Virus record (IMG/VR): IMGVR_UViG_3300022935_000005
Span: 124,001 to 188,000 of that record
Direction: 5' to 3' (one strand)
Length of the DNA stretch: 64,000 nucleotides
The number at the start of each line of letters is the position of its first letter. Position 1 is the first letter of the stretch. Below are positions 1 through 64,000 of this stretch, piece after piece. Below the pieces are notes generated by a model. That model did not search any database and had not been told where the DNA came from. It saw nothing but the letters and a program-made list of their open reading frames with translations. Both the position numbers and the translations under genes were made by a program.

Positions 1-669
1 GTTGAGATTAGAGCAATGACTGCTAGAGAAGAGGATATTCTCACCTCAAAGGCGCTGATTAAGAAAGGTACTGTGATTAGCCATCTGATTAAGTCATGTA
101 TGATCGACAAAAGAGTTGATCCTGACACACTTTTGGCAGGTGACAGAAACGCTTTGATGGTTGCGCTTAGAGTGACGGGCTACGGCGCAGAGTATAAGGT
201 GGAAGTTGATTGCCCTGCGTGCAGCGAGAGATCAAAACATTCCTTCAATTTAGGTGAGCTGCCTATTAAGACTCTTGATCTAGATCCTATTGCTGAAGGT
301 CAAAATGTTTTCGAGACTACGCTACCAGTTACTAAGGCTAAGATTAGGTTCAAGCTTCTAACAGGTCACGATGAGCAGGAGATTATGACGATCTCCGAAC
401 GTCGTAAGAAACAAGGTCAAAGAGCAGAGAATCTTGTTACACAACGTTTAAAGTACGCCATTGTTTCAGCAAACGGTATTAATGATAAGACAAAGCTCGA
501 TATGATGGTTAATAACCTCCCAGCTCGTGATTCGTTATTCTTGCGGAAGTTTATCGACAACAACGAGCCTGGCATTGAGATGAAGTCCTGGATGGATTGT
601 CCTTCATGCCTTGAACATTCGGAGGTGAGGCTGCCTTTAGGCGCCGCGTTTTTTTGGCCTGACGAGTGA
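1..669 (+). CDS. Tail/baseplate assembly chaperone (T4 gp26/gp51-like), 5'-truncated by the window
   Basis: Frame open from base 1 (VEIRAMTAREEDIL); two CxxC pairs (CPAC, CPSC); ends FFWPDE; lies just upstream of the tape measure gene. Confidence 0.7.
   Translation, partial: VEIRAMTAREEDILTSKALIKKGTVISHLIKSCMIDKRVDPDTLLAGDRNALMVALRVTGYGAEYKVEVDCPACSERSKHSFNLGELPIKTLDLDPIAEGQNVFETTLPVTKAKIRFKLLTGHDEQEIMTISERRKKQGQRAENLVTQRLKYAIVSANGINDKTKLDMMVNNLPARDSLFLRKFIDNNEPGIEMKSWMDCPSCLEHSEVRLPLGAAFFWPDE
649..655 (+). promoter_or_regulatory. Putative programmed frameshift slippery site (T7 run)
   Basis: GCG TTT TTT TGG; the +1 frame is open from 641 through 910. Confidence 0.55.
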
Positions 670-910
670 GAATAAAGAAGTCTATCTAGAGCAGATCTTT
701 AATCTTATGTATTATATGGGCTTCACGTATGTTGAAGCCTATAACATTCCTATTTGGGTTCGAATATGGATGATAACGAGGCTGAACAAAGAACTTAAGC
801 GAGCGGGTGATGCTGGTTCTCGAGCCGCTCACCAGAATGATCCTGAGACTCGCGCTCTAATGAGTCGTCACAGGTCACAAGTACCGTCAAAATTGCGTAG
901 ATTTACATAG
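650..910 (+). CDS. Tail chaperone C-terminal extension (gpT-like); first ATG at 707
   Basis: Frame reads FFGLTSENKEVYLEQIFNLMYYMGFTYVEAYNIPIWVR; no clear SD before ATG 707. Confidence 0.6.
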   Translation, partial: FFGLTSENKEVYLEQIFNLMYYMGFTYVEAYNIPIWVRIWMITRLNKELKRAGDAGSRAAHQNDPETRALMSRHRSQVPSKLRRFT

Positions 911-913
911 TTA
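907..913 (+). promoter_or_regulatory. Putative late promoter ATANTTA
   Basis: ATAGTTA; motif recurs upstream of structural-type genes. Confidence 0.4.
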
Positions 914-931
914 TAGAATGAGGTGAATGAT

Positions 932-1177
932 ATGCAAAGTGTTAACGATACATTTCTCAGAGATTGTGCTCTTTACGTCAAGGGTGAGATATCAGAAATC
1001 AAGCTAAAGGGTAACAAAGATGCTGTGAACCTTTTTGCGAAAGTTCTATCAGAGTCCCGGCGCTTTTATGTAGCCCTACAGTCTGGTGAGATGAAGGATG
1101 TCATACCACTTCTAGAGAGGAAGAGGGCCGCCTCTAGGGCCCTACGTAAAAAGACAGGTTATGTTTGGCCCCTATGA
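932..1177 (+). CDS. Hypothetical protein
   Basis: ORF with SD GAGGTG 6 nt before ATG 932. Confidence 0.6.
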   Translation: MQSVNDTFLRDCALYVKGEISEIKLKGNKDAVNLFAKVLSESRRFYVALQSGEMKDVIPLLERKRAASRALRKKTGYVWPL

Positions 1178-1207
1178 TCAAATAAAGGGCGCAGATTCTC
1201 GTTCGTT

Positions 1208-1214
1208 ATATTTA
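1208..1214 (+). promoter_or_regulatory. Putative late promoter ATATTTA
   Basis: Intergenic, upstream of the tape measure gene. Confidence 0.5.
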
Positions 1215-1253
1215 ATGGTAAGGTAGCGTTAACGAGAAGTGTAAGAGCATAGC

Positions 1254-4200
1254 ATGGCTGATTCAAAAGAATTACAAACTCAACTACAGATTAATCAGCA
1301 GATCAACAAAGTTCTGGCTGACCGTGCTAAGCAGATGGACGCTCTATCTAAGCAGATAGGCGGCCAGGCGCAGCTTGCTAAAGAGCTGTGCAAAGCGATG
1401 GAGTGTCAAGATCTCGACGGTCTAGAAGACAGAATAGCTGGTCTATCTTCAACACTTAGCTCTGCTGCTGAGGAAGCTTCAAAGGCTGGTGGTGCCCTAG
1501 ACAAGATGGGCCAAGACGGCCAGAAGTCTACCGGCGGTCTCGGGGACACTCTCGGTAATATACTAAGTAAGTTTACACCGATGAAAGCCGCAGCTGTTGG
1601 TGCTGCATCTGGAATGATGAAGACATTCAGCCGTCTGCCAGGGATGTTCAGTATGATCTCTGGCGGGATCGGTAGCGTTGTTGGTGGCCTATTCAACGTC
1701 GGTAAGTCTATAGTCGGTATTCCGTTTCAGGTCTTGGGCGAGTTCACGAAAGCTGCTGCATCTACAACCGGCGGAGTCAATGAGCTTCGCCAAGCCATGG
1801 AAGAGCTTAAAGGCGAGATGGGCGACTTGTCGAAAGGCGAAGGCGCCGCCGTTATGGAAGGGTTTGACAACTTACGCTCTTCGTCATCGGCTTTAGCGCA
1901 ATCTGGTCTAAGCGTAAGCCAAGTTTTTGGATATGGCTCTGGTGGTGCCGCTGCCATGCTAAAGGCGGTTGGTGAGATAGCAAAAGCCGCAGGCCCTCAA
2001 TTCTCAATGCTGAAAGATCAGATCGCCGGCGCGGCTGACAAGATGGTCATGATGAACAAGGGTCTTGGCATGACCAATGAAGCCCTTGCTGAAATGGCAA
2101 GAAAGGCCCACAATACCGGTAAGGATGTAGGGACTGAGCTCGTTGAGATGGGTTCAATGGCTATCCAGATGGGTAACAAGTTTGGCGTTTCTGCCAAGAC
2201 GATCGGTAAAAACATGTCTGCTCTTACTGAAGATGTTGCAAACTTCGGTAACATGAGCAAGAAAGAACTTGCTGCTACTGCTACCTACATGGCTAAGCTT
2301 GGTATGGAAGCAAAAGACCTACAGGGAGTTATTGATAAGTTCGATGATTTTGAATCTGCCGCCGGCTCCGTAGCACAGCTGAACCAAGCGTTCGGTCTCC
2401 AGCTTGACACTATGGAAATGATGAACGCGCAAAACCCAGCTGAGCGTATTGACAAGATGCGTGAAGCATTCCATGCTGCCGGTAAATCCGTCGACGACAT
2501 GTCAAGAGCAGAAAAGAAGCTAATGGCTGAACAGATGGGTCTGTCCGTTTCTGCTATGGAGAATGCGCTAGCCACAGAAAACATGGGCGTTGCTTATGAA
2601 GACATGGAGGCGGCAGCTGAAGAATCCGAAGCCAACAAGATGTCTGAAAAAGAAGTCATGCTTGAGCTCTCGAAATCAATCCAGAAACTAGTTCATAGTG
2701 GTCAGGGTGTCGACGGCTTCTTTGATGCATTCGCAAAAGGTTTCAGCCGGGGGTTCGCTCAGAATAAAGAGTATAAAGAATCCATAATGGAGATCAAGAA
2801 AGCTTTCAAGGTTGTTATGGACTTCGGCAAGAAGCTCGGCGGGATGTTTGCTGATTTGATGGGTAAACTCGGCCTCTTTGATGCTGTCAAGAAGATCTTT
2901 AATGCAGAAGCCTTAAAAGGACTTTTCGATAAGCTGACAGGATATTTCCAAAAGTTCTCTGATTCTATTTCTGGTGGCGGCGATTATAGCATAGTTGATC
3001 TTATAAAAGATGTATTCGGGGATGTCTATGACTATATAACAGGCGGAGCCGGTGCAGAAGGTGCCAGTGCCTTCAGCAAGTTTTTTGAGAATATCATTCG
3101 TGTTATTGGTGATGCGCTAGCAGACTTGATCCCATTCCTCGCCACGAAGCTCGGTGATCTTATGAATAGTGTTGCCAGCTTCTTATCCGACCCCGGAGGA
3201 CTTGATGGCGCATCTGACGGCCTATCTACCGGCATCGGCGGTGCGTTTGCTGACGCATTCGCCAAGATTGGACCAGCGCTTCAAGATGCATGGCCGCCGA
3301 TTTGGGAAGGCCTACAAAACATGTTCTGGGCAGTGATGGATAGATTCGGGCCATTGATCTTCAAGGTCATGGCTGGTATTGTTGCATTCAATGTTGCGAA
3401 AGCTGTTGTCGCTGGTTTGATAGAAGCTGCCGGCGCAGCCATTGTCGCGAAGATTGTTGGCTTTTTCACTGGCGACTTGGGTGGTAAGGTAGGAGCAGGC
3501 CTAGAGAAAGAAGGCGGCGACGCCATGAAGAAAGAGGGTGGCGGTTTCTTTGAGGGCTTAAAAAGCATGATTGAAAAGATCGGAGAGATAAGCCCTAAAG
3601 ACGTCGTCAAAGCCGGATTTAACCTTACAATACTCGCCGCCTTCGCAGGGATTTCTCTAGTCTTGTTTGCAGGAGCCATCGCATTAGCCTATGCTATATT
3701 AAAAGATGTGCCCTTCACAGGCTTGCTCAAGGTATTTTTAGCCCTAGCAATAGCGATAGCAGCTATGGTCCCCTTTGTGTTTGCCGCACTCATGATGGAA
3801 CCGACAACGATTACAACCGCCGGTCTCATGATGCTTGTCGGTGCGTTGTTCTTTACTGTGTCTGTAGTCGCTTTTGCGGCAGGGATCAGAATAGCATACG
3901 AAGTATTGAAGGCTATTCCGTTTGTAGACTTTGTTAAAATACTTGGGATGCTGGCGCTGACTCTAATGGCTACTATTGCTCTTGGCGCTGTCGGTATGCT
4001 CTTTGGATCATTCGTGACAGCAGTACCAATAATGATAGTCGGTATGGTCGCCGCAGCGCTACTGTTCACAGCAGGTGTACTGATATTTGGGAAAGCCCTG
4101 CAAGAGCTTCTGCCTACGTTCAAGAAGATATCTGACAGCCTACCGATAATCGGGCCAGCTATTGGGGCGATTATAGTCATGGTCGGAATAATAGCAGGTA

Positions 4201-5672
4201 TGGCCGGTCTCGGTGTGGCCTTCGCGGCAATTGGAATTTTTGCTCCAATTCTGGCGGGCGGATTTAAGGTTGCCGCCGACTTCTTCGTTGGTGCGATGGG
4301 TGATATCAAGCGTATGATAAGCGCTCTCATGTCTCTGGAGATACCGAACGTTGATGACGTCGCCAAGAGAATAAACGTTATTGCCAAAGTCGCCGAAGTG
4401 ATGCAGTCTCTTGCGGGTATCGGGCTCGATGCAGCGAAGCTGGGTGTTGTATCGCAGTTGATGGGTGGACCATCTATGTCGGAAATATTCACTTCAATCG
4501 GCGATCTTCTTGGGAAGATTACTGATTCGCTCGTGACGATCATGGTTACCCTCGTATTTCTCGCAGGGGTACTTCCTGACGGCTCTGAAAAGAAAGTGGA
4601 AGTCATCGCTGGTGCTCTTGGTGCCGTCGCTGAACTCGCGTCTGCATTGATGACACCGCTCCAGGCGCTCTCGGAAATATCGAGTGGCATGTTCGGCAAG
4701 GACGTCGCGAAAACAATGGGAGCAATCGTTGACGGTATAATCAAGCTTTTAGACGCGATTAAAGATACTCTACCCGATATGCTTTTAACTCTTATTGTGA
4801 TGGCTAACTTAGTCGGAGATCCAGAGAAGGCCGGCCCAAGGATGAAGGTTGTTGTCGATGCTATGGCAGCGGTTGGGAATTTCGCCAAAGCTATTGGAGA
4901 CGTCTCCAAGCTCATACCTAAAGATGATAGCTGGTTCGGTGGTGATGATTTGGCTACGAGAATAGGACAAATGGCAAAGATGATAACAACCATCGTTAAT
5001 TCTGTCAAGAACGAGATGCCGAAGCTCATCAATGCTGTACTTGACGCCGCGGCGGGTCTAGGTGATGATGCCGCTGTGGAACTGGCGTTGAAGAAAGTTG
5101 ATGTTGTCTCCAAAGCCATGGCCGCTGTTGGTTCTTTTGCCGATACAGTATCGAAGTTGTCGGGCATGCAGGTTCCTGAAGGATCTTCTGTCGGTGGCCT
5201 TGTTAAGAATGTCGTCCAGGGTATGGTCAGCTCTCTCACTGGAGAGAATAGCATTGCGACCCTGTTCACCACACTCGAATCGATGACGCTTAATGAAGCG
5301 GCTTTGACCACACTTGACACAGCGGGTAAGATGACCAAGGGTCTTATCGACTTCTCTCAAGCACTCACTGAGTTGACGACTGCTTCGGAAGGAATGGGAC
5401 CAGCTGAAACTATGGGCGCTGCCGTCACAGCGATGGTGGATAACGCAAAGGCTGCGATAACTGCTCTAAACAGCGTTGGAGAACTCAACGCCAAAGTAGC
5501 TCTTGATAATTTCGCGAAAGCGATCGGGACAGGCGATGGCCAATTTAACGTTACCAACGAACCGGTAAATATTACTCTTAATGTACAGGTTACCATGGAT
5601 GCTGACAAGGTCGGCAAGGTCTTGGTAGATAAATCTGTTATGACCACCGCGCTAGCATCAGCAGAAGGATAG
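1254..5672 (+). CDS. Tail tape measure protein
   Basis: 1472 aa, Ala/Gly/Met-rich helical protein with a long hydrophobic central segment; sits between the chaperone and baseplate genes. Confidence 0.85.
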   Translation: MADSKELQTQLQINQQINKVLADRAKQMDALSKQIGGQAQLAKELCKAMECQDLDGLEDRIAGLSSTLSSAAEEASKAGGALDKMGQDGQKSTGGLGDTLGNILSKFTPMKAAAVGAASGMMKTFSRLPGMFSMISGGIGSVVGGLFNVGKSIVGIPFQVLGEFTKAAASTTGGVNELRQAMEELKGEMGDLSKGEGAAVMEGFDNLRSSSSALAQSGLSVSQVFGYGSGGAAAMLKAVGEIAKAAGPQFSMLKDQIAGAADKMVMMNKGLGMTNEALAEMARKAHNTGKDVGTELVEMGSMAIQMGNKFGVSAKTIGKNMSALTEDVANFGNMSKKELAATATYMAKLGMEAKDLQGVIDKFDDFESAAGSVAQLNQAFGLQLDTMEMMNAQNPAERIDKMREAFHAAGKSVDDMSRAEKKLMAEQMGLSVSAMENALATENMGVAYEDMEAAAEESEANKMSEKEVMLELSKSIQKLVHSGQGVDGFFDAFAKGFSRGFAQNKEYKESIMEIKKAFKVVMDFGKKLGGMFADLMGKLGLFDAVKKIFNAEALKGLFDKLTGYFQKFSDSISGGGDYSIVDLIKDVFGDVYDYITGGAGAEGASAFSKFFENIIRVIGDALADLIPFLATKLGDLMNSVASFLSDPGGLDGASDGLSTGIGGAFADAFAKIGPALQDAWPPIWEGLQNMFWAVMDRFGPLIFKVMAGIVAFNVAKAVVAGLIEAAGAAIVAKIVGFFTGDLGGKVGAGLEKEGGDAMKKEGGGFFEGLKSMIEKIGEISPKDVVKAGFNLTILAAFAGISLVLFAGAIALAYAILKDVPFTGLLKVFLALAIAIAAMVPFVFAALMMEPTTITTAGLMMLVGALFFTVSVVAFAAGIRIAYEVLKAIPFVDFVKILGMLALTLMATIALGAVGMLFGSFVTAVPIMIVGMVAAALLFTAGVLIFGKALQELLPTFKKISDSLPIIGPAIGAIIVMVGIIAGMAGLGVAFAAIGIFAPILAGGFKVAADFFVGAMGDIKRMISALMSLEIPNVDDVAKRINVIAKVAEVMQSLAGIGLDAAKLGVVSQLMGGPSMSEIFTSIGDLLGKITDSLVTIMVTLVFLAGVLPDGSEKKVEVIAGALGAVAELASALMTPLQALSEISSGMFGKDVAKTMGAIVDGIIKLLDAIKDTLPDMLLTLIVMANLVGDPEKAGPRMKVVVDAMAAVGNFAKAIGDVSKLIPKDDSWFGGDDLATRIGQMAKMITTIVNSVKNEMPKLINAVLDAAAGLGDDAAVELALKKVDVVSKAMAAVGSFADTVSKLSGMQVPEGSSVGGLVKNVVQGMVSSLTGENSIATLFTTLESMTLNEAALTTLDTAGKMTKGLIDFSQALTELTTASEGMGPAETMGAAVTAMVDNAKAAITALNSVGELNAKVALDNFAKAIGTGDGQFNVTNEPVNITLNVQVTMDADKVGKVLVDKSVMTTALASAEG

Positions 5673-5676
5673 TAAA

Positions 5677-5874
5677 GTGACTAAAGGTATAAACGGTGAA
5701 GATCAAGATAGAGCAGCTCTTAGAGAGAAGTTTTTAGAAGACCTAAGAAAACTTGAGAAACTTGAAGTACCGCTTCCGATGCGTAATCTGTTAGAGATCA
5801 TTGAATTGGTTAAGAAAGACGAGGAAGCTCTAGAAGTTTTAAGAGAAGAGATACTTAAAAATCATGGCCAATGA
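5677..5874 (+). CDS. Hypothetical protein
   Basis: 65-aa ORF packed tightly in the operon. Confidence 0.5.
   Translation: MTKGINGEDQDRAALREKFLEDLRKLEKLEVPLPMRNLLEIIELVKKDEEALEVLREEILKNHGQ
5851..5857 (+). promoter_or_regulatory. Putative late promoter ATACTTA
   Basis: 6 nt before ATG 5864. Confidence 0.35.
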
Positions 5875-8800
5875 AAAAGACTACATTCCAGAAGGTTCAA
5901 GCCCAAACGGCGCCGTTAAAGAGGGCGATGACCTGAGCACCTCTGCAAAGGCCACGCTGGGGTCGTATCTGAGTTCTCTGACCAAGTCTCCTGACACTAA
6001 GAATGCTTTTCCAATAGATGATAATCCTATCGCTGAAACGTCTCTTAGGGGTACATCTGGACTACCAGCAGAATTTAAGACGGGTGGAGCCGATGAGACT
6101 CAAGGATTTACAAGAACGTTCCCGACGGGTGGGAAGTCGTCCGAGTCAGCAGTTAATAATTTTGAGACATTAAGCAACTCTGGAAAGATATCAACTTTAT
6201 CCGACGTTCTAAATAAGAACGCTCAAACTGATGGCCATAATCTATTAAGAGATGTGGTCTCAAACAGGGAACCCGGCGAACCCGGTGTCGGTGATCCTAC
6301 GGGGGCGTCTGCTGTCAAGTCTCCCTCCGGCGAGACACCAGTACAAAAGAAGATATCTAGTATGCTCCGGACTGGTAACAGGTTCGACCCGACGCCTGGA
6401 TCAAGTCCCTATATCGAAGATGGCCGATTCACAGAGCCCGGAATTCCTATAACTCAAAGCGGTTTTGGTGTATACGACGACGATGCTGTAAGGACAAGTT
6501 TGAATGATCTTCACAAGATCGCTCACTCGTTGATGGTGCGCTCCACTGGTCACAGGATGAGTAATTCCTCAGATCCAGACGGCGGAAGCGCGGTGTCGAC
6601 AACTGATGTTCAGATGGGCTCTGCAAAGGTTGACGTAGAGAAGCTTCGTCCTACCAACGTCTATGCGTCTCCAGAGAAGATACAGCTTCAAAATGCCGAA
6701 CTTCGTTATGACGATATTACAGGGGCCGCCTTACCAGCACAAAAGACTTTTGGTAATCTTTCATCTTATAGGGAACCTTTTGAGCATGCTGTTTTTGCGA
6801 ACCTTAATACAGCTGTGCAGGCGCTTGGTGAGTATCTTTTAGGTGCTGCAGTGTTTACTGCACTTATTACCCTTGTGGAACTCTTAGAGTCGACAGAAAA
6901 ACCCCACAATCCTAAGTCTCCGCGTAGCCTTGCGAAGGGAAGATGGTATAAGGAAGGTACTATCCTCCGTATTCTACGGCAGGCAGGATTTCCTCGACTA
7001 GATCGTCCAGCTTGGAAATGTGCGATATACGGTTTAGCTGCTTGGTTGAAGATTCCGCCATCCGCTCTTCCCGATGCGTCAGATGAGGCACCTTCCCCGA
7101 TCCCGTCTTTTCCACCCTTGCCTGAGGTCAGTGCTGTAACAGGTATGTCTTCCGTCGCGGCATGGTTTTCAGAAGTTGCAGCATCTGGCGATGATGTGCT
7201 GTTCAACGCGCTTTATGGATCTGGGTACTACGCAAACGTGATGAGAGTAGTTAGAAGAGATTTAGACAGAATGTTGGAGACTGTGACTCTGGACAGTGGC
7301 ACAACATCCGGACCAGACGGCGCTCGAGCCATTTTCGATATGATAATGAACTTGAACAGATATCCTGCCTGGAATTTCTTCGTTTCAATTTTGACGATGG
7401 GCGACGCTTGGCTGAATTCATACAACAAATATGTGAAGTTTAACGCGCTAAGCACGACTGGCCAGACGAGAACCCAAATGAGCCGACAGCCTGGGAGTGA
7501 CAAACAGGCTTGGAGACACCGATCGGCGCCAGCTCTTGTGCTTCTAAACGAGAAGTACACTAATGCTGCTACCGCTTTTGGGTACCACCCGACATTTATG
7601 CAAGAGTTGCACTCCAGAATTGGAGATGACGAATCAAGAACACCAGTTCCGTACGGCGATAACCTGAGACCGGGTGGAAACAACAGGGGTGTTAAAGGGA
7701 ATGCTGCACAGTCTTCGATCCGGTATAGCAGAGAAGACGTAGAGTTGATTGAAAACGAACTTGATGCAGAGTATTGTCCCTTCTACTTTCATGACCTTCG
7801 TACTAACGAGGTGATAAGCTTCCATGCCTTCTTGAATGATCTAAAAGACTCATATAGCGTGTCATACTCTGAGAGCGCGGGATATGGGAGGATAGACAAG
7901 GTCAAGATCTACCAAGACACAACAAGAAGTATAAGTTTATCATGGACGCTTGTGTCTACTTCACCTGACGATTTTGATTCCATGTGGTGGAGTGTAAACA
8001 AGCTCGTCTCTATGCTTTACCCTTCATTCTCACCAGGGAAATCTGTCAAAGCCGGTGATAAGAAGTTTGTAATGCCGTTCTCTCAGATCCCGACGGCGTC
8101 GCCAGTCATAAGACTAAGGGTGGGTGATGTCGTAAGGAGTAACTATAGCAGGTTTAATCTCGCAAGGATATTCGGTTTGTCAGAGATAAAGCTTGCGCCG
8201 GCAGACGCAGAGAAGGGTAAGAGTACTGAAGTCAATAAAGAACTGGCCGCTGCTGGCTTTGATATATCTGCCGCGTCCGCAGTAAGTTCTGCGAAAGCAG
8301 ATTCTGACAAAGAATATAAAGAAGCATTCGATGCCGCAACCAAAGAACGAACGGCACGCTTCTCAACAGAACCTGCCTCCGCTGCTGATGTTGCCCATGG
8401 ATACCTACCGGGTGATGAGACGTGGGGCTACGCGATACTTTCGCCAAGTTCAGCAGGTTATACGACATATGACACTAAAGCTGGGAAGATAATTCCCGCT
8501 GCTTCAACTGGTGATAAAAGCCAAAACACTCATAACACGAACCCGCCCGATGGCGGTGATCATGTAACTTCAAAGGCTTTTAGATCTCGTCCGACGACGT
8601 CCGGTAAGGTTAAGATTCTAGAGAGGCAAGTGTACTCAAGTTACGATGCCGAAGGTGAACTAGAGGCATCTTATGCGGAATATTTTGTGCAGTATGAAGA
8701 TCAAGATGATGCAGCAGACCCGTACGGACCAGCAAGCGCCAAGGGACATTTTCACACTTATGTCGTTACGTCGAATGATCTTGCGCCTATTCCAGCTACA

Positions 8801-9274
8801 ATCAAGAAGCTTACACCAGCTGATCCTGCAATCACATTAGACACTCAAATAGAGGATGTTGATAAATTCTTTGATCCCAAGAATAACGCAATTGTTCGAT
8901 CTTTTGAAGCCGCCGGCGGCCGAGGACTAGCGGGTGTTATAACAAGCATGGACTTCGACTGGAATGAAGCACAATGGGATATGAGTGGGCTGGGACGTCG
9001 CGCTCCAACGATGTTGACGATTTCGATTTCGTTTAGCCCGATTCATGATATTATTCCAGGCCTGGATAGTAATGGTATGATGAGGTCCATGAACTATCCT
9101 GTCGGAGGTCTCGCGGGACCGATGGCGACAGATTATCATGACAAGGGTGGAATTAGAAGTCCGTTTAACAGTGCAAAAACACCAGAGGTTAGTTCGAAAG
9201 TCACCGATGATCGTTCAGCGAACTACGACAACTTTGCTAAATCAATAGACAAAGACGGCGAAGGTGGAGGATAA
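5864..9274 (+). CDS. Baseplate/tail-tube-initiator-like structural protein
   Basis: 1136 aa; segment PFYFHDLRTNEVISFHAFL...GYGRIDKVKIYQDTTRSISLSW resembles tube-initiator domains; position after the tape measure gene. Confidence 0.55.
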   Translation: MANEKDYIPEGSSPNGAVKEGDDLSTSAKATLGSYLSSLTKSPDTKNAFPIDDNPIAETSLRGTSGLPAEFKTGGADETQGFTRTFPTGGKSSESAVNNFETLSNSGKISTLSDVLNKNAQTDGHNLLRDVVSNREPGEPGVGDPTGASAVKSPSGETPVQKKISSMLRTGNRFDPTPGSSPYIEDGRFTEPGIPITQSGFGVYDDDAVRTSLNDLHKIAHSLMVRSTGHRMSNSSDPDGGSAVSTTDVQMGSAKVDVEKLRPTNVYASPEKIQLQNAELRYDDITGAALPAQKTFGNLSSYREPFEHAVFANLNTAVQALGEYLLGAAVFTALITLVELLESTEKPHNPKSPRSLAKGRWYKEGTILRILRQAGFPRLDRPAWKCAIYGLAAWLKIPPSALPDASDEAPSPIPSFPPLPEVSAVTGMSSVAAWFSEVAASGDDVLFNALYGSGYYANVMRVVRRDLDRMLETVTLDSGTTSGPDGARAIFDMIMNLNRYPAWNFFVSILTMGDAWLNSYNKYVKFNALSTTGQTRTQMSRQPGSDKQAWRHRSAPALVLLNEKYTNAATAFGYHPTFMQELHSRIGDDESRTPVPYGDNLRPGGNNRGVKGNAAQSSIRYSREDVELIENELDAEYCPFYFHDLRTNEVISFHAFLNDLKDSYSVSYSESAGYGRIDKVKIYQDTTRSISLSWTLVSTSPDDFDSMWWSVNKLVSMLYPSFSPGKSVKAGDKKFVMPFSQIPTASPVIRLRVGDVVRSNYSRFNLARIFGLSEIKLAPADAEKGKSTEVNKELAAAGFDISAASAVSSAKADSDKEYKEAFDAATKERTARFSTEPASAADVAHGYLPGDETWGYAILSPSSAGYTTYDTKAGKIIPAASTGDKSQNTHNTNPPDGGDHVTSKAFRSRPTTSGKVKILERQVYSSYDAEGELEASYAEYFVQYEDQDDAADPYGPASAKGHFHTYVVTSNDLAPIPATIKKLTPADPAITLDTQIEDVDKFFDPKNNAIVRSFEAAGGRGLAGVITSMDFDWNEAQWDMSGLGRRAPTMLTISISFSPIHDIIPGLDSNGMMRSMNYPVGGLAGPMATDYHDKGGIRSPFNSAKTPEVSSKVTDDRSANYDNFAKSIDKDGEGGG

Positions 9275-9276
9275 TA

Positions 9277-9570
9277 ATGCCAACAAGATACAAAAGATCT
9301 CCACGCATAAAAGGCGGCAAGTCTTATGGCACGTATTCCGCAGGTTATGCTATAAACAGAGCTGTTAATTCAGGCGCACTAGATTTTGTCAAGAGGGTCA
9401 CAGTAGAAAATGATCGTCTTGATATTATCGCTGGTGAATACTACGGAGACGGAACCCTGTGGTGGGTGATTGCTGCTGCTAGTGGGATTGGGTGGGGTCT
9501 TCAAGTTCCAGCTGGGATTGAATTAATTATTCCTGTCAACATTGGACAGATAGAAGCCCTGGTGGGGTAA
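9277..9570 (+). CDS. Baseplate wedge protein, LysM/tail-X-like (gp53-like)
   Basis: DRLDIIAGEYYGDGTLWWVIAAAS motif. Confidence 0.75.
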   Translation: MPTRYKRSPRIKGGKSYGTYSAGYAINRAVNSGALDFVKRVTVENDRLDIIAGEYYGDGTLWWVIAAASGIGWGLQVPAGIELIIPVNIGQIEALVG

Positions 9571-12500
9571 ATGGCAATATACGACTCCAAACTTGGTGAC
9601 ATAATAGCCGCTCTTGGTCGGTACTATAGCATCGTGTCAAAAGAAAAATTCACCTCGATCCTTGCGTTCGGTGATGAAAATACGATAGACAAGTTTGGGA
9701 ACGTTGATTTTGACTCTACACCTGAGATCGAGAAATTAGCTAGGACGTTTAACGACGCCACCGAGGGCGGAGTTATCATGTCGAAGAACGTAGAGGCTCT
9801 TAAAGATATAGTAACTGGTGACTCTGATTCTTTGAAGCTCGCGATGAAAACGTATCAATACGTTGGAGAGCCAGACACGTTTTCGTCTATATTCTCGAGC
9901 GATGATTACAAGAAGATATGTTCTCCCATAAGTGTTAGGGACATGTGCCGTATAACTCCAGGGTCTGACGGTAGCGAAGACGGTACAATCAACGGTGCAT
10001 TTGCTTCTCCAACGAAGTTTACCCCTAACCTTTGCGCTCTCCAAATTAAAAATCCAAAGCTGGTCCCTGCTACCCGCGACTCCGGGGCTGCTGCCTTATT
10101 TATGAATGCTATCCCGACTCTAGAGTTCTCGAGATGCCAACCGTATCTCGATATAACACTTGTCTCGCCTATGAAAGGCCTCAGCGAAGACGGTCGTATA
10201 CAAACACTTAGCTTGATGCAACATGTAGCAGGGCAGAGCCAGCCTGCAACAGACGTAGACAAAGCTTTGGCGACAGCATTAAACGAAGAAGCTGTGCAGG
10301 GTAAGCTGGAGAGTGAAGAAGCCCGTGCTGCAGCCGGCCTTGACGGCGACGGTAAGAAAACATCGGGAGGTTCTGATACCATCGCTTCCGCCGAAGACTT
10401 AGATGTAGCGACTGTTGGGATGGAGATCTTCACCGCTCCCCAAACTCTAGTCCCAACACTAAACGGTCAACTAGAGGGATATACTGATTTCGAAGCGTTC
10501 TCTAACGTTAAGGGAGACGATGGTAAACCAGTCTCTGCAGGCGGCCGCAGGGGAGCTCCTATCATTGACCCTTTCCGTCCTTTGATGAGTATAGAAGATT
10601 TCGGTATTTCTGTTACACCCTCGAAGGGGATGATGTCACACAAGACTGCTGATCTTTCCCTTGTCTTACATGACAGATCTCGTCTGACGGAAATATCCGA
10701 GTTCGTGAAACCAGATCTATACGGTCGGACTGAGCTTTTGATAACCTACGGATGGTCTCACCCTGATAACGACTTAGCAAGCGGAAATTATTACGGTGCA
10801 TTCTTGGACGCGCTTAAGGTGACCGAAAAATATATGATCGTCAACAGCTCGTTTTCTTTTGACGACGTAGGGCAAGTCAAGATTAAACTTAAGCTATCGA
10901 TGAAAGGCGCCTCGAATGTCGATACAAATAATATCAGCCAAGGTGAAGACGTAGAAGATGCGATGCAGGCGCTTAAAGATATGGTCGATGTGATCAAAAA
11001 ACTTAAAGCTACTGCCCTTAAAGATGCCGCTGCGACGGGCGGAACGAAGGAAGCGAAGGACGTCTTTGGAAAGTCGTTTTTTAGTGCTGCATCTGATACA
11101 AGCCGCGCTTTGACGATGGATGAAGAAACACAGAAAGCGTTAAAGAAGTATATATCTGCGAACAGGGGTGCCGAAGGTACGTCAGGTCAGCTGGCAGATA
11201 CTTTGGAAGACATGTTCGGTAAAGATGGGAAAGGTGGCGCCGCCGCGCAACTAAAGAAGACAATCGCGGATGCAGTTGGCGAGAAGATAAGCCACTTGAA
11301 AAAGATGCGCCAGTCGAAAAAAGATCCATTTGCCAAAGAAGTGACAGGTCATAATGGCAGTAAAAGCTTTGTCAATATCCCACAGTGGTCGAATAATCAT
11401 ATTTCGTACGGCGCGTTACTCATGTATATGGTGGGAAAACCTCTTGCTGCCACTAAGAGATTTGACGAGATCCAGTTTTTGTTCTATCCTATGAATGATA
11501 AGTCTTCTTATCTAAAGGATTTAACGACTGCTGAAATCCCAATCAACTTAAAGCAGTTTGACTTAGTCTTTAAAGAAAACACGAAGAATACAGTTAATCT
11601 TCCTCTTGGTAGGTTTATGGGTATGATGGGTAAAGAGTTTATCCATAATCAGACTGCAGAAGCGTTCGGTCTTGCTTCTTTGTACGACACTGACAAAGAA
11701 GGTAAAAAGACAGTGAAAGAGAAATTCAAGGAAGATCCAACAAAGCTTAACGACGAGAAAAAGAAGCGCCTTGAAGATGCCTACGGGGACACTTCGGAGC
11801 TTGAATTCAAGATGCCAAGAGTTAGGTTTCATATTGAAGCTGTACCTGCAAAAGATACAGGTCATCCCGAAGGCCGCCGTGCAACGATACTCAGGATCCA
11901 TATATACGATTCAGTATGTACTCCCTACACTGCGCTTAATAGGTTGTCTCAAGCCACACGTTCAAACTCGATGGGTCTTTTAACAACTGCTGCTACGAAC
12001 ACAACTCGAGCGATGAACACAGAGGCGGAATTCGGTCTTGACGCCGATATTTCAGTCGATCACAAAACAGCATTTTTAGAGCAGCTACAGGAAGCGCTAG
12101 ACTACGGTTTACTGGAAGCTGTACCCTCGATGTCTGAAGATGATATGAAATCTTATGATCCAGCCACTCAACCTGATACGTACTTTAGGGTTAAAGGCGG
12201 GTTTCCCGCGCTAAAGGGGTTCATCCAAAGCACAATGCCGTCGATAATATATGGTTCTACAAACTCCGCTGTGTTATCTGCTGACTTATCATCTATGAAT
12301 GACCCGAAGCTTGCCTCGATTAACATGATGCGTGGGGGAATGGGCGGAGGTACAACCGCACAGGGCGTTAGAGACGCTGGCTTACCATTACAGACAGCCC
12401 CGGTCACTCTTTCAATGAATACATTTGGATGTCCAGTAATAAGTTATGGACAGAACTTTTTTGTTGACTTCGGCACCGGGACCACAATAGATAATGTGTT

Positions 12501-12642
12501 TGTTGTCTCGGGGATCGACCACTCTCTTTCAAAGGGAAAGTTCGAGACGAAAATCAAGATGACACAGGTCGACGCGTTTGGTAGCTATACCAGCATGATA
12601 ACGAATATCACTAAGACACTAACAGCATTAAAAGATTCGTAG
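9571..12642 (+). CDS. Baseplate hub-like protein
   Basis: 1023 aa; C-terminal GCPVISYGQNFFVDF...VVSGIDHSLSKGKFETKI typical of hub (gp27/gpD-like) proteins; synteny. Confidence 0.55.
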   Translation: MAIYDSKLGDIIAALGRYYSIVSKEKFTSILAFGDENTIDKFGNVDFDSTPEIEKLARTFNDATEGGVIMSKNVEALKDIVTGDSDSLKLAMKTYQYVGEPDTFSSIFSSDDYKKICSPISVRDMCRITPGSDGSEDGTINGAFASPTKFTPNLCALQIKNPKLVPATRDSGAAALFMNAIPTLEFSRCQPYLDITLVSPMKGLSEDGRIQTLSLMQHVAGQSQPATDVDKALATALNEEAVQGKLESEEARAAAGLDGDGKKTSGGSDTIASAEDLDVATVGMEIFTAPQTLVPTLNGQLEGYTDFEAFSNVKGDDGKPVSAGGRRGAPIIDPFRPLMSIEDFGISVTPSKGMMSHKTADLSLVLHDRSRLTEISEFVKPDLYGRTELLITYGWSHPDNDLASGNYYGAFLDALKVTEKYMIVNSSFSFDDVGQVKIKLKLSMKGASNVDTNNISQGEDVEDAMQALKDMVDVIKKLKATALKDAAATGGTKEAKDVFGKSFFSAASDTSRALTMDEETQKALKKYISANRGAEGTSGQLADTLEDMFGKDGKGGAAAQLKKTIADAVGEKISHLKKMRQSKKDPFAKEVTGHNGSKSFVNIPQWSNNHISYGALLMYMVGKPLAATKRFDEIQFLFYPMNDKSSYLKDLTTAEIPINLKQFDLVFKENTKNTVNLPLGRFMGMMGKEFIHNQTAEAFGLASLYDTDKEGKKTVKEKFKEDPTKLNDEKKKRLEDAYGDTSELEFKMPRVRFHIEAVPAKDTGHPEGRRATILRIHIYDSVCTPYTALNRLSQATRSNSMGLLTTAATNTTRAMNTEAEFGLDADISVDHKTAFLEQLQEALDYGLLEAVPSMSEDDMKSYDPATQPDTYFRVKGGFPALKGFIQSTMPSIIYGSTNSAVLSADLSSMNDPKLASINMMRGGMGGGTTAQGVRDAGLPLQTAPVTLSMNTFGCPVISYGQNFFVDFGTGTTIDNVFVVSGIDHSLSKGKFETKIKMTQVDAFGSYTSMITNITKTLTALKDS

Positions 12643-12646
12643 CATG

Positions 12647-12674
12647 TGAAAATTGTAGCTGCGCTGTGTAATAT
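12647..12674 (+). promoter_or_regulatory. Sigma70-like promoter TGAAAA-N16-TAATAT
   Basis: Member of the recurring TGWAAA-N16-TAYAAT family. Confidence 0.55.
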
Positions 12675-12679
12675 TCCAT

Positions 12680-13873
12680 ATGCGTTTACTAATCTATAAG
12701 CAGGTCACGGGCTTTCCGTATGATGTAATACTGCAGGATGGTATGCTGAAACCAGCACAGGAGTTGGAGGAGCATGACTTCTGCGTCGGTGACTTAACAG
12801 CACCTGCTGCTATCGAAGACCTTTTAAGACTCTATGGCTACGAGGTACCAGACTTGATCCCTCGTGAGTATAAGAACAGCTTCAAAGAGTGTGGTTATAC
12901 AGGTGATGTTCCATGGTCATATGTAATTCCCACCCCGCGGTTTAAGCAAATACTGATGCCATTCCTAAAAGACATACAAGAAATGACAGCAGAGGTAAGC
13001 AAGTCAGAGTATTCTTCATTCTTTCAAGACACGAATGCACTCTTTTCGATGCTCGAGCCCTGTACCCTAAATGAGAAGTCTGCTCGTTCGATTCTTGAAA
13101 ACGAAGATAACCATGTCCTTAATTCTTTTGTAAGTTCATCTGTAGGCGGCTCTTTACCCGTACCACAGTATTCTAGGTCTTCGACAAAGACTGGACGTCT
13201 AGTGGTGAAATCAGGCCCTCAAATATTAACGATGAAGAAAGACCACAGGGCTGTTCTAAGAGCATCATCACGAAACAAAAAGTTATACGAAATAGACTTT
13301 GTTTCTCTTGAGCCGCGAGTTGCTTTGAACATCGCTGGTGCGGACCTACGGGGTGATGTATACACTTCATTCTCTGAGAACTTGGGGCTTGGAATCAGCA
13401 GAGATGCAGCGAAGTTAGCAGTATTATGTACTTTATACGGCGCCGGGAAGTATAGGCTGGAAAGTATGCTCAGAGATGAAGGTTCTGATATACCAGTAGA
13501 GAAGCTAATGAAAGAGGTTGCAAATTACTTTAAGGTAGACAGCCTGAGTAAAAGCCTATCAGATCAAGCAAAGACTGGATCCATCACTAACCTTTTTGGT
13601 CGACCTATCGAGGTTGATGACCAGCGCCCCTCTATCTTGGTTAATAACTTCCTGCAATCTACTGCCGTTGATGTATCTCTTGCCGGCTTTCTGGATTTTT
13701 GCAGACAGTTCGCGGGTGTCGTAAAACCCTTATTTATTATCCATGACGCTCTGCTATTTGAGGCAGATCCTAAGAAACTTACGGCGGTATCTGAATATGT
13801 ATCTAATGGATACGATATGCAGGGTGTAGGCAAGTTCCCACTGAAGATTACGGAGTTAAACTCTAATGAATGA
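12680..13873 (+). CDS. Minimal family A DNA polymerase (polymerase domain only)
   Basis: TKTGRL; motif A EIDFVSLEPR; motif B AKLAVLCTLYG; NNFLQSTAVD; motif C IIHDA; only 397 aa. Confidence 0.8.
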   Translation: MRLLIYKQVTGFPYDVILQDGMLKPAQELEEHDFCVGDLTAPAAIEDLLRLYGYEVPDLIPREYKNSFKECGYTGDVPWSYVIPTPRFKQILMPFLKDIQEMTAEVSKSEYSSFFQDTNALFSMLEPCTLNEKSARSILENEDNHVLNSFVSSSVGGSLPVPQYSRSSTKTGRLVVKSGPQILTMKKDHRAVLRASSRNKKLYEIDFVSLEPRVALNIAGADLRGDVYTSFSENLGLGISRDAAKLAVLCTLYGAGKYRLESMLRDEGSDIPVEKLMKEVANYFKVDSLSKSLSDQAKTGSITNLFGRPIEVDDQRPSILVNNFLQSTAVDVSLAGFLDFCRQFAGVVKPLFIIHDALLFEADPKKLTAVSEYVSNGYDMQGVGKFPLKITELNSNE

Positions 13874-14402
13874 AGAAATGCTCAGAAGTTACATCAAGAA
13901 GATGATTCTAGAAGAAAATGAAGAGGCTGCCAAGCCAGAAGAGAAAGAGAAGGAATCGAAACGCTCTGGAGAAACCAAACCCGGAGAAATAGGATCCTCC
14001 GTCGGTCGGGGTCGCTGGAACAAAGACGTTCAAGAAGCCGGGGCCCTCGCGAAAGAAAACCCGAAGCAGCTTATGAAGAATCTTAAGATAGAGAAGTCAG
14101 GTTCAGAACTTCAGGGGATTGCCGATATTTTGAAGCAAGCTCTTTCTGGTGCTGACGTTATGAAGCGAGCATATGCTCCGGGACTGTCTCAAAAGAGGCA
14201 GGGAGACATGACTGGAATCATTATTAAAATGGGTGATCTCGATAGTCGTAATGGAGCGAAGTACATTCATCATACCCTCATCGGTGCTAAGAACGCCGGT
14301 AAGTTGAGTCTTAGTATTCCGGTCCAAGTCGACAGGCTAGGCGATGGCTCTGTTGTCGTATACAAATCTTCAAAGAAAAATTCTTGGCCTGAAAATGCGT
14401 AG
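13866..14402 (+). CDS. Hypothetical, probable virion-internal protein
   Basis: N-terminal LRSYIKKMILEE motif shared with other proteins in this window. Confidence 0.55.
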   Translation: MNEEMLRSYIKKMILEENEEAAKPEEKEKESKRSGETKPGEIGSSVGRGRWNKDVQEAGALAKENPKQLMKNLKIEKSGSELQGIADILKQALSGADVMKRAYAPGLSQKRQGDMTGIIIKMGDLDSRNGAKYIHHTLIGAKNAGKLSLSIPVQVDRLGDGSVVVYKSSKKNSWPENA

Positions 14403-14407
14403 TAGCA

Positions 14408-14435
14408 TGTAAACCCCCATGTTTTCTTTTACATT
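14408..14435 (+). promoter_or_regulatory. Sigma70-like promoter TGTAAA-N16-TACATT
   Basis: Recurring motif, intergenic. Confidence 0.55.
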
Positions 14436-14456
14436 ATCTTGAATGAGAGGTGTAAT

Positions 14457-15296
14457 ATGAAGCATTTGGAAAAAGACGGAGTAGTAACACTAGAGAAGCT
14501 ACTTGCACTAGCAGCTCCAGACAGAGATCCAGCGCCAGGTGATGTACCGGCTGTGATCATTGATGTCGAGACAACTGGTCTAAATAAGGATAATGACGAG
14601 ATTATCCAGATTGCAATGCGACCCTTCTTTGTATCGCCGGCAACCGGCGAAGTTTCAGGCGTCAAGAAGAGCATTGAGTATCTTCAAGAACCGGCTAATC
14701 CTCTAAGCCAGATTATTACTGACATAACTGGATTTGTTGATGAGGATCTAAAGGGTCATTCCATCCCATGGGATAAAGTTGCAAAGATCTTATCGAAATG
14801 TCAGTTTGCGATTGCTCATAACGCTTCATTCGATAGACAGTGGATTGAGAAGGCGCTCCAAAAGAATGGACAGATTGTACCTTCAGACGTCGTCTGGTGC
14901 TGCTCAATGACCCAAGTTGATTGGACAGTCATCTGTCGCGCTTCGAAGGCTCTAGAGGTGCTCTGCGCTTGGCATGGTTTCTTTTATGATTCGCACAATG
15001 CCGTTGCTGACGTTGATGCGACTCTTCATCTTTTAAGGCATGAAAAGTACATGACTGAGATGCTAAGCAATGCTATGCAACCTGATTATCACGTCTTCGC
15101 TGCTGGCTCCTTGAGAGAAGAGAATCATCTTCTTAAGCAGCGCCGTTATCGTTGGAATCCAGAACTTGGGTGTTGGTGGAAAGAAGTAAGTAACCTCGCG
15201 AAAGCAGAGGAAGAGTCACTTTGGCTTTCTCAAAACCTTCAAAAATGTGAGCCGCAATATTTCGAAGTTGAGCCACAACACCGCTTTACTACATAA
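14457..15296 (+). CDS. DEDDh 3'-5' exonuclease (DNA Pol III epsilon-like)
   Basis: IIDVETTG, AHNASFDR, HNAVADVDA; SD GAGGTG before ATG 14457. Confidence 0.85.
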   Translation: MKHLEKDGVVTLEKLLALAAPDRDPAPGDVPAVIIDVETTGLNKDNDEIIQIAMRPFFVSPATGEVSGVKKSIEYLQEPANPLSQIITDITGFVDEDLKGHSIPWDKVAKILSKCQFAIAHNASFDRQWIEKALQKNGQIVPSDVVWCCSMTQVDWTVICRASKALEVLCAWHGFFYDSHNAVADVDATLHLLRHEKYMTEMLSNAMQPDYHVFAAGSLREENHLLKQRRYRWNPELGCWWKEVSNLAKAEEESLWLSQNLQKCEPQYFEVEPQHRFTT

Positions 15297-15299
15297 TTA
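15293..15299 (+). promoter_or_regulatory. Putative late promoter ATAATTA
   Basis: 5 nt before ATG 15305. Confidence 0.4.
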
Positions 15300-15304
15300 A
15301 AGAT

Positions 15305-15493
15305 ATGAAATATCTTAGAATGCTTATACGGGAAATGTTGGCCGAAGAAGAAGTTTTAGGTGAGCCAGACGAGAGCGCCGAGGATGAGCGAGAGGCTGAC
15401 GAGCAAGCAGTTACCACTGCAGTTGCGGGTGCGACAACTCCTATCGGAACGGGCTCAACATACCCAAATAAGAAAAAGAAAAAAAAGACTTGA
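15305..15493 (+). CDS. Small acidic protein with basic tail, probable virion-internal
   Basis: MKYLRMLIREMLAEEE N-terminal motif. Confidence 0.55.
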   Translation: MKYLRMLIREMLAEEEVLGEPDESAEDEREADEQAVTTAVAGATTPIGTGSTYPNKKKKKKT

Positions 15494-15518
15494 AAAATTA
15501 AGAATTTAGACTTATACT
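15491..15518 (+). promoter_or_regulatory. Sigma70-like promoter TGAAAA-N16-TATACT
   Basis: Recurring motif upstream of the SSB gene. Confidence 0.6.
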
Positions 15519-15584
15519 ACTAATGTCCTCACGGACAAATTAACTGCAAATTGCCTATTGCACATTAAACATTTGGAGGTTATC

Positions 15585-16397
15585 ATGGCAATTGATTTTG
15601 ATGCACTTCGTAAGAAGCTCGGCCAGCTATCTGGCACAAACTCTCGCCGCAACGTTATGTGGCGACCACAAGAGGGAGAAGAGTCCGTAGTACGTCTCCT
15701 CGCGTTCTCAGGTAATGATGACGGTCTACCGTTTGCTGAGCGTTGGTTTTACTACAACATTGGAAACAACCCTGGTCTTTTGGCGCCATATCAGTTCGGT
15801 AATCCTGATCCCATCCAGGAGCTTATCACAAAGCTCCGTGATGAGGGCACCAAGGAGTCTTATGAGCTTGCGAAGAAGCTCTACCCTAAGGCTCGCTACT
15901 ACGCTCCAGTTGTAGTTCGAGGTGAAGAAGACAAGGGCGTACGTATCTGGTCTTTCGGAAAGACCGTATACCAGTCTCTTCTTAACATCATGCTTGATGA
16001 AGATTATGGCGACATCACTGATGTGATGGAAGGTCGTGACATTAAGGTTGTTTGTACTAAAGCGCCCGGTCGCCAGTGGGCAACGACCGAAGTCCGTCCC
16101 CGAGGGAAGCAGAGCAAGCTTGCTGACAGCAAGAAGCAGATCACTGAGTGGACTGACGGAATTCCTTCCCTGGAAGAGATGTATGAAGAGAAGTCTTATG
16201 ACACTCTGACAAAGATCGTAAATGATTGGTTGAACGGTGACGAAGATAACTCTTCTACCGACGACAACTTTGGCACGTCTCGTGGCTCTACAAGCAACTC
16301 AACTACCAGCTCTACAACAAACAACAGCGAAGCTGCGGTTAGTGATAAGTTCAAGAGTCTTGATGATGCTTTTGCCGATCTCGAAGATGACTTTTAG
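15585..16397 (+). CDS. Single-stranded DNA-binding protein (T4 gp32-like)
   Basis: VVRLL...KGVRIWSFGKTVY...DITDVMEGRDI core and acidic C-terminal tail (DAFADLEDDF); SD GGAGGT. Confidence 0.8.
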   Translation: MAIDFDALRKKLGQLSGTNSRRNVMWRPQEGEESVVRLLAFSGNDDGLPFAERWFYYNIGNNPGLLAPYQFGNPDPIQELITKLRDEGTKESYELAKKLYPKARYYAPVVVRGEEDKGVRIWSFGKTVYQSLLNIMLDEDYGDITDVMEGRDIKVVCTKAPGRQWATTEVRPRGKQSKLADSKKQITEWTDGIPSLEEMYEEKSYDTLTKIVNDWLNGDEDNSSTDDNFGTSRGSTSNSTTSSTTNNSEAAVSDKFKSLDDAFADLEDDF

Positions 16398-16419
16398 ACA
16401 AAAGCTGTCCTCGTGACTT

Positions 16420-16453
16420 CAAGGGAGGGAAGAAATTCCCTCCCTTGTTTTTT
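16420..16453 (+). terminator. Rho-independent terminator
   Basis: 12-bp perfect stem CAAGGGAGGGAA/TTCCCTCCCTTG, GAAA loop, T6 tail. Confidence 0.9.
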
Positions 16454-16454
16454 A

Positions 16455-16482
16455 TGAACATCTAGTTACATAATCTTATAGT
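16455..16482 (+). promoter_or_regulatory. Sigma70-like promoter TGAACA-N16-TATAGT
   Basis: Recurring motif upstream of recA. Confidence 0.5.
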
Positions 16483-16508
16483 TGTTCTATGAACATAGGA
16501 GTGTTTTA

Positions 16509-17702
16509 ATGTCAAAAAAGAAGCAAGACAACAGCGATGAGTTTACCTCTGACCTGATTAAGTCACTGAATAAAGAACATGGTTCTCGAATTGCCTACAA
16601 TCTGTCAACTGATGAGTCACCAACCCACGTGAATCGGTGGATTAGTACAGGATCTAAGCAGTTGGATTATATCATCGCGAATCGTCCGAATGGTGGTTTG
16701 CCAGAGGGGCGTATTGTAGAGATCTTCGGGCCGCCATCTATCGGAAAATCTCATATTGCGATTCAAATTGCTCGGTCTACACAGGCAATGGGCGGAATTG
16801 TCGTCTATATTGACACTGAAAACGCAACTAGTGTAGAGAACCTTTCGATGCTTGGTGTCGATATCAGCAAGCGATTTGTATATGTTGACACGCACTGCAC
16901 AGAGGAGGTTATGTCTATCGCTGAGTCGACTATTCTCAAGGCGAAGGCGATGGATAAGGATGTACCTGTCACGATCATCTGGGATTCCGTCGCTGCTACA
17001 TCTCCTAAAGCTGAGCTTGTCGGCGACTATGACAAAGAGACAATCGGCTTACAGGCTCGAGCTATCTCGAAAGGAATGAGAAAGATTACAGGCGTAATCG
17101 CAAATCAGAACGTGTTGATGATCTGTTTGAACCAGATTAGGACAAAGATTGGAGTTATGTATGGAGATCCTACTACTACACCCGGTGGTAAGGCAATCCC
17201 TTTTCACTCATCTGTACGAATTAAACTGGGGGCAGGGCAGCAGATCACGAACAAGAATAAGGAAGTAATTGGAATTCACGTTCGTGCAAAGACTATCAAG
17301 AACAAGGTCGCCCCACCTTTTAGAGAATGTAATTTTGAGATTCATTTCGGAAAAGGAATATTCGAGCATGAGCAGGTGTTCGATGAGCTGAGGAAGTTCG
17401 GCGCTGCCACAATAGATGACAAGACAATCAGCATTAGCGGAACCGGAAGCTGGAAGTCCCTTGTTGTTGCCAGCGCTTCTACAGGAGAAGTGATTGTTGA
17501 AAAGAAGTTCTATAAAGCTGATTTTGGTGATGTCTGGAATGATCCTGAATATCATGGGTATGTAGAAGCGCTGTTAGAAGCTTGCATGACAAGAAAGCTA
17601 GAAAACCCTGCTGACGCTCATCTTGACACGGAGTCATACGAAGAAGTGAGAGCCGCTGCTCTCGATCTAGACTTGGATGGTATTGAGGACTTAGATGTCT
17701 AA
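16509..17702 (+). CDS. recA: RecA/UvsX recombinase
   Basis: GRIVEIFGPPSIGKS Walker A, YIDTE, IIWDSVAA, NQIR, TPGGKAIPFHSSVRI, KNKVAPPF. Confidence 0.95.
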   Translation: MSKKKQDNSDEFTSDLIKSLNKEHGSRIAYNLSTDESPTHVNRWISTGSKQLDYIIANRPNGGLPEGRIVEIFGPPSIGKSHIAIQIARSTQAMGGIVVYIDTENATSVENLSMLGVDISKRFVYVDTHCTEEVMSIAESTILKAKAMDKDVPVTIIWDSVAATSPKAELVGDYDKETIGLQARAISKGMRKITGVIANQNVLMICLNQIRTKIGVMYGDPTTTPGGKAIPFHSSVRIKLGAGQQITNKNKEVIGIHVRAKTIKNKVAPPFRECNFEIHFGKGIFEHEQVFDELRKFGAATIDDKTISISGTGSWKSLVVASASTGEVIVEKKFYKADFGDVWNDPEYHGYVEALLEACMTRKLENPADAHLDTESYEEVRAAALDLDLDGIEDLDV

Positions 17703-18642
17703 TGATCGTCCTGTTCTAGTGTTAGATGGACTGAATGTCTTCTACAGGCACTGGGCAGCGAATCCCACTATGGATACCAACGGTGAACATGTCGGTGGGA
17801 TAGTGGGGTTTCTGAAGGGCATACAACTGTTGTGCGAAAGGTATCAACCAAGTGATATAGTGGTCACTTGGGAGGGTGGGGGCTCTGTACGCCGGCGAGG
17901 GGTAAGCTCTACATACAAGTCTGGCCGTCGCCCTGCAAAGTTAAACCGCTTTTACGAAGATATACCCGACACTGTCGAGAATAGAAATTCACAAGTAGCA
18001 AGACTTGTTTCATTATTACGAAAAGCTGGAATCAAGCAAGTGTATGTATCTGACTGCGAAGGTGATGATATCGTTGCTTACATCGTAAACGCCGTCTTTA
18101 AAGATAAAGAGTGTATTGTCGTATCAACTGATAAAGATTTTTTTCAATTGATAAACGACAGGGTAAGAGTGTGGTCGCCCGGAAGCAAAAAAGAGTGGAG
18201 TATAGAGAGCGTTATCGATAACTTTGGCGTTCACCCAGAAAATTTTTGTCTCGCAAGATGCTTCATTGGTGACGCCTCTGACGGTCTAAAAGGTGCCCCT
18301 GGAGTTGGGTTTAAAAACCTCTCGAAGAGATTTCCGCAGTTTGGAAATTCTGACAGTCTTACTGTGGATGACATAGTTACTGAATGTGAAAAGCTTCGAG
18401 TACAAAAGAGTCTTAAGCTCTATGATAATATCATTGAACACGAAGAGAACATACGAAAGAACTGGAAGCTTATGTATCTCGGCTTAGGTAAGTTGTCTGC
18501 AAGCCAGGCACAGAAAATAGAGTCAGCTCTCCAGAACGATACCACCCGTGATAAACTTGGGTTCATCAGAGAACTGATGAAGATACAGATCACTAACGTT
18601 GATTATGACAAGCTTTTTATGACCTTGAAGGTATTAAAGTAG
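17695..18642 (+). CDS. 5'-3' exonuclease / flap endonuclease (PolI N-terminal, T4 RNase H-like)
   Basis: LDGLN, YKSGR, EGDD, STDKDFFQL, GDASDGLKGAPGVG. Confidence 0.9.
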   Translation: MSNDRPVLVLDGLNVFYRHWAANPTMDTNGEHVGGIVGFLKGIQLLCERYQPSDIVVTWEGGGSVRRRGVSSTYKSGRRPAKLNRFYEDIPDTVENRNSQVARLVSLLRKAGIKQVYVSDCEGDDIVAYIVNAVFKDKECIVVSTDKDFFQLINDRVRVWSPGSKKEWSIESVIDNFGVHPENFCLARCFIGDASDGLKGAPGVGFKNLSKRFPQFGNSDSLTVDDIVTECEKLRVQKSLKLYDNIIEHEENIRKNWKLMYLGLGKLSASQAQKIESALQNDTTRDKLGFIRELMKIQITNVDYDKLFMTLKVLK

Positions 18643-18659
18643 ACTAACAGAGGATTTTT

Positions 18660-20069
18660 ATGCAGCCCGCAACAAGCAAGACAGCAATTTTAGATGATCT
18701 GCCCGCCGGCCAGTTCGCACACTATAACAAGCCTTTTCAAGAGAAGATCTTTCAAGGCTTGTTGACGGACTTAAACTGGGCCGCTCAGATGGTTGAAGTT
18801 ATGAGGCCTGATTTTTTCGAGCTGCGTTATCTAGAATATCTTTGTGATAAGTACTTCAACTACTTTAGAGAATATCGGTGCTTTCCAACTCAATCACTTT
18901 TGATTTCGATCATCAAAGATGCGCTTAGCGAAGACGGCGATATCATCCTAAGGGATCAGATTGTATCTTACTTGATTCGGATGCGCGAGAATCCTAACCC
19001 TGGTGATATTGCCTATGTTAAGGAAAAGTCGTTGGACTTCTGCAAGAGGCAGGCATTCAAGGAAGCCCTTGAGCAGTCGGTAGAATTGATTAGTACTGAC
19101 AACTTCGAGTCTGTAATCTCGTTGATGAAAAACGCTGTATCAATCGGCATGCCGAATACGGTTGGGCACGACTTCTTTGAAGATATTGAAGCTCGCTTTC
19201 AGAAGATTGACCGATGTGTATGTCCCACGGGTATTCCAGAACTAGATGCTAAGGACGTTCTAGCAGGTGGGTTGGGTCGAGGTGAGATTGGGGTCGTTAC
19301 CGCGAACACAGGTGTTGGTAAGTCTCACTTTCTTGTGCAGATGGGTGCTAATGCAATGAGAAACGGAAAGAATGTTCTGCATTACACATTCGAGCTGACT
19401 GAACAGGCTGTGGGTATTCGATACGATTCGAACCTCTGTAATATACCGTCTTCAGATGTTCACGATCACAAAAAGCAAGTCAAAGAGTTTTACGAAAAGA
19501 ATGAAGACTTAGGACGCTTGATGATTAAGGAGTATCCAACTGGTACCGCGTCAGTAACGACCATTAGAAACCACATTGAGAAACTTGCTTTACGAAACTT
19601 CAAACCTTCTCTGATACTTATCGATTATGCAGACATTATGAGATCAACACGCCAGTATGACTCTTTACGTCATGAGCTTAAGCTTATTTATGAAGAGCTC
19701 AGAAATCTTGCAATGGAACTAAGGGTACCAGTGTGGACAGCGAGCCAAGCGAATAGAGACTCGGCAAATTCTGACATCGTTGGTCTTGAGAATATGTCGG
19801 AAGCATATGGGAAGGCAATGGTTGCTGACTTAGTTGTTTCGCTTTCAAGAAAGGCAACTGAGAAAGCTACTGGGACCGGTCGTATCTTTATCGCTAAAAA
19901 CCGCGCTGGTAAGGACGGGATTCTTTTTCCTATACACATTGACACCGCGCGCTCTAGTATTAAAGTAATCGATAGTGAGTCGGCGACTCTCGCTGAAGCC
20001 CGCCAGGACGAACAACGCGAGACAAAAGACCTGATTAGAAAGAAGTGGAAAGAGATTAATAGAGTTTAA
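18660..20069 (+). CDS. Replicative DnaB-like helicase (gp41-like)
   Basis: ANTGVGKS Walker A, LIDYAD Walker B, TASQANR, KNRAG. Confidence 0.9.
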   Translation: MQPATSKTAILDDLPAGQFAHYNKPFQEKIFQGLLTDLNWAAQMVEVMRPDFFELRYLEYLCDKYFNYFREYRCFPTQSLLISIIKDALSEDGDIILRDQIVSYLIRMRENPNPGDIAYVKEKSLDFCKRQAFKEALEQSVELISTDNFESVISLMKNAVSIGMPNTVGHDFFEDIEARFQKIDRCVCPTGIPELDAKDVLAGGLGRGEIGVVTANTGVGKSHFLVQMGANAMRNGKNVLHYTFELTEQAVGIRYDSNLCNIPSSDVHDHKKQVKEFYEKNEDLGRLMIKEYPTGTASVTTIRNHIEKLALRNFKPSLILIDYADIMRSTRQYDSLRHELKLIYEELRNLAMELRVPVWTASQANRDSANSDIVGLENMSEAYGKAMVADLVVSLSRKATEKATGTGRIFIAKNRAGKDGILFPIHIDTARSSIKVIDSESATLAEARQDEQRETKDLIRKKWKEINRV

Positions 20070-20073
20070 TAAG

Positions 20074-22596
20074 ATGGAGACAGAAGTGTCGAAAACATAT
20101 ACGTACCAAGAAGTATACGCTCGGTGTCTTGAGTATTTTTCAGGAGACGAGTTAGCAGCTAATGTCGTCGCGACTAAATACTTGCTTACCAATCAAGATG
20201 AAGAATTTCTGGAGTTGAGTCCGGATGATATGCACCGACGTATTGCTGGCGAACTAGCTAGGATTGAGCAAAAATATCCGAATCCCCTGACAGAGGGTGA
20301 AATATACTCTCTGTTAAAAGACTTTAGTCAGGTAGTTCCTCAAGGCTCTCCAATGTCTGGTATCGGAAATGACCAAAGAATCCAGTCACTATCCAACTGT
20401 TTTGTTATAGAGTCACCAGAGGACAGTTATGGTGGAATCTTGAAGACTGATCAGGAGTTAGTACAGATTGCGAAGCGTCGTGGGGGTGTCGGCTTTGACC
20501 TTAGCACAATTAGACCGAAGGGCCTTACCACAGCCAACGCAGCTAGGACTACAGACGGCATTGAAGTCTTCATGGATAGATTTAGCAATTCGTGTCGAGA
20601 AGTCGCTCAGGGAGGCCGTAGAGGGGCTCTGATGCTAACGATATCTGTTCACCATCCACAAATCCGTGACTTCATAAAGATAAAGCAAGATTTGACGAGG
20701 GTGACGGGTGCCAACATCTCTGTTCGTGTTACAGATGAATTTATGGAGGCCGTACGAAATAACGAAGAAGTCGAGCTTCGATGGCCCGTAGACTCTTCTA
20801 ACCCGAAGATCAGTGTTGTTGATGACGCCGCTGAAATCTGGCACGAGATTATTGAAGGCGCTCACGCTGCCGCAGAACCTGGTGTCCTCTTTTGGGACAC
20901 TGCAAAGTCCATGACACCTTCTGATGTATATACTAAAGAAGGCTTCGGTTCTGTGTCGACAAACCCATGCGGTGAAATTATTCTATCACCATACGATAGT
21001 TGCCGGTTGATGCTTGTGAACCTGACAGCGTTCGTGAAGAATCCATTCTCTTCTCGTGCTGAATTTGACTTTGACGAGTACTCTAGCGTTGTGATTAAAG
21101 CGCAGCGCTTGATGGACGACATGGTTGATCTTGAAGTTGAGCAAGTCGATAAGATTCTTGACAAGATCGATCGTGACCCAGAGTCTGATCATGTTAAGTA
21201 TCATGAGAGGTCCCTGTGGAATAATATTCGAACAGCTGCTCTGAAGGGTCGTAGGACAGGGCTTGGGATTACTGGTCTTGGTGACGCTCTTGCCATGATA
21301 GGTGTCACTTACGGCTCTGAAGAGTCTGTTGATGTCGTAGAAGACATTTATAAGACTCTTGCCTTGAACGCTTATAGAAGTTCGTGCACACTTGCGAAAG
21401 AACGTGGCGCCTTCGAAGTTTACGACTTTGAGAGAGAATCAAACCATAAGTTTATCCAGCGCCTCTATGAAGCAGACCCTGAATTAGAAAAATTGTCGAG
21501 AGCCTACGGACGTAGAAACATTGCGTTAACCACAACAGCTCCAGCCGGATCTGTCTCTGTGCTGACGCAAACAACATCTGGAATCGAGCCAGCTTTCATG
21601 CTTCATTACACTCGCCGCAAAAAGTTGACTGGTCAAGATGCCGATGCTCGAGTAGATTTCGTGGATGATTCCGGCGATAGGTGGCAGGAATATACCGTCT
21701 ATCACCATGGCTTCAGGCAGTGGATGGACACAATAGAGATTGGTGAAGGCGAAACAATGAGCAACGAAAAGCTTGTTGAGATGAGCCCTTATGCCGGCGC
21801 AACAGCCAATGAGATTGATTGGGTTGCTAAGGTCAAGATGCAAGCGGCCGCCCAGAAGTGGGTTTGTCATGCGATATCGAACACCACAAACCTCCCTAAC
21901 GATATTGACGTGGAGACAGTCAAGCAAGTGTATATGAAGGGGTGGGAGCTTGGATGTAAGGGAGTAACTGTCTACAGAGATGGTAGCCGTTCAGGGGTTC
22001 TTGTCGCTGCTGAAGAAAGTCATGATGACCCTCGAGAGTCTTCTGAGATACTTGTTAATACAGCGCCTCGCCGACCCGAAGATTTAGAGTGTGATATACA
22101 CCAAGCAAATATTAAGGGGGAAGCATGGACCATTCTGATAGGCCTTTTGAATGGCCAGCCATATGAGGTCATTGGGGGACTGTCGGAGTACGTAGAGATT
22201 CCCAGGAGACACACAACAGGTGTGATTAAGAAAAGAGTTAGGAAGTCTGTTCCCTCCAAGTATGATCTCGTTGTAGGATCAAATGGCGATGAATTTATAA
22301 TCAAGGATGTCGTGAAAGTGTTTGATAACCCAAACCACTCTGCGTTCACACGTACATTATCGCTAGCGCTTCGTCACGGTGTACCAGTTCAATATCTTGT
22401 CGAACAGTTACAGAAAGATAAAGATGCAGATCTGTTTAGCTTCTCTAAAGTAATTGCTAGATGTCTAAAGAAATACATCGCGGACGGTACCAGGGCGAGT
22501 AATGGAGTACTAAGCTCTTGCTGCGACAGTCCGAATGTAGTATACCAAGAAGGATGTGCCACATGTATTAACTGTGGTATGGCGAAGTGTGGATAA
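20074..22596 (+). CDS. nrdJ: Class II (adenosylcobalamin-dependent) ribonucleotide reductase
   Basis: SNCFV, GGRRGALM, TNPCGEI, TTAPAGS, KGVTVYRDGSR, C-terminal Cys cluster; no beta-subunit gene adjacent. Confidence 0.85.
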   Translation: METEVSKTYTYQEVYARCLEYFSGDELAANVVATKYLLTNQDEEFLELSPDDMHRRIAGELARIEQKYPNPLTEGEIYSLLKDFSQVVPQGSPMSGIGNDQRIQSLSNCFVIESPEDSYGGILKTDQELVQIAKRRGGVGFDLSTIRPKGLTTANAARTTDGIEVFMDRFSNSCREVAQGGRRGALMLTISVHHPQIRDFIKIKQDLTRVTGANISVRVTDEFMEAVRNNEEVELRWPVDSSNPKISVVDDAAEIWHEIIEGAHAAAEPGVLFWDTAKSMTPSDVYTKEGFGSVSTNPCGEIILSPYDSCRLMLVNLTAFVKNPFSSRAEFDFDEYSSVVIKAQRLMDDMVDLEVEQVDKILDKIDRDPESDHVKYHERSLWNNIRTAALKGRRTGLGITGLGDALAMIGVTYGSEESVDVVEDIYKTLALNAYRSSCTLAKERGAFEVYDFERESNHKFIQRLYEADPELEKLSRAYGRRNIALTTTAPAGSVSVLTQTTSGIEPAFMLHYTRRKKLTGQDADARVDFVDDSGDRWQEYTVYHHGFRQWMDTIEIGEGETMSNEKLVEMSPYAGATANEIDWVAKVKMQAAAQKWVCHAISNTTNLPNDIDVETVKQVYMKGWELGCKGVTVYRDGSRSGVLVAAEESHDDPRESSEILVNTAPRRPEDLECDIHQANIKGEAWTILIGLLNGQPYEVIGGLSEYVEIPRRHTTGVIKKRVRKSVPSKYDLVVGSNGDEFIIKDVVKVFDNPNHSAFTRTLSLALRHGVPVQYLVEQLQKDKDADLFSFSKVIARCLKKYIADGTRASNGVLSSCCDSPNVVYQEGCATCINCGMAKCG

Positions 22597-22608
22597 TAAG
22601 GAGTTATA

Positions 22609-23211
22609 ATGCACTGGACAACAGAAATTGATCCCAAAGTTAAAGAAATAGAACTAAGAAAGCAGCCTGTAATAATCAGGGTCAATAAATTTGATGAAGA
22701 TTCTGCAAAGAAGTTCGCTCAAGAGATGGCACAAGCCCATAACACAGGCCAGAAAGTAATTCCTATTGTCATTGATTCATACGGTGGCCAAGTCTACAGT
22801 TTAATGTCAATGATCAGTGCGATAAAGCATTCAGAAATTCCTGTTGCTACCATCGTAGAAGGTAAAGCGATGAGCTGTGGAGCTGTATTGTTTTCTTTTG
22901 GTGAAGAAGGCATGCGCTTTATGGATCCAAACGCAACAGTAATGATTCACGACGTCAGCTCCATGGATTTCGGCAAAGTTGAAGAACTAAAAGCGGGAGC
23001 GACAGAAGCCGATAGACTTAACACAACTATCTACACTATGATGGCTCGTAACTGCGGGAAAAAAGATGACTACTTCATGAAGATTGTAGACAAAAAGAAG
23101 CATGCTGATTGGTTCCTCGACGCTGAAGAAGCAAAGAAACATGGGATGGCAAATCAGCTGCGAGTTCCAAAGATTCATATCAAGGTATCTGTTGATATAG
23201 ATTTTGAGTAG
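22609..23211 (+). CDS. clpP: ClpP-like serine protease
   Basis: IDSYGGQV, GKAMSCGA (Ser), MIHD (His), DWFLDAEEAKKHG. Confidence 0.85.
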   Translation: MHWTTEIDPKVKEIELRKQPVIIRVNKFDEDSAKKFAQEMAQAHNTGQKVIPIVIDSYGGQVYSLMSMISAIKHSEIPVATIVEGKAMSCGAVLFSFGEEGMRFMDPNATVMIHDVSSMDFGKVEELKAGATEADRLNTTIYTMMARNCGKKDDYFMKIVDKKKHADWFLDAEEAKKHGMANQLRVPKIHIKVSVDIDFE

Positions 23212-23219
23212 AGGGCAAC

Positions 23220-24140
23220 ATGGACAAAGTATTCTACAACAAAAGCTCCGCCGATTCATTGGGATGGGATCCCTCGTGGTTCGGAGCAGATGAACATGAT
23301 GATGATTTAGTAAAAGCAATTAAGAAGTGGCAAAAGTCTCACGGATTAACTGCTGATGGGTTATGCGGTCCTGCGACGTATAGAAGAATTTGGACAGAGA
23401 GAGAAGATGAGATATCAGACTTTTCTCCTTCCCAAAGCTCATGTCGATCAGGCGATAAGTTTATTGTTCATAACGGTAATTTCCTACCTATAGAGTGGGA
23501 CAAAGTTGTTCTGTGGGACGAACCTGATGGTCTAGGATGCAAAGACGGTACTTACACCAGCTATGCCGGGAAACCTGATAGACGACCGCACTATTTTGTT
23601 AACCACTGGGACGTCTGCTTGTCTACTGAGTCAATGGCAAACGTGATTGCGAAAAGAGGAATATCAATCCATTTTGGTATCGACAATGATGGCACGATTT
23701 ACCAGCTATTAGATACGCAGCATGCCGCTTGGCAGGCTGGCGGTAGGAAATGGAATCATGAGAGTATTGGCGTCGAGATTGCAAATGCCTTCTACCCGAA
23801 ATACCAGAGCTGGTATGAACGTAAGGGCTTCGGCTCCAGACCTATCAACCCTGCTGGTTCCGTAAAGTGTCACGGTAGAGGATTGGAAGAGCACCTTGGG
23901 TTCTATGACGTTCAAATTGACGCTTTAAAAGCTCTCTGGAAGGCGCTTCACAAAGGGTTAGATATACCCTTACAATGTCCGACTGATTCTTCAGGTGAGC
24001 TAATTACAACTGTTGATAAAGAGTGCGAAAGATCTAGGTTTTCCGGGTTCATAAACCACTACAATCTTACTAAGAGAAAGATCGATTGCGCTGGTCTAGA
24101 TTTAGCCGCTCTTTTAGATGAGTGTCGGAGAGAAGTATAA
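23220..24140 (+). CDS. Endolysin: peptidoglycan-binding domain plus N-acetylmuramoyl-L-alanine amidase
   Basis: AIKKWQKSHGLTADGLCGPAT (PG-binding); SIHFGID, AWQAG, SIGVEI, NHY...KIDC (Amidase_2). Confidence 0.8.
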   Translation: MDKVFYNKSSADSLGWDPSWFGADEHDDDLVKAIKKWQKSHGLTADGLCGPATYRRIWTEREDEISDFSPSQSSCRSGDKFIVHNGNFLPIEWDKVVLWDEPDGLGCKDGTYTSYAGKPDRRPHYFVNHWDVCLSTESMANVIAKRGISIHFGIDNDGTIYQLLDTQHAAWQAGGRKWNHESIGVEIANAFYPKYQSWYERKGFGSRPINPAGSVKCHGRGLEEHLGFYDVQIDALKALWKALHKGLDIPLQCPTDSSGELITTVDKECERSRFSGFINHYNLTKRKIDCAGLDLAALLDECRREV

Positions 24141-25138
24141 TGGTACATGTTGATTATGTTTGGGTTGACGGACTGGAATCACCCCTTGTGCGTTCAAAGA
24201 CAAAGATCGTAACTCCATCTGTAAGCCAGAAAGGTGAAATGGAGATCCAAATTGCTGAATGGACGTTTGACGGCTCCTCGACGAACCAGGCAGTCACAAG
24301 CAACTCTGAGCTTTTGCTTAAGCCACACAGAGTCTATCAGTTATCAGATCAACACTACATTGCTCTTTGCGAAGTCTGTGATCCAGCTTCTGGAGAACCA
24401 CACGACACAAATTACCGAGCCGTCTTAAGGGATAAGATAGCAGAGTCTGGTGACAAGGGACTGTGGGTAGGTTTTGAACAGGAGTTTTTTATCACCAAGA
24501 ACGACAAGAACGTTTTGTGGCCTAAGCATGGTCTGCCACCACAGGACACTAGGTACTACTGTTCCTCTGGTGGACCCATCAGACATAGAAAACTTGTGAG
24601 AGAACACGCTACGATCTGTAACAAGGCTGGAATTAGCGTCGTTGGCTATAATACTGAGGTTTCCCCCGGGCAGTGGGAATATCAAGTATTTGCAGAAGAT
24701 CCGCTAAAGGCTGCTGACGACCTGTGGGTTAGTAGATACATTCTGCAATTGTGTTGTGAGACATACGACATTGGTATAGATTGGCACCCGAAACCGCACG
24801 AGGGCTGGAACGGATCTGGATGTCATACGAATTTTTCGACTAACTCCATGAGAGAATCAGGTGGCGAAGAGTTGTTCAGAGCGATTATGGAAACTGCGTC
24901 AGCCAAACATTCTGAGCATATGCAGAACTACGGGAAGTTGAACAGGAGGAGAATGACAGGAGAGCATGAAACATCTTCTTACAGTGAATTTTCGTGGGGC
25001 GTCGGTTCCAGAAATACAAGTGTCAGAGTCCCTGTGGCGACAGCCGAGGAGTGGAAGGGTTACGTAGAAGACCGCCGCCCCGCTTCAAATTGTGACCCTT
25101 ATAGAGTCGTAAGGTGTGTGCTCGAATATGTAAAGTAG
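24140..25138 (+). CDS. glnII: Glutamine synthetase, type II
   Basis: EWTFDGSSTNQA, GFEQEF, EVSPGQWEYQ, WNGSGCHTNFST, GEHET, RNTSVR, EDRRPASNCDPY; about 330 aa. Confidence 0.9.
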   Translation: MVHVDYVWVDGLESPLVRSKTKIVTPSVSQKGEMEIQIAEWTFDGSSTNQAVTSNSELLLKPHRVYQLSDQHYIALCEVCDPASGEPHDTNYRAVLRDKIAESGDKGLWVGFEQEFFITKNDKNVLWPKHGLPPQDTRYYCSSGGPIRHRKLVREHATICNKAGISVVGYNTEVSPGQWEYQVFAEDPLKAADDLWVSRYILQLCCETYDIGIDWHPKPHEGWNGSGCHTNFSTNSMRESGGEELFRAIMETASAKHSEHMQNYGKLNRRRMTGEHETSSYSEFSWGVGSRNTSVRVPVATAEEWKGYVEDRRPASNCDPYRVVRCVLEYVK

Positions 25139-25140
25139 TT

Positions 25141-25578
25141 ATGGAGAATTTAGAACTTATAGCTACTCATATGTGCAAAGAATCTTGTGTCGGATATCAT
25201 GGTAACCTATTTGGTGGAACCATGCTGGCATGGTTGGATGAAGCCGGTGTCGCCTTCGCTTCACAAGTCTGCGGTTCGCCAAGAATGGTGACAAAGTCAA
25301 TATCAGAAGTCATCTTCGTGCGGCCTGTTCGTCCTGGGCAAATCATAAAGATATACGGTGATGTCGTGAATATTGGCAACACGTCTATTAAGATTAGATT
25401 GTTTGCAAGGCGACACAGCGTAGTGAACGGCTCACAAAAGCCTGTCTGCGATGTTGAGATGACGTTTGTCAGAATTGATGGCGACGGTGAGCCTGTACCA
25501 ATCTTGAATATAAAAGAAAAGTACGCTGATAAAAAGCAGAAGATAGAATCTGAAGTAAGAAAAGATATGGAGTATTGA
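25141..25578 (+). CDS. Hotdog-fold acyl-CoA thioesterase (YciA-like)
   Basis: HGNLFGGTMLAWLDEAG, FVRPV, GNTSI, MTFVRIDGDGEP. Confidence 0.85.
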   Translation: MENLELIATHMCKESCVGYHGNLFGGTMLAWLDEAGVAFASQVCGSPRMVTKSISEVIFVRPVRPGQIIKIYGDVVNIGNTSIKIRLFARRHSVVNGSQKPVCDVEMTFVRIDGDGEPVPILNIKEKYADKKQKIESEVRKDMEY

Positions 25579-26327
25579 TGTTAGATAGAGTTGAATTGTA
25601 TGGCGATGGTATTGGAACAGTAGAGTACGTCGAGCACATGGGCAATGATTTGACAATCGTCAATAGCGCCAGAGTTTCATTTGGAAAGCACAAGGAAGAG
25701 TTAGATGAGAAAGACGAGAAGCTTATTAAGTACCTTGTTAACCACGGCCACACGAGTACGTTCGAGCATAATGTTGTCACTTTTCGCTTTGTGGTTCCTC
25801 TCTTTATTAGGAGCCAGCATCACCGTCATAGGACTTGGAGTTATAACGAGATTAGCAGACGGTATACTGACGTTGATCTAAGGTTTTATGAACCGGATAG
25901 TTTTAGGACCCAGCACAAGAGTAATAGACAGGCAAGCAACGTCCAAGAAGAGGTGGATCCTGTAATAATACCTGACTTAAGTGACGCTGGCTATGGGACG
26001 AGAGCATCACAAGTAGTGAGAGAGCACCATGTCCAGAGCTTGAACCTTTATAACAGTTTACTGTCAGCGGGAGTTTGTAGAGAGCAGGCACGAGGGGTGC
26101 TTCCTCAAAACCTCTACACAGAGTATTACGGGACATGTTCATTACATAACGCTCTTCATTTTTGTCGTCTCCGATTGCACGAGGGCGCCCAGTGGGAAAT
26201 TCAAAGAGTGGCTGAGGCCATGGTACAAATAATGTCGACATTGTATCCTGTCGCTGTGTCTGCGTGGATTGACAACTTGGATGATAAAGACCTCCGAAAA
26301 AAAATGAAAAAAAATATTAGCCTGTAA
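25578..26327 (+). CDS. thyX: FAD-dependent thymidylate synthase
   Basis: HTSTFEH; RHRTWSYNEISRRY (RHR-X7-SxR); EQARGVLP; AQWEI. Confidence 0.95.
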   Translation: MLDRVELYGDGIGTVEYVEHMGNDLTIVNSARVSFGKHKEELDEKDEKLIKYLVNHGHTSTFEHNVVTFRFVVPLFIRSQHHRHRTWSYNEISRRYTDVDLRFYEPDSFRTQHKSNRQASNVQEEVDPVIIPDLSDAGYGTRASQVVREHHVQSLNLYNSLLSAGVCREQARGVLPQNLYTEYYGTCSLHNALHFCRLRLHEGAQWEIQRVAEAMVQIMSTLYPVAVSAWIDNLDDKDLRKKMKKNISL

Positions 26328-26375
26328 ATACACAATACTTGCTACTGGCTCTCTTGAGAATTACCTCCATAAACG

Positions 26376-26411
26376 AAACCTGCACGATGTAAAAGTCATG
26401 CAGGTTTTTTT
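26376..26411 (+). terminator. Rho-independent terminator
   Basis: AAACCTGCA...TGCAGGTTT stem followed by a T run. Confidence 0.75.
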
Positions 26412-26414
26412 GTT

Positions 26415-26421
26415 ATATTTA
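26415..26421 (+). promoter_or_regulatory. Putative late promoter ATATTTA
   Basis: Immediately after the terminator and before the structural block. Confidence 0.5.
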
Positions 26422-26452
26422 AAAGTAGGTCGTTAGTTCCGGAGGTTTCACA

Positions 26453-26671
26453 GTGTCAGGTAATCTTGAAAAACTTAGGTCCTTGAGGCAGGAGATTTGT
26501 GCGAAAGAGCAAGAGAGAAAACACTTACTTGAGTGTAGGGTTGTTTTGATCGCAGAGCTCTCCAGTATTCATGAGCAAATGTTGCAAGATAAGTCCGTGT
26601 CTGTGCACTATCTAGATAAAATCACTGAACTACTCACGTTGGTTAGTAACCCAATCGTGAAGGAGGGATAA
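26453..26671 (+). CDS. Hypothetical protein
   Basis: GTG start with SD GGAGGT. Confidence 0.55.
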   Translation: MSGNLEKLRSLRQEICAKEQERKHLLECRVVLIAELSSIHEQMLQDKSVSVHYLDKITELLTLVSNPIVKEG

Positions 26672-26672
26672 G

Positions 26673-26993
26673 ATGTCGTCAGATAATGGGTGGGCAGAAT
26701 ACTCTAGGTTAGTATTGAAAGAGCTTGAGACTTTAGCGACTGGTATCGAAGCGTTAAGAACTGAACTCCAAGACGTGAAACAAGAGTTAGCTAAGTTTCA
26801 GTCTCGAGAGGATAAAGTAGATGAACTTCGCGCTTGGAAAGAGAAGATAGATGAGGTTGCGTCCCCGACGCAATTAAAAGAATTAACTAAGGAAGTCGAA
26901 GACCTCAAACTATTCAAGACTAAAGCGGTGACCGTGTTTGCTGTTGTGCAATTCGGCATGGCGCTTTGGGCTTGGGCTTCAAAGTTTATGTAG
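26673..26993 (+). CDS. Coiled-coil protein with C-terminal membrane anchor
   Basis: Heptad pattern, then AVTVFAVVQFGMALWAWA. Confidence 0.65.
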   Translation: MSSDNGWAEYSRLVLKELETLATGIEALRTELQDVKQELAKFQSREDKVDELRAWKEKIDEVASPTQLKELTKEVEDLKLFKTKAVTVFAVVQFGMALWAWASKFM

Positions 26994-27051
26994 ATTGAGT
27001 GAGCTTACGTTTACTGGATCTGAAACAATTTAGCAAAATAGAGAGTGAAAA

Positions 27052-28053
27052 ATGGCTATTACAACCCAAATTAGGCTTAAGCAGCTCACTGGGTCGCTTC
27101 CTGTTTCTAGCAGATCGGCTCCGCTGTCGCCTCCAAGTCTTGCAGATGGGCAAGACATTTTAGATGAAATCGCTTCGTCGATTCGTCGCGTTCTAGATTA
27201 TGACACCTCGGCATCATCTTTCTTTGATGCTCCCGCTACGTTCCGTTCGATGGGAACTGAAGGTGTCTTTGTCGCTACTTCTGACCTGTATGTTACAGGG
27301 ACGGCTTATACAACAGCAATTACAGGTTCGGGTGGTCTTGAGCTTGTCGCTTCTAACAACGGCGCTGTTATTATTGATGGAGACTCTGGTGCTACATTCA
27401 CAGAAGACGGCACTGAAGTCTTGATAATCGATGGAGCTGGAGACACTCGATTTGCATCAGCTGGCGGATCTGCTGACGATCCCGATGTCGAAGTCGACGG
27501 GTATTTAAGGCTAGATGGAGCGATGGCAACGTCGGGGTCAGTCTTCTTCCTCGGCACGTCAACACGTCACGACTTAGCAAAGACCACTACAGGAAATCTC
27601 GTGCTGTCTGGTGCCGGCGGCAGACTTTACTTTGTGGATTCTCACGTCACATCGTCAAACTGGTCTGACAAAGACGTCGGTGTACCTTTGGCTACTGCCG
27701 ATTCTCAATGGACGTCGTTTAACAGTCTCGGCTACGACTCCTTGATTGGTGCTATTACGTCGTTAGGGTCTACAGCTTCTGGAGCTACTAAAGCGCTTCA
27801 AGCGTTGTCTTCTGACGTATCCGCTGATTCTGCTACAGGACAACTTAGCGTAGATATTTCTGCTGTACCTGCTGCAGACAGAGATGCTCGAATAGATGTG
27901 TTCGTTAATGGTGTCTTACAAGTGTCAGGTTCTTCCGGTGAAGTCACGGCCGGTACAGCTGATTATAGGCTGTCTGGTGTAGACACTGCGATAGATGCCG
28001 TGTTCTCGTATGCACTTGTTACCGGTGATCAGCTCACGCTTATCGTCAGGTAA
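27052..28053 (+). CDS. Probable virion structural protein
   Basis: Ser/Gly/Thr-rich beta-type sequence; C-terminal DVFVNGVLQVSG...GDQLTL domain. Confidence 0.55.
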   Translation: MAITTQIRLKQLTGSLPVSSRSAPLSPPSLADGQDILDEIASSIRRVLDYDTSASSFFDAPATFRSMGTEGVFVATSDLYVTGTAYTTAITGSGGLELVASNNGAVIIDGDSGATFTEDGTEVLIIDGAGDTRFASAGGSADDPDVEVDGYLRLDGAMATSGSVFFLGTSTRHDLAKTTTGNLVLSGAGGRLYFVDSHVTSSNWSDKDVGVPLATADSQWTSFNSLGYDSLIGAITSLGSTASGATKALQALSSDVSADSATGQLSVDISAVPAADRDARIDVFVNGVLQVSGSSGEVTAGTADYRLSGVDTAIDAVFSYALVTGDQLTLIVR

Positions 28054-28061
28054 GGGTTTGG

Positions 28062-28096
28062 AGGCACGCACCGTGTGATGCGGTGCGTGCCTTTCT
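28062..28096 (+). terminator. Strong hairpin, probable terminator
   Basis: AGGCACGCACCG/CGGTGCGTGCCT 12-bp stem with only a short T tail. Confidence 0.65.
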
Positions 28097-28131
28097 AGCA
28101 TACAATACGTAATATATAAAGGAACATAATC

Positions 28132-28917
28132 ATGGCAATAGTAATTAGAGCAAGCGGAACTTCACTGGAAGTCCCCAGTTCACCAACGTCAGACTTTACT
28201 ACCGGTCTGTCTGCTAGATACCTATTCACGTCAGACGCATCAGACTCGTTAGGGAACTATGATACAATGACAGCCGAATCTGCTGTAACTTATGATAGTA
28301 GTAACGGCGTTTACTTTGAGAAAATTGGAAACACAAGTAGGATAAGTCTTGGTGCTGACAGCACATCAACGTCGGCATCTAAGTTACTGAATGATATCGG
28401 TACCAACGACGGCACAATATCATTCTGGCTAAATCCTGACACGAATCAGATAGATGATTCGGGCAATGATGCTTCGTTCATCCTTGGCTCTTACGCTGGT
28501 TCGACTATAGGCACCCGAGGTCCCCAGTTTGGGTACTTCGACGATCAACCGACCGTCAATGGTGACAAGGGCGGGTGGCATTTCTTTAGCCGAGTTGGGA
28601 CCGGTTCATCCTTTGAAGGTGTTCTTTGGGAAGGAGATTCCGGGACTACTTGGGTACATATAGTATTCACTTACGATAGTGCAACCGACACAGCCAAGCT
28701 TTACAAAGATGGAAGCCTAGCAGATACGCAAACGTTTGCTAACGGTTTTCCTCAAGATCGCCGAGAGTGGATAATGAACGGTTCAGCCCAAAGCCCAACC
28801 GCTTCAACACTACAGTGGGAGGGATACTTTAAAGACCTCAGCATTTGGGACGGTCGCATCTTAACAGCAGACGAGATCAGTGATCTTTACGACAACGGTC
28901 ACGGCGGCAGCTACTAG
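28132..28917 (+). CDS. LamG/concanavalin A-like domain protein 1
   Basis: GTISFW, WVHIVFTYD, LYKDG, FKDLSIWDGRILTADEISDLY. Confidence 0.8.
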   Translation: MAIVIRASGTSLEVPSSPTSDFTTGLSARYLFTSDASDSLGNYDTMTAESAVTYDSSNGVYFEKIGNTSRISLGADSTSTSASKLLNDIGTNDGTISFWLNPDTNQIDDSGNDASFILGSYAGSTIGTRGPQFGYFDDQPTVNGDKGGWHFFSRVGTGSSFEGVLWEGDSGTTWVHIVFTYDSATDTAKLYKDGSLADTQTFANGFPQDRREWIMNGSAQSPTASTLQWEGYFKDLSIWDGRILTADEISDLYDNGHGGSY

Positions 28918-28926
28918 GGAGGAATT

Positions 28927-29667
28927 ATGCCGATAATATTTAAGGTAAGTCGCTCCATAGACTTTACAACAGATCTCGTGGCTAGGTATCTTTTTACGTC
29001 AGACACATCAGATTCGCTTGGAAATTATTCAGATGTATACGCTGGTTCTGGTGTTACCTTTGATTCATCTGGGGCACGTATGCAGACCACCTCGAACCAT
29101 AAGATCAAATTTGGCGCTGATGGTTTATCGAATCTATCGACAACATTGAATGATCTAAACGGTGTTGGGGGGACGATATCATTCTGGGTTAAGATGAACA
29201 CAGGGTACACCGCTGGTGGGACTGCTGATAATCGTTATATCTTTGGTTCTTACAGAGGCGGGTCAGCCAACCAGCGTGGGGTCCATTTTGGGTACTTTGA
29301 CCAAAACAGCGTTCTCGCTAGCGGCGCAGGCGGATGGCATTTCTTCAATAGCGCCAGTCCAGCCTCGGCCGGATATGAGGGTATCGTCGCGACTGGTGAC
29401 TCTGGTACTTCTGAGGTGCATATAGTCGTTACTATAGACAACGGTGACTTCCGCATGTACAAAGACGGCTCGCTGGTAGGTACCGAGACTGCAAGTTACT
29501 GGCCTGAATATTCTCTTGAGTGGGAGGTAAATGGCTCTGCTGGAAGCTACCTTACCTCGCGTATGTTCGATGGGTGGTTCAAGGACTTGTGCGTGTGGGA
29601 TGGAAGAGTGTTGTCAGCAGCAGAGGTAGCGGCGTTGTACAGCAATGGATCTGCTGGAAGCTTTTAG
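28927..29667 (+). CDS. LamG/concanavalin A-like domain protein 2
   Basis: GTISFWVK, HIVVT, MYKDG, LCVWDGRVLSAAEVAALY. Confidence 0.8.
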   Translation: MPIIFKVSRSIDFTTDLVARYLFTSDTSDSLGNYSDVYAGSGVTFDSSGARMQTTSNHKIKFGADGLSNLSTTLNDLNGVGGTISFWVKMNTGYTAGGTADNRYIFGSYRGGSANQRGVHFGYFDQNSVLASGAGGWHFFNSASPASAGYEGIVATGDSGTSEVHIVVTIDNGDFRMYKDGSLVGTETASYWPEYSLEWEVNGSAGSYLTSRMFDGWFKDLCVWDGRVLSAAEVAALYSNGSAGSF

Positions 29668-29675
29668 GGGGAAAC

Positions 29676-30470
29676 ATGCCAATCATATTTAAGATAGATA
29701 ATATAATCGACAACTTGGTATCTGCGATAAATTCTCGCTGGAAGCTAGAGACAAATGCTGATGACTCTGTAGGTTCCAACGACGGCACTGTTGTTTCTGC
29801 GACTGGTGCTGGTACAGACGTTTCATTTGGTACCGCTGGGGATACTTCTGCTGCAATCTTTGCGGGAGGACAAGCCAACCAGCACGTCAATGGAAAAATA
29901 TCTCTTCCAACAGCAGCAACAGATGACTTTAACTTTGAATATGGTTCTGGGACGATATCTTTTTGGGTAAGACCTGCAAACATTTCAACGTTTTACATGT
30001 TGTCAGATTACGCACCTTCATCTGAACCGGATGGGTTTGCGTTCTGGCAAGCAATGGACTACTACAGTTATAAGTACGATGAAGAGGGACCGGCCACCCG
30101 GCTTCTCTTGATAAGTTCTCCCTCATCGGACAGCTTAGCAGGATCGGTCTTAGCGGCTTCAAACACTCGGGTTTCCGCTAACAACTGGTCTCACATATGT
30201 TACGTAAAGAACCATAACGTGAGTACATTGTACATAAACGGTGAGCCGGTAGAGCAGAAAGTATGGAATGACAACAGGCCGTTTGTCAGCAGCGCTTCTT
30301 CGCTGGTACCGGGATCAACTAGAAATGTTGGCATCGGTTCTCAGACGGGAACAGTTGGGCAAAGGTATCCGGGAGCTATAAAAGATGTCATTGTTGCCAA
30401 GGGTTACGCGGCGAGCTCTCTTCAAGTCAAGCAGCTTTATTTAGCTGGTAACGAAGCACCTGATCTATAG
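29676..30470 (+). CDS. LamG/concanavalin A-like domain protein 3
   Basis: ATG 29676 (MPIIFK, as in paralogue 2); TISFWVRP, WSHICYV, LYING. Confidence 0.75.
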   Translation: MPIIFKIDNIIDNLVSAINSRWKLETNADDSVGSNDGTVVSATGAGTDVSFGTAGDTSAAIFAGGQANQHVNGKISLPTAATDDFNFEYGSGTISFWVRPANISTFYMLSDYAPSSEPDGFAFWQAMDYYSYKYDEEGPATRLLLISSPSSDSLAGSVLAASNTRVSANNWSHICYVKNHNVSTLYINGEPVEQKVWNDNRPFVSSASSLVPGSTRNVGIGSQTGTVGQRYPGAIKDVIVAKGYAASSLQVKQLYLAGNEAPDL

Positions 30471-30479
30471 GAGAGAACT

Positions 30480-31199
30480 ATGATTATTGTTAGAGCAAGC
30501 GGAACCTCATCGGAATCCCCTAATTTTACTACCGATCTGTCTGTGAGATACCTTCTAACTTCGAACTACGATGATTCCGTCACTTCTGATTCTGCAACTG
30601 CAGTCAGCTCGCCAGACGGAGTTAATTCTGAAGGCTTTTCGTCGAGTCAGGGGTATCTTCAGATGCCGAGCTCATTCGCATCCGCGATGTTTTGGGACAC
30701 TGGAGACGGTACTCTGTCTTGGTGGAACACTTTTGATGAAGTACCCCCTACAAACAACGTCTACGCTTTTACAGATCGTGAAGGTGGAAACTCCAACGAT
30801 ACAGGGGCTATAAGCATTTATCTCGGCGGAGATTACCTCCGGTTTTATAGGAACTACGAAAATTCACAAGGTAATTACGGTCCATCCATGACAAGAGCTG
30901 AGTCAGGGCTAGATTATACCTCGCCTTTTCAGCAGAACCATATCGTCTTAGTTAAGGACACGACATCATCGACTATGAAGGTCTACGTGGACGGTGCCGA
31001 AGTCGATTCTGTGGCCTGGGGCTCAACCGATCAGTGGGTGATCAGCGCATCCAGGACATGGTACATAGGAAACTATAATACGGGTACTTATTATGATTGG
31101 CCTGGTAGAATCGCGGATGTAGCTGTGTGGAAAGGACGTGCACTTAGCGCTAGCGAGGTAACCGCACTCTACAATAAAGGCCAGGGCGGAAGCTACTAG
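30480..31199 (+). CDS. LamG/concanavalin A-like domain protein 4
   Basis: TLSWW, HIVLV, VYVDG, IADVAVWKGRALSASEVTALY. Confidence 0.8.
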   Translation: MIIVRASGTSSESPNFTTDLSVRYLLTSNYDDSVTSDSATAVSSPDGVNSEGFSSSQGYLQMPSSFASAMFWDTGDGTLSWWNTFDEVPPTNNVYAFTDREGGNSNDTGAISIYLGGDYLRFYRNYENSQGNYGPSMTRAESGLDYTSPFQQNHIVLVKDTTSSTMKVYVDGAEVDSVAWGSTDQWVISASRTWYIGNYNTGTYYDWPGRIADVAVWKGRALSASEVTALYNKGQGGSY

Positions 31200-31205
31200 T
31201 CTACA

Positions 31206-31232
31206 TGTAAATCCGGTACCAGTCCATATAAT
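31206..31232 (+). promoter_or_regulatory. Sigma70-like promoter TGTAAA-N15-TATAAT
   Basis: Consensus -10 box 5 nt before ATG 31238. Confidence 0.6.
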
Positions 31233-31237
31233 ACATC

Positions 31238-31660
31238 ATGAGCTGGATACCACCGAAATCTCCTTTTGATTTACTTCAAGAAAGGTATTGGCCAGACGAT
31301 TGGAAAATTCTGATCGTCTGTCTTTTATTGAACCAAACAAGCCGTAAACAAGTTGAGCCAATGATCGAGTCATTCTTCGAGAAGTGGCCTGATCCAGAGT
31401 CAGCTTCCAATGCTGATGAAGATGAGATGCGTGATCTTGTCCGTCCTCTTGGCATGTTCAACCGCCGGGTGAAATCCATCAAAAAGATGTCTCAACAGTT
31501 CATGTCTGGTTTCGATAACGCAATCGAGCTTTATGGTTGTGGAAAGTATGCCGATGACACCTACCGAATCTTTATGAAGGGTGAGTGGAGAGATGTTGAG
31601 CCAAATGATCATGCTCTGAACGATTATCACGGATATTTACGGGAGGTGTATTCTGCCTGA
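31238..31660 (+). CDS. MBD4-like HhH-GPD mismatch DNA glycosylase (stand-alone catalytic domain)
   Basis: WIPPKSPFDLLQE...WKILIVCLLLNQTS...PLGM..RR...ELYGCGKYADDTYRIF...WRDVEPNDHALNDYH parallels the recalled MBD4 glycosylase domain. Confidence 0.85.
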   Translation: MSWIPPKSPFDLLQERYWPDDWKILIVCLLLNQTSRKQVEPMIESFFEKWPDPESASNADEDEMRDLVRPLGMFNRRVKSIKKMSQQFMSGFDNAIELYGCGKYADDTYRIFMKGEWRDVEPNDHALNDYHGYLREVYSA

Positions 31661-32465
31661 AGGTCCTGAGGTAAAGAAGACCACAGACGGATTGAGAGAG
31701 TTCTTCTTAAATGAGGAGATAACTGCTCTAGATTTCGGATCTGGAAGGTACGCCAAGAAAGAACCCATCGGCTACTCATCTTTTTGCGAAGAACTTCCAA
31801 AGCTGGTGACAGCAGTTGGATGCAAGGGAAAGTTCATCTATTTTGTGTTTGCAGACGGCAGCAGCATGTGGAACACTTTAGGCATGACAGGATGGTGGTC
31901 AGAGACAGCAGGCTATCATCCTCGCGCTGCGTTGTATGTCAATGATGATAAACATATGGTGTATAACGATATGAGGAATTTTGGGACCTTCAAGTTTGTC
32001 AGCACATACGATGAGCTAAAGAAGAAACTTAACTCCTTAGGCCCAGACTTGCTCTCTGAAGATGTTTCGTTAGATGTATTTAAGAAAAGCCTTACGAAAG
32101 GAAAGAGGGCTGAGAAACCCATCTCGCAACTCTTGATGGATCAATCTGTCGTGTCAGGAATTGGAAACTACCTCAAGGCAGAGATCTTGTACAGCTGCAA
32201 GATGTCTCCTCATCGGCTGTGTCAAGATATCTCTGATGGCGAGTTCGAGTCGCTGCTTTACGCTTCAAGAAGTATTATGAAGTTATCGTATAGCACTGGT
32301 GGTGCGACCATCCGAAATTATAAAAGCACGACTGGTAAAAATGGCATGTACACTAGAAGGTTCGCTGTCTATAATCAAAAGAGTGATCCTCTTGGAAACG
32401 CTGTAGTCAGAGAAACGACGGCTGATAAAAGGACCACACACTGGGTTCCAAGTATTCAGAAATAA
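31653..32465 (+). CDS. Fpg/Nei-family DNA glycosylase/AP lyase with zincless finger; CTG start
   Basis: CTG-CCT-GAA-GGT-CCT-GAG-GTA = (M)PEGPEV with SD GGAGGT 5 nt upstream; KGKF, GMTG, DMRNFG, H2TH LMDQSVVSGIGNYL, RTTHWVPSIQ. Confidence 0.9.
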   Translation: MPEGPEVKKTTDGLREFFLNEEITALDFGSGRYAKKEPIGYSSFCEELPKLVTAVGCKGKFIYFVFADGSSMWNTLGMTGWWSETAGYHPRAALYVNDDKHMVYNDMRNFGTFKFVSTYDELKKKLNSLGPDLLSEDVSLDVFKKSLTKGKRAEKPISQLLMDQSVVSGIGNYLKAEILYSCKMSPHRLCQDISDGEFESLLYASRSIMKLSYSTGGATIRNYKSTTGKNGMYTRRFAVYNQKSDPLGNAVVRETTADKRTTHWVPSIQK

Positions 32466-32474
32466 GGAGTTAAA

Positions 32475-32705
32475 ATGGAAAACTTAAATCTAACTGATAA
32501 TGCGATTTCCCATATCGCCAAGCTCGTACAGGTCGCGATTTTGACAGGTACTGATATCGTCGACAACTTACGAATGGCTCAGTTTGTAACTGTGAATGGC
32601 CAGATTGAAGTGTCACCCGACTACCAAGAGACTTTTGACGCCAATATTCAGAAGATGCTTTCAGAAGCCACTCAGCTCGCTGCGGATGGTGAAGCACAGG
32701 AGTAA
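32475..32705 (+). CDS. Hypothetical protein
   Basis: SD AGGAG; 76-aa ORF. Confidence 0.65.
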   Translation: MENLNLTDNAISHIAKLVQVAILTGTDIVDNLRMAQFVTVNGQIEVSPDYQETFDANIQKMLSEATQLAADGEAQE

Positions 32706-32707
32706 AG

Positions 32708-33073
32708 ATGCAAGATAGGCTAGAGCAGATTTTTGAACTCCGCCAGGAGTTTATGTCTAAGATTAATCAAAAGATACCGGGAGCTTACCCTGAATGGCCC
32801 ATTGATCTTTCTTCAAAGGCAGATCAGAAAGCTGTTCGAGAATTTGCGTTCCGAGGTATGGAAGAGCTCTTTGAGGCTCTGTTACATCTCAAGAACTGGA
32901 AAGACCATAGAGCTGGGTCTGGTGACTTTGATCGAGACGAGTTTGTTGAAGAGATGATTGATGCCTATAAATACTTTACTGCAATTTTGATTCTCATGGG
33001 TGTAGATAGCCAGGAGTTTTTCGAGTGCTACGTTAATAAGCACAATAAGATTTGCGATAGGCTAAATCAATGA
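32708..33073 (+). CDS. All-alpha dNTP pyrophosphatase (dimeric dUTPase / T4 gp56 dCTPase-like)
   Basis: EELFEA, KNWKDH, EEMIDAYKY, YVNKHNKICDR motifs. Confidence 0.75.
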   Translation: MQDRLEQIFELRQEFMSKINQKIPGAYPEWPIDLSSKADQKAVREFAFRGMEELFEALLHLKNWKDHRAGSGDFDRDEFVEEMIDAYKYFTAILILMGVDSQEFFECYVNKHNKICDRLNQ

Positions 33074-33082
33074 ACGAACTTC

Positions 33083-33089
33083 ATACTTA
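33083..33089 (+). promoter_or_regulatory. Putative late promoter ATACTTA
   Basis: 5 nt before ATG 33095. Confidence 0.4.
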
Positions 33090-33094
33090 ACTGT

Positions 33095-33865
33095 ATGAAG
33101 GCACCTCAAAGAATCCTAAAGAGAAAGATTAAAATCTTAAGTTCAGAGCTTAAGATGCTACAATCTTACAAAACTGATATCGCGTTGTTGAACGATGACT
33201 ACAAGTCTGAGTTCCTTCGCGATATGCTGTATATAGAGGATAAGTTATCTTCGACACCAGAAGACGATTCGAAACCAGATGAGAATCAGGATTCAAAAGA
33301 CATCGTAGACACGCTGAGATTAGATCCCTCAAAATCGAACCAGCGCTGGAAAAAAACGGAAGACGGGTGGAAACTCGAAGATGATGAAGAAGACAGCAGA
33401 GAATCTCCAGAAGATTCTTCGATAGACGAAAAACCAGATATTCCAGCCTGGGCGAAAAAGTTATATAAAAAGATCGCATTAGCAGCCCATCCAGACAGGA
33501 CATTACAGGAAGAAGAGGCGAAGAGAAAAAGATTGAATAAGTTGTTTGCTGACGCAGCTCAAGCCATAACTGATGGTGAATTTAAGAGCCTGCTCGGGTA
33601 TGCGCTAGAGCTGGACATAGAGGTAGACGAAGATCCAACCAGCATCCCGCTGCTTCAAGCCAGAGTTGATACTCTGAAACAAGAAATATCTCAAATCCAA
33701 GGTTCTCTAGAGTGGTTGTGGGGCGAGCATCTTGGGGCTCATGATATCCGAGCGAAGATAGCAATGGGGTATTTCTCTAAGAAGAACCTGCTTTTGAAAA
33801 ATGAAGACCTGCTTGTTACAATAAAAGAAATGGAGCAAGCTAATGAAGCCCGGGGATCTAGTTAA
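33095..33865 (+). CDS. J-domain-like (HPD motif) protein
   Basis: AKKLYKKIALAAHPDR. Confidence 0.65.
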   Translation: MKAPQRILKRKIKILSSELKMLQSYKTDIALLNDDYKSEFLRDMLYIEDKLSSTPEDDSKPDENQDSKDIVDTLRLDPSKSNQRWKKTEDGWKLEDDEEDSRESPEDSSIDEKPDIPAWAKKLYKKIALAAHPDRTLQEEEAKRKRLNKLFADAAQAITDGEFKSLLGYALELDIEVDEDPTSIPLLQARVDTLKQEISQIQGSLEWLWGEHLGAHDIRAKIAMGYFSKKNLLLKNEDLLVTIKEMEQANEARGSS

Positions 33866-34043
33866 TTTTACGTCACCTGTTCATTTTTTCGACGATTTAG
33901 GCGAGAATTACTGGGTTACGGGTATTGCTTTAGTGTTAGATGCTAACGAATACGACGTAACATGTTTGTCGTCTGGTATTATCCTATATTCATCGTGGCA
34001 AGAGATAGGTCAAGAGCATGAGAGTATGAAGTATGTCACCTGA
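33843..34043 (+). CDS. Hypothetical protein
   Basis: MKPGDLV start typical of small phage beta-barrel proteins. Confidence 0.5.
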   Translation: MKPGDLVNFTSPVHFFDDLGENYWVTGIALVLDANEYDVTCLSSGIILYSSWQEIGQEHESMKYVT

Positions 34044-34260
34044 AGTTCAAAAGATTATTCTTGAAGCTGCTCGATTAGCTGGTGATGAGCTTAAGGGTAA
34101 ACTTCCACCCCACCACATGCACCCAAAAGGTAGAAATTCCTACGCTCACATTTTTGAGAGAATTAAGTCAAAGATGGGAAGAAGTTACAAAGAGTGTGAA
34201 GATTGGGAAGCTCAAAAGATTCTGGATCTCATTGAGTATTACTCAAATAACCCCTGCTGA
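34033..34260 (+). CDS. Hypothetical protein
   Basis: 75-aa ORF, HPKGRNSYAHI. Confidence 0.55.
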   Translation: MSPEVQKIILEAARLAGDELKGKLPPHHMHPKGRNSYAHIFERIKSKMGRSYKECEDWEAQKILDLIEYYSNNPC

Positions 34261-34265
34261 ATTCG

Positions 34266-34293
34266 TGAAAATGTCCTGTCTGTGTGGTATAAT
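34266..34293 (+). promoter_or_regulatory. Sigma70-like promoter TGAAAA-N16-TATAAT (extended TG -10)
   Basis: Upstream of dnaE. Confidence 0.7.
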
Positions 34294-34321
34294 AAACCAA
34301 ACGTAGACAGGAGTTTTTATT

Positions 34322-37300
34322 ATGCGTCGTTCATCTCTTCTTGTGCCTGACAGGTTCATCTCTCTTCATTCCCATGATGGGTTTAGTACCTTCGATGGCT
34401 TAGGCTATCCTCAAGAGCACATCGATTTTGTGATTGAGAATGGGATGGACGGGTGGTGTCTTACCAACCATGGTCACATGAATTCTTTCGGTCACGCTTT
34501 TTTGCACGCTGAAAAGATTGCGAAGCGTGGCGGAAACTTTAAGTTTGTACCAGGGTGCGAGATGTATGTCCATCCTGATCTAGATGCGTGGCGCCTTGAC
34601 ATGCAGATCCGAGAAGCTGCTAAGAAGGGTGATAAGGCCGCGCTCATGACTCTTCGTTCTCAGCGAGAAGCTATTGCTACACCACTGACTGCAATTGTTG
34701 ATGGTGATGACGAAATTGTAGATGTTGGCACCGAAGATGCTGGTCTCACTGTTGAGAATGAAGAAGAAACCAAGTCTGCAAAGTTCTATGATCCAATCAA
34801 ACGCCGCCATCATTTGGTAGTCCTTCCCAAGACGAGCGAAGGTCTCCAGCGTCTTTTTCACCTCGTCAGTAAGGGGTATCAGGAGGGCTTCTATCGCTTC
34901 CCACGTATCGACTATAAGATGCTAAAGGAAGCGGCCGCTGGTGGTCATCTGATGGTTTCTACAGCTTGTATCGGCGGTCCAATCGCTTACGAGGTTTTCC
35001 GTCATGCTCAGCAAGTTGAGTTTGATGATCTTTCGTATAAGTTGATGGATGACCCGACTTTCCGAAACAACGTCTTGACTGGCGTTGGAAATGCGTACCA
35101 GGGTCTTGTAGACGCTGTTGGTATCGATGATGTTAATCTCGAACTTCAATTTAATAAGCTTCCTGCGCAGCATCTGGTCAACCGCGCGATTATTGAGTTT
35201 GCTAACAAGAACGGGCTACAAGATAAGCTGGTAGTCACAACCGATTCTCACTACGCACGTCCAGAACACTGGCGAGAGCGTGAGCTCTATAAGAAGCTTG
35301 GGTGGCTTAACTATCGAGAGTTTGATCCCTCCAAGTTGCCGCAAGGTATTGAAGACTTGAAGTGTGAACTATATCCTAAGAACAACGAACAGGTTTGGGA
35401 TACGTACCTTAAGACAACTGACGGTATGGATTTTTATGATGATGAGGTAGTGCACAACGCCATCACTCGCCCGTATGATCTTGTCCACAACGAAATCCAA
35501 CAGATTACCCCTGATCGTTCGATGAAGCTGCCCTCTTACGTCGTTCCTGAAGGTACTACTGACGATAAGGCTCTACTTGAAGCCTGTAAGAAGGGTTTGG
35601 TCGAGCGTGGTCTTGCGCACGATGAAAAGTACATCAAGCGTCTCAAGTATGAGCTAAAGATCATCAAGGAAAAGAATTTTTCTCGATATTTCTTGACCAT
35701 GGGCGCCATCATCGATATCGCTAAGAAGGCGATGCTGGTCGGTCCAGGCCGCGGTTCTGCTGCCGGAAGTCTCGTGGCGTATGTTCTCCGTCTTACCGAC
35801 GTTGATCCATTTGAGTATGATCTCATGTTTGAGAGGTTCCTCAACCCAAGCCGTGAAGGTGCACCAGATATTGATACTGATGTAGGTGACCGTGATCTTC
35901 TTATCAACATGATGAAAGAGGAGTGGGGCGACGAAAACATCGTTCCAATCTCTAACTACAACACTTTTAAGCTTAAGTCTCTGGTCAAGGACATCTCTCG
36001 CTTTTACGGGATCCCGTTCGATGAAGTCAACAAGGCTTTGGCTCCTGTAGAGGATGACGTGAAGCGTGCCGTGTTCAAGCCCGGCACTGATAAAAACTTG
36101 TTTGTCTTGCTTTATGAAGATGCGATTGCTCACTCGAAGACATTTCGCGACTTTATTGAGAAGTACCCTGAGGTTGCCGAGCCGATTCAGGTACTCTTTA
36201 AGCAGAACAAGGCACTTGGCCGCCACGCCGGTGGATGTATTGTTTCGGAAAACATCGCTGAGCGTATGCCTCTGATTAAAGCCCGCGGCGAACTACAAAC
36301 TCCGTGGGTTGAAGGTATGAACTACAAGCATCTTGAAACCTTCGGCTGGATTAAGTTTGACCTTCTCGGTCTTGAAACACTACGTATTGTTCAGCGTACT
36401 ATCGAGCTGATTCTTCAGCGCCGGGAGGGTATCGAGGATCCGACATTCTCGCAAGTCTATGAGTGGTTCAACAATAACATGGACCCCAAGGTTCTCGATA
36501 TGGACGACCAGCATGTTTATAAGCATGTCTACGAAGAAGGTCGCTTCCCAGGAGTCTTCCAGCTGGCTGGTCGAGGTGCTAGAAACCTCTTTATGAAAGC
36601 AAAGCCCAAGAGCATCATCGACATTGCTACTCTGACATCGATTTATCGCCCGGGCCCTCTCACTGCGAAAGTAGACAAACTGTATATCCAGGCAAAGAAC
36701 AACCCTGATGATATTGACTACGGCCATCCTCTTATCAAGGAAGTTCTTGAAGAGACATACGGTATGATTGTCTTCCAAGAGCAGATCATGAAGTTGTGTT
36801 CCGTGGTGGCTGGCTTCCCGGAGGAGGAAACGGACACAGTCCGCCGGAGCATTATGAAGCGTAAAGCTTCTGAAGCCGCTGAGTCCCTTGCTAAGGCTCG
36901 AGCGATTAAGGAACAGTTTGTTGCTGGTGCCGTCAAGAATGGTGTCGACGCACAGCTTGCCGATGATCTGTACGAAAAGATTCTCTACTTCTCAGGCTAC
37001 GGTTTCAATAAGGCGCACGCTGTTTCGTACGCTATTGACTCGTACTACTGCGCTTGGCTTCTAACATACTTTGAGGAAGAGTGGCTTTGCGCTTATCTCG
37101 AGGCGATGTCTGGTAATGACAAGAAGCGTAGTAAGGCCTTTGGTGAGGTTAAGGCTCTCGGCTATCGAGTCGTTCCGCTTGATATCAATTATGCAACCAA
37201 GAAGTGGACTATCCTCGACGGTAAGAAGTTCATGCCTTCTTTCCTTTCTTGTAAGGGCGTCGGAGAATCTGCGATCGATGAGATTGTCGCTAATCGGCCG

Positions 37301-37936
37301 TACCAGAATATCGACGATCTGTTATGGGACGAGGATGGTAAGTGGCGCCACTCTAAGTTCAACAAGCGGGCAATGGAAGCGTTAATTAATATTCGCGCAT
37401 TCGAATCCATGGATCTTGTAGGCGACGGTAAGACATTCGAGAGCTATAAGCACATGCATGAAGTCATTATAAACCGGAACACCGATATCAAGAAATGGAC
37501 TAAGCGTGATCCAGAGCGAGGAAAGAGTAATTTCAAAGAGGCGCTATTGGATACTGAGGGAATCGGTAATTGGACCCGTCGTGAGATGGTCGAAAATAGC
37601 ATGAAGCATTTCGGTTCATTTAACGCCTCCACACTCGTTAATGAGGAAATTCAGGCTCGGCTCTCTAAGAAGAATGTACGTTGTATCGATGACATCGACG
37701 AGCATGATGTATATTGGTTCTTGGTGACAGACGCTAAGCCGAAGCTTACTAAAAACAAGAAGCCATATCTTTTGGTGACGGCCACAGGACTAGACGGCAA
37801 AAATATCAGGATATTCTGCTGGGGCTGGGATGGTCAGACAGAGTTGCCCCTCTACAGCCTTTGTGTTGCAGAAGTTAAGAAAAATGATTTCGGATATCAA
37901 ACTTCTATGAGTAAAGTCAAGCTTCTTCGTATATGA
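34322..37936 (+). CDS. dnaE: DNA polymerase III alpha subunit (family C)
   Basis: PHP domain (SLHSH, TNHG, DSHY), GPGRGSAAGSLVAY, PDIDTD, KFDLLGL, YGFNKAHA. Confidence 0.95.
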   Translation: MRRSSLLVPDRFISLHSHDGFSTFDGLGYPQEHIDFVIENGMDGWCLTNHGHMNSFGHAFLHAEKIAKRGGNFKFVPGCEMYVHPDLDAWRLDMQIREAAKKGDKAALMTLRSQREAIATPLTAIVDGDDEIVDVGTEDAGLTVENEEETKSAKFYDPIKRRHHLVVLPKTSEGLQRLFHLVSKGYQEGFYRFPRIDYKMLKEAAAGGHLMVSTACIGGPIAYEVFRHAQQVEFDDLSYKLMDDPTFRNNVLTGVGNAYQGLVDAVGIDDVNLELQFNKLPAQHLVNRAIIEFANKNGLQDKLVVTTDSHYARPEHWRERELYKKLGWLNYREFDPSKLPQGIEDLKCELYPKNNEQVWDTYLKTTDGMDFYDDEVVHNAITRPYDLVHNEIQQITPDRSMKLPSYVVPEGTTDDKALLEACKKGLVERGLAHDEKYIKRLKYELKIIKEKNFSRYFLTMGAIIDIAKKAMLVGPGRGSAAGSLVAYVLRLTDVDPFEYDLMFERFLNPSREGAPDIDTDVGDRDLLINMMKEEWGDENIVPISNYNTFKLKSLVKDISRFYGIPFDEVNKALAPVEDDVKRAVFKPGTDKNLFVLLYEDAIAHSKTFRDFIEKYPEVAEPIQVLFKQNKALGRHAGGCIVSENIAERMPLIKARGELQTPWVEGMNYKHLETFGWIKFDLLGLETLRIVQRTIELILQRREGIEDPTFSQVYEWFNNNMDPKVLDMDDQHVYKHVYEEGRFPGVFQLAGRGARNLFMKAKPKSIIDIATLTSIYRPGPLTAKVDKLYIQAKNNPDDIDYGHPLIKEVLEETYGMIVFQEQIMKLCSVVAGFPEEETDTVRRSIMKRKASEAAESLAKARAIKEQFVAGAVKNGVDAQLADDLYEKILYFSGYGFNKAHAVSYAIDSYYCAWLLTYFEEEWLCAYLEAMSGNDKKRSKAFGEVKALGYRVVPLDINYATKKWTILDGKKFMPSFLSCKGVGESAIDEIVANRPYQNIDDLLWDEDGKWRHSKFNKRAMEALINIRAFESMDLVGDGKTFESYKHMHEVIINRNTDIKKWTKRDPERGKSNFKEALLDTEGIGNWTRREMVENSMKHFGSFNASTLVNEEIQARLSKKNVRCIDDIDEHDVYWFLVTDAKPKLTKNKKPYLLVTATGLDGKNIRIFCWGWDGQTELPLYSLCVAEVKKNDFGYQTSMSKVKLLRI

Positions 37937-37990
37937 TTAGCTTGGTACAAAAAGTCTACACTTAAATCTAACTGGAGTAAAATTAGTAAC

Positions 37991-39013
37991 ATGCACTTAG
38001 GCACTTATGAAGGTTTCACTGACTGTTATGTTGATATGATTTCAAAGGTCATGCGTGAACCGCAATACGAATCTGCACCTCGCGGCCAGAATATCAAAGA
38101 GATCCTCGGGGCTTCATTTACAATCAAGAACCCTCGTGACAGAATTCCTTACGTCGTAGGTCGTAAGTTTAGCATGAGTTACATGGTCGCTGAGCTGATA
38201 TGGTATCTTGCGGGTGATAATAGTACTGAGTGGATATCGAAGTATTCATCCTTCTGGAAAGATATTAGTGACGACGGTGTGACTGCAAATTCAGCGTATG
38301 GTGCCCGTCTCTTTAAGCCGCATGACAAGATTGCGCAGGGCAGATATACTCAGCTCGATTACGTGATTGAAGAGCTTAAACGAGATCCTGATTCTCGGCG
38401 AGCTGTCATGCATCTAAGAGTTCCAGATGACTCTATTGATGCGAAGCTTGATGTACCTTGTACACTAGCTCTACAGTTTTTTATTAGAAACGGTGCTCTA
38501 CACCAAGTTGCTAACATGAGAAGCTCGGACTTGATTTTTGGGATTGCTTACGATATTCCCGCATTCACAATGTTTCAAGAACTGATTGCAAATGAGCTTG
38601 GCGTTGATGTGGGTACGTACACTCACACAAGCAACTCACTCCATATCTACGAACGTCATTTTGATATGGCTGAAGAGATTACTAGAACGGGCCTCGTTGA
38701 TGAATCGCTGAATCTACAACAGGCAAATGGTCCTATGCCACCGCTGGTAGGTGATATCAAAGAAGTCCAAGAGAAGGTGGCTGAAGTCTACGAGTATGAA
38801 TCCCAACTACAGCGTTGCGAGAATTTACAGGATGTAATAAACCTACATGATTTAAGCCAGTCTTTCTCTGATTCTATGTTCCGTGATTTTGCAACTATTC
38901 TTACGTCATCTCGTCTAAGAAAACTTGGTCATAAAGCGGATGCGCGAGCAATGTCCGCGCAGACGTCCTTTAGCGGATATTCTTTTAATGTCAGGAGTAA
39001 CTCTAATGCATAA
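37991..39013 (+). CDS. dCMP hydroxymethylase-like thymidylate synthase homologue (T4 gp42-like)
   Basis: ELIWY, NSAYG, DSRRAV, PCT (Cys157), MRSSDLIFGIAYD with Asp188 at the ThyA Asn177 position, SLHIYERHF. Confidence 0.85.
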   Translation: MHLGTYEGFTDCYVDMISKVMREPQYESAPRGQNIKEILGASFTIKNPRDRIPYVVGRKFSMSYMVAELIWYLAGDNSTEWISKYSSFWKDISDDGVTANSAYGARLFKPHDKIAQGRYTQLDYVIEELKRDPDSRRAVMHLRVPDDSIDAKLDVPCTLALQFFIRNGALHQVANMRSSDLIFGIAYDIPAFTMFQELIANELGVDVGTYTHTSNSLHIYERHFDMAEEITRTGLVDESLNLQQANGPMPPLVGDIKEVQEKVAEVYEYESQLQRCENLQDVINLHDLSQSFSDSMFRDFATILTSSRLRKLGHKADARAMSAQTSFSGYSFNVRSNSNA

Positions 39014-40151
39014 GAAATACGACTACCTTATCGTAGGTGCTGGCCTTTTCGGTGCCACTTTCGCTCGGCAGCTGACTGATGCGGGATACACATGTCTAGT
39101 TGTTGATAGACGGAGCCACATCGGCGGGAATGTATACAGCGAAAAGAGAAACGGCATCGATGTTCACGTCTACGGTGCTCACATTTTCCACACTAATGAT
39201 GACCGTATTTGGGACTATGTAAATCGATTTACAGAGTTTAACAATTACATTAACAAGCCTAAGGTTCGGTACGGTAACAACATCTATTCTTTCCCGATCA
39301 ATTTGATGACTCTTCACCAGCTCTGGGGTGTTACGTCACCAGCAGAAGCAGAAGCAAAGCTAAAAGAGGTCAGGATTCCTTGTGAGAATCCCGACAATCT
39401 AGAAGATTGGATTCTATCACAGGTAGGCCCGGAGATCTATCAGACGTTCATTAGGGGGTACACGATGAAGCAGTGGCAGCGTGACCCAAGAGAGCTACCA
39501 GCCTCTATTATCAAGCGGCTACCGATTCGAATGATTTTCGAAGAGAATTACTTTTTTGACAAGTACCAAGGTATTCCAGTAGGCGGGTATACGCAAATGG
39601 TCGCGAATATGTTAGAGGGTATTGAGGTCAGGACAGGGGTCGAGTATTTTACCGACCGGTCAGAGCTTGAGTCCTTGGCACACAACGTAGTATTTACCGG
39701 TAAGGTCGATGAATATTTCGATTACTGTGAGGGTGAGCTAGAGTATCGAACCCTACGGTTCGAACATGAAGAGCTTGAGGGCGATTTTCAAGGTAACGCG
39801 GTTGTGAATTATACACATCCAGAAGTGCCCTTCACACGTATTCTAGAGCATAAGCATTTTCAGCCCCAGACGGCTTCGAAGATTGAGAACACAATCGTCA
39901 CTCGAGAGTATTCTGCAGAGTATAAGCGAGGAAAGACACCGTACTATCCGATCAACGATGCGCGAAATACTGCTCTATACCAAAAGTATGCTGCCATGAA
40001 AGCTGCGACTCCTAACGTCATTTTTGGCGGGAGGTTATCTGAATACAAGTACTATGATATGCATCAGGTGATCGGTTCTGCTCTTGTTAAGGCAAGAAAA
40101 GAAATTGAAAAACGTAAGAGCAACGACTACAATATAACAGTTGAATCATAA
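39006..40151 (+). CDS. glf: UDP-galactopyranose mutase
   Basis: VGAGLFG FAD motif, HIGGN, YGAHIFHT, YFFDKYQGIP, LEYRTL, TRILEHKHF, PYYP, GRLSEYKYYDMHQ. Confidence 0.95.
   Translation: MHKKYDYLIVGAGLFGATFARQLTDAGYTCLVVDRRSHIGGNVYSEKRNGIDVHVYGAHIFHTNDDRIWDYVNRFTEFNNYINKPKVRYGNNIYSFPINLMTLHQLWGVTSPAEAEAKLKEVRIPCENPDNLEDWILSQVGPEIYQTFIRGYTMKQWQRDPRELPASIIKRLPIRMIFEENYFFDKYQGIPVGGYTQMVANMLEGIEVRTGVEYFTDRSELESLAHNVVFTGKVDEYFDYCEGELEYRTLRFEHEELEGDFQGNAVVNYTHPEVPFTRILEHKHFQPQTASKIENTIVTREYSAEYKRGKTPYYPINDARNTALYQKYAAMKAATPNVIFGGRLSEYKYYDMHQVIGSALVKARKEIEKRKSNDYNITVES
40106..40133 (+). promoter_or_regulatory. Sigma70-like promoter TGAAAA-N16-TACAAT inside the 3' end of glf
   Basis: Recurring motif upstream of the glycosyltransferase. 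Confidence 0.55.
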
Positions 40152-40162
40152 GGAGATTTGTA

Positions 40163-41218
40163 ATGAGAGTACTTTATAGCTTTTGGGGCTTTATCACCCC
40201 GCTCGAAAAGAACACAGTTGTCAACACACCAGACGGTGAGCGAGGTAACAGGGTTGATTTTGTCAATGAACTAATGTCTCGAGGGCATACTCCAGTTCAG
40301 CTGCAGAAGATGCGCGATGAAGAGCAGTACCCAGGCGTTGAGTATGATGCAACTGGCTTCCCAGATGGTGACATTCTGTACGTTGAGTGGAGGTGGCCAA
40401 CTTGGAAGAACAGCGGAGAAAACCCAGCTGAATCTGATTACAATCGACAATGCGAGGTTCTTGATTACTATCACGCTCAGGGTGTTCCGATTATTATTCA
40501 CGACGGTGATTTGAAGATGACTCCTGAGGAAGAACTCCGATGGCCAAACGCTATTCTAGCAGATGCCTGTGTGTCACCGCAGCACCAGACCCGTAATCGT
40601 ATCACAATTCCGTGGTGCAATTACCTTAAGCGGTATTTCGAGCCAGTTGAGTATTCGTACAACTACACATACGTTGGAAACAACTACGAGCGAGAGGATC
40701 CATTTGAGAAGTATTATGTACAGCCCTCTCAGCGGCTTCGCATGGCCGGCCTACAGACATCCATCTACGGTAACTGGCTTCAAAAGTCTCCAGAGCGAAT
40801 TGATCCAGCTCTTTTGCTAGCCAAGACGCCAAGCGTTGCTTTTGGGCCACGTCTTTCCTACAAGGATATTTTCGCAGTCTTAAACGAGTCGATTACTGTG
40901 ACTCACATTACCAAGCCTGCTTACACTCCTTATGGGAACATCACAGGTCGATTCTTCGAGGCAATCAAGAGTAACGTTCCAGCCTTGGTGCCGATTGAGT
41001 TTCAGCATGCTGTTCCAGTGGGCCTTAAGGATGAGTCCCTACTCGTAAGAAGCGCTGACGATGTTGTTGAGAAAGTAAAGTGGCTTTCTACATTAAATGC
41101 TTCCGAGAGAAAAGCTCTTGTTGACGCTCAAGAAGAAGCATTACGAACCGTGATAAACCCTCATCCCGGATACCGAGTTGACCTTCTTGAAAGTGTTGCA
41201 GGAGATTTTATCCGATGA
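40163..41218 (+). CDS. DNA glycosyltransferase, T4 beta-glucosyltransferase-like (GT-B fold)
   Basis: 351 aa; HDGDLK, YVGNNYERE, YGNW, NITGRFFEAIKSNVPALVPIEF, VRSADDVVEKV, RKALVDAQEEAL match recalled T4 BGT segments in order. Confidence 0.7.
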   Translation: MRVLYSFWGFITPLEKNTVVNTPDGERGNRVDFVNELMSRGHTPVQLQKMRDEEQYPGVEYDATGFPDGDILYVEWRWPTWKNSGENPAESDYNRQCEVLDYYHAQGVPIIIHDGDLKMTPEEELRWPNAILADACVSPQHQTRNRITIPWCNYLKRYFEPVEYSYNYTYVGNNYEREDPFEKYYVQPSQRLRMAGLQTSIYGNWLQKSPERIDPALLLAKTPSVAFGPRLSYKDIFAVLNESITVTHITKPAYTPYGNITGRFFEAIKSNVPALVPIEFQHAVPVGLKDESLLVRSADDVVEKVKWLSTLNASERKALVDAQEEALRTVINPHPGYRVDLLESVAGDFIR

Positions 41219-41733
41219 AAGTAGCTTTTATTGGTCCTGACATGACTGGCAAGTCGAATATTGCTGAAGCGTTATCAGAGAGGTTGTCGATTCCAGTATT
41301 CAAGAACTCTGGAGAGTGGAAGACACAGCTGGATAGCCCAAATTACTTCCTGAACTTGCTTCGTTACGGCGGTCCGTTTTTAATGGATTTTATGAAGCAG
41401 ACCAACGTAAGCGTTATTCTGGACAGGTTCTACCCTTGTGAGCTAGTATACTCTCAAGCGTTCGATAGAGACACTGATCATCAAGCCATCGCGTGGATGG
41501 ATGAGCAGTTTTCGAATGAAGGAGGAGTCTTTATTCTTTGCCTGAGAAAAGATTATTCTGGACTAGTCGATGATGTATTCCCAGAAGACCTCCCTGGGGA
41601 GAAACTAGAAGAGATTGGCTCTCTTTATAAGGATTTTGCGAAGTGGTCCCAATGTGAAGTGATGACTCTATACACTGATGATTGGGATATCAATAGACAG
41701 ATTAAAGACATAACTGATTTTTTGGGAGTTTGA
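41215..41733 (+). CDS. dNMP kinase (thymidylate kinase-like)
   Basis: P-loop GPDMTGKS; ILDRFYPCELVY. Confidence 0.8.
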   Translation: MKVAFIGPDMTGKSNIAEALSERLSIPVFKNSGEWKTQLDSPNYFLNLLRYGGPFLMDFMKQTNVSVILDRFYPCELVYSQAFDRDTDHQAIAWMDEQFSNEGGVFILCLRKDYSGLVDDVFPEDLPGEKLEEIGSLYKDFAKWSQCEVMTLYTDDWDINRQIKDITDFLGV

Positions 41734-41734
41734 C

Positions 41735-42727
41735 ATGAGTTTGCGTAAAGCGTTAGTTACAGGGTGTTGTGGTTTTATTGGATCTCATCTTACTAGGATG
41801 TTAGTAGGACAAGGTTGGTACGTAGAGGGTGTTGATGATTTGTCGAACGGCGATCTTACATCTATCGATGACCTAAAATTCAGAGCAGTACATGATTCTT
41901 TGTTACCGTTCTATAATGCTGAACCCTCGGCTGGTAGTCTTCTTGTGATGACGTGCGATTTCGCTTCGCCAGCTGTCTTAGAGAGGGTTACAACTGGAAG
42001 TTATGATGTTATTTTCCATCTTGCTGCAAACCCCCGTGTTGAGTTCTCCGTACAAAATCCAGCTTTGACAACTAATGATAACGTTCAAAAGACTGTAGAG
42101 CTGATGTCAGCCGCAAGAAATAATATCGATCGTTTTGTCTTCGCTGCTTCTTCTGCCGCATATGGAAACGGTGTAGAGTTGCCTACTACAGAACAAGAGC
42201 AGTGTAATCCCACTTCACCATATGGTCTACAGAAGCTTGTTGTAGAGCAATTCGGTAAGCTGTATAGTGAGTTATACGGCATGGATTTTGCCGCCTTGAG
42301 GTTCTTCAATGTGTACGGTCCAGGTCAGGACGGGACTAGCCCTTACTCAACAGCAATATCTGCTTGGTGCACACGCCTAAAGAAAGGTGAGCCTCTACGA
42401 AGTGATGGTGACGGCCAGCAGTCAAGAGATCTAGTCTATGTCGAAGATGTAGCTAGCGCTCTAACGCAGGTAGCGAATCATCCAGAGAGACTTGGGTTTG
42501 AGGTCTTTAATGTTGGGACCGGTATTGCCTTGACGAACAAAGAAGTTCTAGATCATCTGACAAAGCTGTTTCCTGATGCTGAAGTAAATCATGCTCCTGA
42601 AAGACCTGGCGACGTTAAGCACACTCTAGCTGCCGCTGATCACATCAAGGAGAAAATTGGGTGGGAACCTAAGGTTGAATTTTGGGATGGTCTGACAGCC
42701 ACACTAGAGTGGTGGAAGCTAGCATGA
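41735..42727 (+). CDS. NAD-dependent NDP-sugar epimerase/dehydratase (extended SDR, GalE/WbpP-like)
   Basis: TGCCGFIGSH, FHLAA, ASSAAYG, YGLQK, LRFFNVYG, GDGQQSRD. Confidence 0.9.
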   Translation: MSLRKALVTGCCGFIGSHLTRMLVGQGWYVEGVDDLSNGDLTSIDDLKFRAVHDSLLPFYNAEPSAGSLLVMTCDFASPAVLERVTTGSYDVIFHLAANPRVEFSVQNPALTTNDNVQKTVELMSAARNNIDRFVFAASSAAYGNGVELPTTEQEQCNPTSPYGLQKLVVEQFGKLYSELYGMDFAALRFFNVYGPGQDGTSPYSTAISAWCTRLKKGEPLRSDGDGQQSRDLVYVEDVASALTQVANHPERLGFEVFNVGTGIALTNKEVLDHLTKLFPDAEVNHAPERPGDVKHTLAAADHIKEKIGWEPKVEFWDGLTATLEWWKLA

Positions 42728-43155
42728 ATCGCTCTGCCTGGCGTGGCAAGTCCTCGAAAATAAAGAAGCCATGGGGCTTCGAAATAAAGTGGACCGGCCT
42801 TTTTAATGGAAAAGAGATTCATATCTCTGATGGGAAAAGAACGAGTCTGAAGTTTAACTCTCACAAAAGCGAGATTCTTTACGTGTCAGTAGGAAGAGTT
42901 AGTATTGAATGTGCAGATGAGAATCACTTTTTAGATCCCGTAGGATCCCCGTCAAGGCTCGTTGAATTAAAGGCTGGTGAATTCATTAATGTCCAAGCAG
43001 GCTGTCCTTATAGGGTGACAGCATTAATGAATAGCATAGTGTTTGAAATATCTGATAATACTTCAGATGTTGGAAGGATTATTCTAGAAGATGATTATGG
43101 GAGAGAAGTGGATCAAACTGGCATGTGGATATTTAATCCTCCAAAGTCAGAGTAA
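42724..43155 (+). CDS. Cupin-fold protein (sugar isomerase-like), metal histidines apparently absent
   Basis: KPWG...SLKFNSHKSE...GCPYRV...FEIS...LEDDYGR. Confidence 0.65.
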   Translation: MNRSAWRGKSSKIKKPWGFEIKWTGLFNGKEIHISDGKRTSLKFNSHKSEILYVSVGRVSIECADENHFLDPVGSPSRLVELKAGEFINVQAGCPYRVTALMNSIVFEISDNTSDVGRIILEDDYGREVDQTGMWIFNPPKSE

Positions 43156-43178
43156 AAGTTAGTGAAGATGCCTATAAT
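43151..43178 (+). promoter_or_regulatory. Sigma70-like promoter AGTAAA-N16-TATAAT
   Basis: Recurring motif. Confidence 0.5.
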
Positions 43179-43187
43179 GGAGTATAC

Positions 43188-44066
43188 ATGAGCACACTAG
43201 ATCCTAATTCAGTAAACGTAGTAATCTATCACGCCGATTGTACCGATGGATTCGGCGCCGCCTACTCTGCATGGAAGTGCTTGGGCAATAGAGCAGAATA
43301 CTACCCATGCAAGCACGGGACAGAGCCACCCAACGTGAAAGGAAAGAATGTTGTCATTCTTGACTTTTCATTTAACAATGAAACGACAAAGAAGATGATC
43401 GAAGAGTCTGCCGCACTCTTGATTATCGACCACCACAAGTCTGCGATGGTTGAGCTTCATGACATTCCTAACACGCATTTCGATATGACAAAGTCAGGTG
43501 CGATGCTTTCATGGGAATTCTTTCACCCTGGGAAAGAGCCACCGAAGTTTATCAAATACATCATGGATAGAGACTTGTGGACCTGGGAACTTGACTACTC
43601 AAAAGAGTTCTCTGCCGCGTTCGATATGGTTCCTTTTGAGTTCGAAGAATTTGAAAAGTTTGAAGATGATTCCGTCTTTGACGATGCAGTGAAGAGAGGC
43701 TCATACATTCTTGCTTATAGTAAGACTGTTATAAAGAAAGTCTGCGAAAAAGCACAACAAAGAAAACTGGATGACAAAGATGTCTTAGTTGTCAATGCAT
43801 CTCACTGGATGTCAGAGATTGGTGCTCGTCTAGCTCCTGATTGCGATTTTGCTTTAATCTGGTACTGGGATCACGAGGAGGGCCACACAAAGGTTAGTCT
43901 CCGTTCATTCCATGATACTGTTGATGTAGCTGAGGTCGCAAAAAGGTTTGGCGGCGGCGGCCATAGAAAGGCTTCCGGGTTCCAGCTCCCAAAGGGATCC
44001 CACATAGAGGATATATTTGATAAACCAAAAAAGACCTTGAGGTCCAGAAAGAAGCAGGAAGAGTAA
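43188..44066 (+). CDS. DHH/DHHA1 phosphoesterase
   Basis: YHADCTDG, ILDFS, IDHH, VSLRS, GGGGHRKASG. Confidence 0.9.
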   Translation: MSTLDPNSVNVVIYHADCTDGFGAAYSAWKCLGNRAEYYPCKHGTEPPNVKGKNVVILDFSFNNETTKKMIEESAALLIIDHHKSAMVELHDIPNTHFDMTKSGAMLSWEFFHPGKEPPKFIKYIMDRDLWTWELDYSKEFSAAFDMVPFEFEEFEKFEDDSVFDDAVKRGSYILAYSKTVIKKVCEKAQQRKLDDKDVLVVNASHWMSEIGARLAPDCDFALIWYWDHEEGHTKVSLRSFHDTVDVAEVAKRFGGGGHRKASGFQLPKGSHIEDIFDKPKKTLRSRKKQEE

Positions 44067-44069
44067 TTG

Positions 44070-44624
44070 ATGAGTAAGGTTTATTCTACGATCTTAGCCG
44101 ATCCACCCTGGATGCAACGTGGAGGTGGTAAATCAAAACGAGGTGCTGACAGGCACTACCCTTTGATGAAAGAGGCAGATATCAAGAAAGTCATGTCTGA
44201 CATGCTGGATGGCAAAGTGGCCGACAATGCTCACATGTATATGTGGGTCGCCAATAACCACCTTCCTGAAGCGCTGAGAATAATAGAGCATCTGGGTTTC
44301 AAATATATCACCAATCTTGTATGGGCTAAGACTCATTTCGGTTTAGGAAGGTACTTCCGCGGCCAGCATGAGCTGTGCATATTCGCTACTAAGGGCCGCG
44401 GCTTTTCTGCTAGGACACAAGCTAATAACGTTCCCTCCCTTATTGGGGGTAAACTAGTTTCTCCTACCCGCCACAGTGCGAAGCCCGCCGAGATGTACGA
44501 ATTGATAGAAGGTAGAAGTGAGGGCCCCTTTCTGGAGCTGTTTGCGAGGACGAGACGCCCCGGCTGGGATGCGTTGGGTAATGAAGTACCTGAGGAAAAA
44601 GATGCAAAGACCGAACTGGGATGA
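44070..44624 (+). CDS. MT-A70 family N6-adenine (or N4-cytosine) methyltransferase
   Basis: ILADPPW, HYPLM, GLGRYFRGQHE, HSAKP, LELFAR, WDALGNE. Confidence 0.9.
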   Translation: MSKVYSTILADPPWMQRGGGKSKRGADRHYPLMKEADIKKVMSDMLDGKVADNAHMYMWVANNHLPEALRIIEHLGFKYITNLVWAKTHFGLGRYFRGQHELCIFATKGRGFSARTQANNVPSLIGGKLVSPTRHSAKPAEMYELIEGRSEGPFLELFARTRRPGWDALGNEVPEEKDAKTELG

Positions 44625-45021
44625 CATATGGATGAAGTTTGCCTATTTGATTGCTGACCGGTCATATGACCCGCGTCACAAGGTGGGTTCTGTAGTTGTT
44701 ACTGACTCAAACACACAAGTGCTAGCAATAGGCTACAATGGAAATTATTCAGGCGGTCCAAATGAAGTCGAGTCAAACACACCTGGCGAGTCTGGCATGA
44801 TCCACGCGGAGATCAATGCAATGATAAAGCTAGACTTCAATAATCCGAATAGAAAGATAATGTATTTGACGCTAAGTCCTTGTCGAGCCTGCGCGAAAGC
44901 TATTGTCAATGGTGGCATTTCTGAGGTGGTGTACAGCGAAGAATATCGCGATACTTCTGGCTTAGAACTACTAAGTCACGCAGGAGTCAAAGTCAGAAGG
45001 CACGATATTAAGCAACTCTAG
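44602..45021 (+). CDS. dCMP deaminase
   Basis: RPNWD, GYNG, HAEINA, PCRAC. Confidence 0.9.
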   Translation: MQRPNWDDIWMKFAYLIADRSYDPRHKVGSVVVTDSNTQVLAIGYNGNYSGGPNEVESNTPGESGMIHAEINAMIKLDFNNPNRKIMYLTLSPCRACAKAIVNGGISEVVYSEEYRDTSGLELLSHAGVKVRRHDIKQL

Positions 45022-45031
45022 ATGACTTTGT

Positions 45032-45038
45032 ATATTTA
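45032..45038 (+). promoter_or_regulatory. Putative late promoter ATATTTA
   Basis: At the start of the acidic-protein block. Confidence 0.5.
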
Positions 45039-45075
45039 ATGATGTTACGTTTAGCTATGATGGAGATGTGATAGC

Positions 45076-46494
45076 ATGAAAAAGAATCTTACAGAGTCCC
45101 TTGCATACGAGTGCGTGCGATTAGTTTTTAAGTCTAGGTTAGAGGACTTGACTGAAGCTGCCCTCAACGAAGGGGTATCCGACGGCATTATGCTGTTGGA
45201 GAAGTTTGACGAAAACGACGCCGCCAATCTTGAAAAAAATGTGAAGGCGATAGCAGATATGATAGGTAGCCTCGAAAGCAAGCTTTCAAACGCTGGTGAG
45301 GGCTGGAAGCCTGTGGTCGACTCCCTAAAAAATCAAGTCAGCGGTTTGGATACGAAAGCTATTGCTCAACTTGCTATAAGCGGTGACACAAAGAAGCTAG
45401 CAAAAGCCTCCGCTGAATATACGAAGAAAGTCCAGACCATCGCGTCTGAGGTAGCAGCTATCCTTGACGCCACCGAGCAGATGAGAAAGAACCTCAAGAA
45501 TTTTGAGGGTGATGTCGGCGATAACAAGTCTGAAACGATCGCCTCTCTTTCTGACAAAGTAGAGAAGTTCCCCGATGTCAGCAAGCTTGAGAAGGGCATA
45601 GATTCTGTTTATAAGGTCCCTAAGTGGTTCCAGTCGGCATGGGCAGAGGGATCCAAGTCAGCTGAGAAAGAAACTAAGGGTGGGTTTTTTAAGAAAGCTA
45701 TGTCCTTCATTGGAGGCCTCTTCAAAGGCGCCAAGACCGGTCGTGTTGTTGATGCCAAGGTTCTGGCGGACGCGATCAAAGCGACCCCCTATGAGGCTCT
45801 GATGGCTCTAGATCTTCAAGGAGAAGTTCAAGCACTAACAGGGGCTTCCCAGGGAACAGCGGGAGAAACTGCCGAATTGGCTTCCGCAGGAGTCGCTGCA
45901 TCTGGCGATGGCGAAGGAGGCGAGTCATCTGGCGGCGCAGACGCGGAAGCAGTAGAGAAGGAGTTGGGAGCTCCTCCCGCTTCAGAAGAGGAGTCGGCAG
46001 AAGAGCAAGCCGCCGCCGAAGAGGAGCTAAAAGCAGCAGCTCAAGATGCAGCCAGCGAACCAGTGCCGCCAGCCGTTGCTGCCGCAAAGGCGTTAGACGA
46101 CTGGCAGGCGGGTCTTTCAAAGTCTTCGCAGCAGGCTCTCGCTACAAAGGACCGCATTGGCTCACTGAAAACAGCTATTAATACATCTTTAGAAGGCGGA
46201 GCTGATGCGTTAGCAAAAGAAGTCCAGTCTGCAGTTGCCAGTTGGAGATCAGAACATGAAGAGACATTGATGAAATCTCGCCGATTTGCTAAGAAGAATT
46301 TTGATTCTCTCGAAAGTTTGATTCCGCAGTTAGTATCAATGATGTTAAAAAAGACTTCAGAATCTCAACTAAAGTTGACTAAAGGGATGGTCCACAAGAC
46401 AGTCCACAATGCGCTTAGCCGAAAGTTTAATGCTTCCGGAACTCTACTTGAGTCTTCTAGATGGCAAAAGCTCGCCGGAATGGGGGAAAAGTAG
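45076..46494 (+). CDS. Hypothetical helical protein, probable virion-internal
   Basis: 472 aa; several LxE motifs; C-terminal LLESSRWQKLAGM. Confidence 0.6.
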   Translation: MKKNLTESLAYECVRLVFKSRLEDLTEAALNEGVSDGIMLLEKFDENDAANLEKNVKAIADMIGSLESKLSNAGEGWKPVVDSLKNQVSGLDTKAIAQLAISGDTKKLAKASAEYTKKVQTIASEVAAILDATEQMRKNLKNFEGDVGDNKSETIASLSDKVEKFPDVSKLEKGIDSVYKVPKWFQSAWAEGSKSAEKETKGGFFKKAMSFIGGLFKGAKTGRVVDAKVLADAIKATPYEALMALDLQGEVQALTGASQGTAGETAELASAGVAASGDGEGGESSGGADAEAVEKELGAPPASEEESAEEQAAAEEELKAAAQDAASEPVPPAVAAAKALDDWQAGLSKSSQQALATKDRIGSLKTAINTSLEGGADALAKEVQSAVASWRSEHEETLMKSRRFAKKNFDSLESLIPQLVSMMLKKTSESQLKLTKGMVHKTVHNALSRKFNASGTLLESSRWQKLAGMGEK

Positions 46495-46905
46495 ATGTCA
46501 GTTGATACGAAATTTCTTCTTGAAGCATTTCGATATGAGTATAATACTCGCTTAAATGAGATCATCGGTGAGGTTGACGCGTTTGATGAAGATGGAAACA
46601 TGCTGTTATCACCTGACCTGAAGGTTCGCCACAAAGACTCGGGATTAGAATATACGATCGATAGAGTCGAGGGCGAGGAGGGTGATATCCAGATATTCTT
46701 AAGAGCTCCTGAAGAGCCACGCTTTGAGCCTCAACCAGAGGAAGCAGAGCTTTTAGGTGAACCAAGAATGGAAGACATTCTGGGAGAGCAAGACCCCGCT
46801 CCTGAGACAGTTTCACTTTTACAGGATGAACCTGTTGATTCCCAAGAAGAGACAATTTTTGTGATCGATCAAGAAGAGTTCGAGAAAGACTACGAGGTAG
46901 ACTGA
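46495..46905 (+). CDS. Hypothetical acidic protein
   Basis: Tightly packed ORF; LKVRHKDSGLEYTI...EEFEKDYEVD. Confidence 0.65.
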   Translation: MSVDTKFLLEAFRYEYNTRLNEIIGEVDAFDEDGNMLLSPDLKVRHKDSGLEYTIDRVEGEEGDIQIFLRAPEEPRFEPQPEEAELLGEPRMEDILGEQDPAPETVSLLQDEPVDSQEETIFVIDQEEFEKDYEVD

Positions 46906-46906
46906 G

Positions 46907-47620
46907 ATGCCAGCAATTACAGACAAAGAGATTTTGCAAGTTATTCAAGAGACGTTAGGAAAACCCAAGGTCTCGAAAAAAATTCTTAATGAAGCCTATG
47001 TGCTACAACCCAAGAAGTACGACATTCAAACTGACGTTTTGAGTGAAAAATCTATTGCTGCCAATATCCAAGATTTCGAAGATACAGTAAAGATCGTGAA
47101 CGAAGTGTCTGCAAAGCTTGATACTGTAGACAGAACAGACTTGAACGCCAAAGACAGCGGCTTTCGAGAACTAAAGGTCGCAGAAGCCTATAACTTAAAT
47201 AACGCGTTTTTGACCTCATTACACTTTGATAACATAGCTGATCCAACCTCTAAAGTCTCTATGGATTCTTTGGCGTACATAAGACTCTCACGTGATTTTG
47301 GCAGTTTTGAAGACTGGCAAAAGGATTTCATAGCATGCGCGTTATCTGCTAGGGATGGGTATGTTGTAACAGTGTATAATGGTTCTTTAAACAGATACAT
47401 GAACATTATGATTGATGATTGTCAGGTTGGGATGATGGCAAACTGCTTTCCCGTGATCTGCCTGTCTGTTAGAGAAAGAAACTACTTTAGGGATTATCTA
47501 AATGATCGCCGTTCTTACGTCTTTGCTATGATGAAAGAACTTCGATGGTCATTGATCGAGAAAAGAATTAAAAGAGCCGACAAAGTGGCAAAACTTTTGT
47601 CAACACCATTAGGGGACTAG
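46907..47620 (+). CDS. Fe/Mn superoxide dismutase-fold protein lacking metal ligands
   Basis: RDFGSFEDWQKDF and PVICLSVRERNYFRDY (canonical PxxxxDVWEHAYYxDY). Confidence 0.7.
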   Translation: MPAITDKEILQVIQETLGKPKVSKKILNEAYVLQPKKYDIQTDVLSEKSIAANIQDFEDTVKIVNEVSAKLDTVDRTDLNAKDSGFRELKVAEAYNLNNAFLTSLHFDNIADPTSKVSMDSLAYIRLSRDFGSFEDWQKDFIACALSARDGYVVTVYNGSLNRYMNIMIDDCQVGMMANCFPVICLSVRERNYFRDYLNDRRSYVFAMMKELRWSLIEKRIKRADKVAKLLSTPLGD

Positions 47621-47622
47621 TC

Positions 47623-48249
47623 ATGAAAAGAAGCGACCTGAAAGAGTATTTCCGCCGTCAATATTCAATCCTCGTAGAGCAGGAAGAAGAAGAAGATCTG
47701 TTTGCTACGGACGATGAAGGTGATGAGGGCGGTGATGACGAAGCCGGTGATGAGGATACAGGTGGTGAAGGTGCCGGTGAAGAGGAAGCTGAAGCCGAAG
47801 CCGAAGAGGAAGAAGAAGTTGAAGTTGATGAAGAAGACAAGCAGAGATTTCAGCGCTCAATAGACGATCACCTCCAAGCTCTTTTAATAGACATTGAAGC
47901 AGACGCCATAAAGTCGGCTGCAGTACAGGAAGAGAGCTACAGCCTGAAAAGATTATTTTTGTTTGAGTCTTCTGACGTTTCTTTAGACGTTGATAAGTTT
48001 GCTAGTGAGGTTGCTCGTCTCATCCTCAACTTCGATGCGTTTGTTGACGTTGAAGAGTTAATGTTAACTAAAGTCAGAAATTTTCTTCTTGACAAGCACG
48101 GACAAGAAGTGGCTGATGAAGTAGAGAATCTTTTATCTGGTCGTCACGACATTAGAAGAAAAGAAGACGTTCGTCATGATGAAGAAGAAGTTGACGAGCA
48201 AGTTCCTATTGCTGTTGGCGCAACTACAGCGGCAGGAGGAGGCGCGTGA
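47623..48249 (+). CDS. Hypothetical highly acidic protein
   Basis: Asp/Glu-rich tract after ILVEQ. Confidence 0.6.
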   Translation: MKRSDLKEYFRRQYSILVEQEEEEDLFATDDEGDEGGDDEAGDEDTGGEGAGEEEAEAEAEEEEEVEVDEEDKQRFQRSIDDHLQALLIDIEADAIKSAAVQEESYSLKRLFLFESSDVSLDVDKFASEVARLILNFDAFVDVEELMLTKVRNFLLDKHGQEVADEVENLLSGRHDIRRKEDVRHDEEEVDEQVPIAVGATTAAGGGA

Positions 48250-48524
48250 GCGATACTTTCGTTACAAGAAAGTCTGTGCACATCAACCTTATGAAAGAGA
48301 CCCATGCGGAATTTAGGGTCTTGGCGTTTAGAAAGAAGCTGTCGATGCAAGCAATAGTTGAAGGGCTCGTTTCACAACTAGTTAACGGTCATCCAGCTTT
48401 GAATAAGATTGTAGATAATATAGCGGCCGCCAAGAAAGACGAAGATTTTCGAAAAGTTATTGGTACTGATGCCGAAAGTGTATATGATATTCTAGAGGGT
48501 CTTGATTCTCTTAAGGGTGATTGA
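48246..48524 (+). CDS. Ribbon-helix-helix-like DNA-binding protein
   Basis: RKSVHINL (beta strand), then ETHAEFRVLAF and SMQAIVEGLV (two helices). Confidence 0.5.
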   Translation: MSDTFVTRKSVHINLMKETHAEFRVLAFRKKLSMQAIVEGLVSQLVNGHPALNKIVDNIAAAKKDEDFRKVIGTDAESVYDILEGLDSLKGD

Positions 48525-48526
48525 TA

Positions 48527-48787
48527 ATGTTCGAGTTCTTGTTTGCAAGCAGCCGGATTAAGCGACTTGAAAGAAGACTTGATTACCTCGAAAAGCAGAA
48601 TGAAGTGCTTACGATGGCTCTCAGGTCAATACAAGACAACCTAATATCAGCAGCAGCGAATAGTAAGTCTCTTGAGAGAGATGTTAGAGAGATTAGAGCG
48701 TTATTGAACGAGTTCGTTCGTCAAGCAGAAGAAGCTCACAATGCCTACCTACTAAGTACCCTACCAGATGATGGGTATGAACACTGA
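48527..48787 (+). CDS. Hypothetical coiled-coil protein
   Basis: Heptad pattern. Confidence 0.55.
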   Translation: MFEFLFASSRIKRLERRLDYLEKQNEVLTMALRSIQDNLISAAANSKSLERDVREIRALLNEFVRQAEEAHNAYLLSTLPDDGYEH

Positions 48788-48795
48788 CGTCGGTG

Positions 48796-48802
48796 ATATT
48801 TA
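48796..48802 (+). promoter_or_regulatory. Putative late promoter ATATTTA
   Basis: Upstream of the holin-like gene. Confidence 0.5.
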
Positions 48803-48827
48803 TCAAATGTAACGCTGGAGGTTACCC

Positions 48828-49109
48828 ATGTCTGATCAAAGACTAGATGATGCCGTGGAGCATGTGGAAGAGATAGCTGATAGAGTTCAAGAGGCCGCCG
48901 AAAAGCTGGCTGGTAGCGATAAGTTAGGTGCGATCGATCAGATTGTGGGCAGAGTAATATCTAGAAAGTTCTTTGTTTTTTTAACGGCTACGGGCTTGTT
49001 AACTTGGTCAAATTTAGACAGCGACACGTGGGGTCTTATAGCCGTTATATATATCGGCGGACAGACAGTAATCGATGCAGCGGTTGCCTGGAAGCATGGG
49101 AATAGATAA
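48828..49109 (+). CDS. Holin-like two-TM membrane protein
   Basis: SRKFFVFLTATGLL...WGLIAVIYIGGQTVID; SD GGAGGT. Confidence 0.55.
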   Translation: MSDQRLDDAVEHVEEIADRVQEAAEKLAGSDKLGAIDQIVGRVISRKFFVFLTATGLLTWSNLDSDTWGLIAVIYIGGQTVIDAAVAWKHGNR

Positions 49110-49111
49110 CG

Positions 49112-49486
49112 ATGTTACCTCTTGTGATTTGGCAAAAAATAAAGAATTGGTGTAAAGAGCGGTGGGAGCTTATCGCTGGTTTTCTCGTTGGGATATTTAC
49201 TCTGTTGTTATTTCTAAAGAGAGACGACGCTAAAGACGTCCTTGACAAGAAAGATGATTTGCAACAAGACATATCAAATTCAGAAACTAAAGCACGTGAA
49301 CAACTAGAAGAAGAGTGGAACTCTAATATAGATGAATTTCTTACTAGAAACTCAAAGATCGAAGAAGAGCATAAGCAGAAACTCCGCGAAGTCGAAGATG
49401 ACAAAAAAGACAGAGTTAAGGAACTTATGAGTTCTGATAAACCAGAACAAGAGATAGCTGAAGCGTTGGCGAAGCTTTTAAAATAA
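49112..49486 (+). CDS. N-anchored coiled-coil membrane protein (i-spanin-like)
   Basis: TM segment LIAGFLVGIFTLLLFL then a charged helix; follows the holin-like gene. Confidence 0.45.
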   Translation: MLPLVIWQKIKNWCKERWELIAGFLVGIFTLLLFLKRDDAKDVLDKKDDLQQDISNSETKAREQLEEEWNSNIDEFLTRNSKIEEEHKQKLREVEDDKKDRVKELMSSDKPEQEIAEALAKLLK

Positions 49487-49502
49487 ACACAATGGAGAAA
49501 AA

Positions 49503-50615
49503 ATGAGTAAGTATTCACTTAAGAAAGCGTTATTAGGAGAAGCCACGCAGCCACGCAAACTATCAGCTCGTGAGCTTAGAAGTATGATTATGTCTGAATC
49601 TCGTCGAACTCTTAAAGAGCACACTATACCTGATAAGAATGCGGATATCAATGATATGGATGCCGATGCTGTTTGGGACATCATGACAGGTGATAATGTT
49701 GAAGAAGCACAGGCTCTTCTTGACAGAATTGGTTCCGCCACTGGATGGGGCGGAGGTGCTCTAAGCAAGGCTGGTATTACTGGCGAAACTCTAAAAGACA
49801 AAGCAGAGGAGATCTTCAAGGATAAAGCGACTTTTGCTGGCCGGGTGAGTGGCATGGTCGCAAAGCTTGATGCTGCAGAAGGGTTCGCAAAACCAGAGAT
49901 GCCTGCCCTGGAGGGTGGTGATGCCGCTGCTCTACAAGACGCTCTTGATGAGGAAGGCGAATTCAACGTCGATATCGGCTCTGACTTTGGCGGAGGTACG
50001 GCGGATTTCCAGGAATACGCCGCTGAAAAGCTTGAAGACGAGGTCACTTCTGGAGAAAAGAAAGAAGAAGGCGCTTGGAGAAAAGGTGATGTTCTACTTG
50101 AGCGCTGGACTCGTTTAGCGGGAATTGTACATCCTCAACCGATCAATGAGATTGAGTCCGATAAGAGGTTTCCATTCCCAGGTGCTGGGAAGGTCATGCC
50201 TGGAGCCGCAAACATTGGTGACTCCGGATCAATTGATCTTAACGCCGCTGAGGGCGAGGCGAAAGCTTTCCTAACGAAGGGTAAAGACAACGCTGGCGAC
50301 GATCTAAGTGTGACACAAAATCAGAGCATGAAGAATAGCAAGATGAAGCCGACCCAAACTAATGTCAAGGCTGCAAAATCGATGTTGTTCGCTCTCGCAA
50401 ATATCGGTCAAGACATGGAGGGAGCCTTTGCCTCTTCTGAAGGCGAGATCATTGACGGTCACCACCGCTGGTCTGGTCAATGGCTAAGGTCTGGTGGAGA
50501 TGCCGACATGACAGGCGTTCACGTCGTTGATAAGGGTGGCATGAGCACCCCTGAATTCCTGACAATGCTGACAGTCGTCGGTAATGCAATGGGACGACCA
50601 ACTAAGCTAGCGTAA
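49503..50615 (+). CDS. Probable virion-internal protein with C-terminal ParB/Srx-like domain
   Basis: MKPTQ...IIDGHHRW; LLERWTRLAGI motif. Confidence 0.6.
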   Translation: MSKYSLKKALLGEATQPRKLSARELRSMIMSESRRTLKEHTIPDKNADINDMDADAVWDIMTGDNVEEAQALLDRIGSATGWGGGALSKAGITGETLKDKAEEIFKDKATFAGRVSGMVAKLDAAEGFAKPEMPALEGGDAAALQDALDEEGEFNVDIGSDFGGGTADFQEYAAEKLEDEVTSGEKKEEGAWRKGDVLLERWTRLAGIVHPQPINEIESDKRFPFPGAGKVMPGAANIGDSGSIDLNAAEGEAKAFLTKGKDNAGDDLSVTQNQSMKNSKMKPTQTNVKAAKSMLFALANIGQDMEGAFASSEGEIIDGHHRWSGQWLRSGGDADMTGVHVVDKGGMSTPEFLTMLTVVGNAMGRPTKLA

Positions 50616-50652
50616 GTGTTTACCCTGAAGAGTAAGCCAGTACAATATATCC

Positions 50653-51120
50653 ATGAAAGAATTGCTTAAAAACTTTATTTGTTCGTGGATTTGTTGCTGG
50701 CTTATTTTTTACCCAACCTTATCCTACGCAGACGACAAGGTTGTGGTAGACGACCCAATACCGATAAATAAAGGTCAAGTTGCTCCCTTTTCCGGTGTTT
50801 TGTTTCCTACTCTTAAAGCAGCGCAGCTGACAGCCCAGCTAGAGTCCTTTGAAGCTTCATGCGCATTAAAGACAAAGAAAGAAGTTGATCTCGCTGTCAG
50901 TGTTGTTCAACTGAAGCTGGATAATTGTTCGTCTTCTAGAGCTGTTCTAGAAGATATGTACAAAACGCAGATACAGTCACAGAGAGAGTACATAAATTTT
51001 CTAGAGAAAAAAGCTACTTCTCCGAAAATATCCAGAGAAGTTGTTTTTATTATTGGTATTGTAGCTGGGGTGGGAATTACAATAGGCGCTGGCTACGCCA
51101 TGCGGCAAGCAGCTCAATAA
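50653..51120 (+). CDS. Secreted/membrane protein (spanin-like topology)
   Basis: N-terminal signal-like segment, GQVAPFSGVL, coiled coil, C-terminal TM. Confidence 0.45.
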   Translation: MKELLKNFICSWICCWLIFYPTLSYADDKVVVDDPIPINKGQVAPFSGVLFPTLKAAQLTAQLESFEASCALKTKKEVDLAVSVVQLKLDNCSSSRAVLEDMYKTQIQSQREYINFLEKKATSPKISREVVFIIGIVAGVGITIGAGYAMRQAAQ

Positions 51121-51145
51121 CCTAAGCAAACTAATTCCCCACCCC

Positions 51146-51152
51146 ATATTTA
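51146..51152 (+). promoter_or_regulatory. Putative late promoter ATATTTA
   Basis: Intergenic. Confidence 0.5.
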
Positions 51153-51171
51153 GCATATGAGGTGTTTTGTT

Positions 51172-52161
51172 ATGTCAAGAAGATACGAAGCTTTTAGAAA
51201 GAAGATTGGGTCTTTATTATTCGAGGACTCTTACGTTACACACGGTACCATAGACAATATGCGTGCCGGTCATATCGACGACCAGCCTGACTCTGATCCG
51301 CTGTCAATTAACGATTTACCAGTAGATCCAGCACCTCAAGCAGCAGTACAGCTCTCTCAGGATGTACCTCCGATAGATGATCCTGAATATACACCTGTTA
51401 ATAAAGTCGAGCTAGCAGCAGCTTTGTCTGCGTTGGCTAAAGAATTACCGGATGAGAAGGAAATGATTGGAAATACATACGAGAAGTTTAGAAAGTTTGT
51501 AGACGATAACCAAGATGTTGGGATTAAAATTGTTGACAATGGCGGTTCTTTATCACCAGAAGAAGTTAATGAAGCAAGGGTCCTCATAAGAAACTATTTG
51601 CTTACAGAAGCTCTTAGTGATACAGACCTTTACGGTAATAAATATGACGAAGATCCGTTGGGAGATCTGGACGGCCCGTCCGAAGAAGAGCTCAAGGCAA
51701 TTGAGAATCCAGCGAAGGATCAAGACACATTAGCGGATATTGCAAAAGAAATGGGCGTTAGTACTTCTGGAGTTAAGAGACTCGAGGCAGAAGCGATTAA
51801 GAAGATGAGACTGTTTGCCGTTCATTTCCCGCAAGATGAGCAAGCAATAAAAGAAATGGCTATGGAATATTTCGCAAAAGGGCTACATGAGCTAGACTTG
51901 ATTGATGCTGAAGATGCCGCCGACCTTATGACAAGTCCAGATGCTTTTCTTCTTCCATCCTTTAGGCAGTTCATGTGGGATTCATTTCTGAATAACGTCT
52001 ATAAAAAAATGCTTAGAGATGCTGAAGCGCAGGGTATATCTGAAGATAACTTAAGTGACCTGCAGCCCGGGCTGCTAGACAGAGCCAGAGATTACTTCAC
52101 AAGATTAGCAGATTCTAAAAAGATGAAGGTACTAGTATCTTCTTTGGCTGTCGCAGAGTAA
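51172..52161 (+). CDS. Protein with a sigma70 region-4-like HTH
   Basis: TLADIAKEMGVSTSGVKRLEAEAIKKMR; SD GAGGTG before ATG 51172. Confidence 0.65.
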   Translation: MSRRYEAFRKKIGSLLFEDSYVTHGTIDNMRAGHIDDQPDSDPLSINDLPVDPAPQAAVQLSQDVPPIDDPEYTPVNKVELAAALSALAKELPDEKEMIGNTYEKFRKFVDDNQDVGIKIVDNGGSLSPEEVNEARVLIRNYLLTEALSDTDLYGNKYDEDPLGDLDGPSEEELKAIENPAKDQDTLADIAKEMGVSTSGVKRLEAEAIKKMRLFAVHFPQDEQAIKEMAMEYFAKGLHELDLIDAEDAADLMTSPDAFLLPSFRQFMWDSFLNNVYKKMLRDAEAQGISEDNLSDLQPGLLDRARDYFTRLADSKKMKVLVSSLAVAE

Positions 52162-52163
52162 CG

Positions 52164-52553
52164 ATGAAAATTAGCATGCTGATGAAGGAGTATATGGAGG
52201 AAACTAGCAGACGCTCTACAGCGTACAATAGAAGTTTGCTTCCTGAATCCTTTAGTACACTTCACACCATGCCTGTTGAGGTTGTGGAAAACCACTGGAA
52301 AGTTTTAGAGGCACCAGAACGCTTAGCAAGAAAATATGAATTTAATACGCAAGAGCAAAGAGCGTTGTTTCTAAATGAGCTTCTCCATGAAGAGTCAGCA
52401 CATGGTCATTTTGCTAAAATAACAATCGAAGGTCTTGAGTTGCTTGTCGAGGTTTGGACTCATGACCTAGAGCGTGTGACGGAACTGGACCAAGAATATG
52501 CAGAGGCTTGCGATTCTCTCTATAACGATGTAATGCTAATGAGGAGATTCTGA
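52164..52553 (+). CDS. Pterin-4a-carbinolamine dehydratase-like protein
   Basis: W...LARKYEF...ESAHGHFAKI...VWTHDLERVTELD. Confidence 0.65.
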   Translation: MKISMLMKEYMEETSRRSTAYNRSLLPESFSTLHTMPVEVVENHWKVLEAPERLARKYEFNTQEQRALFLNELLHEESAHGHFAKITIEGLELLVEVWTHDLERVTELDQEYAEACDSLYNDVMLMRRF

Positions 52554-53023
52554 TGAGTGAGCATACCGGTAATCCAGAGATTCGCGTAATTAATGAAGAG
52601 TATGAGCGAGTCCTGTCAAATCCAGACAATATTATCGTGTCAGAAGAGCTCCAGCAGCTCATAGATTTGCCAATGGAACCGTCTGAAGAAGTCTATCCTT
52701 ATGATGAAGAAGCTCCCTTAGATACAGCTGCAGTAACTATACTTAATTCTGAAGGTATGCCCATGTCAGTTCGTGGTGCATTGGCAGAGCTTAGTTACTC
52801 TGGAGAAGCATACACTATCACAATACAGGCCGAAAAGGTCAGACAGGGCTTTCTAGAGGCTTTAGACACCAACGTTCGGAACTCACAAGACATCCAGCTA
52901 ATTGTTGATGGCGTATACGAGTCTGACATGACGGCTAGAATCTATAAGTGGGCTGTTAAATCAGTTGCACCACATGTACAAGAGTTTACATTACACTTTA
53001 GGAGCAAAGATGGCATCTTTTGA
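52553..53023 (+). CDS. Hypothetical protein
   Basis: Overlapping start/stop packing. Confidence 0.55.
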   Translation: MSEHTGNPEIRVINEEYERVLSNPDNIIVSEELQQLIDLPMEPSEEVYPYDEEAPLDTAAVTILNSEGMPMSVRGALAELSYSGEAYTITIQAEKVRQGFLEALDTNVRNSQDIQLIVDGVYESDMTARIYKWAVKSVAPHVQEFTLHFRSKDGIF

Positions 53024-53186
53024 TAAATTTATTGCTGACCTTGATCGACGTCAAGAGGAAAAGCGCAAGAGGTTAGAGCAGCTCCGTCAGGCGCAAGAAG
53101 AACTATCTGTAAGAGATAGAGTTAAGCTATACGCTGAGAAATGGCAGAATAGTATTAGATACTCTTCAAGCAAGGAGAGCAAGTAA
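53010..53186 (+). CDS. Hypothetical protein
   Basis: SD AGGAG before ATG 53010. Confidence 0.55.
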   Translation: MASFDKFIADLDRRQEEKRKRLEQLRQAQEELSVRDRVKLYAEKWQNSIRYSSSKESK

Positions 53187-54049
53187 TGGACATCAACTTG
53201 TTATCAGAAAAGATAGCTGCCCTCCTTTTAGAGGAAGAGTTTTCTGACGAAAGAGCGAAGCAGGATGATATTACTTCTGCAATCAAGGCCCACAATTTAG
53301 AGGCGCCGACTAAGAAGGACGATGAGAAAGCCCAAACCATAACAGACGAAGCTGAAGAAGACAAAGACTCTGAAGATGAGCAAGACGAAGAAGAGATCGA
53401 TCCAAAGCCGACCCCAGAACCTGAAGAGGATGACGAGAATGAGTCGTTCGAAGCCGAAGTTAAGGCACCCCCTAAAGATCCTACGGTAGATGACATAGCT
53501 GATCAGATCAACAATCTCCGCGCCGGCAAAAGCTTAAAAGATGAAGGTGTGCTGAGTCAATTAAACGATTATTTCGAGAAGCTTGGACAAGCAGAAGAGA
53601 GGTCACTTTATGTATTCCTCAGCTCTCTGGCTGCGATCCTCACCGGGGGTGCGACTGGCGAAGAAGCACCGCGTCCTGAGACGATGGGTGTCAACATTGA
53701 CATGAAGCCGAAGAAGGTAAAACAACCAACTGCTTCTGCGGTTCCCCAAGTCGACATGACTGGAGCTCAAGCTCCGATAACGGTCGGCGAAGTTTCTGAC
53801 ACAACTGCTTATAAACTCATGGTTCTTGAGGGCCACGGTCCAGGTGATCGCCATAGATGTGTAGATGGCAGACTTGTCAAATTTGGTAGCAGAGACTGCA
53901 TCAGGGATGTAAAGAAGAGGATAAATGATACCATGTCTTTACGAGATGGGTGTGGCACTGGCACCGCCGACAGAGCTAGCTTAAATGGCGTTCTGAAATT
54001 TTTAAGACAGAAGCTTCGTGCTGCCAACAAAATCTATGCAGACAGATAG
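53186..54049 (+). CDS. Hypothetical acidic protein, probable virion-internal
   Basis: EKIAALLLEEE N-terminal motif; acidic linker. Confidence 0.6.
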   Translation: MDINLLSEKIAALLLEEEFSDERAKQDDITSAIKAHNLEAPTKKDDEKAQTITDEAEEDKDSEDEQDEEEIDPKPTPEPEEDDENESFEAEVKAPPKDPTVDDIADQINNLRAGKSLKDEGVLSQLNDYFEKLGQAEERSLYVFLSSLAAILTGGATGEEAPRPETMGVNIDMKPKKVKQPTASAVPQVDMTGAQAPITVGEVSDTTAYKLMVLEGHGPGDRHRCVDGRLVKFGSRDCIRDVKKRINDTMSLRDGCGTGTADRASLNGVLKFLRQKLRAANKIYADR

Positions 54050-54061
54050 TAGGAGCGCTTT

Positions 54062-54853
54062 GTGCTTAGAGAAGCCAGGACCAGACTACATACATTATCT
54101 TACACTGAATTTGAGCGTGTCGCCACTGAGCTTTGCTGTTCTTCTTTAGAGGTTTTCCCGATATTCGAATGTGTCAAAGTATTTGCTCGCTTGAATAGCG
54201 TCGGTGATGTAACGTATGCTAGACACCCTGAAGACGTAAATAGAGATGACATATCTTTATTTGAAGTGTCATCCAGGATAAAAGACTCTGCTCGAGCGGC
54301 AGCTGTAGAGCTGGCACTAACAGAGCTCGAGAGTGCCTTAAAACTAGAGTGGCCCTTCTCGGCTGGTTCTTCGACGTGGTTACAACTAGAAATACTGCAC
54401 CCATCGATACAATCTCGTGCCGTCCAAAATAGTCCATCCATCGTGATCAGGAAAGCATGCCGACTTCGCACACGAGGAGGAAGGGTTATTTGCGAATCTT
54501 CTCCTGTCGTAGAGAGAATATTTGAAAGATTCAAGCCTCAGTGTCCACAATCACTCTCTACATTTAGCTTATTATGTGCACCAAGTATAACTTTGAAGAA
54601 TATCGCGGGTCATGGAGTTCTATCAGAAAGTGTAAAGTTGGCGTCTGAAGGTCTTTTAATGGAAGCGAGTTCGTATCTTACCAAAGCTTTGATTTACGAA
54701 AATAAAATGACAGAGTCTACACCCGGTTTCTTTTTCGAGTTCGGTGGAGAGCAAATCAGGGTAGTCAGCGATAAATACTTCAACAAGGAAGTAGGAAACT
54801 CTAGTAAGATGAACAGTACACTTCCAATACCGATAGCCGGGTGGGTAAAATGA
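54062..54853 (+). CDS. Hypothetical protein
   Basis: GTG start with SD AGGAG. Confidence 0.55.
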   Translation: MLREARTRLHTLSYTEFERVATELCCSSLEVFPIFECVKVFARLNSVGDVTYARHPEDVNRDDISLFEVSSRIKDSARAAAVELALTELESALKLEWPFSAGSSTWLQLEILHPSIQSRAVQNSPSIVIRKACRLRTRGGRVICESSPVVERIFERFKPQCPQSLSTFSLLCAPSITLKNIAGHGVLSESVKLASEGLLMEASSYLTKALIYENKMTESTPGFFFEFGGEQIRVVSDKYFNKEVGNSSKMNSTLPIPIAGWVK

Positions 54854-55080
54854 AAAACTGGGAAATCATAGAAGAAGCTATTGAGCTTGGGTCCCGATGT
54901 GAAGTCGAGACTTGGCTCGAATTAAAAAAGATGTTGCTGCTCACTCTGCCGGCTATGGAGAGAACAAAATTTTCCACTAGAGACCCGGACACTAAAATGC
55001 AATCCTTAAACCAGCTAGAAAAAGAAATAATTGATAATTATAGAAGGAAGACAGGCATCGACTTGGAGGTACCCAGGTGA
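54850..55080 (+). CDS. Hypothetical protein
   Basis: ORF in operon. Confidence 0.55.
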   Translation: MKNWEIIEEAIELGSRCEVETWLELKKMLLLTLPAMERTKFSTRDPDTKMQSLNQLEKEIIDNYRRKTGIDLEVPR

Positions 55081-56285
55081 GTAATCAAAATGAGACATTT
55101 ATAAGGGAGCAAGTTCGTAAGATTCTCCTGGAGTTTGACGGTGATGCGGCTTGGGCCGTCGACAGATTCGGCGCAGGCCCTCGGTTGAATGTGATGAAGG
55201 CGTTGATTATGCCCTTTGTCGACGTTTTCAAGGTCGCATTTGTAGCAGCAAAAGACATCACATCAGCCGCCCTTGACATCACTCACTATGCGCTAACGTT
55301 TGATGGCGAAAAGCAGAAAAACATCAAGGAACGCTTTCGACAGAGAAGAGAAAAATACAAGGGTCAAATGAAGAACGCCATGAAGAACACAGATGCAGCC
55401 CTAAACAGCCCTGATGCTAAGATGTTTACGTTCTTAGCAGCACCACAGCTTGTTCTTGCAAAAGCCGCCGGCGGCCTTGCGTGGAGTGCTTCAGAGCCAG
55501 TTAGAGACAAGGTCGAAGATTTCTTTGGTGGTTCTTTAGGTATAGGCGACCGCGCGATATCTGCGTCGACTGATGCTGATAAATCACCCGGCTTAATGGC
55601 AGACCTTAAGAGAGCGTTCTTTGGAGAGGGACTTGACGAGATTGATGAGATAGAGCTGATCTTGATAGAGCAGGAAAAGCAGAAAGACTTTAAGCCACCG
55701 ACAGAAGATGAGTTAGCAGAAATGGCTGCTGAATATATCAAGGAGTCCGGGTTCGATAAACAGATAGATGAGGCGTGGGACTCTATCATAGAAGATAAGC
55801 AGAAAGAGATTGACGAAGTCTTAGAGTCTCAACGTGCAAAAATAGAAGGCTTAACAGCTTTATCAATGGCCGAAACCCTAGAAGAAGCAGAAACAGCCGT
55901 AGGAAATTTAAAATCTCTAGACATAGATTTGTCAGAGCCCTTCACAAAAGTTAAAGAAGCGCTAAAGCAAGAAGCTGAAAAACTCAAGGCAGGGGGTCCA
56001 GAAACTGAAAAAATCATTGCCGCTCTACGAAAGTCACCCGAGGGTAAGGGGCTTGCCAAAGATGCTCCGCCCGAAGAGTTCCTTCCGATAATTGAAGCTA
56101 GTCTACTGGGCAGCACATTCAGCTCAGTGGTCGAGGATGCCAAGAACGAAGGTGCTGGTGAACTACTAGGCTTCGTCGCGGAAATGTCACCAGACGATCT
56201 AAAAAAGTTATCCTCTATGAGCCCTCGTGGAAAAGAGTACGCCGATATGATTTTCAAGTTTAGAGATGATCTCTTAAGCGTCTGA
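55077..56285 (+). CDS. Hypothetical protein, probable virion-internal
   Basis: FIREQVRKILLE N-terminal motif. Confidence 0.6.
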   Translation: MSNQNETFIREQVRKILLEFDGDAAWAVDRFGAGPRLNVMKALIMPFVDVFKVAFVAAKDITSAALDITHYALTFDGEKQKNIKERFRQRREKYKGQMKNAMKNTDAALNSPDAKMFTFLAAPQLVLAKAAGGLAWSASEPVRDKVEDFFGGSLGIGDRAISASTDADKSPGLMADLKRAFFGEGLDEIDEIELILIEQEKQKDFKPPTEDELAEMAAEYIKESGFDKQIDEAWDSIIEDKQKEIDEVLESQRAKIEGLTALSMAETLEEAETAVGNLKSLDIDLSEPFTKVKEALKQEAEKLKAGGPETEKIIAALRKSPEGKGLAKDAPPEEFLPIIEASLLGSTFSSVVEDAKNEGAGELLGFVAEMSPDDLKKLSSMSPRGKEYADMIFKFRDDLLSV

Positions 56286-56341
56286 TTTCTTTTATATCTG
56301 CAAGTTAGTCGATATAATGTCTTCAATCACGGGAGCTAACT

Positions 56342-56698
56342 ATGCAAAACAATAATCAAAGAAACTGGATACCTGAAATCTATTATGAAGAGACAGATGA
56401 GGGTATCACATCTCATATTCCTTTTATATCAGTGCCAGCTAATGAGCAAATGCCGAATGTTCTATTCATGTTTGAGTCTAGGGAGACTGGGGAAGAAGAA
56501 GTGGGTCCTGATGGCGAACCAATGCCGATTGTAGATCTAGACCTTCACCAGTATGCAAATATGAATATTTTACGTGATAATTTGCCAGCAAGTGTTTATG
56601 ATACTGTAAGGCAAGCTCTTGGCCTTGAGCCTCTCGCGGAGGCCACAGAGAAAGGAAAAAAGATAACAGAGAGTGTGAGAGATAAGCTCTCTACCTAA
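56342..56698 (+). CDS. Hypothetical protein
   Basis: TATAAT upstream and SD GGAG. Confidence 0.65.
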   Translation: MQNNNQRNWIPEIYYEETDEGITSHIPFISVPANEQMPNVLFMFESRETGEEEVGPDGEPMPIVDLDLHQYANMNILRDNLPASVYDTVRQALGLEPLAEATEKGKKITESVRDKLST

Positions 56699-56709
56699 TC
56701 TGACATTCG

Positions 56710-56737
56710 TGTAAATTGCTGTTAACTAGTGTATAAT
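56710..56737 (+). promoter_or_regulatory. Sigma70-like promoter TGTAAA-N16-TATAAT
   Basis: Best consensus match; upstream of the nuclease. Confidence 0.7.
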
Positions 56738-56772
56738 AATCCTGTAAGTCATTCAACAGGAGGTGCTAGTTT

Positions 56773-57438
56773 ATGCGACAATACTTGAACCGCGAGAGAT
56801 CGGTAGAAGCTATAAAAAATATCAAATCTCTTTTCTCAGATCTTGACGGCGTGTACAGCAAGTATGGAATCGATATCAGTCGAGATGTTGGTCGAAAGAA
56901 TATTTTGATTTCCGCCGCTCAGGAACACTTCTTTGCGCAAGCCATCGCGAGCCTTGTTGGTGAGTGCTCAAATGACGGCCGCACTGGAATGGCTGATATT
57001 GTTATCGACAGTTTAGACGACAGAGAAGTTGAGTGTAAGGTCGTATGTCAAGGAAAGAAGGGATCTTGGTCTCTTCAAGCCGACAAAGCCTCTCTGGAAA
57101 GAAAGGGAAGCTGCGATTTTTTATATCTTCTTTTTGACAGAGATCACGAAAACGTAGCAGTGTTTTTATTCTCTGATCTTGTAGCAGATGATTTTTACGA
57201 TCCAGCACCAGGATCGAGGGGCAAAGCTCGACTTAAGAAATCCTCAGCGTTTAAGAAATGCTTGCCTATCGTAGGTGACTTCCAGAATCTCCGTGAAGAG
57301 TACGTAAGAAAGTATACCGCTAGCGTCTCCGCCGCCGAAACACCGGCTCAAAAAACTAAAGCTGAACAAAAGCTGGAAATGTGGTACAATAAAGAAGATT
57401 CATATCGTATCAAACTGGAGAGTGTCAATGAGTTATAA
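56773..57438 (+). CDS. PD-(D/E)XK restriction-endonuclease-like nuclease
   Basis: QEHFF...GMADIV...EVECK pattern. Confidence 0.55.
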   Translation: MRQYLNRERSVEAIKNIKSLFSDLDGVYSKYGIDISRDVGRKNILISAAQEHFFAQAIASLVGECSNDGRTGMADIVIDSLDDREVECKVVCQGKKGSWSLQADKASLERKGSCDFLYLLFDRDHENVAVFLFSDLVADDFYDPAPGSRGKARLKKSSAFKKCLPIVGDFQNLREEYVRKYTASVSAAETPAQKTKAEQKLEMWYNKEDSYRIKLESVNEL

Positions 57439-57925
57439 AGACTTTCCTGTAGGGAGCGTTGTCTATTTTCTACACAAAGAAAGAGTTGTACCCGCACAGG
57501 TTTACGAAAAGATAGTCAGAACATCGATGGACGGATCAAAATCTACGTATCTTGTGAAGGTTAGGTCGAAGTCTAAGGCCCCAGCTCAAGATGGGTTTAC
57601 TGTATTTGAACTTGATCCATCGAACATATCTGTGTTTCAAACCCCAGACGAGATCAAGCAGTTTATGGTCGAAAGAGCGACCGAAGCAGTTTCTAGTTTA
57701 GTGGATCTTGCTGTACAGGCATCCTCAATCTTTGAAAATGTTGTTTCACCTGCCACTGCTGATGCGAGCTTACCTACCGAGCCTGACTCCGTTAAAGAAG
57801 ACCACGAATCCTGGCACGTTCCCGCCGCCGAGCGACCCCTAAAGGGTGCTTCTTCAAAGCCCAATGCCAACGAATACGCAGAAGTAGACTTAGGAAACGG
57901 GCAAAAAGCAAGAATTAAAATGTGA
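57428..57925 (+). CDS. Hypothetical protein
   Basis: ORF with a disordered C-terminal region. Confidence 0.6.
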   Translation: MSYKDFPVGSVVYFLHKERVVPAQVYEKIVRTSMDGSKSTYLVKVRSKSKAPAQDGFTVFELDPSNISVFQTPDEIKQFMVERATEAVSSLVDLAVQASSIFENVVSPATADASLPTEPDSVKEDHESWHVPAAERPLKGASSKPNANEYAEVDLGNGQKARIKM

Positions 57926-57931
57926 GGAAAT

Positions 57932-58771
57932 ATGAGACATCTAATTCTAGATGCTAACAACTTGCTGTTTCGCGCGCGCCATGCGTGCTATCAGCGAAAT
58001 TATGACCACGTGATTATTCACACATTCTTTCGGAGCATCAAGCCGATCGTAGAAAGGTTTGATCCAGACTGTGTGTATTTTGTTCTCGATGGTTATCCGA
58101 AGAAGAGAATGGAGCTAGCATCTGACTACAAGGGAACTAGAGAGTATCACGATAAAGACAACTTTCGTGTCCAGCGCAAGAAGTCTGTCGCAATGATTAA
58201 AGAAAGTGTCCCCTTTCTTGTCATGCGTCATCCAGAGATGGAGGCAGATGATGTTATCGCTGATCTAGTTTTAAGAAAGCTGCCTGCTCAGGATGAGAAG
58301 ATTATTTGCTCCAGTGATACTGACTTTATCCAGCTTTGTCAAGTCCAGGGCAATGAGGTTAAGCTTTACAATCCTGTAAAGAAAGATTTCCGCGAACCAC
58401 CTGAGTACCCCTACGCTGAATGGAAGGCTCTACGGGGTGACGCCGCAGATAACATTCCTGGTCTTCGTGGAATCGGCAACAAAAGGGCGACCACTCTTCT
58501 TACTGAGGCAGATGCGCTCGCAGATTTCTTTGAGAAGAAGCCTGATATGAAGCCACAGTATCTTCATAATCTAGAAATGATTGAGCTAAGAGCGATGTCT
58601 GAAAAAGAGTTCGATGAGGTAGACATGTGGTTTGCGTCTGATTCACTTCAAACGCTCAGGGAAACCTTTACGTCAATGAACTTGAAAAGTATGATTACAG
58701 ACAAAGCTTGGAACAATTACACAAAGCCATTTGGAGGTCTGAAAGATGGACGAGAATGTTTTATCAAATGA
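57932..58771 (+). CDS. Second 5'-3' exonuclease / RNase H-like flap nuclease
   Basis: LDANN, YKGTR, EADD, SSDTDFIQL, GDAADNIPGLRGIG. Confidence 0.9.
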   Translation: MRHLILDANNLLFRARHACYQRNYDHVIIHTFFRSIKPIVERFDPDCVYFVLDGYPKKRMELASDYKGTREYHDKDNFRVQRKKSVAMIKESVPFLVMRHPEMEADDVIADLVLRKLPAQDEKIICSSDTDFIQLCQVQGNEVKLYNPVKKDFREPPEYPYAEWKALRGDAADNIPGLRGIGNKRATTLLTEADALADFFEKKPDMKPQYLHNLEMIELRAMSEKEFDEVDMWFASDSLQTLRETFTSMNLKSMITDKAWNNYTKPFGGLKDGRECFIK

Positions 58772-58937
58772 AGAAATCCAGCGATTAAGAAGCCTGGGCG
58801 TCTTGACAGAGACTGAGATCGCGATGAGGCAAGGAGATCTTCTTGTTGCTGTTGACGTAGTTTCTAACACCCGCCGCGTCGTTGATTCTTCTAACGTTAC
58901 AGAGAGTGTGTCTTCTAAAAGGTTACTAAAGGGATGA
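58746..58937 (+). CDS. Hypothetical protein
   Basis: SD GGAGG; 63 aa. Confidence 0.55.
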   Translation: MDENVLSNEEIQRLRSLGVLTETEIAMRQGDLLVAVDVVSNTRRVVDSSNVTESVSSKRLLKG

Positions 58938-60511
58938 TAGAACAAACATACAAGGTCGTCAGCTTCGGAGACGATGCCCGTGAACGAGTCCGTGTTGGTG
59001 TAGAGACATTAACGGATGCTGTAAAAGTTACGATGGGACCCAGCGGACACAACGTCTTGATTGAGCAGCCTTCTGCTCCCCCTATATTGACAAAGGACGG
59101 TGTCACAGTCGCTAGAGCAGTGAACTTGCGAGATAAATTTGCGAATCTCGGCGTACAATTAGTTCGTGAAGCAGCACAAAGAACAGCTGAAGAAGCTGGT
59201 GATGGAACAACAACTGCGACTGTTTTGGCTAATGCTCTGTATAGAGAAGGACTGACCGCTCTTGATAATGGGACAGGTCTACGAGAGCTTCGAGAAGGAA
59301 TGCAGACTGCAACAACTGAGCTGTGCCAGAGAGTACAAGATGCTGCCACACCGATAACGTCGGATGACGAGCTTCTTAAAGTCGCAAACATATCTGTTAA
59401 TCATGAGACAGAGCTAGCTCGTTTGATTGTGGAAGCGATAAAAGCAGTGGGAGACCACGGCACAGTGACAGTTGACGAAGCAAAGGGGTTTGCGAGCTCT
59501 CTAGAGGTTGTGGAAGGATGCGAGCTCGATAGAGGATATACTTCGCCTTATTTTGTGAACAAGCCGGCTCGCATGGCTTGTGAGCTCCAGAATCCAGCTA
59601 TTTTGGTAACAGACCAGAAGATATCCGCTGTTAGTCATATTATGCATTTTATGGAGGAGTCGCATAGGGAGAACCGTCCTTTCGTGATAATTTCTCCTGA
59701 AGTTGCTGGTGATGCAATGCAGGCGCTAATTGCGAATACGACAAAGAACATTCTTAAGTCATGTGTTCTCGCAGCACCAGAATTTGGAAATGCACGTCTA
59801 GAATCTCTAAGAGACCTTTGCGTGTTATTGGGGTGCGAGCTCCTGACCGGTGATCCTTCAGGCTGGAGAGAAAAGAAGCTGTCCGACTTAGGCAGCTGTA
59901 AGAAACTATCGGCGTTTCGGTTTAGAACGATATTCGTTGGCGCCCGAGGTTCTAAAGAAGAGTGTGAGAACAGGTCTATGGAGATAAAAGATGCAATGGG
60001 GACGTCAGACGATGATCTAAGACAAGTTCTTTCTCGAAGGCTCCGGCGTCTTAATAGCGGAATCGGGATTCTACGAGTTGGCGGTTCAACGGAAGCGGAA
60101 ATTGGAGAGAGAAAAGATCGTGTTGAAGACGCTCTATACGCCACAAAAGCTGCGATGCAAGAAGGTATTGTGGCAGGGGGTGGTTCTCTTCTAGCAAAAC
60201 TAGCGAAGCAAAGACTAGACAGTAGCGAGAAAATCAGCGCCGGTGAGAAAGTTGTATACACCGCCGCGTGTGAACCGTTACTCCAGATTGCTTTAAACTG
60301 TGGATCGTCTCCTGACGAAATATTAGATGAGGTTGGTGAAAAACCCGCTGGGTACGGATATAATGGTATCAGTGGCGAGGTTTGTGATTTGCTTGATGCG
60401 GGTGTTATTGATCCTGTTAGGGTTACGAGACTAGCACTTCAAAATGCTTCAAGCGTTTCTATAAACCTACTCTCAATTGGCTGTACAATGGTAGAAGATC
60501 AGTTAGACTAA
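58934..60511 (+). CDS. groEL: GroEL-like chaperonin
   Basis: TMGPSG, TKDGVTVA, AGDGTTTAT, DRGYTSPYF, VGGSTEAE, EGIVAGGG, GVIDP. Confidence 0.95.
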   Translation: MIEQTYKVVSFGDDARERVRVGVETLTDAVKVTMGPSGHNVLIEQPSAPPILTKDGVTVARAVNLRDKFANLGVQLVREAAQRTAEEAGDGTTTATVLANALYREGLTALDNGTGLRELREGMQTATTELCQRVQDAATPITSDDELLKVANISVNHETELARLIVEAIKAVGDHGTVTVDEAKGFASSLEVVEGCELDRGYTSPYFVNKPARMACELQNPAILVTDQKISAVSHIMHFMEESHRENRPFVIISPEVAGDAMQALIANTTKNILKSCVLAAPEFGNARLESLRDLCVLLGCELLTGDPSGWREKKLSDLGSCKKLSAFRFRTIFVGARGSKEECENRSMEIKDAMGTSDDDLRQVLSRRLRRLNSGIGILRVGGSTEAEIGERKDRVEDALYATKAAMQEGIVAGGGSLLAKLAKQRLDSSEKISAGEKVVYTAACEPLLQIALNCGSSPDEILDEVGEKPAGYGYNGISGEVCDLLDAGVIDPVRVTRLALQNASSVSINLLSIGCTMVEDQLD

Positions 60512-60518
60512 AACAGGA

Positions 60519-60827
60519 GTGAGAAATCATATGTCTAAACCGCAACCAACCTTTAATTTTGACGACTTGGGTCTCTTTAGGGAAGATAAGATTCGAAGAG
60601 AAGTTTTTTCCCTTGAAAATAAAAGAGGTGCTCTTATTCGTTCAGCTCGCGAAAAGTCAGATAAGACAGAGTTAGAACGAATTAATGCGCAGATTTTGCT
60701 AGTTGAGAACGATATTTGTTATCTGCAAAGAGAGCTAGACGTTAGGGAAAAAAGAAAGAAAGCTCACGAAAAATTCCTACAAAAAAATAAGAATAATCGT
60801 GCAAGAGGCGGCAGAACTGTTGTATAA
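60519..60827 (+). CDS. Hypothetical coiled-coil protein
   Basis: ORF. Confidence 0.55.
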   Translation: MRNHMSKPQPTFNFDDLGLFREDKIRREVFSLENKRGALIRSAREKSDKTELERINAQILLVENDICYLQRELDVREKRKKAHEKFLQKNKNNRARGGRTVV

Positions 60828-60828
60828 T
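60800..60828 (+). promoter_or_regulatory. Sigma70-like promoter TGCAAG-N17-TATAAT
   Basis: Upstream of the sigma factor gene. Confidence 0.45.
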
Positions 60829-60882
60829 GTTTATGTTGGTTGGAATGGTTCTAGCTAACTGGTAACAAACAATGGAGGCCAA

Positions 60883-61641
60883 ATGATCTTAGATTCATAT
60901 TTTGAAAAAGTAGGGAACCACTCTCTTCTCAGCAGAGAAGAAGAGGTCGAGCTAGCGAAAGCTATCGAGAATGGCGACGCTCGAGCCCGTAACAAGATGA
61001 TTGAGTCAAATCTTCGTCTTGCTATTTCTATTGCGAAGAATTTTCGTGATAAGGGCTGTTCTTTTGAGGACCTGATTCAAGAATCTAACCTTGGACTTAT
61101 TCGCGCTGTCGATAGGTTCGACTGGCGTAAAGGCTTTAAGTTCAGTACCTACGCTGTGTGGTGGATTCGTCAAGCGGTCCAAGCTCATGTTGCAGGTCAG
61201 TCCGGTGCGATTAAGATGCCAACATCTGCTCGAGCCATCATGTATAAGGCGCAGAAGTTTCGAGAAGAGTACGCTGAGGAGTTCGGATGTGATCCATCGC
61301 CTGATGAAGTTGCAACCGCTGTAGGTATTCCAACTGAGACTCTTAGGGCGATCTACAAATCTGGATCAAATGCTGTCTCTCTGGATCGTCCACTTGCAAG
61401 TGATGATTCTGGTGGTCGTACCTTCGCAGAGGTTGTTGGTGGCGTCGATGATAGCGATCCTGGAGAAGAGCTAGATAAGGTAGCTGTCAGGAAGATTCTG
61501 ACTCAAGCGCTTAGAAAGCTGACACCCCGTGAGGAAAATATTATCCGTCTCCGGTTCGGCCTAAGTGAAGAACCTTCGAATCACCAAGAGTTTCCAGTAA
61601 CCGAACAAATGAAAGAAGAGATGAAAAGGAGAGTTAAGTAA
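60883..61641 (+). CDS. Sigma70-family sigma factor (regions 1.2-4.1; region 4.2 HTH missing)
   Basis: LLSREEEVEL, NLRLAISIAK, DLIQESNLGLIRAVDRFDWRKGFKFSTYAVWWIRQ, SLDRP, LTPREENIIRLRFGL, then an unrelated tail. Confidence 0.9.
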   Translation: MILDSYFEKVGNHSLLSREEEVELAKAIENGDARARNKMIESNLRLAISIAKNFRDKGCSFEDLIQESNLGLIRAVDRFDWRKGFKFSTYAVWWIRQAVQAHVAGQSGAIKMPTSARAIMYKAQKFREEYAEEFGCDPSPDEVATAVGIPTETLRAIYKSGSNAVSLDRPLASDDSGGRTFAEVVGGVDDSDPGEELDKVAVRKILTQALRKLTPREENIIRLRFGLSEEPSNHQEFPVTEQMKEEMKRRVK

Positions 61642-61919
61642 TGAGTATGCCAAAAGGATTCAAAGCACAGAATGGATATGCAACAGTCGGAGACCGCGGG
61701 GGTCTCGGGTATCGAGAGATTGCTGAGGTTATGACGAACAACGGCGATTCGATGAAGCATTCAGCAGCGCGTAATTATTTTCTGCAGGGTATGCGAAAGC
61801 TAGCCGCACCTCTCGCAGAAATGTACGGTATGTCTGCCGATGAGATTGATCGTATTGCTTTGGACCCACGCTTTCAAGAGAGTGTAGCTGATCTCATCGA
61901 AGAGGGAATCACGCTATGA
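61641..61919 (+). CDS. Small HTH protein resembling sigma region 4.2
   Basis: GLGYREIAEVM...HSAARNYFLQGMRKL; TAATG overlap with the sigma gene. Confidence 0.55.
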   Translation: MSMPKGFKAQNGYATVGDRGGLGYREIAEVMTNNGDSMKHSAARNYFLQGMRKLAAPLAEMYGMSADEIDRIALDPRFQESVADLIEEGITL

Positions 61920-62233
61920 TGACAGAGCTCTTCAAGAGACTTCAGTCTATTCATATGCGAACCGCGATCTTAGAAGTTCTAGAGTGGGATGATACTGCTC
62001 TAGAACGATTTATGGACGAATTAGAGTTAATGTTGATAGCTGCTCCTCCCAACGTGGAGAAGGCTCTTTTCTGGATTAGGGAAACTCCGTGGGATGCTTT
62101 TAATGGCACGAAAATGCCACACGAGATTTACGGCATTCTTGATCGGGAGATTAGAAATCAACAGAAGGTCTTTACACAGATGACTGAACTCTCTAGAATG
62201 ACTAGACTACCTCCAGACGAAGAGTGGAATTGA
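61916..62233 (+). CDS. Hypothetical protein
   Basis: ORF in operon. Confidence 0.55.
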   Translation: MMTELFKRLQSIHMRTAILEVLEWDDTALERFMDELELMLIAAPPNVEKALFWIRETPWDAFNGTKMPHEIYGILDREIRNQQKVFTQMTELSRMTRLPPDEEWN

Positions 62234-62234
62234 T

Positions 62235-62606
62235 ATGAGAAATCTCAAGGCGTATCTAAACCGCCGCCGCATAAAAGACTTAAAGAGTTGGGCTTTACAA
62301 AACAACATATTCAATGAAGAAGATCTAAACAGCTTCTGTGCAAGTAAAGAGTTGATGGTTGGAAATGCTATCTCTGAGTTCACGTTCTTTAAAGAGTTGT
62401 CTAAAGAAGAGAAGCCCAGCAAAGTTAGTCCAACAAACGAAACCACAGAGAACGCTTCTGATGCTAAGAGAACGTCGGAAAGCTGGCATACCCCTGCCGC
62501 TCTTCGTCCTTTAAGAAAAGCAACTCCTGAAGTTACTTCTAGCTCTGCTAGAAAGAAGACAAGAAAGCCGAGATCACGTAAGGGAACTGTTAAGGCAGAA
62601 GAATGA
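62235..62606 (+). CDS. Hypothetical protein with basic disordered tail
   Basis: ORF in operon. Confidence 0.55.
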   Translation: MRNLKAYLNRRRIKDLKSWALQNNIFNEEDLNSFCASKELMVGNAISEFTFFKELSKEEKPSKVSPTNETTENASDAKRTSESWHTPAALRPLRKATPEVTSSSARKKTRKPRSRKGTVKAEE

Positions 62607-62776
62607 TACCAAAGTCAGCAAAAGGGTGGTTGTTCCTAGCATTGACTTTTGTGAATGCAACTTTAACGACACATTTTTTGCTAGAGTCTTTGGTGACTCA
62701 ATCTGTCATCAGCGCGATATCGTGCTTTTTATGCGCGATTGTTTGGTCGACTGAAACAGAAACAAAGAAGGGATAA
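62603..62776 (+). CDS. Small two-TM membrane protein (57 aa, not in the ORF track)
   Basis: MIPKSAKGWLFLALTFVNATLTTHFLLESLVTQSVISAISCFLCAIVWSTETETKKG; ATGA overlap with the previous stop. Confidence 0.5.
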   Translation: MIPKSAKGWLFLALTFVNATLTTHFLLESLVTQSVISAISCFLCAIVWSTETETKKG

Positions 62777-62778
62777 AA

Positions 62779-63444
62779 GTGTACAGAAAGCCTTTAACGG
62801 TGTTGGAGAATAGACTGACACTAAAAAAGAAGTCGCTACCGTTTCCTCCAACCTCAGAGATGGGTGACCAAGACTGGGCCGAGATCCAAGATCTGCAAGA
62901 TACCTTCAACGTCCTAGAAGGGTATGGTCTTGCACTACCACAATTGGGTATTTTAAAGCGCGCCGTTATCGTAAATTTTAACGCATTGGGTTTATCTGAT
63001 ATGCCTGCTGCAGAGGTGATGGTGAATCCTGAGATAGAAGCGTGGGGTGAAGACCAGCGCAACGAGGAAGCATGCTTCTCGGTACCCCATATCTCTGCTT
63101 TTGTTCGCCGACCCATTTCTTGTCGTGTCAAGTATACCAACTTACAGGGAGAGCTTAAAACGATAGAACTAGAGGGTTTTCCCGCTGCTTGTTTACAGCA
63201 TGAGATCGACCACCTTGATGGTACACTATATATCGATAAGTCGGGCCGAGTATACGCTGGGATGTTGTTAAAGAAGTGTCTGAAAGCAGAAAAGAAGCTC
63301 CAGAAAGAAAAAGAAGCTGCGCGTCTGGAGTTCGAGAATGAACATAGGGAGCTTATGGGCTTTACGAAGACTAAAACGACTAGTACTCGAAAGCGCGCCT
63401 CAAAGAAGAGAAAAAAACGTCCAAACCGCTCCAAGAAGAAGTGA
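62779..63444 (+). CDS. def: Peptide deformylase
   Basis: GYGLALPQLG, EEACFSVP, QHEIDHLDG; long basic C-terminal tail. Confidence 0.9.
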   Translation: MYRKPLTVLENRLTLKKKSLPFPPTSEMGDQDWAEIQDLQDTFNVLEGYGLALPQLGILKRAVIVNFNALGLSDMPAAEVMVNPEIEAWGEDQRNEEACFSVPHISAFVRRPISCRVKYTNLQGELKTIELEGFPAACLQHEIDHLDGTLYIDKSGRVYAGMLLKKCLKAEKKLQKEKEAARLEFENEHRELMGFTKTKTTSTRKRASKKRKKRPNRSKKK

Positions 63445-63499
63445 GTTCTTTCTGTATAATCTTTACTCGCTCTCTACTATTACTAGACTGGAGCTACAA

Positions 63500-63739
63500 A
63501 TGATTAATCGAATTAAGCTAGAGGAAGGATATATCGTAAGAGTGTCAGAGTTGGGTGAGAGAGGCTTCTTTTATCCTTCCTCTCGCAAGATTAGGATAAC
63601 TTCACGCTGCGTCGGTAACCCGGTCCCGGGCTGGCTCACTCAAGAAGACCTGATACCCATCTCAATACCTTCAAGCTGCGTAGAAGATGACAACAGGTAT
63701 GATGAGAAGCCTTACATGGTCGTGTGGTGCTCTAAATAA
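63500..63739 (+). CDS. Hypothetical protein
   Basis: SD GGAG before ATG 63500. Confidence 0.55.
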   Translation: MINRIKLEEGYIVRVSELGERGFFYPSSRKIRITSRCVGNPVPGWLTQEDLIPISIPSSCVEDDNRYDEKPYMVVWCSK

Positions 63740-63753
63740 GAAAGGATGTAGAT

Positions 63754-64000
63754 TTGGCAAAGCGAAAAAACGTAAGAGTCAGAAAAGTAAACACAACTAA
63801 CTGGGGTCAGCGTGGTGTCTCGATACCTCTAGCAGCGACGATACTAGTTCCATCAGGTCAATGTCCTTTTGTGATAGATGAATACTCAAGAGAAAATGTG
63901 ATCGATTGGATTATTGACCTGACTGAAGAGAAGCATGAAGTAATCACGTACGATAGGAATGTGTACACTTATTGGTTGCGACATTCATTTAGCCCTTTTT
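63754..64000 (+). CDS. Hypothetical protein, 3'-truncated by the window
   Basis: TTG start after AAGGA; frame open to the window end (MAKRKNVRVRKVNTTNWGQRG...). Confidence 0.5.
   Translation, partial: MAKRKNVRVRKVNTTNWGQRGVSIPLAATILVPSGQCPFVIDEYSRENVIDWIIDLTEEKHEVITYDRNVYTYWLRHSFSPF

What the first reader, a model, noticed from the sequence alone, without database searches (positions are those of the whole stretch)
39006..42727. Which sugar? Glf signature favours Gal (or Ara) furanose over GalNAc
Glf has YGAHIFHT, with His at the position that is Arg (HIFRT) in the bifunctional UDP-GalNAc mutase of Campylobacter, so UDP-Galp is the likelier substrate. The SDR (ASSAAYG, YGLQK, LRFFNVYG, GDGQQSRD) resembles WbpP/GalE 4-epimerases. 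Bacterial UGMs also accept UDP-L-arabinose, so arabinofuranosyl-hmC remains an alternative if the SDR is a UDP-xylose 4-epimerase.
Basis: partly seen in the sequence, partly recalled or inferred. Interest (0 to 1): 0.6.

Follow-up and report, generated by a model that had tools for sequence, protein, structure and literature searches.

The report
Phage operon for galactofuranosyl-hydroxymethylcytosine DNA
A large uncultured marine-type phage carries one tight operon that most likely replaces cytosine with hydroxymethylcytosine and decorates it with galactose in its rare five-membered-ring (furanose) form, a DNA sugar coat not yet described on this base.

Summary
Window 39006-40151 encodes a UDP-galactopyranose mutase that scores above the NCBIfam equivalog cut-off and is close to E. 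coli Glf (phmmer E 6.6e-129). It has His62 and Lys170 where the C. jejuni UDP-GalNAc mutase has Arg59 and Arg168. Window 41735-42727 encodes an extended SDR with all four quoted motifs. Its nearest solved relatives are UDP-hexose and UDP-HexNAc 4-epimerases.

The two genes sit in one overlapping operon: thymidylate-synthase homologue, Glf, GT-B glycosyltransferase, small nucleotide kinase, SDR, cupin. The thymidylate-synthase homologue has the hydroxymethylase signature (L143D, Asp169 kept, N177D). It lacks the D169N signature of 5-hydroxycytosine synthases, so hmC is the predicted base. The glycosyltransferase model matches T4 beta-glucosyltransferase best (Z 22.6).

Across 58 related metagenomic loci, kinase, GT, TS and SDR are the conserved core. 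Glf was added once, directly upstream of the GT, in a single GT clade, and the SDR was retained there.

Best reading: UDP-Glc to UDP-Galp to UDP-Galf to Galf-hmC DNA (confidence about 0.55). GalNAc is disfavoured on the mutase side but not excluded by the epimerase. L-arabinose is unlikely. This is a new variant of a known kind; Rhizobium phage RL38J1 (Gal on 5-hydroxycytosine, own Glf) is the closest precedent.

The parts
37991..39013 (+). Thymidylate-synthase homologue, predicted dCMP hydroxymethylase (makes 5-hm-dCMP)
   Evidence: Pfam Thymidylat_synt 126 bits. Best solved relative is MilA CMP 5-hydroxymethylase, E 1.8e-40. LDVPCT (38447-38464) gives L143D plus the catalytic Cys. MRSSDLIFGIAYD (38516-38554) keeps Asp169 and has N177D. 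RL38J1 gp216, a proven 5hoC synthase, has MRSQN at the same place.
39006..40151 (+). UDP-galactopyranose mutase (Glf). His62 (39189-39191) and Lys170 (39513-39515) correspond to C. jejuni UNGM Arg59 and Arg168
   Evidence: TIGR00031 365 bits, above the 303.75 cut-off. 1i8t E 6.6e-129 and 4mo2 E 2.9e-121 with printed alignments. FAD motif VGAGLFG; YRTLRFE and GGRLSEYKYYDM are conserved. The start overlaps the TS stop by 8 nt.
40163..41218 (+). GT-B glycosyltransferase, predicted DNA hmC glycosyltransferase (donor predicted to be UDP-Galf)
   Evidence: Weak Pfam Glyco_trans_1_2 hit. AF2 model pLDDT 90.9. Top structural match is T4 beta-glucosyltransferase: Foldseek E 1.9e-10; VIA Z 22.6, rmsd 3.7 over 306 residues. 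187 metagenomic homologues, all unnamed. GGAG lies 8-11 nt upstream of the ATG.
41215..41733 (+). Small P-loop nucleotide kinase, predicted hm-dCMP kinase
   Evidence: GPDMTGKS P-loop. phrog_761 thymidylate kinase, E 1.6e-7. The only PDB hit is SPbeta YorR 2axp/3kb2, E 0.016, the same hit reported for DLP3 gp78 nucleotide kinase in PMC13326640 Table 1. ATGA overlap with the GT stop.
41735..42727 (+). Extended SDR, predicted UDP-hexose 4-epimerase (UDP-Glc to UDP-Galp)
   Evidence: Pfam Epimerase 179 bits. The best NCBIfam model is GalE TIGR01179 at 152 bits, below its 262.3 cut-off. PDB 6dnt, 4zrm, 6wjb, WbgU, WbpP. GxxGxxG, Ser139/140, Tyr163, Lys167; no dehydratase Asp-Glu; gatekeeper GDVKH-T (Thr297).
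42724..43155 (+). Small cupin, conserved after the SDR; role unknown
   Evidence: ATGA overlap with the SDR stop. AF2 pLDDT 92.4. Only generic cupin matches. Present in Glf-plus and Glf-less relatives.
43188..44066 (+). DHH/DHHA1 phosphoesterase, conserved neighbour
   Evidence: Pfam DHH/DHHA1. phrog_4771, E 4e-77. 42-84% identical in most related loci.
44518..45021 (+). dCMP deaminase, nucleotide-pool neighbour
   Evidence: Pfam dCMP_cyt_deam_1, E 2.5e-19. Conserved downstream in relatives.
34322..37936 (+). DnaE-type DNA polymerase III alpha, syntenic anchor of the cluster
   Evidence: phrog_405, E 4e-227. Adjacent to the cluster in nearly all 58 related loci.

Best explanation
The operon TS-Glf-GT-kinase-SDR-cupin (37991-43155) is a DNA hypermodification cassette of a roughly 281-kb uncultured phage.

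The proposed pathway has four steps. (1) The TS homologue hydroxymethylates dCMP. The small kinase, together with host NDP kinase, takes it to hm-dCTP, and the phage polymerase incorporates it. (2) The SDR epimerises host UDP-glucose at C4 to give UDP-galactopyranose. (3) Glf contracts the ring to give UDP-galactofuranose. (4) The compact GT-B enzyme, which is the size and fold of T4 beta-glucosyltransferase, transfers Galf to the hydroxymethyl group of hmC in DNA.

Shown here: gene identities, residue signatures, operon structure, fold and synteny. Inferred: every substrate and product. Glf-less relatives with the same kinase-GT-TS-SDR core would attach the SDR product directly, presumably galactopyranose.
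For: Glf:
- It scores above the equivalog cut-off.
- It has E. coli-type His/Lys at the two sites that are Arg/Arg in the UDP-GalNAc mutase.
- This signature is invariant for His and near-invariant for Lys in the 22 phage Glf homologues.

SDR:
- It carries the 4-epimerase catalytic set and lacks the dehydratase or decarboxylase acid residues.
- Its best family model is GalE, and its best structures are UDP-hexose/HexNAc 4-epimerases.

TS homologue:
- L143D, Asp169 and N177D are present in every family member. By the D169N rule of PMC13326640 this is the hydroxymethylase type.

GT:
- The top fold match is T4 BGT, and T4 AGT also scores Z 20.6.

Operon and genome context:
- Genes overlap (ATGA) or lie within 11 nt of each other.
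- Kinase + GT + TS + SDR are conserved beside PolIII in 58 loci.
- Glf is present in one monophyletic GT clade (UFboot 96), always immediately upstream of the GT, and all 13 distinct members retain the SDR.
- SDR pocket motifs are unchanged between Glf-plus and Glf-less phages.
- Six large Glf-less records have no GLF domain anywhere.
- It is the only GT in the operon. All other GTs lie more than 70 kb away.

Precedents:
- RL38J1 has its own Glf and a galactose proximal to the base.
- Epimerase-dependent GTs that decorate 5hmC are described in bioRxiv 10.1101/2023.12.21.572611.
Against: - No chemistry was done.
- The SDR misses the GalE equivalog cut-off (152 against 262 bits). Its closest solved relatives (6dnt, PelX, WbgU, WbpP) prefer N-acetylated substrates, and its gatekeeper is a small Thr, so UDP-GlcNAc is not excluded.
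- The GT resembles generic GT4-type GT-B enzymes almost as well as T4 BGT (Z 21-22), and no sequence model links it to known DNA glycosyltransferases.
- It shows no detectable sequence similarity to RL38J1 gp215.
- GTs of the Glf-less sister clade are still about 56-62% identical, so a donor switch from pyranose to furanose is assumed, not shown.
- The host is unknown.
Confidence: 0.55

Rival explanations
1. Uncoupled modules. The SDR is a UDP-GlcNAc 4-epimerase that makes UDP-GalNAc, and Glf acts on host UDP-Galp. The DNA would carry GalNAc, or both GalNAc and Galf, for example through a promiscuous or processive GT.
For: The closest solved SDR relatives are HexNAc 4-epimerases (6dnt, 6wjb, WbgU, WbpP). 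The gatekeeper is Thr, as small as Ser/Cys in groups 2 and 3. Epimerase/GT pairs giving HexNAc-5hmC exist. L056/L058 carry Glf without any SDR, which shows the two modules can work apart.
Against: There is only one GT in the operon. Glf is inserted directly in front of that GT. The T. maritima and Thermus UDP-Glc epimerases score equally well, and the best family model is GalE. If Glf alone fed the GT, the SDR should have decayed, yet it is conserved in all 13 Glf-plus lineages.
Confidence: 0.15
2. GalNAc furanose. UDP-GlcNAc goes to UDP-GalpNAc, then to UDP-GalfNAc, which is transferred to hmC, as in the C. jejuni capsule pathway.
For: An SDR with a small gatekeeper could accept HexNAc.
Against: Glf has His62 and Lys170 where the bifunctional C. 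jejuni enzyme has Arg59 and Arg168. Recalled from Poulin et al. 2010 and 2014, not re-read here: those two arginines confer UDP-GalNAc use. His is invariant in all phage homologues, and Lys is present in all except L056/L058, where the motif was not matched.
Confidence: 0.05
3. Pentose route. The SDR is a UDP-xylose 4-epimerase, and Glf turns UDP-L-Arap into UDP-L-Araf, giving L-arabinofuranosyl-hmC.
For: UGMs accept UDP-arabinopyranose as a poor substrate (established knowledge; mentioned in PMC7662398). Some Bacteroidota make UDP-Xyl (recalled), and the nearest named Glf relatives are Bacteroidota.
Against: The 92%-complete record has no UDP-glucose dehydrogenase, no UXS-type SDR and no nucleotidyltransferase. 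Known phage arabinosylation uses D-Araf on 5hoC through an unrelated pathway. Distant systems with Glf but no SDR (L056/58, RL38J1) must take a common host sugar nucleotide, and RL38J1 is experimentally galactose.
Confidence: 0.05
4. The GT uses the SDR product (UDP-Galp) on DNA, as in Glf-less relatives. Glf instead serves another purpose, such as a second sugar, a virion glycan, or depletion of host UDP-Gal.
For: The GT is about 56-62% identical to GTs of Glf-less sister phages. A large glycan island with eight other GTs lies elsewhere in the genome.
Against: Glf is always the gene immediately upstream of the GT, or of kinase-GT, in three independent acquisitions. The Glf-plus clade has fixed substitutions (F265, K269) flanking the invariant R263/E266 of the C-terminal donor-binding domain.
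Confidence: 0.12

Closest known systems
Rhizobium phage RL38J1 (Pootjesviridae) galactosyl/glucosyl-5-hydroxycytosine system (PMC13326640)
   Same: It has a phage-encoded UDP-galactopyranose mutase (gp84, 45% identical to the window Glf). It also has a TS homologue, GT and nucleotide kinase in the same order (gp216-215-214). Galactose is the base-proximal sugar, and UDP-Galf is the proposed donor.
   Different: The RL38J1 TS homologue carries D169N and makes 5-hydroxycytosine with an ether-linked sugar. The window TS keeps Asp169, the hydroxymethylase type. RL38J1 Glf is unlinked (gp84) and it has no epimerase. Its GT and kinase show no detectable sequence similarity to the window's. It has extra glucosyltransferases. 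Its polymerase is T4-like, not DnaE-type.
T-even phage glucosyl-hmC system (gp42 dCMP hydroxymethylase, gp1 kinase, alpha/beta-glucosyltransferases)
   Same: The logic is the same: a TS-family hydroxymethylase, a dNMP kinase and a post-replicative GT-B transfer to hmC. The window GT model is closest to T4 BGT (Z 22.6) and close to AGT (Z 20.6).
   Different: T4 uses host UDP-glucose directly and has no sugar-nucleotide tailoring genes. The window adds an epimerase and a pyranose-furanose mutase. GT sequence identity to BGT is only about 14%.
Epimerase-dependent 'subclass II' GT clusters of metagenomic phages (bioRxiv 10.1101/2023.12.21.572611)
   Same: An adjacent sugar epimerase and GT act on 5hmC. 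There, GT activity depended on the partner epimerase, yielding Hex-, HexNAc- or HexA-5hmC.
   Different: Those clusters make 5hmC post-replicatively with a C5-methyltransferase and a TET-like dioxygenase. Here it is made through a TS homologue plus kinase. That paper mentions no mutase (0 occurrences).
RB69/DLP3 arabinosyl-5-hydroxycytosine system
   Same: It attaches a furanose sugar to a C5-oxygenated cytosine, and it clusters a TS homologue, nucleotide kinase (YorR-like) and GT-B transferases.
   Different: The sugar is D-Araf, built from ribulose-5-P by an isomerase, a kinase/uridylyltransferase and a HAD phosphatase. The base is 5hoC. None of those genes is in the window or the record.
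E. coli K-12 Glf and C. jejuni UNGM (Cj1439c)
   Same: The window Glf aligns end to end with both (E 6.6e-129 and 2.9e-121) and keeps the FAD and active-site Arg/Tyr motifs.
   Different: It matches E. coli, not C. jejuni, at the two substrate-selecting positions. Its context is DNA modification rather than O-antigen or capsule synthesis.

Membership tests
UDP-galactopyranose mutase (TIGR00031 / PF03275) | Whole-protein score above the curated equivalog cut-off | tested here: met
   365.2 bits against a 303.75 cut-off; Pfam GLF 261 bits.
UDP-galactopyranose mutase (TIGR00031 / PF03275) | N-terminal FAD Rossmann motif and conserved active-site Arg/Tyr positions | tested here: met
   VGAGLFG. 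KRLPIR (E. coli Arg170), YRTLRFE (Arg278) and GGRLSEYKYYDM are aligned and identical to 1i8t.
UDP-galactopyranose mutase (TIGR00031 / PF03275) | Interconverts UDP-Galp and UDP-Galf with reduced FAD | not testable with these tools
   Needs an enzyme assay.
Bifunctional UDP-GalNAc/UDP-Gal mutase (C. jejuni UNGM type) | Arg at positions 59 and 168 (C. jejuni numbering) | tested here: not met
   The window has His62 and Lys170 (HIFHT, IIKR) against 4mo2 HIFRT, IIRR. His is found in all 22 phage homologues and Lys in all but L056/L058. The role of these residues is recalled from Poulin et al.
UDP-hexose 4-epimerase (extended SDR, GalE/WbpP type) | GxxGxxG NAD site, Ser/Thr-Tyr-Lys catalytic set, and no 4,6-dehydratase Asp-Glu or UXS Glu after the Ser | tested here: met
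   TGCCGFIGSH; ASSAAYG; YGLQK. Aligned to 6dnt, 4zrm and 6wjb.
UDP-hexose 4-epimerase (extended SDR, GalE/WbpP type) | Score above the GalE equivalog cut-off | tested here: not met
   TIGR01179 152.2 bits against 262.3. It is nevertheless the top-scoring NCBIfam model.
UDP-hexose 4-epimerase (extended SDR, GalE/WbpP type) | Substrate class from the gatekeeper residue (bulky Tyr = non-acetylated only; Ser/Cys = HexNAc allowed) | tested here: inconclusive
   The window has Thr297 (GDVKHT), aligned to Ser in 6dnt, 4zrm and 6wjb. Thr is near-invariant across the phage family. It does not exclude either substrate class.
dCMP hydroxymethylase (T4 gp42 / MilA type) versus 5hodCMP synthase | Catalytic Cys146; N177D (cytosine); L143D/E (non-methyl product); Asp169 retained (hydroxymethylase) versus D169N (5hoC synthase) | tested here: met
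   LDVPC and MRSSD...YD match MilA in the printed alignment. RL38J1 gp216 shows MRSQN. Nearly all family members that gave a motif have Asp169. The rule is taken from PMC13326640.
T4 beta-glucosyltransferase-like DNA glycosyltransferase | Compact two-Rossmann GT-B fold superposable on BGT over its full length | tested here: met
   Z 22.6, rmsd 3.7, 306 of 351 residues, ranges 1-344 against 1-351. Generic GT4 enzymes score within 1 Z.
T4 beta-glucosyltransferase-like DNA glycosyltransferase | Sequence-level family membership and activity on hmC DNA | tested here: inconclusive
   Only a weak PF13524 hit and no PHROG or NCBIfam hit. About 14% identity to BGT. Activity is not testable here.

The most novel reading that the evidence does not exclude
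A widespread clade of uncultured marine-type jumbo phages carries 5-(D-galactofuranosyl-oxymethyl)cytosine, a hexofuranose on hmC that has not been reported. Their Glf-less sister phages, with the same epimerase-GT-TS-kinase core, carry the pyranose form. A single gene insertion (Glf) plus a few substitutions in the GT donor helix (F265, K269) would then have switched the ring form of a DNA sugar. That would be a natural experiment in how phages diversify DNA glycans to escape modification-dependent nucleases.
Probability: 0.4. Interest if true: 0.7.

Novelty: new variant of a known kind. Interest (0 to 1): 0.55.

Why it matters
Glycosylated cytosines are the main way large lytic phages evade restriction enzymes, CRISPR and type IV nucleases. 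Each new sugar defines a new target or escape for defence systems and a possible reagent for DNA labelling.

Galactofuranose is absent from mammals and rare on nucleic acids. The only phage precedent (RL38J1) puts galactose on 5-hydroxycytosine, and the furanose form there is proposed from the presence of a mutase gene.

The locus offers a compact five-gene cassette that can be tested in E. coli. Natural Glf-plus and Glf-less variants of the same glycosyltransferase make it a good system for asking how donor ring form is selected.

Tried and rejected
- Megablast of the cluster against the phage collection found nothing, and tblastn of the GT also found nothing.
- Direct BLASTP of the window GT and kinase against RL38J1 gp215 and gp214 showed no similarity. 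Homology to that system holds only for the TS and Glf.
- The cupin (42724-43155) was tested as a possible sugar-nucleotide isomerase or epimerase that could change the sugar. Profile search and fold search gave only generic cupins, and no conserved metal ligands were seen. It is left unassigned.
- tblastn of the SDR against plasmids, intended to reach characterised references (WbgU, S. meliloti Uxe/ExoB), returned only generically named haloarchaeal and lactobacillal SDRs at 38% identity or less. No reference tree of the SDR was built, because characterised sequences could not be obtained by reference and typing them in was ruled out.
- A literature search for the 'hexagonal box' specificity model found no usable paper. 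A search for the Arg59/Arg168 work found only a review citing Poulin et al. 2014, so that point rests on recall plus the printed alignment.
- The L005 'Glf-like' ORF (38% BLASTP) is an FAD oxidoreductase without a GLF domain by Pfam and was not counted as Glf.
- A 4,6-dehydratase or decarboxylase reading of the SDR was rejected, because the acid residues after the catalytic Ser are absent.

Full report
**What is there**

The window is bases 124001-188000 of a single 280,913-bp IMG/VR virus record. CheckV puts it at 92% complete, and it is classed as linear. All long ORFs are on the + strand. The record has no near relative among deposited phage genomes. Its DnaE-type polymerase (34322-37936) is at most about 30% identical to any of them.

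Directly downstream of the polymerase lies a run of overlapping or nearly abutting genes:
- TS homologue, 37991-39013.
- Glf, 39006-40151. Its start overlaps the TS stop by 8 nt.
- GT, 40163-41218. GGAG lies upstream of its ATG.
- Kinase, 41215-41733, with an ATGA overlap.
- SDR, 41735-42727.
- Cupin, 42724-43155, with an ATGA overlap.

A DHH phosphoesterase, an MT-A70-like methyltransferase and a dCMP deaminase follow.

**Checking the observation**

Glf scores 365 bits on the UDP-galactopyranose mutase equivalog model, whose cut-off is 303.75. It aligns end to end with E. coli UGM 1i8t (E 6.6e-129) and with the C. jejuni enzyme 4mo2 (E 2.9e-121). In those printed alignments the window and E. 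coli read HIFHT where C. jejuni reads HIFRT. At the second site the window and E. coli read IIKR where C. jejuni reads IIRR. The phage enzyme is therefore E. coli-like at both positions. From my recollection of Poulin et al. (2010, 2014), these are the positions that let the C. jejuni enzyme use UDP-GalNAc. That functional statement is recalled, not re-read; a review in the library only confirms the citation.

The SDR has the NAD motif, the Ser-Tyr-Lys set and no dehydratase or decarboxylase acid residues. Its best solved relatives are UDP-hexose and UDP-HexNAc 4-epimerases: 6dnt, T. maritima GalE 4zrm, PelX 6wjb, WbgU and WbpP. Its best NCBIfam model is GalE, but at 152 bits it falls below the 262-bit cut-off.

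**Which base**

A 2026 paper (PMC13326640) shows that RB69-type 'arabinosyl-hmC' is in fact D-arabinofuranosyl-5-hydroxycytosine. The 5-hydroxycytosine is made by TS homologues whose diagnostic change is D169N in E. coli ThyA numbering.

The window TS homologue has L143D and N177D, meaning a cytosine substrate and a non-methyl product. It keeps Asp169, exactly like MilA, a proven CMP hydroxymethylase and its best solved relative. RL38J1 gp216, a proven 5hoC synthase, shows Asn at that column when aligned to the window protein. Nearly all related phage loci that yielded a motif have the same DVPC / MRSSD / YD signature. By this rule hmC is the predicted base.

A MazG-like pyrophosphatase at 262 kb and the dCMP deaminase fit a T4-like remodelling of the nucleotide pool.

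**The transferase and kinase**

The 351-residue GT has only a weak Pfam hit, but it has 187 unnamed metagenomic homologues. An AlphaFold model built on 22 of them is confident (pLDDT 90.9). Its best match by Foldseek and by VIA-align is T4 beta-glucosyltransferase (E 1.9e-10; Z 22.6, rmsd 3.7, 306 residues, both proteins full length). T4 alpha-glucosyltransferase scores Z 20.6. Generic GT4 enzymes score within about 1 Z. The fold therefore supports a DNA glycosyltransferase but does not prove one.

The kinase's only PDB hit is SPbeta YorR. The NAR paper lists the same hit for the nucleotide kinase in the DLP3 cluster.

**Comparative genomics**

Context was examined in 58 related loci, drawn from IMG/VR and from public assemblies. 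Three of them are 100% identical copies of this phage from three different metagenomes.

Kinase, GT, TS homologue and SDR occur together, next to the DnaE polymerase, in nearly all loci. Glf does not. It is present in every locus whose GT is at least 69% identical to the window's, and absent from the rest apart from two distant exceptions, L053 and L056/L058.

An ML tree of 45 distinct GTs places all 13 Glf-linked GTs of the main group in one clade (UFboot 96 / SH-aLRT 88). That clade is nested among Glf-less lineages, and the tree needs three changes in all. Whole-record searches support the pattern. Six large Glf-less records (143-278 kb) have no GLF domain anywhere, while four Glf-plus records have exactly one, at the cluster.

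In every acquisition Glf sits immediately upstream of the GT or of kinase-GT. The SDR is retained in all Glf-plus members of the main clade. Its pocket motifs (HLAAxPRV, SSSxxYG, Y[AG]LQK, GDVxxT) are the same with or without Glf.

Compared with the sister and outer clades, the Glf-plus GT clade has fixed substitutions at F265 and K269. These flank the invariant R263/E266 in the C-terminal, donor-binding half. Further clade-specific residues are M50, Y158, L293 and W307.

**Which sugar**

Four points favour galactose.
- Both mutase specificity residues are of the UDP-Gal type, and this is conserved in the phage homologues.
- Retention of a conserved 4-epimerase after Glf was inserted in front of the only GT in the operon is most simply explained if the epimerase feeds the mutase: UDP-Glc to UDP-Galp to UDP-Galf.
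- RL38J1 and L056/58 have Glf but no epimerase, so they must draw on a common host nucleotide sugar. In RL38J1 the base-proximal sugar is experimentally galactose.
- The phage record has no UDP-glucose dehydrogenase and no nucleotidyltransferase. Its only other SDRs are a GDP-mannose dehydratase and a fucose-synthase-like enzyme in a distant glycan island. It therefore cannot make UDP-xylose itself.

Against certainty, the epimerase gatekeeper is Thr, aligned to Ser in three HexNAc-capable enzymes, so UDP-GlcNAc is not sterically excluded. I could not place the SDR in a tree with characterised enzymes. My estimates are:
- Coupled Galf-hmC model: about 0.55.
- Uncoupled or GalNAc-containing variants: about 0.2 together.
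- Galp on DNA with Glf serving another role: about 0.12.
- L-arabinose: about 0.05.

**Comparison with what is known**

The logic is that of T-even glucosyl-hmC, with sugar-nucleotide tailoring added. Epimerase-dependent GTs on 5hmC have been shown for metagenomic clusters that make 5hmC by a methyltransferase/TET route. A phage Glf associated with galactosylated cytosine is described for RL38J1, but on 5hoC.

Three things are new here. The TS-route hmC is combined with epimerase, mutase and GT in one operon. The predicted product is Galf-hmC. The evolutionary pattern shows Glf added to a conserved core. A full-text search for galactofuranose with phage hypermodification returned only the RL38J1 paper.

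**Limits**

Nothing here measures chemistry. The host and the environment are unknown. Tara-sourced homologues and Bacteroidota-like Glf relatives are only hints. The cupin is unassigned.

Noticed in passing
window 31238-31660 and 31692-32465: An HhH-GPD base-excision glycosylase and a complete Fpg/Nei-type glycosylase (N-terminal, H2TH and C-terminal domains) sit just upstream of the polymerase. This is an unusual pair for a phage predicted to carry modified cytosine.
   Followed up: no
window 28132-30470: Three tandem ORFs each carry a Laminin_G_3 / concanavalin-A-like lectin domain. They may be paralogous receptor-binding or decoration proteins.
   Followed up: no
G000:C1 about 36-54 kb (outside the window; locus L063): A large glycan island holds four GT2, a GT10 and a GT11 (fucosyltransferase-like), two GT4, a sulfotransferase, GDP-mannose 4,6-dehydratase, a fucose-synthase-like SDR and a DegT-type aminotransferase. 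This suggests a fucose/perosamine-type, possibly sulfated glycan of unknown target.
   Followed up: partly
L005 4691-7460; L038 11004-12802; L041 5061-6833; L053 7352-9453; L034 8997-10001: Relatives swap the sugar-tailoring cassette around the same kinase-GT-TS-SDR core. Examples are a second divergent SDR, an FAD oxidoreductase without a GLF domain plus a classical short-chain dehydrogenase (L005), a second SDR plus a 270-residue unknown (L038/L041), and a second SDR plus Glf (L053). The family probably makes several different DNA sugars.
   Followed up: partly
L006 1-2123: A close relative (GT 81% identical) has a HAD hydrolase and a 238-residue NTP_transferase upstream of the polymerase. 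The window phage lacks both. They may be an extra sugar-activation module.
   Followed up: no
L001 1027-3291; L007 1-6078: The DnaE-type polymerase gene of some relatives is split and carries intein-splicing domains.
   Followed up: no
window 44067-44624: A methyltransferase-like ORF (phrog_359; MT-A70 in relative L006) follows the DHH gene. It is only 29-34% identical in most Glf-plus relatives while its neighbours are 80% identical, so it looks like a fast-evolving or replaced gene.
   Followed up: no
window 39006-40151 (Glf homologues; phage tblastn): The nearest named cellular Glf homologues are Bacteroidota (Pontibacter 66%, Thermonema 64%), and several homologues come from Tara samples. 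This hints at a marine Bacteroidota-associated origin. Separately, Glf genes occur in 19 Aeromonas and about 30 Rhizobium/Agrobacterium/Sinorhizobium phage records, where their role in DNA modification could be examined.
   Followed up: no
L009, L010, L011: The same phage, with 100% protein identity over all nine cluster genes, was assembled independently from three IMG metagenomes (3300023170, 3300020054, 3300018421). It is therefore a real and recurrent virus.
   Followed up: partly

What the first reader, a model, noticed from the sequence alone, without database searches (positions are those of the whole stretch)
37991..42727. Candidate new DNA hypermodification system: furanose-glycosylated (galactofuranosyl) 5-hydroxymethylcytosine
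Seen: five tightly coupled genes right after dnaE encode a dCMP-type thymidylate synthase homologue, UDP-galactopyranose mutase (Glf), a T4 BGT-like glycosyltransferase, a dNMP kinase and an NDP-sugar epimerase. Established: T4 makes hm-dCMP (gp42), phosphorylates it (gp1), incorporates it and glucosylates it on DNA with BGT. GalE-type epimerase plus Glf makes UDP-galactofuranose, normally a cell-wall/LPS donor. Inference: the phage makes its own UDP-Galf and transfers the furanose to hmC in DNA, giving beta-galactofuranosyl-hmC (BGT inverts). I know glucosyl, gentiobiosyl and arabinosyl cytosine modifications in phages, but no Glf-dependent galactofuranosylation. Such a base would be expected to evade restriction enzymes, CRISPR nucleases and possibly glucosyl-hmC-specific type IV enzymes.
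Basis: partly seen in the sequence, partly recalled or inferred. Interest (0 to 1): 0.95.

Follow-up and report, generated by a model that had tools for sequence, protein, structure and literature searches.

The report
Phage hmC-DNA glycosylation operon with Glf
An uncultured salt-marsh phage carries a tight operon that most likely makes hydroxymethylcytosine DNA and decorates it with a phage-tailored sugar, probably galactofuranose; this would be a new variant of the T4-type and RL38J1-type DNA sugar modifications, and its chemistry is still untested.

Summary
The five genes are real, co-directional and almost without gaps directly after dnaE. The Glf start moves to 39006. The operon continues into a cupin, a DHH phosphoesterase, an MT-A70 methylase and a dCMP deaminase.

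- **Base.** The ThyA homologue has the T4 gp42/MilA active-site signature (L143D, C146, D169, N177D), not the D169N signature of 5-hydroxy-dCMP synthases. A separate ThyX is present. 5-hydroxymethyl-dCMP is therefore well supported.
- **Glf.** It is a confident UDP-galactopyranose mutase.
- **Epimerase.** The SDR is a 4-epimerase type of unresolved substrate.
- **Kinase.** It is YorR/TMPK-like, not gp1-like. It is the same "nucleotide kinase" found beside the first transferase in RB69, DLP3 and RL38J1.
- **Transferase.** It is a GT-B enzyme only distantly BGT-like.
- **Family survey.** In about 50 related metagenomic loci the core is kinase–GT–ThyA homologue–epimerase. Glf is an accessory gene, fixed in the window's clade and recruited independently in two other lineages.

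This supports a phage-made UDP-Galf donor but does not prove that the furanose goes onto hmC. The idea is no longer unprecedented. A 2026 paper proposes phage-made UDP-Galf for galactosyl-5-hydroxycytosine in RL38J1, and epimerase-dependent 5hmC glycosylation is already known.

Verdict: a new variant of a known kind, with moderate-to-high interest.

The parts
34322..37936 (+). DnaE-type DNA polymerase III alpha (1204 aa). It is the replicative polymerase that would incorporate the modified dCTP, and it is the conserved upstream neighbour of the cassette.
   Evidence: Pfam PHP, DNA_pol3_alpha, finger and HHH_6 domains. It is the conserved neighbour in nearly all related loci.
37991..39013 (+). 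ThyA-family dCMP 5-hydroxymethylase (predicted 5hm-dCMP synthase), 340 aa, with a C-terminal extension of about 100 aa.
   Evidence: Pfam Thymidylat_synt 1e-36. The best PDB match is MilA CMP hydroxymethylase, 2e-40. The signature L143D/C146/D169/N177D is identical to T4 gp42 and differs from the 5hoC synthases (E-C-N-D) and from true ThyA (L-C-D-N).
39006..40151 (+). UDP-galactopyranose mutase (Glf), 381 aa. It overlaps the upstream gene by 8 nt.
   Evidence: TIGR00031 365 bits against a cut-off of 304. 433 bits to E. coli UGM 1i8t and 408 bits to C. jejuni UNGM 4mo2; it has His/Lys like E. coli where UNGM has R59/R168.
40163..41218 (+). GT-B fold glycosyltransferase, 351 aa, predicted to be the DNA (hmC) glycosyltransferase.
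   Evidence: AlphaFold model with pLDDT 92. Foldseek finds GT-B enzymes; T4 BGT has the highest TM among the listed hits (0.63). hhalign against a 7-member BGT alignment gives 94%, E 1e-7, over the C-terminal domain. The family has 470 clusters. Its context is always a DNA-modification cassette.
41215..41733 (+). YorR/thymidylate-kinase-like P-loop nucleotide kinase, 172 aa, predicted to be the hm-dCMP kinase.
   Evidence: The family profile hits SPbeta YorR (2axp) at 2e-15, then dNK and TMPK proteins. 7 of 15 members hit Pfam Thymidylate_kin. hhalign to RB69p045 gives 96%. There is no similarity to T4 gp1.
41735..42727 (+). SDR NDP-sugar 4-epimerase, 330 aa; substrate (UDP-Glc/Gal or UDP-GlcNAc/GalNAc) unresolved.
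   Evidence: Pfam Epimerase 1e-52. The best PDB matches are UDP-GlcNAc and UDP-hexose 4-epimerases (6dnt, 4zrm, 6wjb, WbgU, WbpP). It has Ser...YxxxK and lacks the dehydratase Asp-Glu pair. It scores below the GalE equivalog cut-off (152 against 262).
42724..43155 (+). Small cupin protein (143 aa), translationally coupled to the epimerase. It may be a sugar isomerase; its role is unknown.
   Evidence: ATGA overlap. PHROG 7851 at 1.5e-9. Atlas look-alikes are cupins of the mannose-6-P isomerase / lyxose isomerase type. It is present in part of the family only.
43188..44066 (+). DHH/DHHA1 phosphoesterase (292 aa), a conserved downstream neighbour of unknown role.
   Evidence: Pfam DHH and DHHA1; PHROG 4771 at 4e-77; conserved in most related loci.
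44070..44624 (+). MT-A70 family DNA (adenine) methyltransferase.
   Evidence: Pfam MT-A70 2e-16; PHROG 359 at 1e-46; called as a 184-aa gene in the close relative L002.
44602..45021 (+). dCMP deaminase (139 aa), which would feed dUMP to ThyX.
   Evidence: Pfam dCMP_cyt_deam_1 1e-19; conserved in the family.
25575..26327 (+). ThyX, the flavin-dependent thymidylate synthase. It is the phage's own dTMP synthase, so the ThyA homologue is free for another reaction.
   Evidence: Pfam Thy1 1.5e-49.

Best explanation
This is a pre- plus post-replicative cytosine hypermodification operon of a large uncultured estuarine/salt-marsh phage.

Proposed steps:
1. The ThyA homologue converts dCMP to 5-hydroxymethyl-dCMP. 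This is inferred from the active-site signature.
2. The YorR-like kinase phosphorylates it, host NDP kinase finishes hm-dCTP, and the phage DnaE polymerase incorporates it. All of this is inferred.
3. dCMP deaminase and ThyX supply dTMP separately.
4. The phage 4-epimerase turns UDP-glucose into UDP-galactopyranose, and Glf contracts the ring to UDP-galactofuranose. The Glf identity is shown by sequence; the epimerase substrate is inferred.
5. The GT-B transferase puts that sugar on the 5-CH2OH of hmC in DNA, giving galactofuranosyl-hmC. This is inferred; the anomeric configuration is unknown.

Across the phage family the kinase-GT-ThyA homologue-epimerase cassette is constant, while the sugar-tailoring genes are swapped. 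The family probably makes several different glycosyl-hmC bases, and the Glf form is one of them.

I put about 0.8 on 'glycosylated hmC DNA' and about 0.5 on 'the sugar on hmC is galactofuranose'.
For: - **Base type.** The D-C-D-D signature is shared with T4 gp42 in all 55 family members. The proven 5hoC synthases RB69 gp48 and RL38J1 gp216 are E-C-N-D, and true ThyA is L-C-D-N (diagnostic residues from PMC13326640).
- **Separate dTMP route.** ThyX and dCMP deaminase are present.
- **Glf.** It scores above the equivalog cut-off and has UGM-type His/Lys.
- **Epimerase.** It has 4-epimerase motifs and its best matches are 4-epimerases.
- **Transferase.** GT-B fold, with T4 BGT the highest-TM hit among those listed, and the invariant R263/E266 aligned to BGT R269/E272.
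- **Operon structure.** Genes overlap or are separated by 1-11 nt.
- **Conservation of Glf.** It is conserved in all 12 distinct members of the window's GT clade (support 100/98). In the most distant members it is better conserved than the ThyA homologue, kinase and epimerase (70-71% against 50-53%).
- **Independent recruitment.** Glf genes sit next to the same cassette in L057 (50% identity) and in L060/L062 (36% identity). The window's Glf is about 65% identical to Bacteroidota Glf.
- **A cultured parallel.** Lactobacillus phage ATCCB has a gp42-type ThyA homologue, a true BGT homologue and Glf in a row.
- **Literature precedents.** RL38J1 carries Glf with galactosyl-5hoC. GT activity on 5hmC that depends on a partner epimerase has been shown.
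Against: - There are no chemical data on the DNA.
- The transferase's donor and acceptor are not shown.
- The sister clade and most of the family lack Glf but keep a 45-60% identical GT and the epimerase. The ancestral donor is therefore not a furanose, and only a few, mostly conservative residues distinguish the Glf+ GTs.
- The epimerase's nearest solved relatives act on UDP-GlcNAc.
- No dCTPase and no gp1-type kinase were found in the 64 kb, so full replacement of C is unproven.
- The role of the YorR-like kinase is unassigned even in RB69 and DLP3, which also encode a gp1-type kinase.
- From my own memory, not tested here: the characterised galactofuranosyltransferases are not BGT-like GT-B enzymes.
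Confidence: 0.5

Rival explanations
1. hmC is glycosylated with a pyranose made by the epimerase alone (galactose, GalNAc or a uronic acid), as presumably happens in the Glf-less relatives. Glf then supplies UDP-Galf for something else: a second sugar added by a transferase encoded elsewhere in the 180-280 kb genome, or a non-DNA target.
For: Most of the family has the same GT family and epimerase without Glf. Few residues distinguish the Glf+ GTs. In RL38J1 several GTs act in series. Duerkop et al. 2016 suggested a WbbI-like Galf transferase as a second DNA sugar writer in Enterococcus phages.
Against: Glf is inserted exactly between the ThyA homologue and the GT, with an 8-nt overlap and an 11-nt gap. 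No second GT was found among the window ORFs scanned. There are three independent Glf insertions directly beside the kinase-GT pair.
Confidence: 0.22
2. The pair makes a different furanose donor: UDP-GalfNAc from UDP-GlcNAc (as with C. jejuni UNGM) or UDP-arabinofuranose. The base would then be N-acetylgalactofuranosaminyl-hmC or arabinofuranosyl-hmC.
For: The epimerase's best solved relatives are UDP-GlcNAc/GalNAc 4-epimerases (6dnt, 6wjb, WbgU, WbpP). The Glf scores 408 bits to UNGM 4mo2. HexNAc-5hmC and arabinofuranosyl-5hoC exist in phages.
Against: The Glf has His and Lys, as in E. coli UGM, at the two positions where UNGM has R59 and R168. That these residues set specificity is recalled from Poulin et al. 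2010, not tested here. No UDP-xylose or UDP-arabinose genes are in the cluster.
Confidence: 0.12
3. The base is not hmC. Either the ThyA homologue is a 5-hydroxy-dCMP synthase as in RB69, DLP3 and RL38J1, or the cluster does not modify DNA at all (a MilA-like nucleoside pathway, or cell-surface glycan modification).
For: The module order ThyA homologue - GT - YorR-like kinase is the same as in the 5hoC phages. MilA, an antibiotic-pathway CMP hydroxymethylase, is the best PDB hit.
Against: D169 is retained in all 55 family members, whereas every tested 5hoC synthase has Asn there. The operon sits between dnaE and dCMP deaminase inside a replication module containing gp32-like, RecA, DnaB and ThyX genes. 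Distant members of the GT family sit beside other DNA-hypermodification genes such as aGPT-Pplase3.
Confidence: 0.05

Closest known systems
T4 glucosyl-hmC pathway (gp42 dCMP hydroxymethylase, gp1 dNMP kinase, gp56 dCTPase, alpha- and beta-glucosyltransferases)
   Same: A ThyA-family enzyme with the same L143D/D169/N177D signature sits beside a GT-B transferase, as gene 42 and b-gt do in T4. The logic is the same: a pre-replicative base, then post-replicative sugar transfer from a UDP-sugar. A dCMP deaminase is present.
   Different: The kinase is YorR/TMPK-like, not gp1-like. No dCTPase was seen in the window. The GT is only distantly related to BGT. The phage encodes its own donor-tailoring enzymes, a 4-epimerase and Glf, instead of using host UDP-glucose. 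The polymerase is DnaE-type.
Rhizobium phage RL38J1 / Pootjesviridae galactosyl-(glucosyl)-5-hydroxycytosine (Lee et al., NAR 2026, PMC13326640)
   Same: A phage-encoded Glf (45% identical) with a proposed phage-made UDP-Galf. There is a ThyA homologue - GT - YorR-like nucleotide kinase module. Galactose is the base-proximal sugar.
   Different: The RL38J1 ThyA homologue is a flavin-dependent 5-hydroxy-dCMP synthase (D169N), so the sugar is ether-linked directly to C5. The window enzyme keeps D169. RL38J1's genes are scattered over about 75 kb, whereas here they form one operon. RL38J1's first GT shows no detectable similarity to the window GT. No epimerase is described in RL38J1.
RB69 / DLP3 arabinofuranosyl-5-hydroxycytosine clusters
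   Same: A furanose sugar on a cytosine derivative. The phage makes its own NDP-sugar. A homologous YorR-like kinase lies next to the first GT and the ThyA homologue (hhalign 96% to RB69p045; Table 1).
   Different: The base is 5hoC rather than 5hmC. The sugar is a pentose made through the arabinose-5-P isomerase, kinase and uridylyltransferase route rather than through epimerase plus mutase.
Metavirome 5hmC glycosylation clusters, subclass II (GT + sugar epimerase) of Pyle et al. 2023 (bioRxiv 10.1101/2023.12.21.572611)
   Same: A GT-B transferase is paired with an NDP-sugar epimerase, and GT activity on 5hmC depends on the partner epimerase. The products are Hex-, HexNAc- or HexA-5hmC.
   Different: There, 5hmC is made on DNA by a C5-methyltransferase plus a TET-like dioxygenase. 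Here it is made at the nucleotide level by a ThyA homologue. That paper's text mentions no mutase or furanose.
Lactobacillus phage ATCCB (MK504445) gene triad ATCCB_0045-0047
   Same: A gp42-type ThyA homologue (39% identical, D-C-D-D), a glycosyltransferase and Glf (46% identical) are adjacent. It is therefore a second, cultured candidate for Glf-linked hmC glycosylation.
   Different: Its GT is a true T4 BGT homologue (31% identity, 5e-49) and shows no similarity to the window GT. It has no epimerase and no YorR-like kinase in the triad. Its DNA chemistry has not been studied.

Membership tests
ThyA-family dCMP hydroxymethylase (T4 gp42 / MilA type) | Catalytic Cys146, plus Asp in place of Asn177 (cytosine specificity). 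| tested here: met
   The alignments show C in the VPC motif and D at the N177 position.
ThyA-family dCMP hydroxymethylase (T4 gp42 / MilA type) | An acidic residue at L143 (admits water) with Asp169 retained (folate type, not the 5-hydroxylase type). | tested here: met
   The signature is D-C-D-D in the window and in all 55 family members, identical to T4 gp42. The criteria come from PMC13326640.
ThyA-family dCMP hydroxymethylase (T4 gp42 / MilA type) | Formation of 5hm-dCMP from dCMP and methylene-tetrahydrofolate. | not testable with these tools
   Needs an enzyme assay or an in vivo LC-MS assay.
5-hydroxy-dCMP synthase (RB69 gp48 / DLP3 gp80 / RL38J1 gp216) | Asn at the position of E. coli ThyA Asp169 (D169N). 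| tested here: not met
   The window has ..MRSSD..; RB69 gp48 and RL38J1 gp216 have ..MRSQN...
UDP-galactopyranose mutase (Glf/UGM) | Full-length match above the curated equivalog cut-off, with the FAD-binding N-terminus and the GLF domain. | tested here: met
   TIGR00031 364.8 bits against a cut-off of 303.75; NAD_binding_8 plus GLF domains; 433 bits to 1i8t over residues 5-364.
UDP-glucose 4-epimerase GalE | Score above the GalE equivalog cut-off. | tested here: not met
   TIGR01179 152 bits against a cut-off of 262. It is an extended SDR with Ser/YxxxK and no dehydratase Asp-Glu pair. It is closest to UDP-GlcNAc and UDP-hexose 4-epimerases, so it is a 4-epimerase by type with its substrate unresolved.
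T4 beta-glucosyltransferase family (Pfam T4-Gluco-transf / CAZy GT63) | Sequence membership: a Pfam or PDB sequence match to BGT. | tested here: not met
   There is no BGT Pfam hit at E<=0.01, no PDB sequence hit and no tblastn hit in 50,697 phage records.
T4 beta-glucosyltransferase family (Pfam T4-Gluco-transf / CAZy GT63) | GT-B fold with the BGT-like UDP-binding Arg/Glu motif and an N-domain catalytic Asp. | tested here: inconclusive
   Foldseek to 1qkj gives TM 0.63, but GT4 retaining enzymes score similar E-values. hhalign against 7 BGT homologues gives 94%, E 1e-7, over the C-terminal domain only; in the alignment the invariant R263/E266 align with BGT R269/E272. An invariant D114 follows a beta-strand as D100 does in BGT, but this was judged by eye only.
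T4 gp1 deoxynucleoside monophosphate kinase | Homology to gp1 (PDB 1dek/1del). | tested here: not met
   The profile search finds YorR (2axp, 2e-15), then dNK and TMPK proteins, and no gp1. tblastn of T4 gp1 against the window finds nothing better than E=2.8.
YorR-like 'nucleotide kinase' of phage cytosine-glycosylation clusters (DLP3 gp78, RB69 gp45, RL38J1 gp214) | Homology, and a position next to the first GT and the ThyA homologue. | tested here: met
   hhalign gives 96% to RB69p045 and 85% to RL38J1 gp214. Adjacency holds in all loci.
T4-type complete C replacement | A dCTPase (gp56-like or MazG-like) that excludes dCTP. | tested here: inconclusive
   None was found among about 50 window ORFs scanned. 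However, the window is 64 kb of a 180-280 kb genome.

The most novel reading that the evidence does not exclude
The virion DNA carries 5-(D-galactofuranosyl-oxymethyl)cytosine. This would be the first hexofuranose on hmC and a DNA base not yet described. It would be written by a new family of DNA glycosyltransferases (about 470 sequence clusters). The cassette in estuarine, marine, freshwater and soil phages swaps sugar-tailoring genes (Glf, extra epimerases, FAD oxidoreductase + SDR, carbamoyl- and methyltransferases), which would produce a whole series of undescribed glycosyl-hmC bases.
Probability: 0.45. Interest if true: 0.75.

Novelty: new variant of a known kind. Interest (0 to 1): 0.62.

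Why it matters
If confirmed, this would add a new natural DNA base, a furanosyl hexose on hmC. It would also add a new, sequence-distinct family of DNA glycosyltransferases with a ready-made set of natural donor variants.

Such bases decide which restriction enzymes, type IV systems (GmrSD, McrBC) and CRISPR nucleases can cut phage DNA. The enzymes are also useful as tools for labelling 5hmC.

The family survey also gives a simple genomic rule: a D-C-D-D ThyA homologue, a YorR-like kinase, this GT and variable sugar genes, all next to dnaE. That rule can be used to find more such systems. The survey also points to a cultured phage, Lactobacillus phage ATCCB, in which the Glf-hmC link could be tested at once.

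Tried and rejected
- Megablast of the cluster against GenBank phages found nothing. tblastn of the GT found nothing. The kinase gave only two marginal Pelagibacter-phage hits. DnaE has no relative above about 30% identity among cultured phages. There is therefore no cultured relative.
- BLASTP of the window GT against the ATCCB BGT homologue found no similarity.
- hhalign of the GT family against RL38J1 gp215 found nothing. hhalign of the BGT alignment against both proteins downstream of Glf in Aeromonas phage Aes012, and of the window GT family against the first of them, also found nothing.
- The promoter and terminator scan of 33.8-47.8 kb was no better than shuffles, so operon boundaries rest on gene spacing only.
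- Residues that discriminate Glf+ GTs from the Glf- sister clade number only 17 and are mostly conservative. F265 and K269 lie next to the R263/E266 motif, and F265 is shared with the independent Glf+ locus L057. This is too weak to call a donor switch.
- The metatranscriptome runs hold the cluster at low depth, with one contig spanning ThyA homologue, Glf and GT. DNA carry-over cannot be excluded, so transcription is not shown.
- Literature searches for galactofuranose with hmC or with phage DNA modification returned only PMC13326640 and PMC4999554 as relevant papers. No report of Galf-hmC was found in the library searched. The UNGM specificity paper could not be retrieved.
- The 4,6-dehydratase reading of the SDR was considered and rejected. 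The motif is SSAAYG, without the Asp-Glu pair, and the top hits are 4-epimerases.

Full report
**Observation.** The window is one long + strand gene array of a large phage. It encodes a T4-like baseplate protein, gp32-like protein, RecA, DnaB, a 5'-3' exonuclease, Clp protease, ThyX, a sigma factor and peptide deformylase.

- a ThyA homologue (37991-39013);
- Glf;
- a glycosyltransferase (40163-41218);
- a small P-loop kinase (41215-41733);
- an SDR epimerase (41735-42727).

The Glf start is best placed at the ATG at 39006, behind an AGGAG, which overlaps the ThyA homologue's stop by 8 nt. This agrees with the 381-aa gene called in close relatives. GT and kinase overlap by 4 nt, and kinase and epimerase are 1 nt apart.

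A 143-aa cupin overlaps the epimerase stop (ATGA). It is followed by a DHH phosphoesterase, an MT-A70 methyltransferase and a dCMP deaminase.

**Which base.** The ThyA homologue's best solved relative is MilA, the CMP 5-hydroxymethylase (2e-40). I aligned it with T4 gp42, with RB69 gp48 and RL38J1 gp216 (both experimentally shown to make 5-hydroxy-dCMP) and with a bona fide phage ThyA.

The four diagnostic positions, in E. coli numbering L143, C146, D169 and N177, read as follows:
- D-C-D-D in the window, as in T4 gp42;
- E-C-N-D in the two 5-hydroxylases;
- L-C-D-N in true ThyA.

The meaning of these residues is taken from Lee et al. 2026 (PMC13326640). All 55 homologues collected from related loci share D-C-D-D. 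The phage also has its own ThyX (25575-26327) and a dCMP deaminase. dTMP synthesis is therefore covered, and the ThyA homologue is free to make 5hm-dCMP.

**The sugar enzymes.** Glf passes NCBIfam's equivalog cut-off (365 against 304 bits). It scores 433 bits against E. coli UGM. At the two positions where the bifunctional C. jejuni UNGM has R59 and R168, it has His and Lys like E. coli UGM. That these residues govern GalNAc use is my recollection of Poulin et al. 2010 and was not verified here.

The SDR has the GxxGxxG, Ser and YxxxK motifs and lacks the dehydratase Asp-Glu pair. Its best solved relatives are UDP-GlcNAc and UDP-hexose 4-epimerases. It falls below the GalE equivalog cut-off. 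It is therefore a 4-epimerase by type with its substrate unresolved.

The cupin resembles mannose-6-phosphate isomerase or lyxose isomerase cupins. This is a lead only.

**The transferase.** There is no PDB sequence hit, no GenBank-phage hit, and only Pfam Glyco_trans_1_2 at 5e-6. An AlphaFold model built on 29 homologues is confident (pLDDT 92) and is a GT-B fold.

Foldseek places T4 BGT among the top hits, with the highest TM among those listed (0.63). Retaining GT4 enzymes have similar E-values. These include the two structures, 7fg9 and 7qsg, that Lee et al. report as best matches for RL38J1's second and third transferases.

Profile-profile comparison with a 7-member BGT alignment gives 94% probability (E 1e-7), but only over the C-terminal nucleotide-binding domain. 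In the earlier 2-member comparison, the family's invariant R263/E266 align with BGT R269/E272.

'BGT-like' is therefore a distant resemblance, not membership. The stereochemistry of transfer cannot be deduced.

**The kinase.** The family profile hits SPbeta YorR (2e-15) and then deoxynucleoside and thymidylate kinases. Seven of 15 members hit Pfam Thymidylate_kin. It is homologous to RB69p045 (hhalign 96%) and, more weakly, to RL38J1 gp214.

These are the 'nucleotide kinases' that sit beside the first transferase and the ThyA homologue in RB69, DLP3 and RL38J1. It is not gp1-like. Its substrate is inferred to be the modified dCMP. Even in RB69 and DLP3 its role is unassigned.

**Family survey.** The GT has 187 close-to-moderate homologues in metagenomes and 470 clusters in an exhaustive profile search. 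I fetched 51 IMG/VR loci plus several assemblies and scored their neighbours.

The constant core is DnaE ... kinase - GT - ThyA homologue - epimerase ... DHH ... dCMP deaminase. Glf is not part of the core.

Glf is present in three places:
- in every one of the 12 distinct members of the window's GT clade (support 100/98), where it is always inserted between the ThyA homologue and the GT;
- in L057, independently (Glf 50% identical, GLF 226 bits, with a second epimerase);
- in L060/L062, independently (Glf 36% identical, GLF 179 bits).

In the most distant members of the window's clade (L026, L027), Glf and the GT are 70-75% identical to the window's, while the ThyA homologue, kinase and epimerase are only 50-53%.

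The window's Glf is about 65% identical to Bacteroidota Glf. That is closer than it is to the other two phage Glfs, so the three insertions look like separate captures.

The sister clade of 10 distinct GTs lacks Glf. Other branches carry extra SDR epimerases or dehydratases, or an FAD oxidoreductase plus a short-chain dehydrogenase. A distant member is a GT-methyltransferase fusion sitting beside a ThyA homologue, an epimerase, a carbamoyltransferase and an aGPT-Pplase3.

I read this as one DNA-glycosylation cassette with interchangeable donor-tailoring genes. That pattern is the strongest argument that Glf feeds this transferase. It also shows that the ancestral donor was not a furanose. Only 17 mostly conservative residues separate the Glf+ GTs from their Glf- sisters.

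**Cultured parallels.** Lactobacillus phage ATCCB has a D-C-D-D ThyA homologue (39% identical), a genuine BGT homologue (31% to T4 BGT, 5e-49) and Glf in a row. Its DNA has not been analysed.

Glf also occurs in Pootjesviridae, in T4-like Aeromonas, Stenotrophomonas and Erwinia phages, and in others.

**Literature.**
- Lee et al. 2026 show that RL38J1 DNA carries galactosyl-(glucosyl)-5-hydroxycytosine. They assign its Glf to UDP-Galf synthesis and define the D169N signature.
- Pyle et al. 2023 show GT activity on 5hmC that depends on a partner epimerase, giving Hex-, HexNAc- and HexA-5hmC.
- Duerkop et al. 2016 speculated that a Galf transferase acts on glucosyl-hmC in Enterococcus phages.
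- I found no report of a Glf-dependent sugar on hmC.

**Origin and expression.** Identical copies of the GT and its flanking genes lie on four IMG/VR contigs of 83-281 kb. The cluster's DNA is in 13 salt-marsh metagenome runs and, in part, in estuary, freshwater and seawater runs.

Four salt-marsh metatranscriptome libraries also hold it at low depth. One contig spans ThyA homologue, Glf and GT, but DNA carry-over cannot be excluded.

**Verdict.**
- Glycosylated hmC DNA is likely (about 0.8).
- Galactofuranose as the sugar on hmC is the best single reading (about 0.5).
- The main rival is a pyranose on hmC with Glf serving a second step.

The finding is a new variant of a known kind rather than a new category. 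It is still worth testing, because the base would be chemically new and the transferase family has not been characterised.

Noticed in passing
window 25575-26327: A ThyX (Thy1) flavin-dependent thymidylate synthase is encoded in the same genome as the ThyA-family hydroxymethylase. With the dCMP deaminase at 44602-45021, this gives a separate dTMP route.
   Followed up: partly
window 31238-31660 and 31692-32465: An HhH-GPD glycosylase-like protein and an Fpg/Nei-type DNA glycosylase lie about 2 kb upstream of dnaE and are conserved in close relatives (L002, L003). These are base-excision enzymes in a phage that probably has a modified base. Their target is unknown.
   Followed up: no
window 42724-43155: A 143-aa cupin is translationally coupled to the epimerase. 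It resembles mannose-6-P isomerase or lyxose isomerase cupins. It occurs in the window's clade and its sister clade but not in the whole family. It may belong to the sugar pathway.
   Followed up: partly
window 43188-44066: A DHH/DHHA1 phosphoesterase (NrnA/RecJ-like) is conserved immediately downstream of the cassette in most related loci. Whether it is a nuclease or a nucleotide phosphohydrolase (a possible stand-in for a dCTPase) is unknown.
   Followed up: no
window 44070-44624: An MT-A70 family DNA methyltransferase lies between the DHH gene and the dCMP deaminase. It would be a second, adenine-directed DNA modification. Only close relatives have a similar copy.
   Followed up: no
window 46907-47620: A 237-aa protein has only the C-terminal domain of Fe/Mn superoxide dismutase. 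It is conserved downstream of the cassette in nearly all related loci.
   Followed up: no
window 28132-30470: Three consecutive paralogous Laminin_G_3 (concanavalin-like lectin) genes, perhaps fibre or decoration proteins.
   Followed up: no
window 24122-25138, 52164-52553, 60883-61641, 62779-63444: Auxiliary genes: a glutamine-synthetase-like protein, a pterin-4a-carbinolamine dehydratase, a full sigma-70 factor and a peptide deformylase.
   Followed up: no
L006 1027-3291 and L042 5180-6463: In some relatives the DnaE gene is interrupted by inteins (Intein_splicing domains flanked by DNA_pol3_finger and HHH_6 pieces).
   Followed up: no
L072 1-8387 (soil metagenome contig): A distant member of the GT family is fused to a methyltransferase. 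It sits with a ThyA homologue, an epimerase, an AAA_33 kinase, a carbamoyltransferase, an APH-like kinase and an aGPT-Pplase3. This is a candidate for a carbamoylated or methylated sugar on a DNA base.
   Followed up: no
L001 8337-11392 (Lactobacillus phage ATCCB, MK504445): A cultured phage with a gp42-type ThyA homologue, a true BGT homologue and Glf adjacent to one another. The papers describing it say nothing about its DNA modification.
   Followed up: partly
L063 7013-10287 (Aeromonas phage Aes012, Tulanevirus): This T4-like Aeromonas phage encodes Glf followed by two uncharacterised proteins of about 350 aa. Neither showed similarity to the BGT profile, and the first showed none to the window GT family.
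   Followed up: partly
L007 4718-7463 and L039 4724-6474: In Glf-less relatives an FAD-dependent oxidoreductase (DAO/NAD_binding_8) and a short-chain dehydrogenase sit just upstream of the kinase-GT pair; L007 also has an extra SDR epimerase there. This suggests a different tailored sugar.
   Followed up: no

What the first reader, a model, noticed from the sequence alone, without database searches (positions are those of the whole stretch)
40163..41218. Divergent T4 beta-glucosyltransferase homologue with its own promoter
Against my recollection of T4 BGT, the segments align in order: HDGDLK ~ FTDIR (catalytic base Asp100); YVGNNYERE ~ YGGSFRSGQRE; YGNW ~ FGNA; NITGRFFEAIKSNVPALVPIEF ~ FITLRVWETMASDAVMLIDEEF (UDP-binding Arg/Glu); VRSADDVVEKV ~ VNNRAELIDRV; RKALVDAQ ~ RKEMLSIQ. 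The length (351 aa) is also similar. The N-terminal acceptor/sugar domain is very different, which suggests a different donor. A TGAAAA-N16-TACAAT promoter inside glf could boost its expression. It could be a new hmC-labelling reagent.
Basis: partly seen in the sequence, partly recalled or inferred. Interest (0 to 1): 0.8.

Follow-up and report, generated by a model that had tools for sequence, protein, structure and literature searches.

The report
Phage BGT-like DNA sugar transferase
A large uncultured salt-marsh phage carries a distant relative of the phage T4 enzyme that attaches sugar to modified cytosine in DNA, next to genes that make the modified cytosine and a galactose-type sugar donor, so it probably coats its DNA with a sugar other than glucose.

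Summary
The ORF at 40163-41218 (351 aa) is real. At profile level it is a full-length but very distant homologue of T4 DNA beta-glucosyltransferase (BGT). A 110-member family profile finds only T4 BGT in the PDB (E 3.8e-14). Family-versus-BGT-family hhalign gives 98.9% probability (E 1.5e-17) over 314 columns and pairs D116 with BGT D100, R263 with R269 and E266 with E272. The AlphaFold model (pLDDT 91.8) has T4 BGT as top Foldseek hit, nearly tied with other GT-B enzymes. No family member matches Pfam PF09198, so it is a sister family, not a BGT orthologue.

Context points to DNA as the acceptor. In 47 of 51 related viral loci the gene sits beside a ThyA-family enzyme with the T4 gp42 signature (L143D, N177D, D169 kept). 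A small P-loop kinase, a UDP-hexose 4-epimerase and DnaE are usually there too. ThyX elsewhere in the window covers dTMP synthesis. UDP-galactopyranose mutase adjoins the transferase in three separate lineages, so the sugar is probably galactose-type, possibly galactofuranose; this is untested.

The promoter (TTGAAA-N17-TACAAT, 40105-40133) is conserved in relatives despite divergent spacers.

Verdict: reader supported; a new variant of a known kind.

The parts
37991..39013 (+). ThyA-family enzyme predicted to be a dCMP hydroxymethylase (5hm-dCMP synthase), with a C-terminal extension of about 90 aa
   Evidence: PF00303 at 126 bits but below every NCBIfam thymidylate synthase cutoff. Aligned to E. 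coli ThyA, T4 gp42 and RL38J1 gp216 it keeps C146, has L143D and N177D, and retains D169. That is the T4 gp42 pattern, not the D169N of 5-hydroxy-dCMP synthases (rule from PMC13326640).
39006..40151 (+). UDP-galactopyranose mutase (Glf)
   Evidence: TIGR00031 equivalog at 364.8 bits, above the 303.75 cutoff; PF03275 at 260.8 bits. Gene call taken.
40105..40133 (+). Sigma-70-type promoter-like element TTGAAA-N17-TACAAT inside the 3' end of glf; predicted transcription start near 40140
   Evidence: TTGAAA-N17-TATAAT is conserved upstream of the transferase in 7 further distinct variants with divergent spacers. In L008/L009, L011, L014/L015, L018 and L026 the -10 hexamer lies after the glf stop codon. 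No transcription start data.
40150..40155 (+). Ribosome-binding site AAGGAG
   Evidence: Read directly from the sequence.
40163..41218 (+). GT-B glycosyltransferase, a distant homologue of T4 DNA beta-glucosyltransferase. Candidate base D116 (or D114); UDP-binding R177, R263 and E266
41215..41733 (+). Small P-loop kinase, predicted dNMP kinase for 5hm-dCMP
   Evidence: AAA_28 and phrog_761 'thymidylate kinase'. Weak PDB match to SPbeta YorR. Found next to the transferase in 50 of 51 related loci.
41735..42727 (+). SDR UDP-hexose 4-epimerase (GalE-like)
   Evidence: PF01370 at 179 bits. Best NCBIfam match is galE, but below its cutoff. Best PDB matches are UDP-GlcNAc and UDP-Glc 4-epimerases. 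The S124/Y149/K153 triad is kept, there is no dehydratase-type acidic pair, and the gatekeeper position Y299 is Thr.
43188..44066 (+). DHH/DHHA1 phosphoesterase; conserved cluster neighbour of unknown role
   Evidence: It is 58-84% identical in most related loci where it is found.
44602..45021 (+). dCMP deaminase (context; recurs in related clusters)
   Evidence: Precomputed PF00383 hit. Also present in L034, L050 and L058.
25575..26327 (+). ThyX flavin-dependent thymidylate synthase (context; covers dTMP synthesis)
   Evidence: PF02511 at 168.8 bits.
34322..37936 (+). DnaE-type DNA polymerase III alpha (context; the replication module that holds the cluster)
   Evidence: Linked to the transferase in 50 of 51 loci.

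Best explanation
The gene encodes an inverting GT-B DNA glycosyltransferase of a previously uncharacterised sister family of T4 beta-glucosyltransferase.

Proposed pathway (all steps inferred):
1. The adjacent gp42-type ThyA homologue converts dCMP to 5-hydroxymethyl-dCMP.
2. The adjacent P-loop kinase and host kinases raise it to the triphosphate.
3. The phage DnaE-type polymerase incorporates it into DNA.
4. After replication the transferase flips out 5hmC and transfers a sugar from a UDP-sugar onto the hydroxymethyl group. D116 (or D114) acts as general base. R177, R263 and E266 hold the UDP.

The donor is probably not plain UDP-glucose. A UDP-hexose 4-epimerase travels with the transferase in most relatives, and in this clade a UDP-galactopyranose mutase is inserted directly upstream. 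The most likely route is therefore UDP-Glc to UDP-Galp to UDP-Galf, giving a beta-galactosyl (possibly galactofuranosyl) 5hmC that shields the DNA from host nucleases.

A conserved sigma-70-type promoter at the end of glf gives the transferase, kinase and epimerase genes their own transcription start.

Shown here: homology, fold, conserved residues, gene linkage, promoter conservation. Inferred: acceptor, donor, stereochemistry, timing, biological role.

The confidence of 0.7 is for a BGT-like transferase acting on 5hmC in phage DNA. Galactofuranose as the sugar is rated separately at about 0.35.
For: Homology and fold:
- The 110-member profile hits only T4 BGT in the PDB (E 3.8e-14); the next real glycosyltransferase scores E 0.92.
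- hhalign against the T4 BGT sequence gives 96.4%. Against a 29-member BGT family alignment it gives 98.9%, E 1.5e-17, 314 columns, residues 1-350 against 1-351.
- The AF2 model has pLDDT 91.8 and pTM 0.89 with two Rossmann-like halves.
- The Foldseek top PDB hit is 1nzd, T4 BGT (E 1.1e-9, TM 0.61). T4 AGT-DNA complexes also rank high (TM up to 0.69).
- The ESM Atlas feature search ranks PF09198 clusters 2nd and 8th.

Conserved residues:
- R263 is invariant and D114, D116, Y170, G172, Y175, R177, G203, W205, Y254, G258 and E266 are at least 90% conserved across 110 representatives.
- They map onto BGT D100, R195 (or R191), Y261, R269 and E272.

Context:
- Among 51 IMG/VR loci carrying a relative (24-100% identity), 47 have the ThyA homologue, 50 the kinase and 50 DnaE within 10 kb, in several gene orders.
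- The linkage also holds for a representative at 29% identity.
- Every linked ThyA homologue has L143D, N177D and D169.
- ThyX is elsewhere in the window. dCMP deaminase recurs in the clusters.

Donor:
- Glf passes its equivalog cutoff and adjoins the transferase in three separate lineages of the transferase tree.
- The epimerase has a 4-epimerase triad.
- In published phage clusters, DNA glycosyltransferase activity can depend on a partner epimerase (bioRxiv 10.1101/2023.12.21.572611).
- A phage Glf has been proposed to feed galactosylation of 5-hydroxycytosine in Rhizobium phage RL38J1 (PMC13326640).

Promoter.

The cluster sequence is present in salt-marsh RNA libraries.
Against: - There is no biochemical evidence.
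- The window protein against T4 BGT is not significant pairwise, and no member reaches Pfam PF09198.
- Foldseek does not separate BGT from other GT-B enzymes that act on small molecules.
- No transferase position co-varies with the presence of Glf. That argues against a donor switch specific to this clade. Glf could feed a second transferase elsewhere in the roughly 250-kb genome, or the Glf-less relatives could use host Glf.
- The Thr gatekeeper of the epimerase also allows UDP-GlcNAc/GalNAc.
- No dCTPase was found in the 64-kb window, so the extent of cytosine replacement is unknown.
- The protein is acidic (pI 5.2). The BGT family median is also about 6.3, so this does not discriminate.
- Some distant family members sit in non-phage-looking contexts.
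- The RNA-library data are contigs and do not show a transcription start.
Confidence: 0.7

Rival explanations
1. It is a 5hmC-DNA transferase that uses ordinary UDP-glucose, UDP-galactopyranose or UDP-GalNAc. Glf then serves another purpose: a second, unseen transferase that adds an outer Galf, or modification of a host glycan.
For: - No transferase residue co-varies with the presence of Glf, and most relatives lack Glf.
- The epimerase gatekeeper is small (Thr), compatible with acetylated hexoses.
- Only 64 kb of a genome of at least 248 kb was examined.
- RL38J1 uses several transferases for one glycan (PMC13326640).
Against: - Glf lies immediately beside the transferase in three independent lineages.
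- No second glycosyltransferase was found among the window ORFs that were scanned (Pfam scans; precomputed Pfam hits for about 30-50 kb).
- An epimerase would be unnecessary if UDP-glucose were the donor.
Confidence: 0.3
2. It is a glycosyltransferase for a non-DNA acceptor, such as a cell-envelope glycan, a virion protein or a small molecule. In that case the resemblance to BGT reflects only the shared GT-B / PF13524 C-terminal domain.
For: - The only Pfam hit is the generic PF13524.
- Foldseek nearly ties BGT with small-molecule and LPS transferases.
- Distant members are fused to methyltransferase or carbamoyltransferase domains, or lie in an integrase-bearing element.
Against: - The profile search picks T4 BGT alone among hundreds of GT-B chains in the PDB.
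- The alignment extends through the N-terminal acceptor domain, including the catalytic Asp.
- The gene is tightly and repeatedly linked to a gp42-type hydroxymethylase, a dNMP-type kinase and the replicative polymerase, not to structural or lysis genes.
Confidence: 0.07
3. The acceptor is a different modified pyrimidine: 5-hydroxymethyluracil, or 5-hydroxycytosine as in RB69 and RL38J1.
For: - The best phage matches of the ThyA homologue include genes annotated as dUMP hydroxymethylases.
- Glf-associated galactosylation of 5-hydroxycytosine is the published precedent (PMC13326640).
Against: - N177D points to dCMP, not dUMP.
- D169 is retained, whereas all tested 5-hydroxy-dCMP synthases have D169N.
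- L143D matches hydroxymethylases.
- The transferase is unrelated to RL38J1 gp215.
Confidence: 0.05

Closest known systems
T4 DNA beta-glucosyltransferase (CAZy GT63, Pfam PF09198; PDB 1bgt/1nzd)
   Same: - Same length (351 aa) and same GT-B fold.
- Full-length profile-profile homology.
- The conserved Asp aligns with catalytic D100, and the Arg/Glu UDP-binding pair is conserved.
- The gene lies beside a gp42-type dCMP hydroxymethylase, as b-gt lies beside gene 42 in T4.
   Different: - About 14% identity.
- No PF09198 match.
- The N-terminal domain is strongly diverged.
- It carries a single Arg where BGT has R191 and R195.
- It is accompanied by a 4-epimerase and Glf, implying a donor other than glucose.
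- It is found only in uncultured aquatic and salt-marsh phages with DnaE-type replication.
GT-B 'subclass III' phage DNA glycosyltransferases and ThyS-associated GT-B clusters mined from metaviromes (Pyle et al., bioRxiv 10.1101/2023.12.21.572611)
   Same: - Phage GT-B enzymes structurally similar to T4 BGT that glycosylate 5hmC.
- That paper reports many metagenomic GT-B clusters associated with thymidylate synthase homologues and epimerases.
- It shows epimerase-dependent transferase activity.
   Different: - The characterised enzymes there belong to TET/5mYOX post-replicative pathways.
- The word 'mutase' does not occur in the main text.
- Whether this family was among their roughly 25,000 contigs could not be checked.
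Rhizobium phage RL38J1 (Pootjesviridae) hexosyl-5-hydroxycytosine pathway (PMC13326640)
   Same: - Same operon logic: ThyA homologue, then transferase, then kinase in the same order.
- The phage also encodes Glf, with galactose as the base-proximal sugar.
   Different: - The RL38J1 ThyA homologue has D169N and makes 5-hydroxy-dCMP; here D169 is kept.
- The RL38J1 transferase gp215 shows no detectable similarity to this family.
- In RL38J1 Glf lies about 60 kb from the cluster; here it is inside it.
T4 alpha-glucosyltransferase (GT72; PDB 1xv5/1ya6)
   Same: GT-B DNA 5hmC transferase. High structural similarity to the model (TM up to 0.69).
   Different: It uses a retaining mechanism. No sequence-profile match was found; the PDB profile searches returned only BGT.

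Membership tests
T4 beta-glucosyltransferase family (GT63 / Pfam PF09198) | Significant match to the family's curated model PF09198 | tested here: not met
   The window protein hits only PF13524. 0 of 110 family representatives hit PF09198 at E<=0.01, whereas all 42 true BGT relatives carry it.
T4 beta-glucosyltransferase family (GT63 / Pfam PF09198) | Homology to T4 BGT detectable over both domains | tested here: met
   hhalign of the family against the BGT family gives 98.9%, E 1.5e-17, 314 columns. HMM against the PDB gives E 3.8e-14 for the C-terminal domain.
T4 beta-glucosyltransferase family (GT63 / Pfam PF09198) | GT-B fold with two Rossmann-like domains | tested here: met
   AF2 model with pLDDT 91.8. 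The Foldseek top hit is 1nzd, and all top hits are GT-B enzymes.
T4 beta-glucosyltransferase family (GT63 / Pfam PF09198) | Catalytic general-base Asp (D100) and UDP-binding Arg/Glu (R191/R195, R269, E272); the roles of these residues are from my own knowledge of the BGT structural literature | tested here: met
   D116 pairs with D100, R177 with R195 (R191 in the HMMER alignment), R263 with R269 and E266 with E272. All are at least 90% conserved in the family. Only one of the two BGT arginines (191/195) has a counterpart.
T4 beta-glucosyltransferase family (GT63 / Pfam PF09198) | Transfers sugar to 5hmC in duplex DNA with inversion of configuration | not testable with these tools
   Supported only by context.
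dCMP hydroxymethylase (T4 gp42 type) - for the neighbouring gene 37991-39013 | ThyA fold with catalytic Cys146, N177D (dCMP specificity), an acidic residue at L143, and D169 retained | tested here: met
   The alignment with E. coli ThyA, T4 gp42 and RL38J1 gp216 shows C, D, D, D in the window and in all linked loci. The criteria come from PMC13326640.
5-hydroxy-dCMP synthase (RB69 gp48 / RL38J1 gp216 type) | D169N substitution | tested here: not met
   D169 is retained in the window and in every linked locus. The RL38J1 control shows N.
UDP-galactopyranose mutase (Glf) - gene 39006-40151 | Score above the TIGR00031 equivalog cutoff | tested here: met
   364.8 bits against a cutoff of 303.75.
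UDP-glucose 4-epimerase GalE - gene 41735-42727 | Score above the TIGR01179 cutoff; S-Y-K triad | tested here: inconclusive
   152 bits, below the 262 cutoff. The triad is conserved and the best PDB matches are UDP-hexose / UDP-HexNAc 4-epimerases.
RL38J1 gp215-type galactosyltransferase | Sequence similarity to gp215 | tested here: not met
   hhalign 0.1% and BLASTP E 0.28.

The most novel reading that the evidence does not exclude
This family is a widespread, uncharacterised second branch of the GT63 DNA beta-glycosyltransferases. In the Glf-carrying phages it would use UDP-galactofuranose to make 5-(beta-D-galactofuranosyl-oxymethyl)cytosine. No report of that base turned up in the literature searches run here. 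It would be the first furanose hexose attached to 5hmC. The accessory sugar-nucleotide genes (Glf, a second SDR, methyl- or carbamoyl-transferase fusions) would diversify the DNA glycan around a constant transferase-kinase-hydroxymethylase core.
Probability: 0.35. Interest if true: 0.75.

Novelty: new variant of a known kind. Interest (0 to 1): 0.55.

Why it matters
Glycosylated 5hmC is the classic phage defence against restriction and some CRISPR systems. T4 BGT is also a standard reagent for labelling 5hmC in epigenomics.

A distant BGT-like family with a different, probably galactose-type, donor would do three things:
- It would extend the known chemistry of DNA glycosylation.
- It would give a second scaffold for orthogonal 5hmC labelling.
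- It would show that the T4 paradigm (hydroxymethylase, kinase and beta-transferase) exists in unrelated large environmental phages with DnaE-type replication.

The family is common in metagenomes. It has 258 clusters at 50% identity, and this exact protein appears in 63 blocks of the assembly collection.

Tried and rejected
Searches that found nothing:
- megablast and tblastn of the cluster and the transferase against about 50,700 GenBank phage records gave no match. No cultured phage carries this transferase.
- PHROGs and NCBIfam gave no hit for the transferase.
- Single-sequence phmmer against the PDB gave only noise.
- The search for related loci with the broad alignment A2 failed because no stretch was conserved enough. 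The closer alignment A1 was used instead.
- A literature search for BGT Asp100 found no open-access paper. The residue roles are therefore from my own knowledge.
- No tRNA genes in the window.

Hypotheses rejected:
- The transferase is an orthologue of the RL38J1 galactosyltransferase gp215.
- The ThyA homologue is a 5-hydroxy-dCMP synthase or a dUMP-specific enzyme.
- The acidic pI argues against DNA binding. The BGT family has the same pI distribution.

Tests that gave no answer:
- A search for donor-specificity residues co-varying with Glf found only four conservative positions, none shared by the three Glf lineages.
- Salt-marsh metatranscriptome data are assembler contigs. One contig bridges glf and the transferase, but no 5' ends can be read.
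- No second glycosyltransferase and no dCTPase were found among the window ORFs that were scanned or had precomputed Pfam hits. Short ORFs were not scanned, and three giant ORFs gave no Pfam hit at all.

Full report
**Observation**

The ORF is as described: 40163-41218 on the + strand, ATG start, 351 aa. An AAGGAG ribosome-binding site lies at 40150-40155. I fetched the authentic T4 b-gt gene from NC_000866.

Pairwise, the two proteins are not significantly similar. The collinear BLASTP alignment has E=5.6, and single-sequence phmmer against the PDB finds nothing relevant.

**Homology**

The protein belongs to a large family known only from metagenomes.
- 187 clusters at 90% identity are found with E<=1e-3, all unnamed or 'hypothetical'.
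- 258 representatives at 50% identity are found.
- None is in about 50,700 GenBank phage records.

Profile-level results:
- A 32-sequence profile hits T4 BGT as the only PDB match (E 9.6e-5).
- A 110-representative profile raises this to E 3.8e-14 over the whole C-terminal domain. The next genuine glycosyltransferase scores E 0.92.
- hhalign against the T4 sequence gives 96.4%.
- I built a 29-member alignment of true BGT relatives, all carrying PF09198. Against it, hhalign gives 98.9%, E 1.5e-17, 314 aligned columns, residues 1-350 against 1-351.

In that alignment HDGDLK pairs with FTDIR, so D116 aligns with catalytic D100. Other pairs are Y170/G172 with Y186/G188, R177 with R195 (R191 in the HMMER alignment), G203-N204 with G214-N215, Y254 with Y261, R263 with R269 and E266 with E272. 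These positions are at least 90% conserved across the 110 representatives, and R263 is invariant.

Structure and independent support:
- The AlphaFold2 model is confident (pLDDT 91.8, pTM 0.89) and has two Rossmann-like halves.
- Its best Foldseek match in the PDB is the T4 BGT D100A-UDP-glucose complex 1nzd (E 1.1e-9, TM 0.61).
- Other GT-B enzymes are practically tied: tetrahydrobiopterin glucosyltransferase, tll1591 and T4 alpha-glucosyltransferase.
- The BFVD viral library gives generic phage GT-B hits.
- A language-model feature search independently places PF09198 clusters at ranks 2 and 8.

Against membership proper, none of the 110 representatives reaches Pfam PF09198. 62 of them hit the generic PF13524, which also covers the C-terminal half of many true BGTs. 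I therefore treat this as a sister family of GT63, not a BGT orthologue.

**Context**

The window is part of a large uncultured myovirus.
- It has a T4-type baseplate protein.
- Contigs carrying this protein reach 248-281 kb.
- The sequence is found in salt-marsh samples.

The gene lies in the replication and nucleotide-metabolism module, in this order:
- DnaE-type polymerase (34322-37936)
- ThyA homologue (37991-39013)
- Glf (39006-40151)
- the transferase (40163-41218)
- P-loop kinase (41215-41733)
- SDR epimerase (41735-42727)
- a 143-aa ORF
- DHH phosphoesterase
- MT-A70 methyltransferase
- dCMP deaminase

Of 51 IMG/VR loci encoding a relative (24-100% identity), 47 contain the ThyA homologue, 50 the kinase and 50 DnaE within 10 kb. 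Most contain the epimerase. Several different gene orders occur, and the exceptions are mostly truncated contigs. A representative at 29% identity is again next to a ThyA homologue, DnaE, DnaB and dCMP deaminase.

**The neighbouring ThyA homologue**

It falls below every NCBIfam thymidylate synthase cutoff. I aligned it with E. coli ThyA, T4 gp42 and RL38J1 gp216. The window protein and all linked homologues have C146, L143D, N177D and an unchanged D169.

The criteria summarised and tested in PMC13326640 are:
- N177D indicates dCMP as substrate.
- An acidic residue at position 143 indicates a hydroxymethyl product.
- D169N indicates 5-hydroxy-dCMP synthases.

By these criteria it matches the T4 gp42 dCMP hydroxymethylase signature. 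The RL38J1 control shows D169N as expected. A ThyX gene at 25575-26327 covers dTMP synthesis, so the ThyA homologue is free for this role.

**Sugar donor**

- Glf passes its equivalog threshold (364.8 against 303.75 bits).
- The SDR enzyme has the Ser-Tyr-Lys triad of 4-epimerases and lacks the dehydratase acidic pair.
- Its best solved relatives are UDP-GlcNAc and UDP-Glc 4-epimerases.
- It has Thr at the gatekeeper position (E. coli GalE Y299). That permits both plain and N-acetylated hexoses.
- On a maximum-likelihood tree of the transferases, Glf is adjacent in three separate lineages: the window clade, L047 and L050/L052.
- Another clade carries a second SDR enzyme directly after the transferase.
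- Distant members are fused to methyltransferase or carbamoyltransferase domains.

This looks like donor or glycan diversification around a constant core.

However, no transferase residue co-varies with Glf. I therefore cannot claim that this enzyme itself takes UDP-Galf. UDP-Galp, UDP-GalNAc or an unseen second transferase remain possible. Published precedents are epimerase-dependent phage DNA transferases (bioRxiv 10.1101/2023.12.21.572611) and a Glf-encoding phage with galactose on 5-hydroxycytosine (PMC13326640). The transferase of that phage is unrelated to this one.

**Promoter**

TTGAAA-N17-TACAAT lies at 40105-40133. This pattern occurs twice in the window against 0.15 expected.

In relatives of the Glf clade, TTGAAA-N17-TATAAT is present at the same place in 7 further distinct variants. 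Their 17-nt spacers have diverged. In L008/L009, L011, L014/L015, L018 and L026 the -10 hexamer lies downstream of the glf stop codon, so coding constraint cannot explain its conservation. It is absent where glf abuts the transferase (L016, L017) and in clades without Glf.

Salt-marsh RNA libraries hold the cluster with no sequence differences in the listed contigs apart from one C>T in X4. They are available only as contigs, and one bridges glf and the transferase, so no transcription start can be read.

**Assessment**

The most likely function is post-replicative glycosylation of 5hmC in phage DNA by an inverting BGT-like mechanism. The donor is probably a galactose-configured UDP-sugar. My confidence is about 0.7 for a 5hmC-DNA transferase and about 0.35 for Galf specifically.

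The general kind is known: a phage ThyA homologue with a GT-B DNA transferase and an epimerase. What is new is the family itself, a distant GT63 relative with no characterised or cultured member, and the embedded Glf. Together they predict an undescribed galactosyl or galactofuranosyl 5hmC.

Noticed in passing
window 25575-26327: A ThyX flavin-dependent thymidylate synthase coexists with the ThyA-family hydroxymethylase, which suggests a division of labour between dTMP synthesis and 5hm-dCMP synthesis.
   Followed up: partly
window 31238-31660 and 31692-32465: An HhH-GPD glycosylase and an Fpg/Nei-type DNA glycosylase are encoded just upstream of the polymerase. This is unusual cargo for a phage predicted to carry modified cytosine.
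   Followed up: no
window 1254-5672, 5864-9274, 9571-12642: Three consecutive giant ORFs (1472, 1136 and 1023 aa) have no Pfam hit at all.
   Followed up: no
window 33794-33822 and 34265-34293: A second exact TTGAAA-N17-TACAAT and a TG-extended GTGAAA-N17-TATAAT lie just upstream of the small ORFs and of the DnaE gene. They are possibly the same promoter class as the one before the transferase.
   Followed up: partly
window 22609-25578, 51157-52553, 58934-63444: Auxiliary genes: ClpP, an amidase, a glutamine-synthetase-like protein, a thioesterase, two sigma-factor-like genes, pterin-4a-carbinolamine dehydratase, a GroEL-like chaperonin and peptide deformylase.
   Followed up: no
window 43188-44066: The DHH/DHHA1 phosphoesterase is the best conserved neighbour after DnaE (81-84% identity where the transferase is 79-85%). 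Its role in the cluster is unknown. It might process nucleotides in place of a dCTPase.
   Followed up: no
window 44070-44624 versus L006-L018: The MT-A70 adenine methyltransferase is only 29-34% identical in most otherwise close relatives (73% in L010). It looks like a swapped cassette.
   Followed up: no
window 37991-39013: The ThyA homologue is about 90 aa longer at its C-terminus than T4 gp42 or E. coli ThyA. The extension is present in most linked homologues (lengths 314-351 aa).
   Followed up: no
P0190, P0265, P0194; locus L057: Distant family members are fused to a SAM methyltransferase, a carbamoyltransferase C-terminal domain or an HTH_58 domain. The HTH fusion lies in an integrase-bearing contig (L057) that does not look like a phage replication module.
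   Followed up: partly
L034:11034-12023 and 15743-16796: In another clade the cluster holds a second SDR epimerase/dehydratase directly after the transferase, plus thymidine kinase and dCMP deaminase. This suggests a different sugar donor there.
   Followed up: partly
GenBank MK504445.1 (Lactobacillus phage ATCCB) 34348-37355: A cultured phage has a ThyA homologue and Glf about 1.3 kb apart but no detectable member of this transferase family. It may hold an analogous pathway with another transferase.
   Followed up: no
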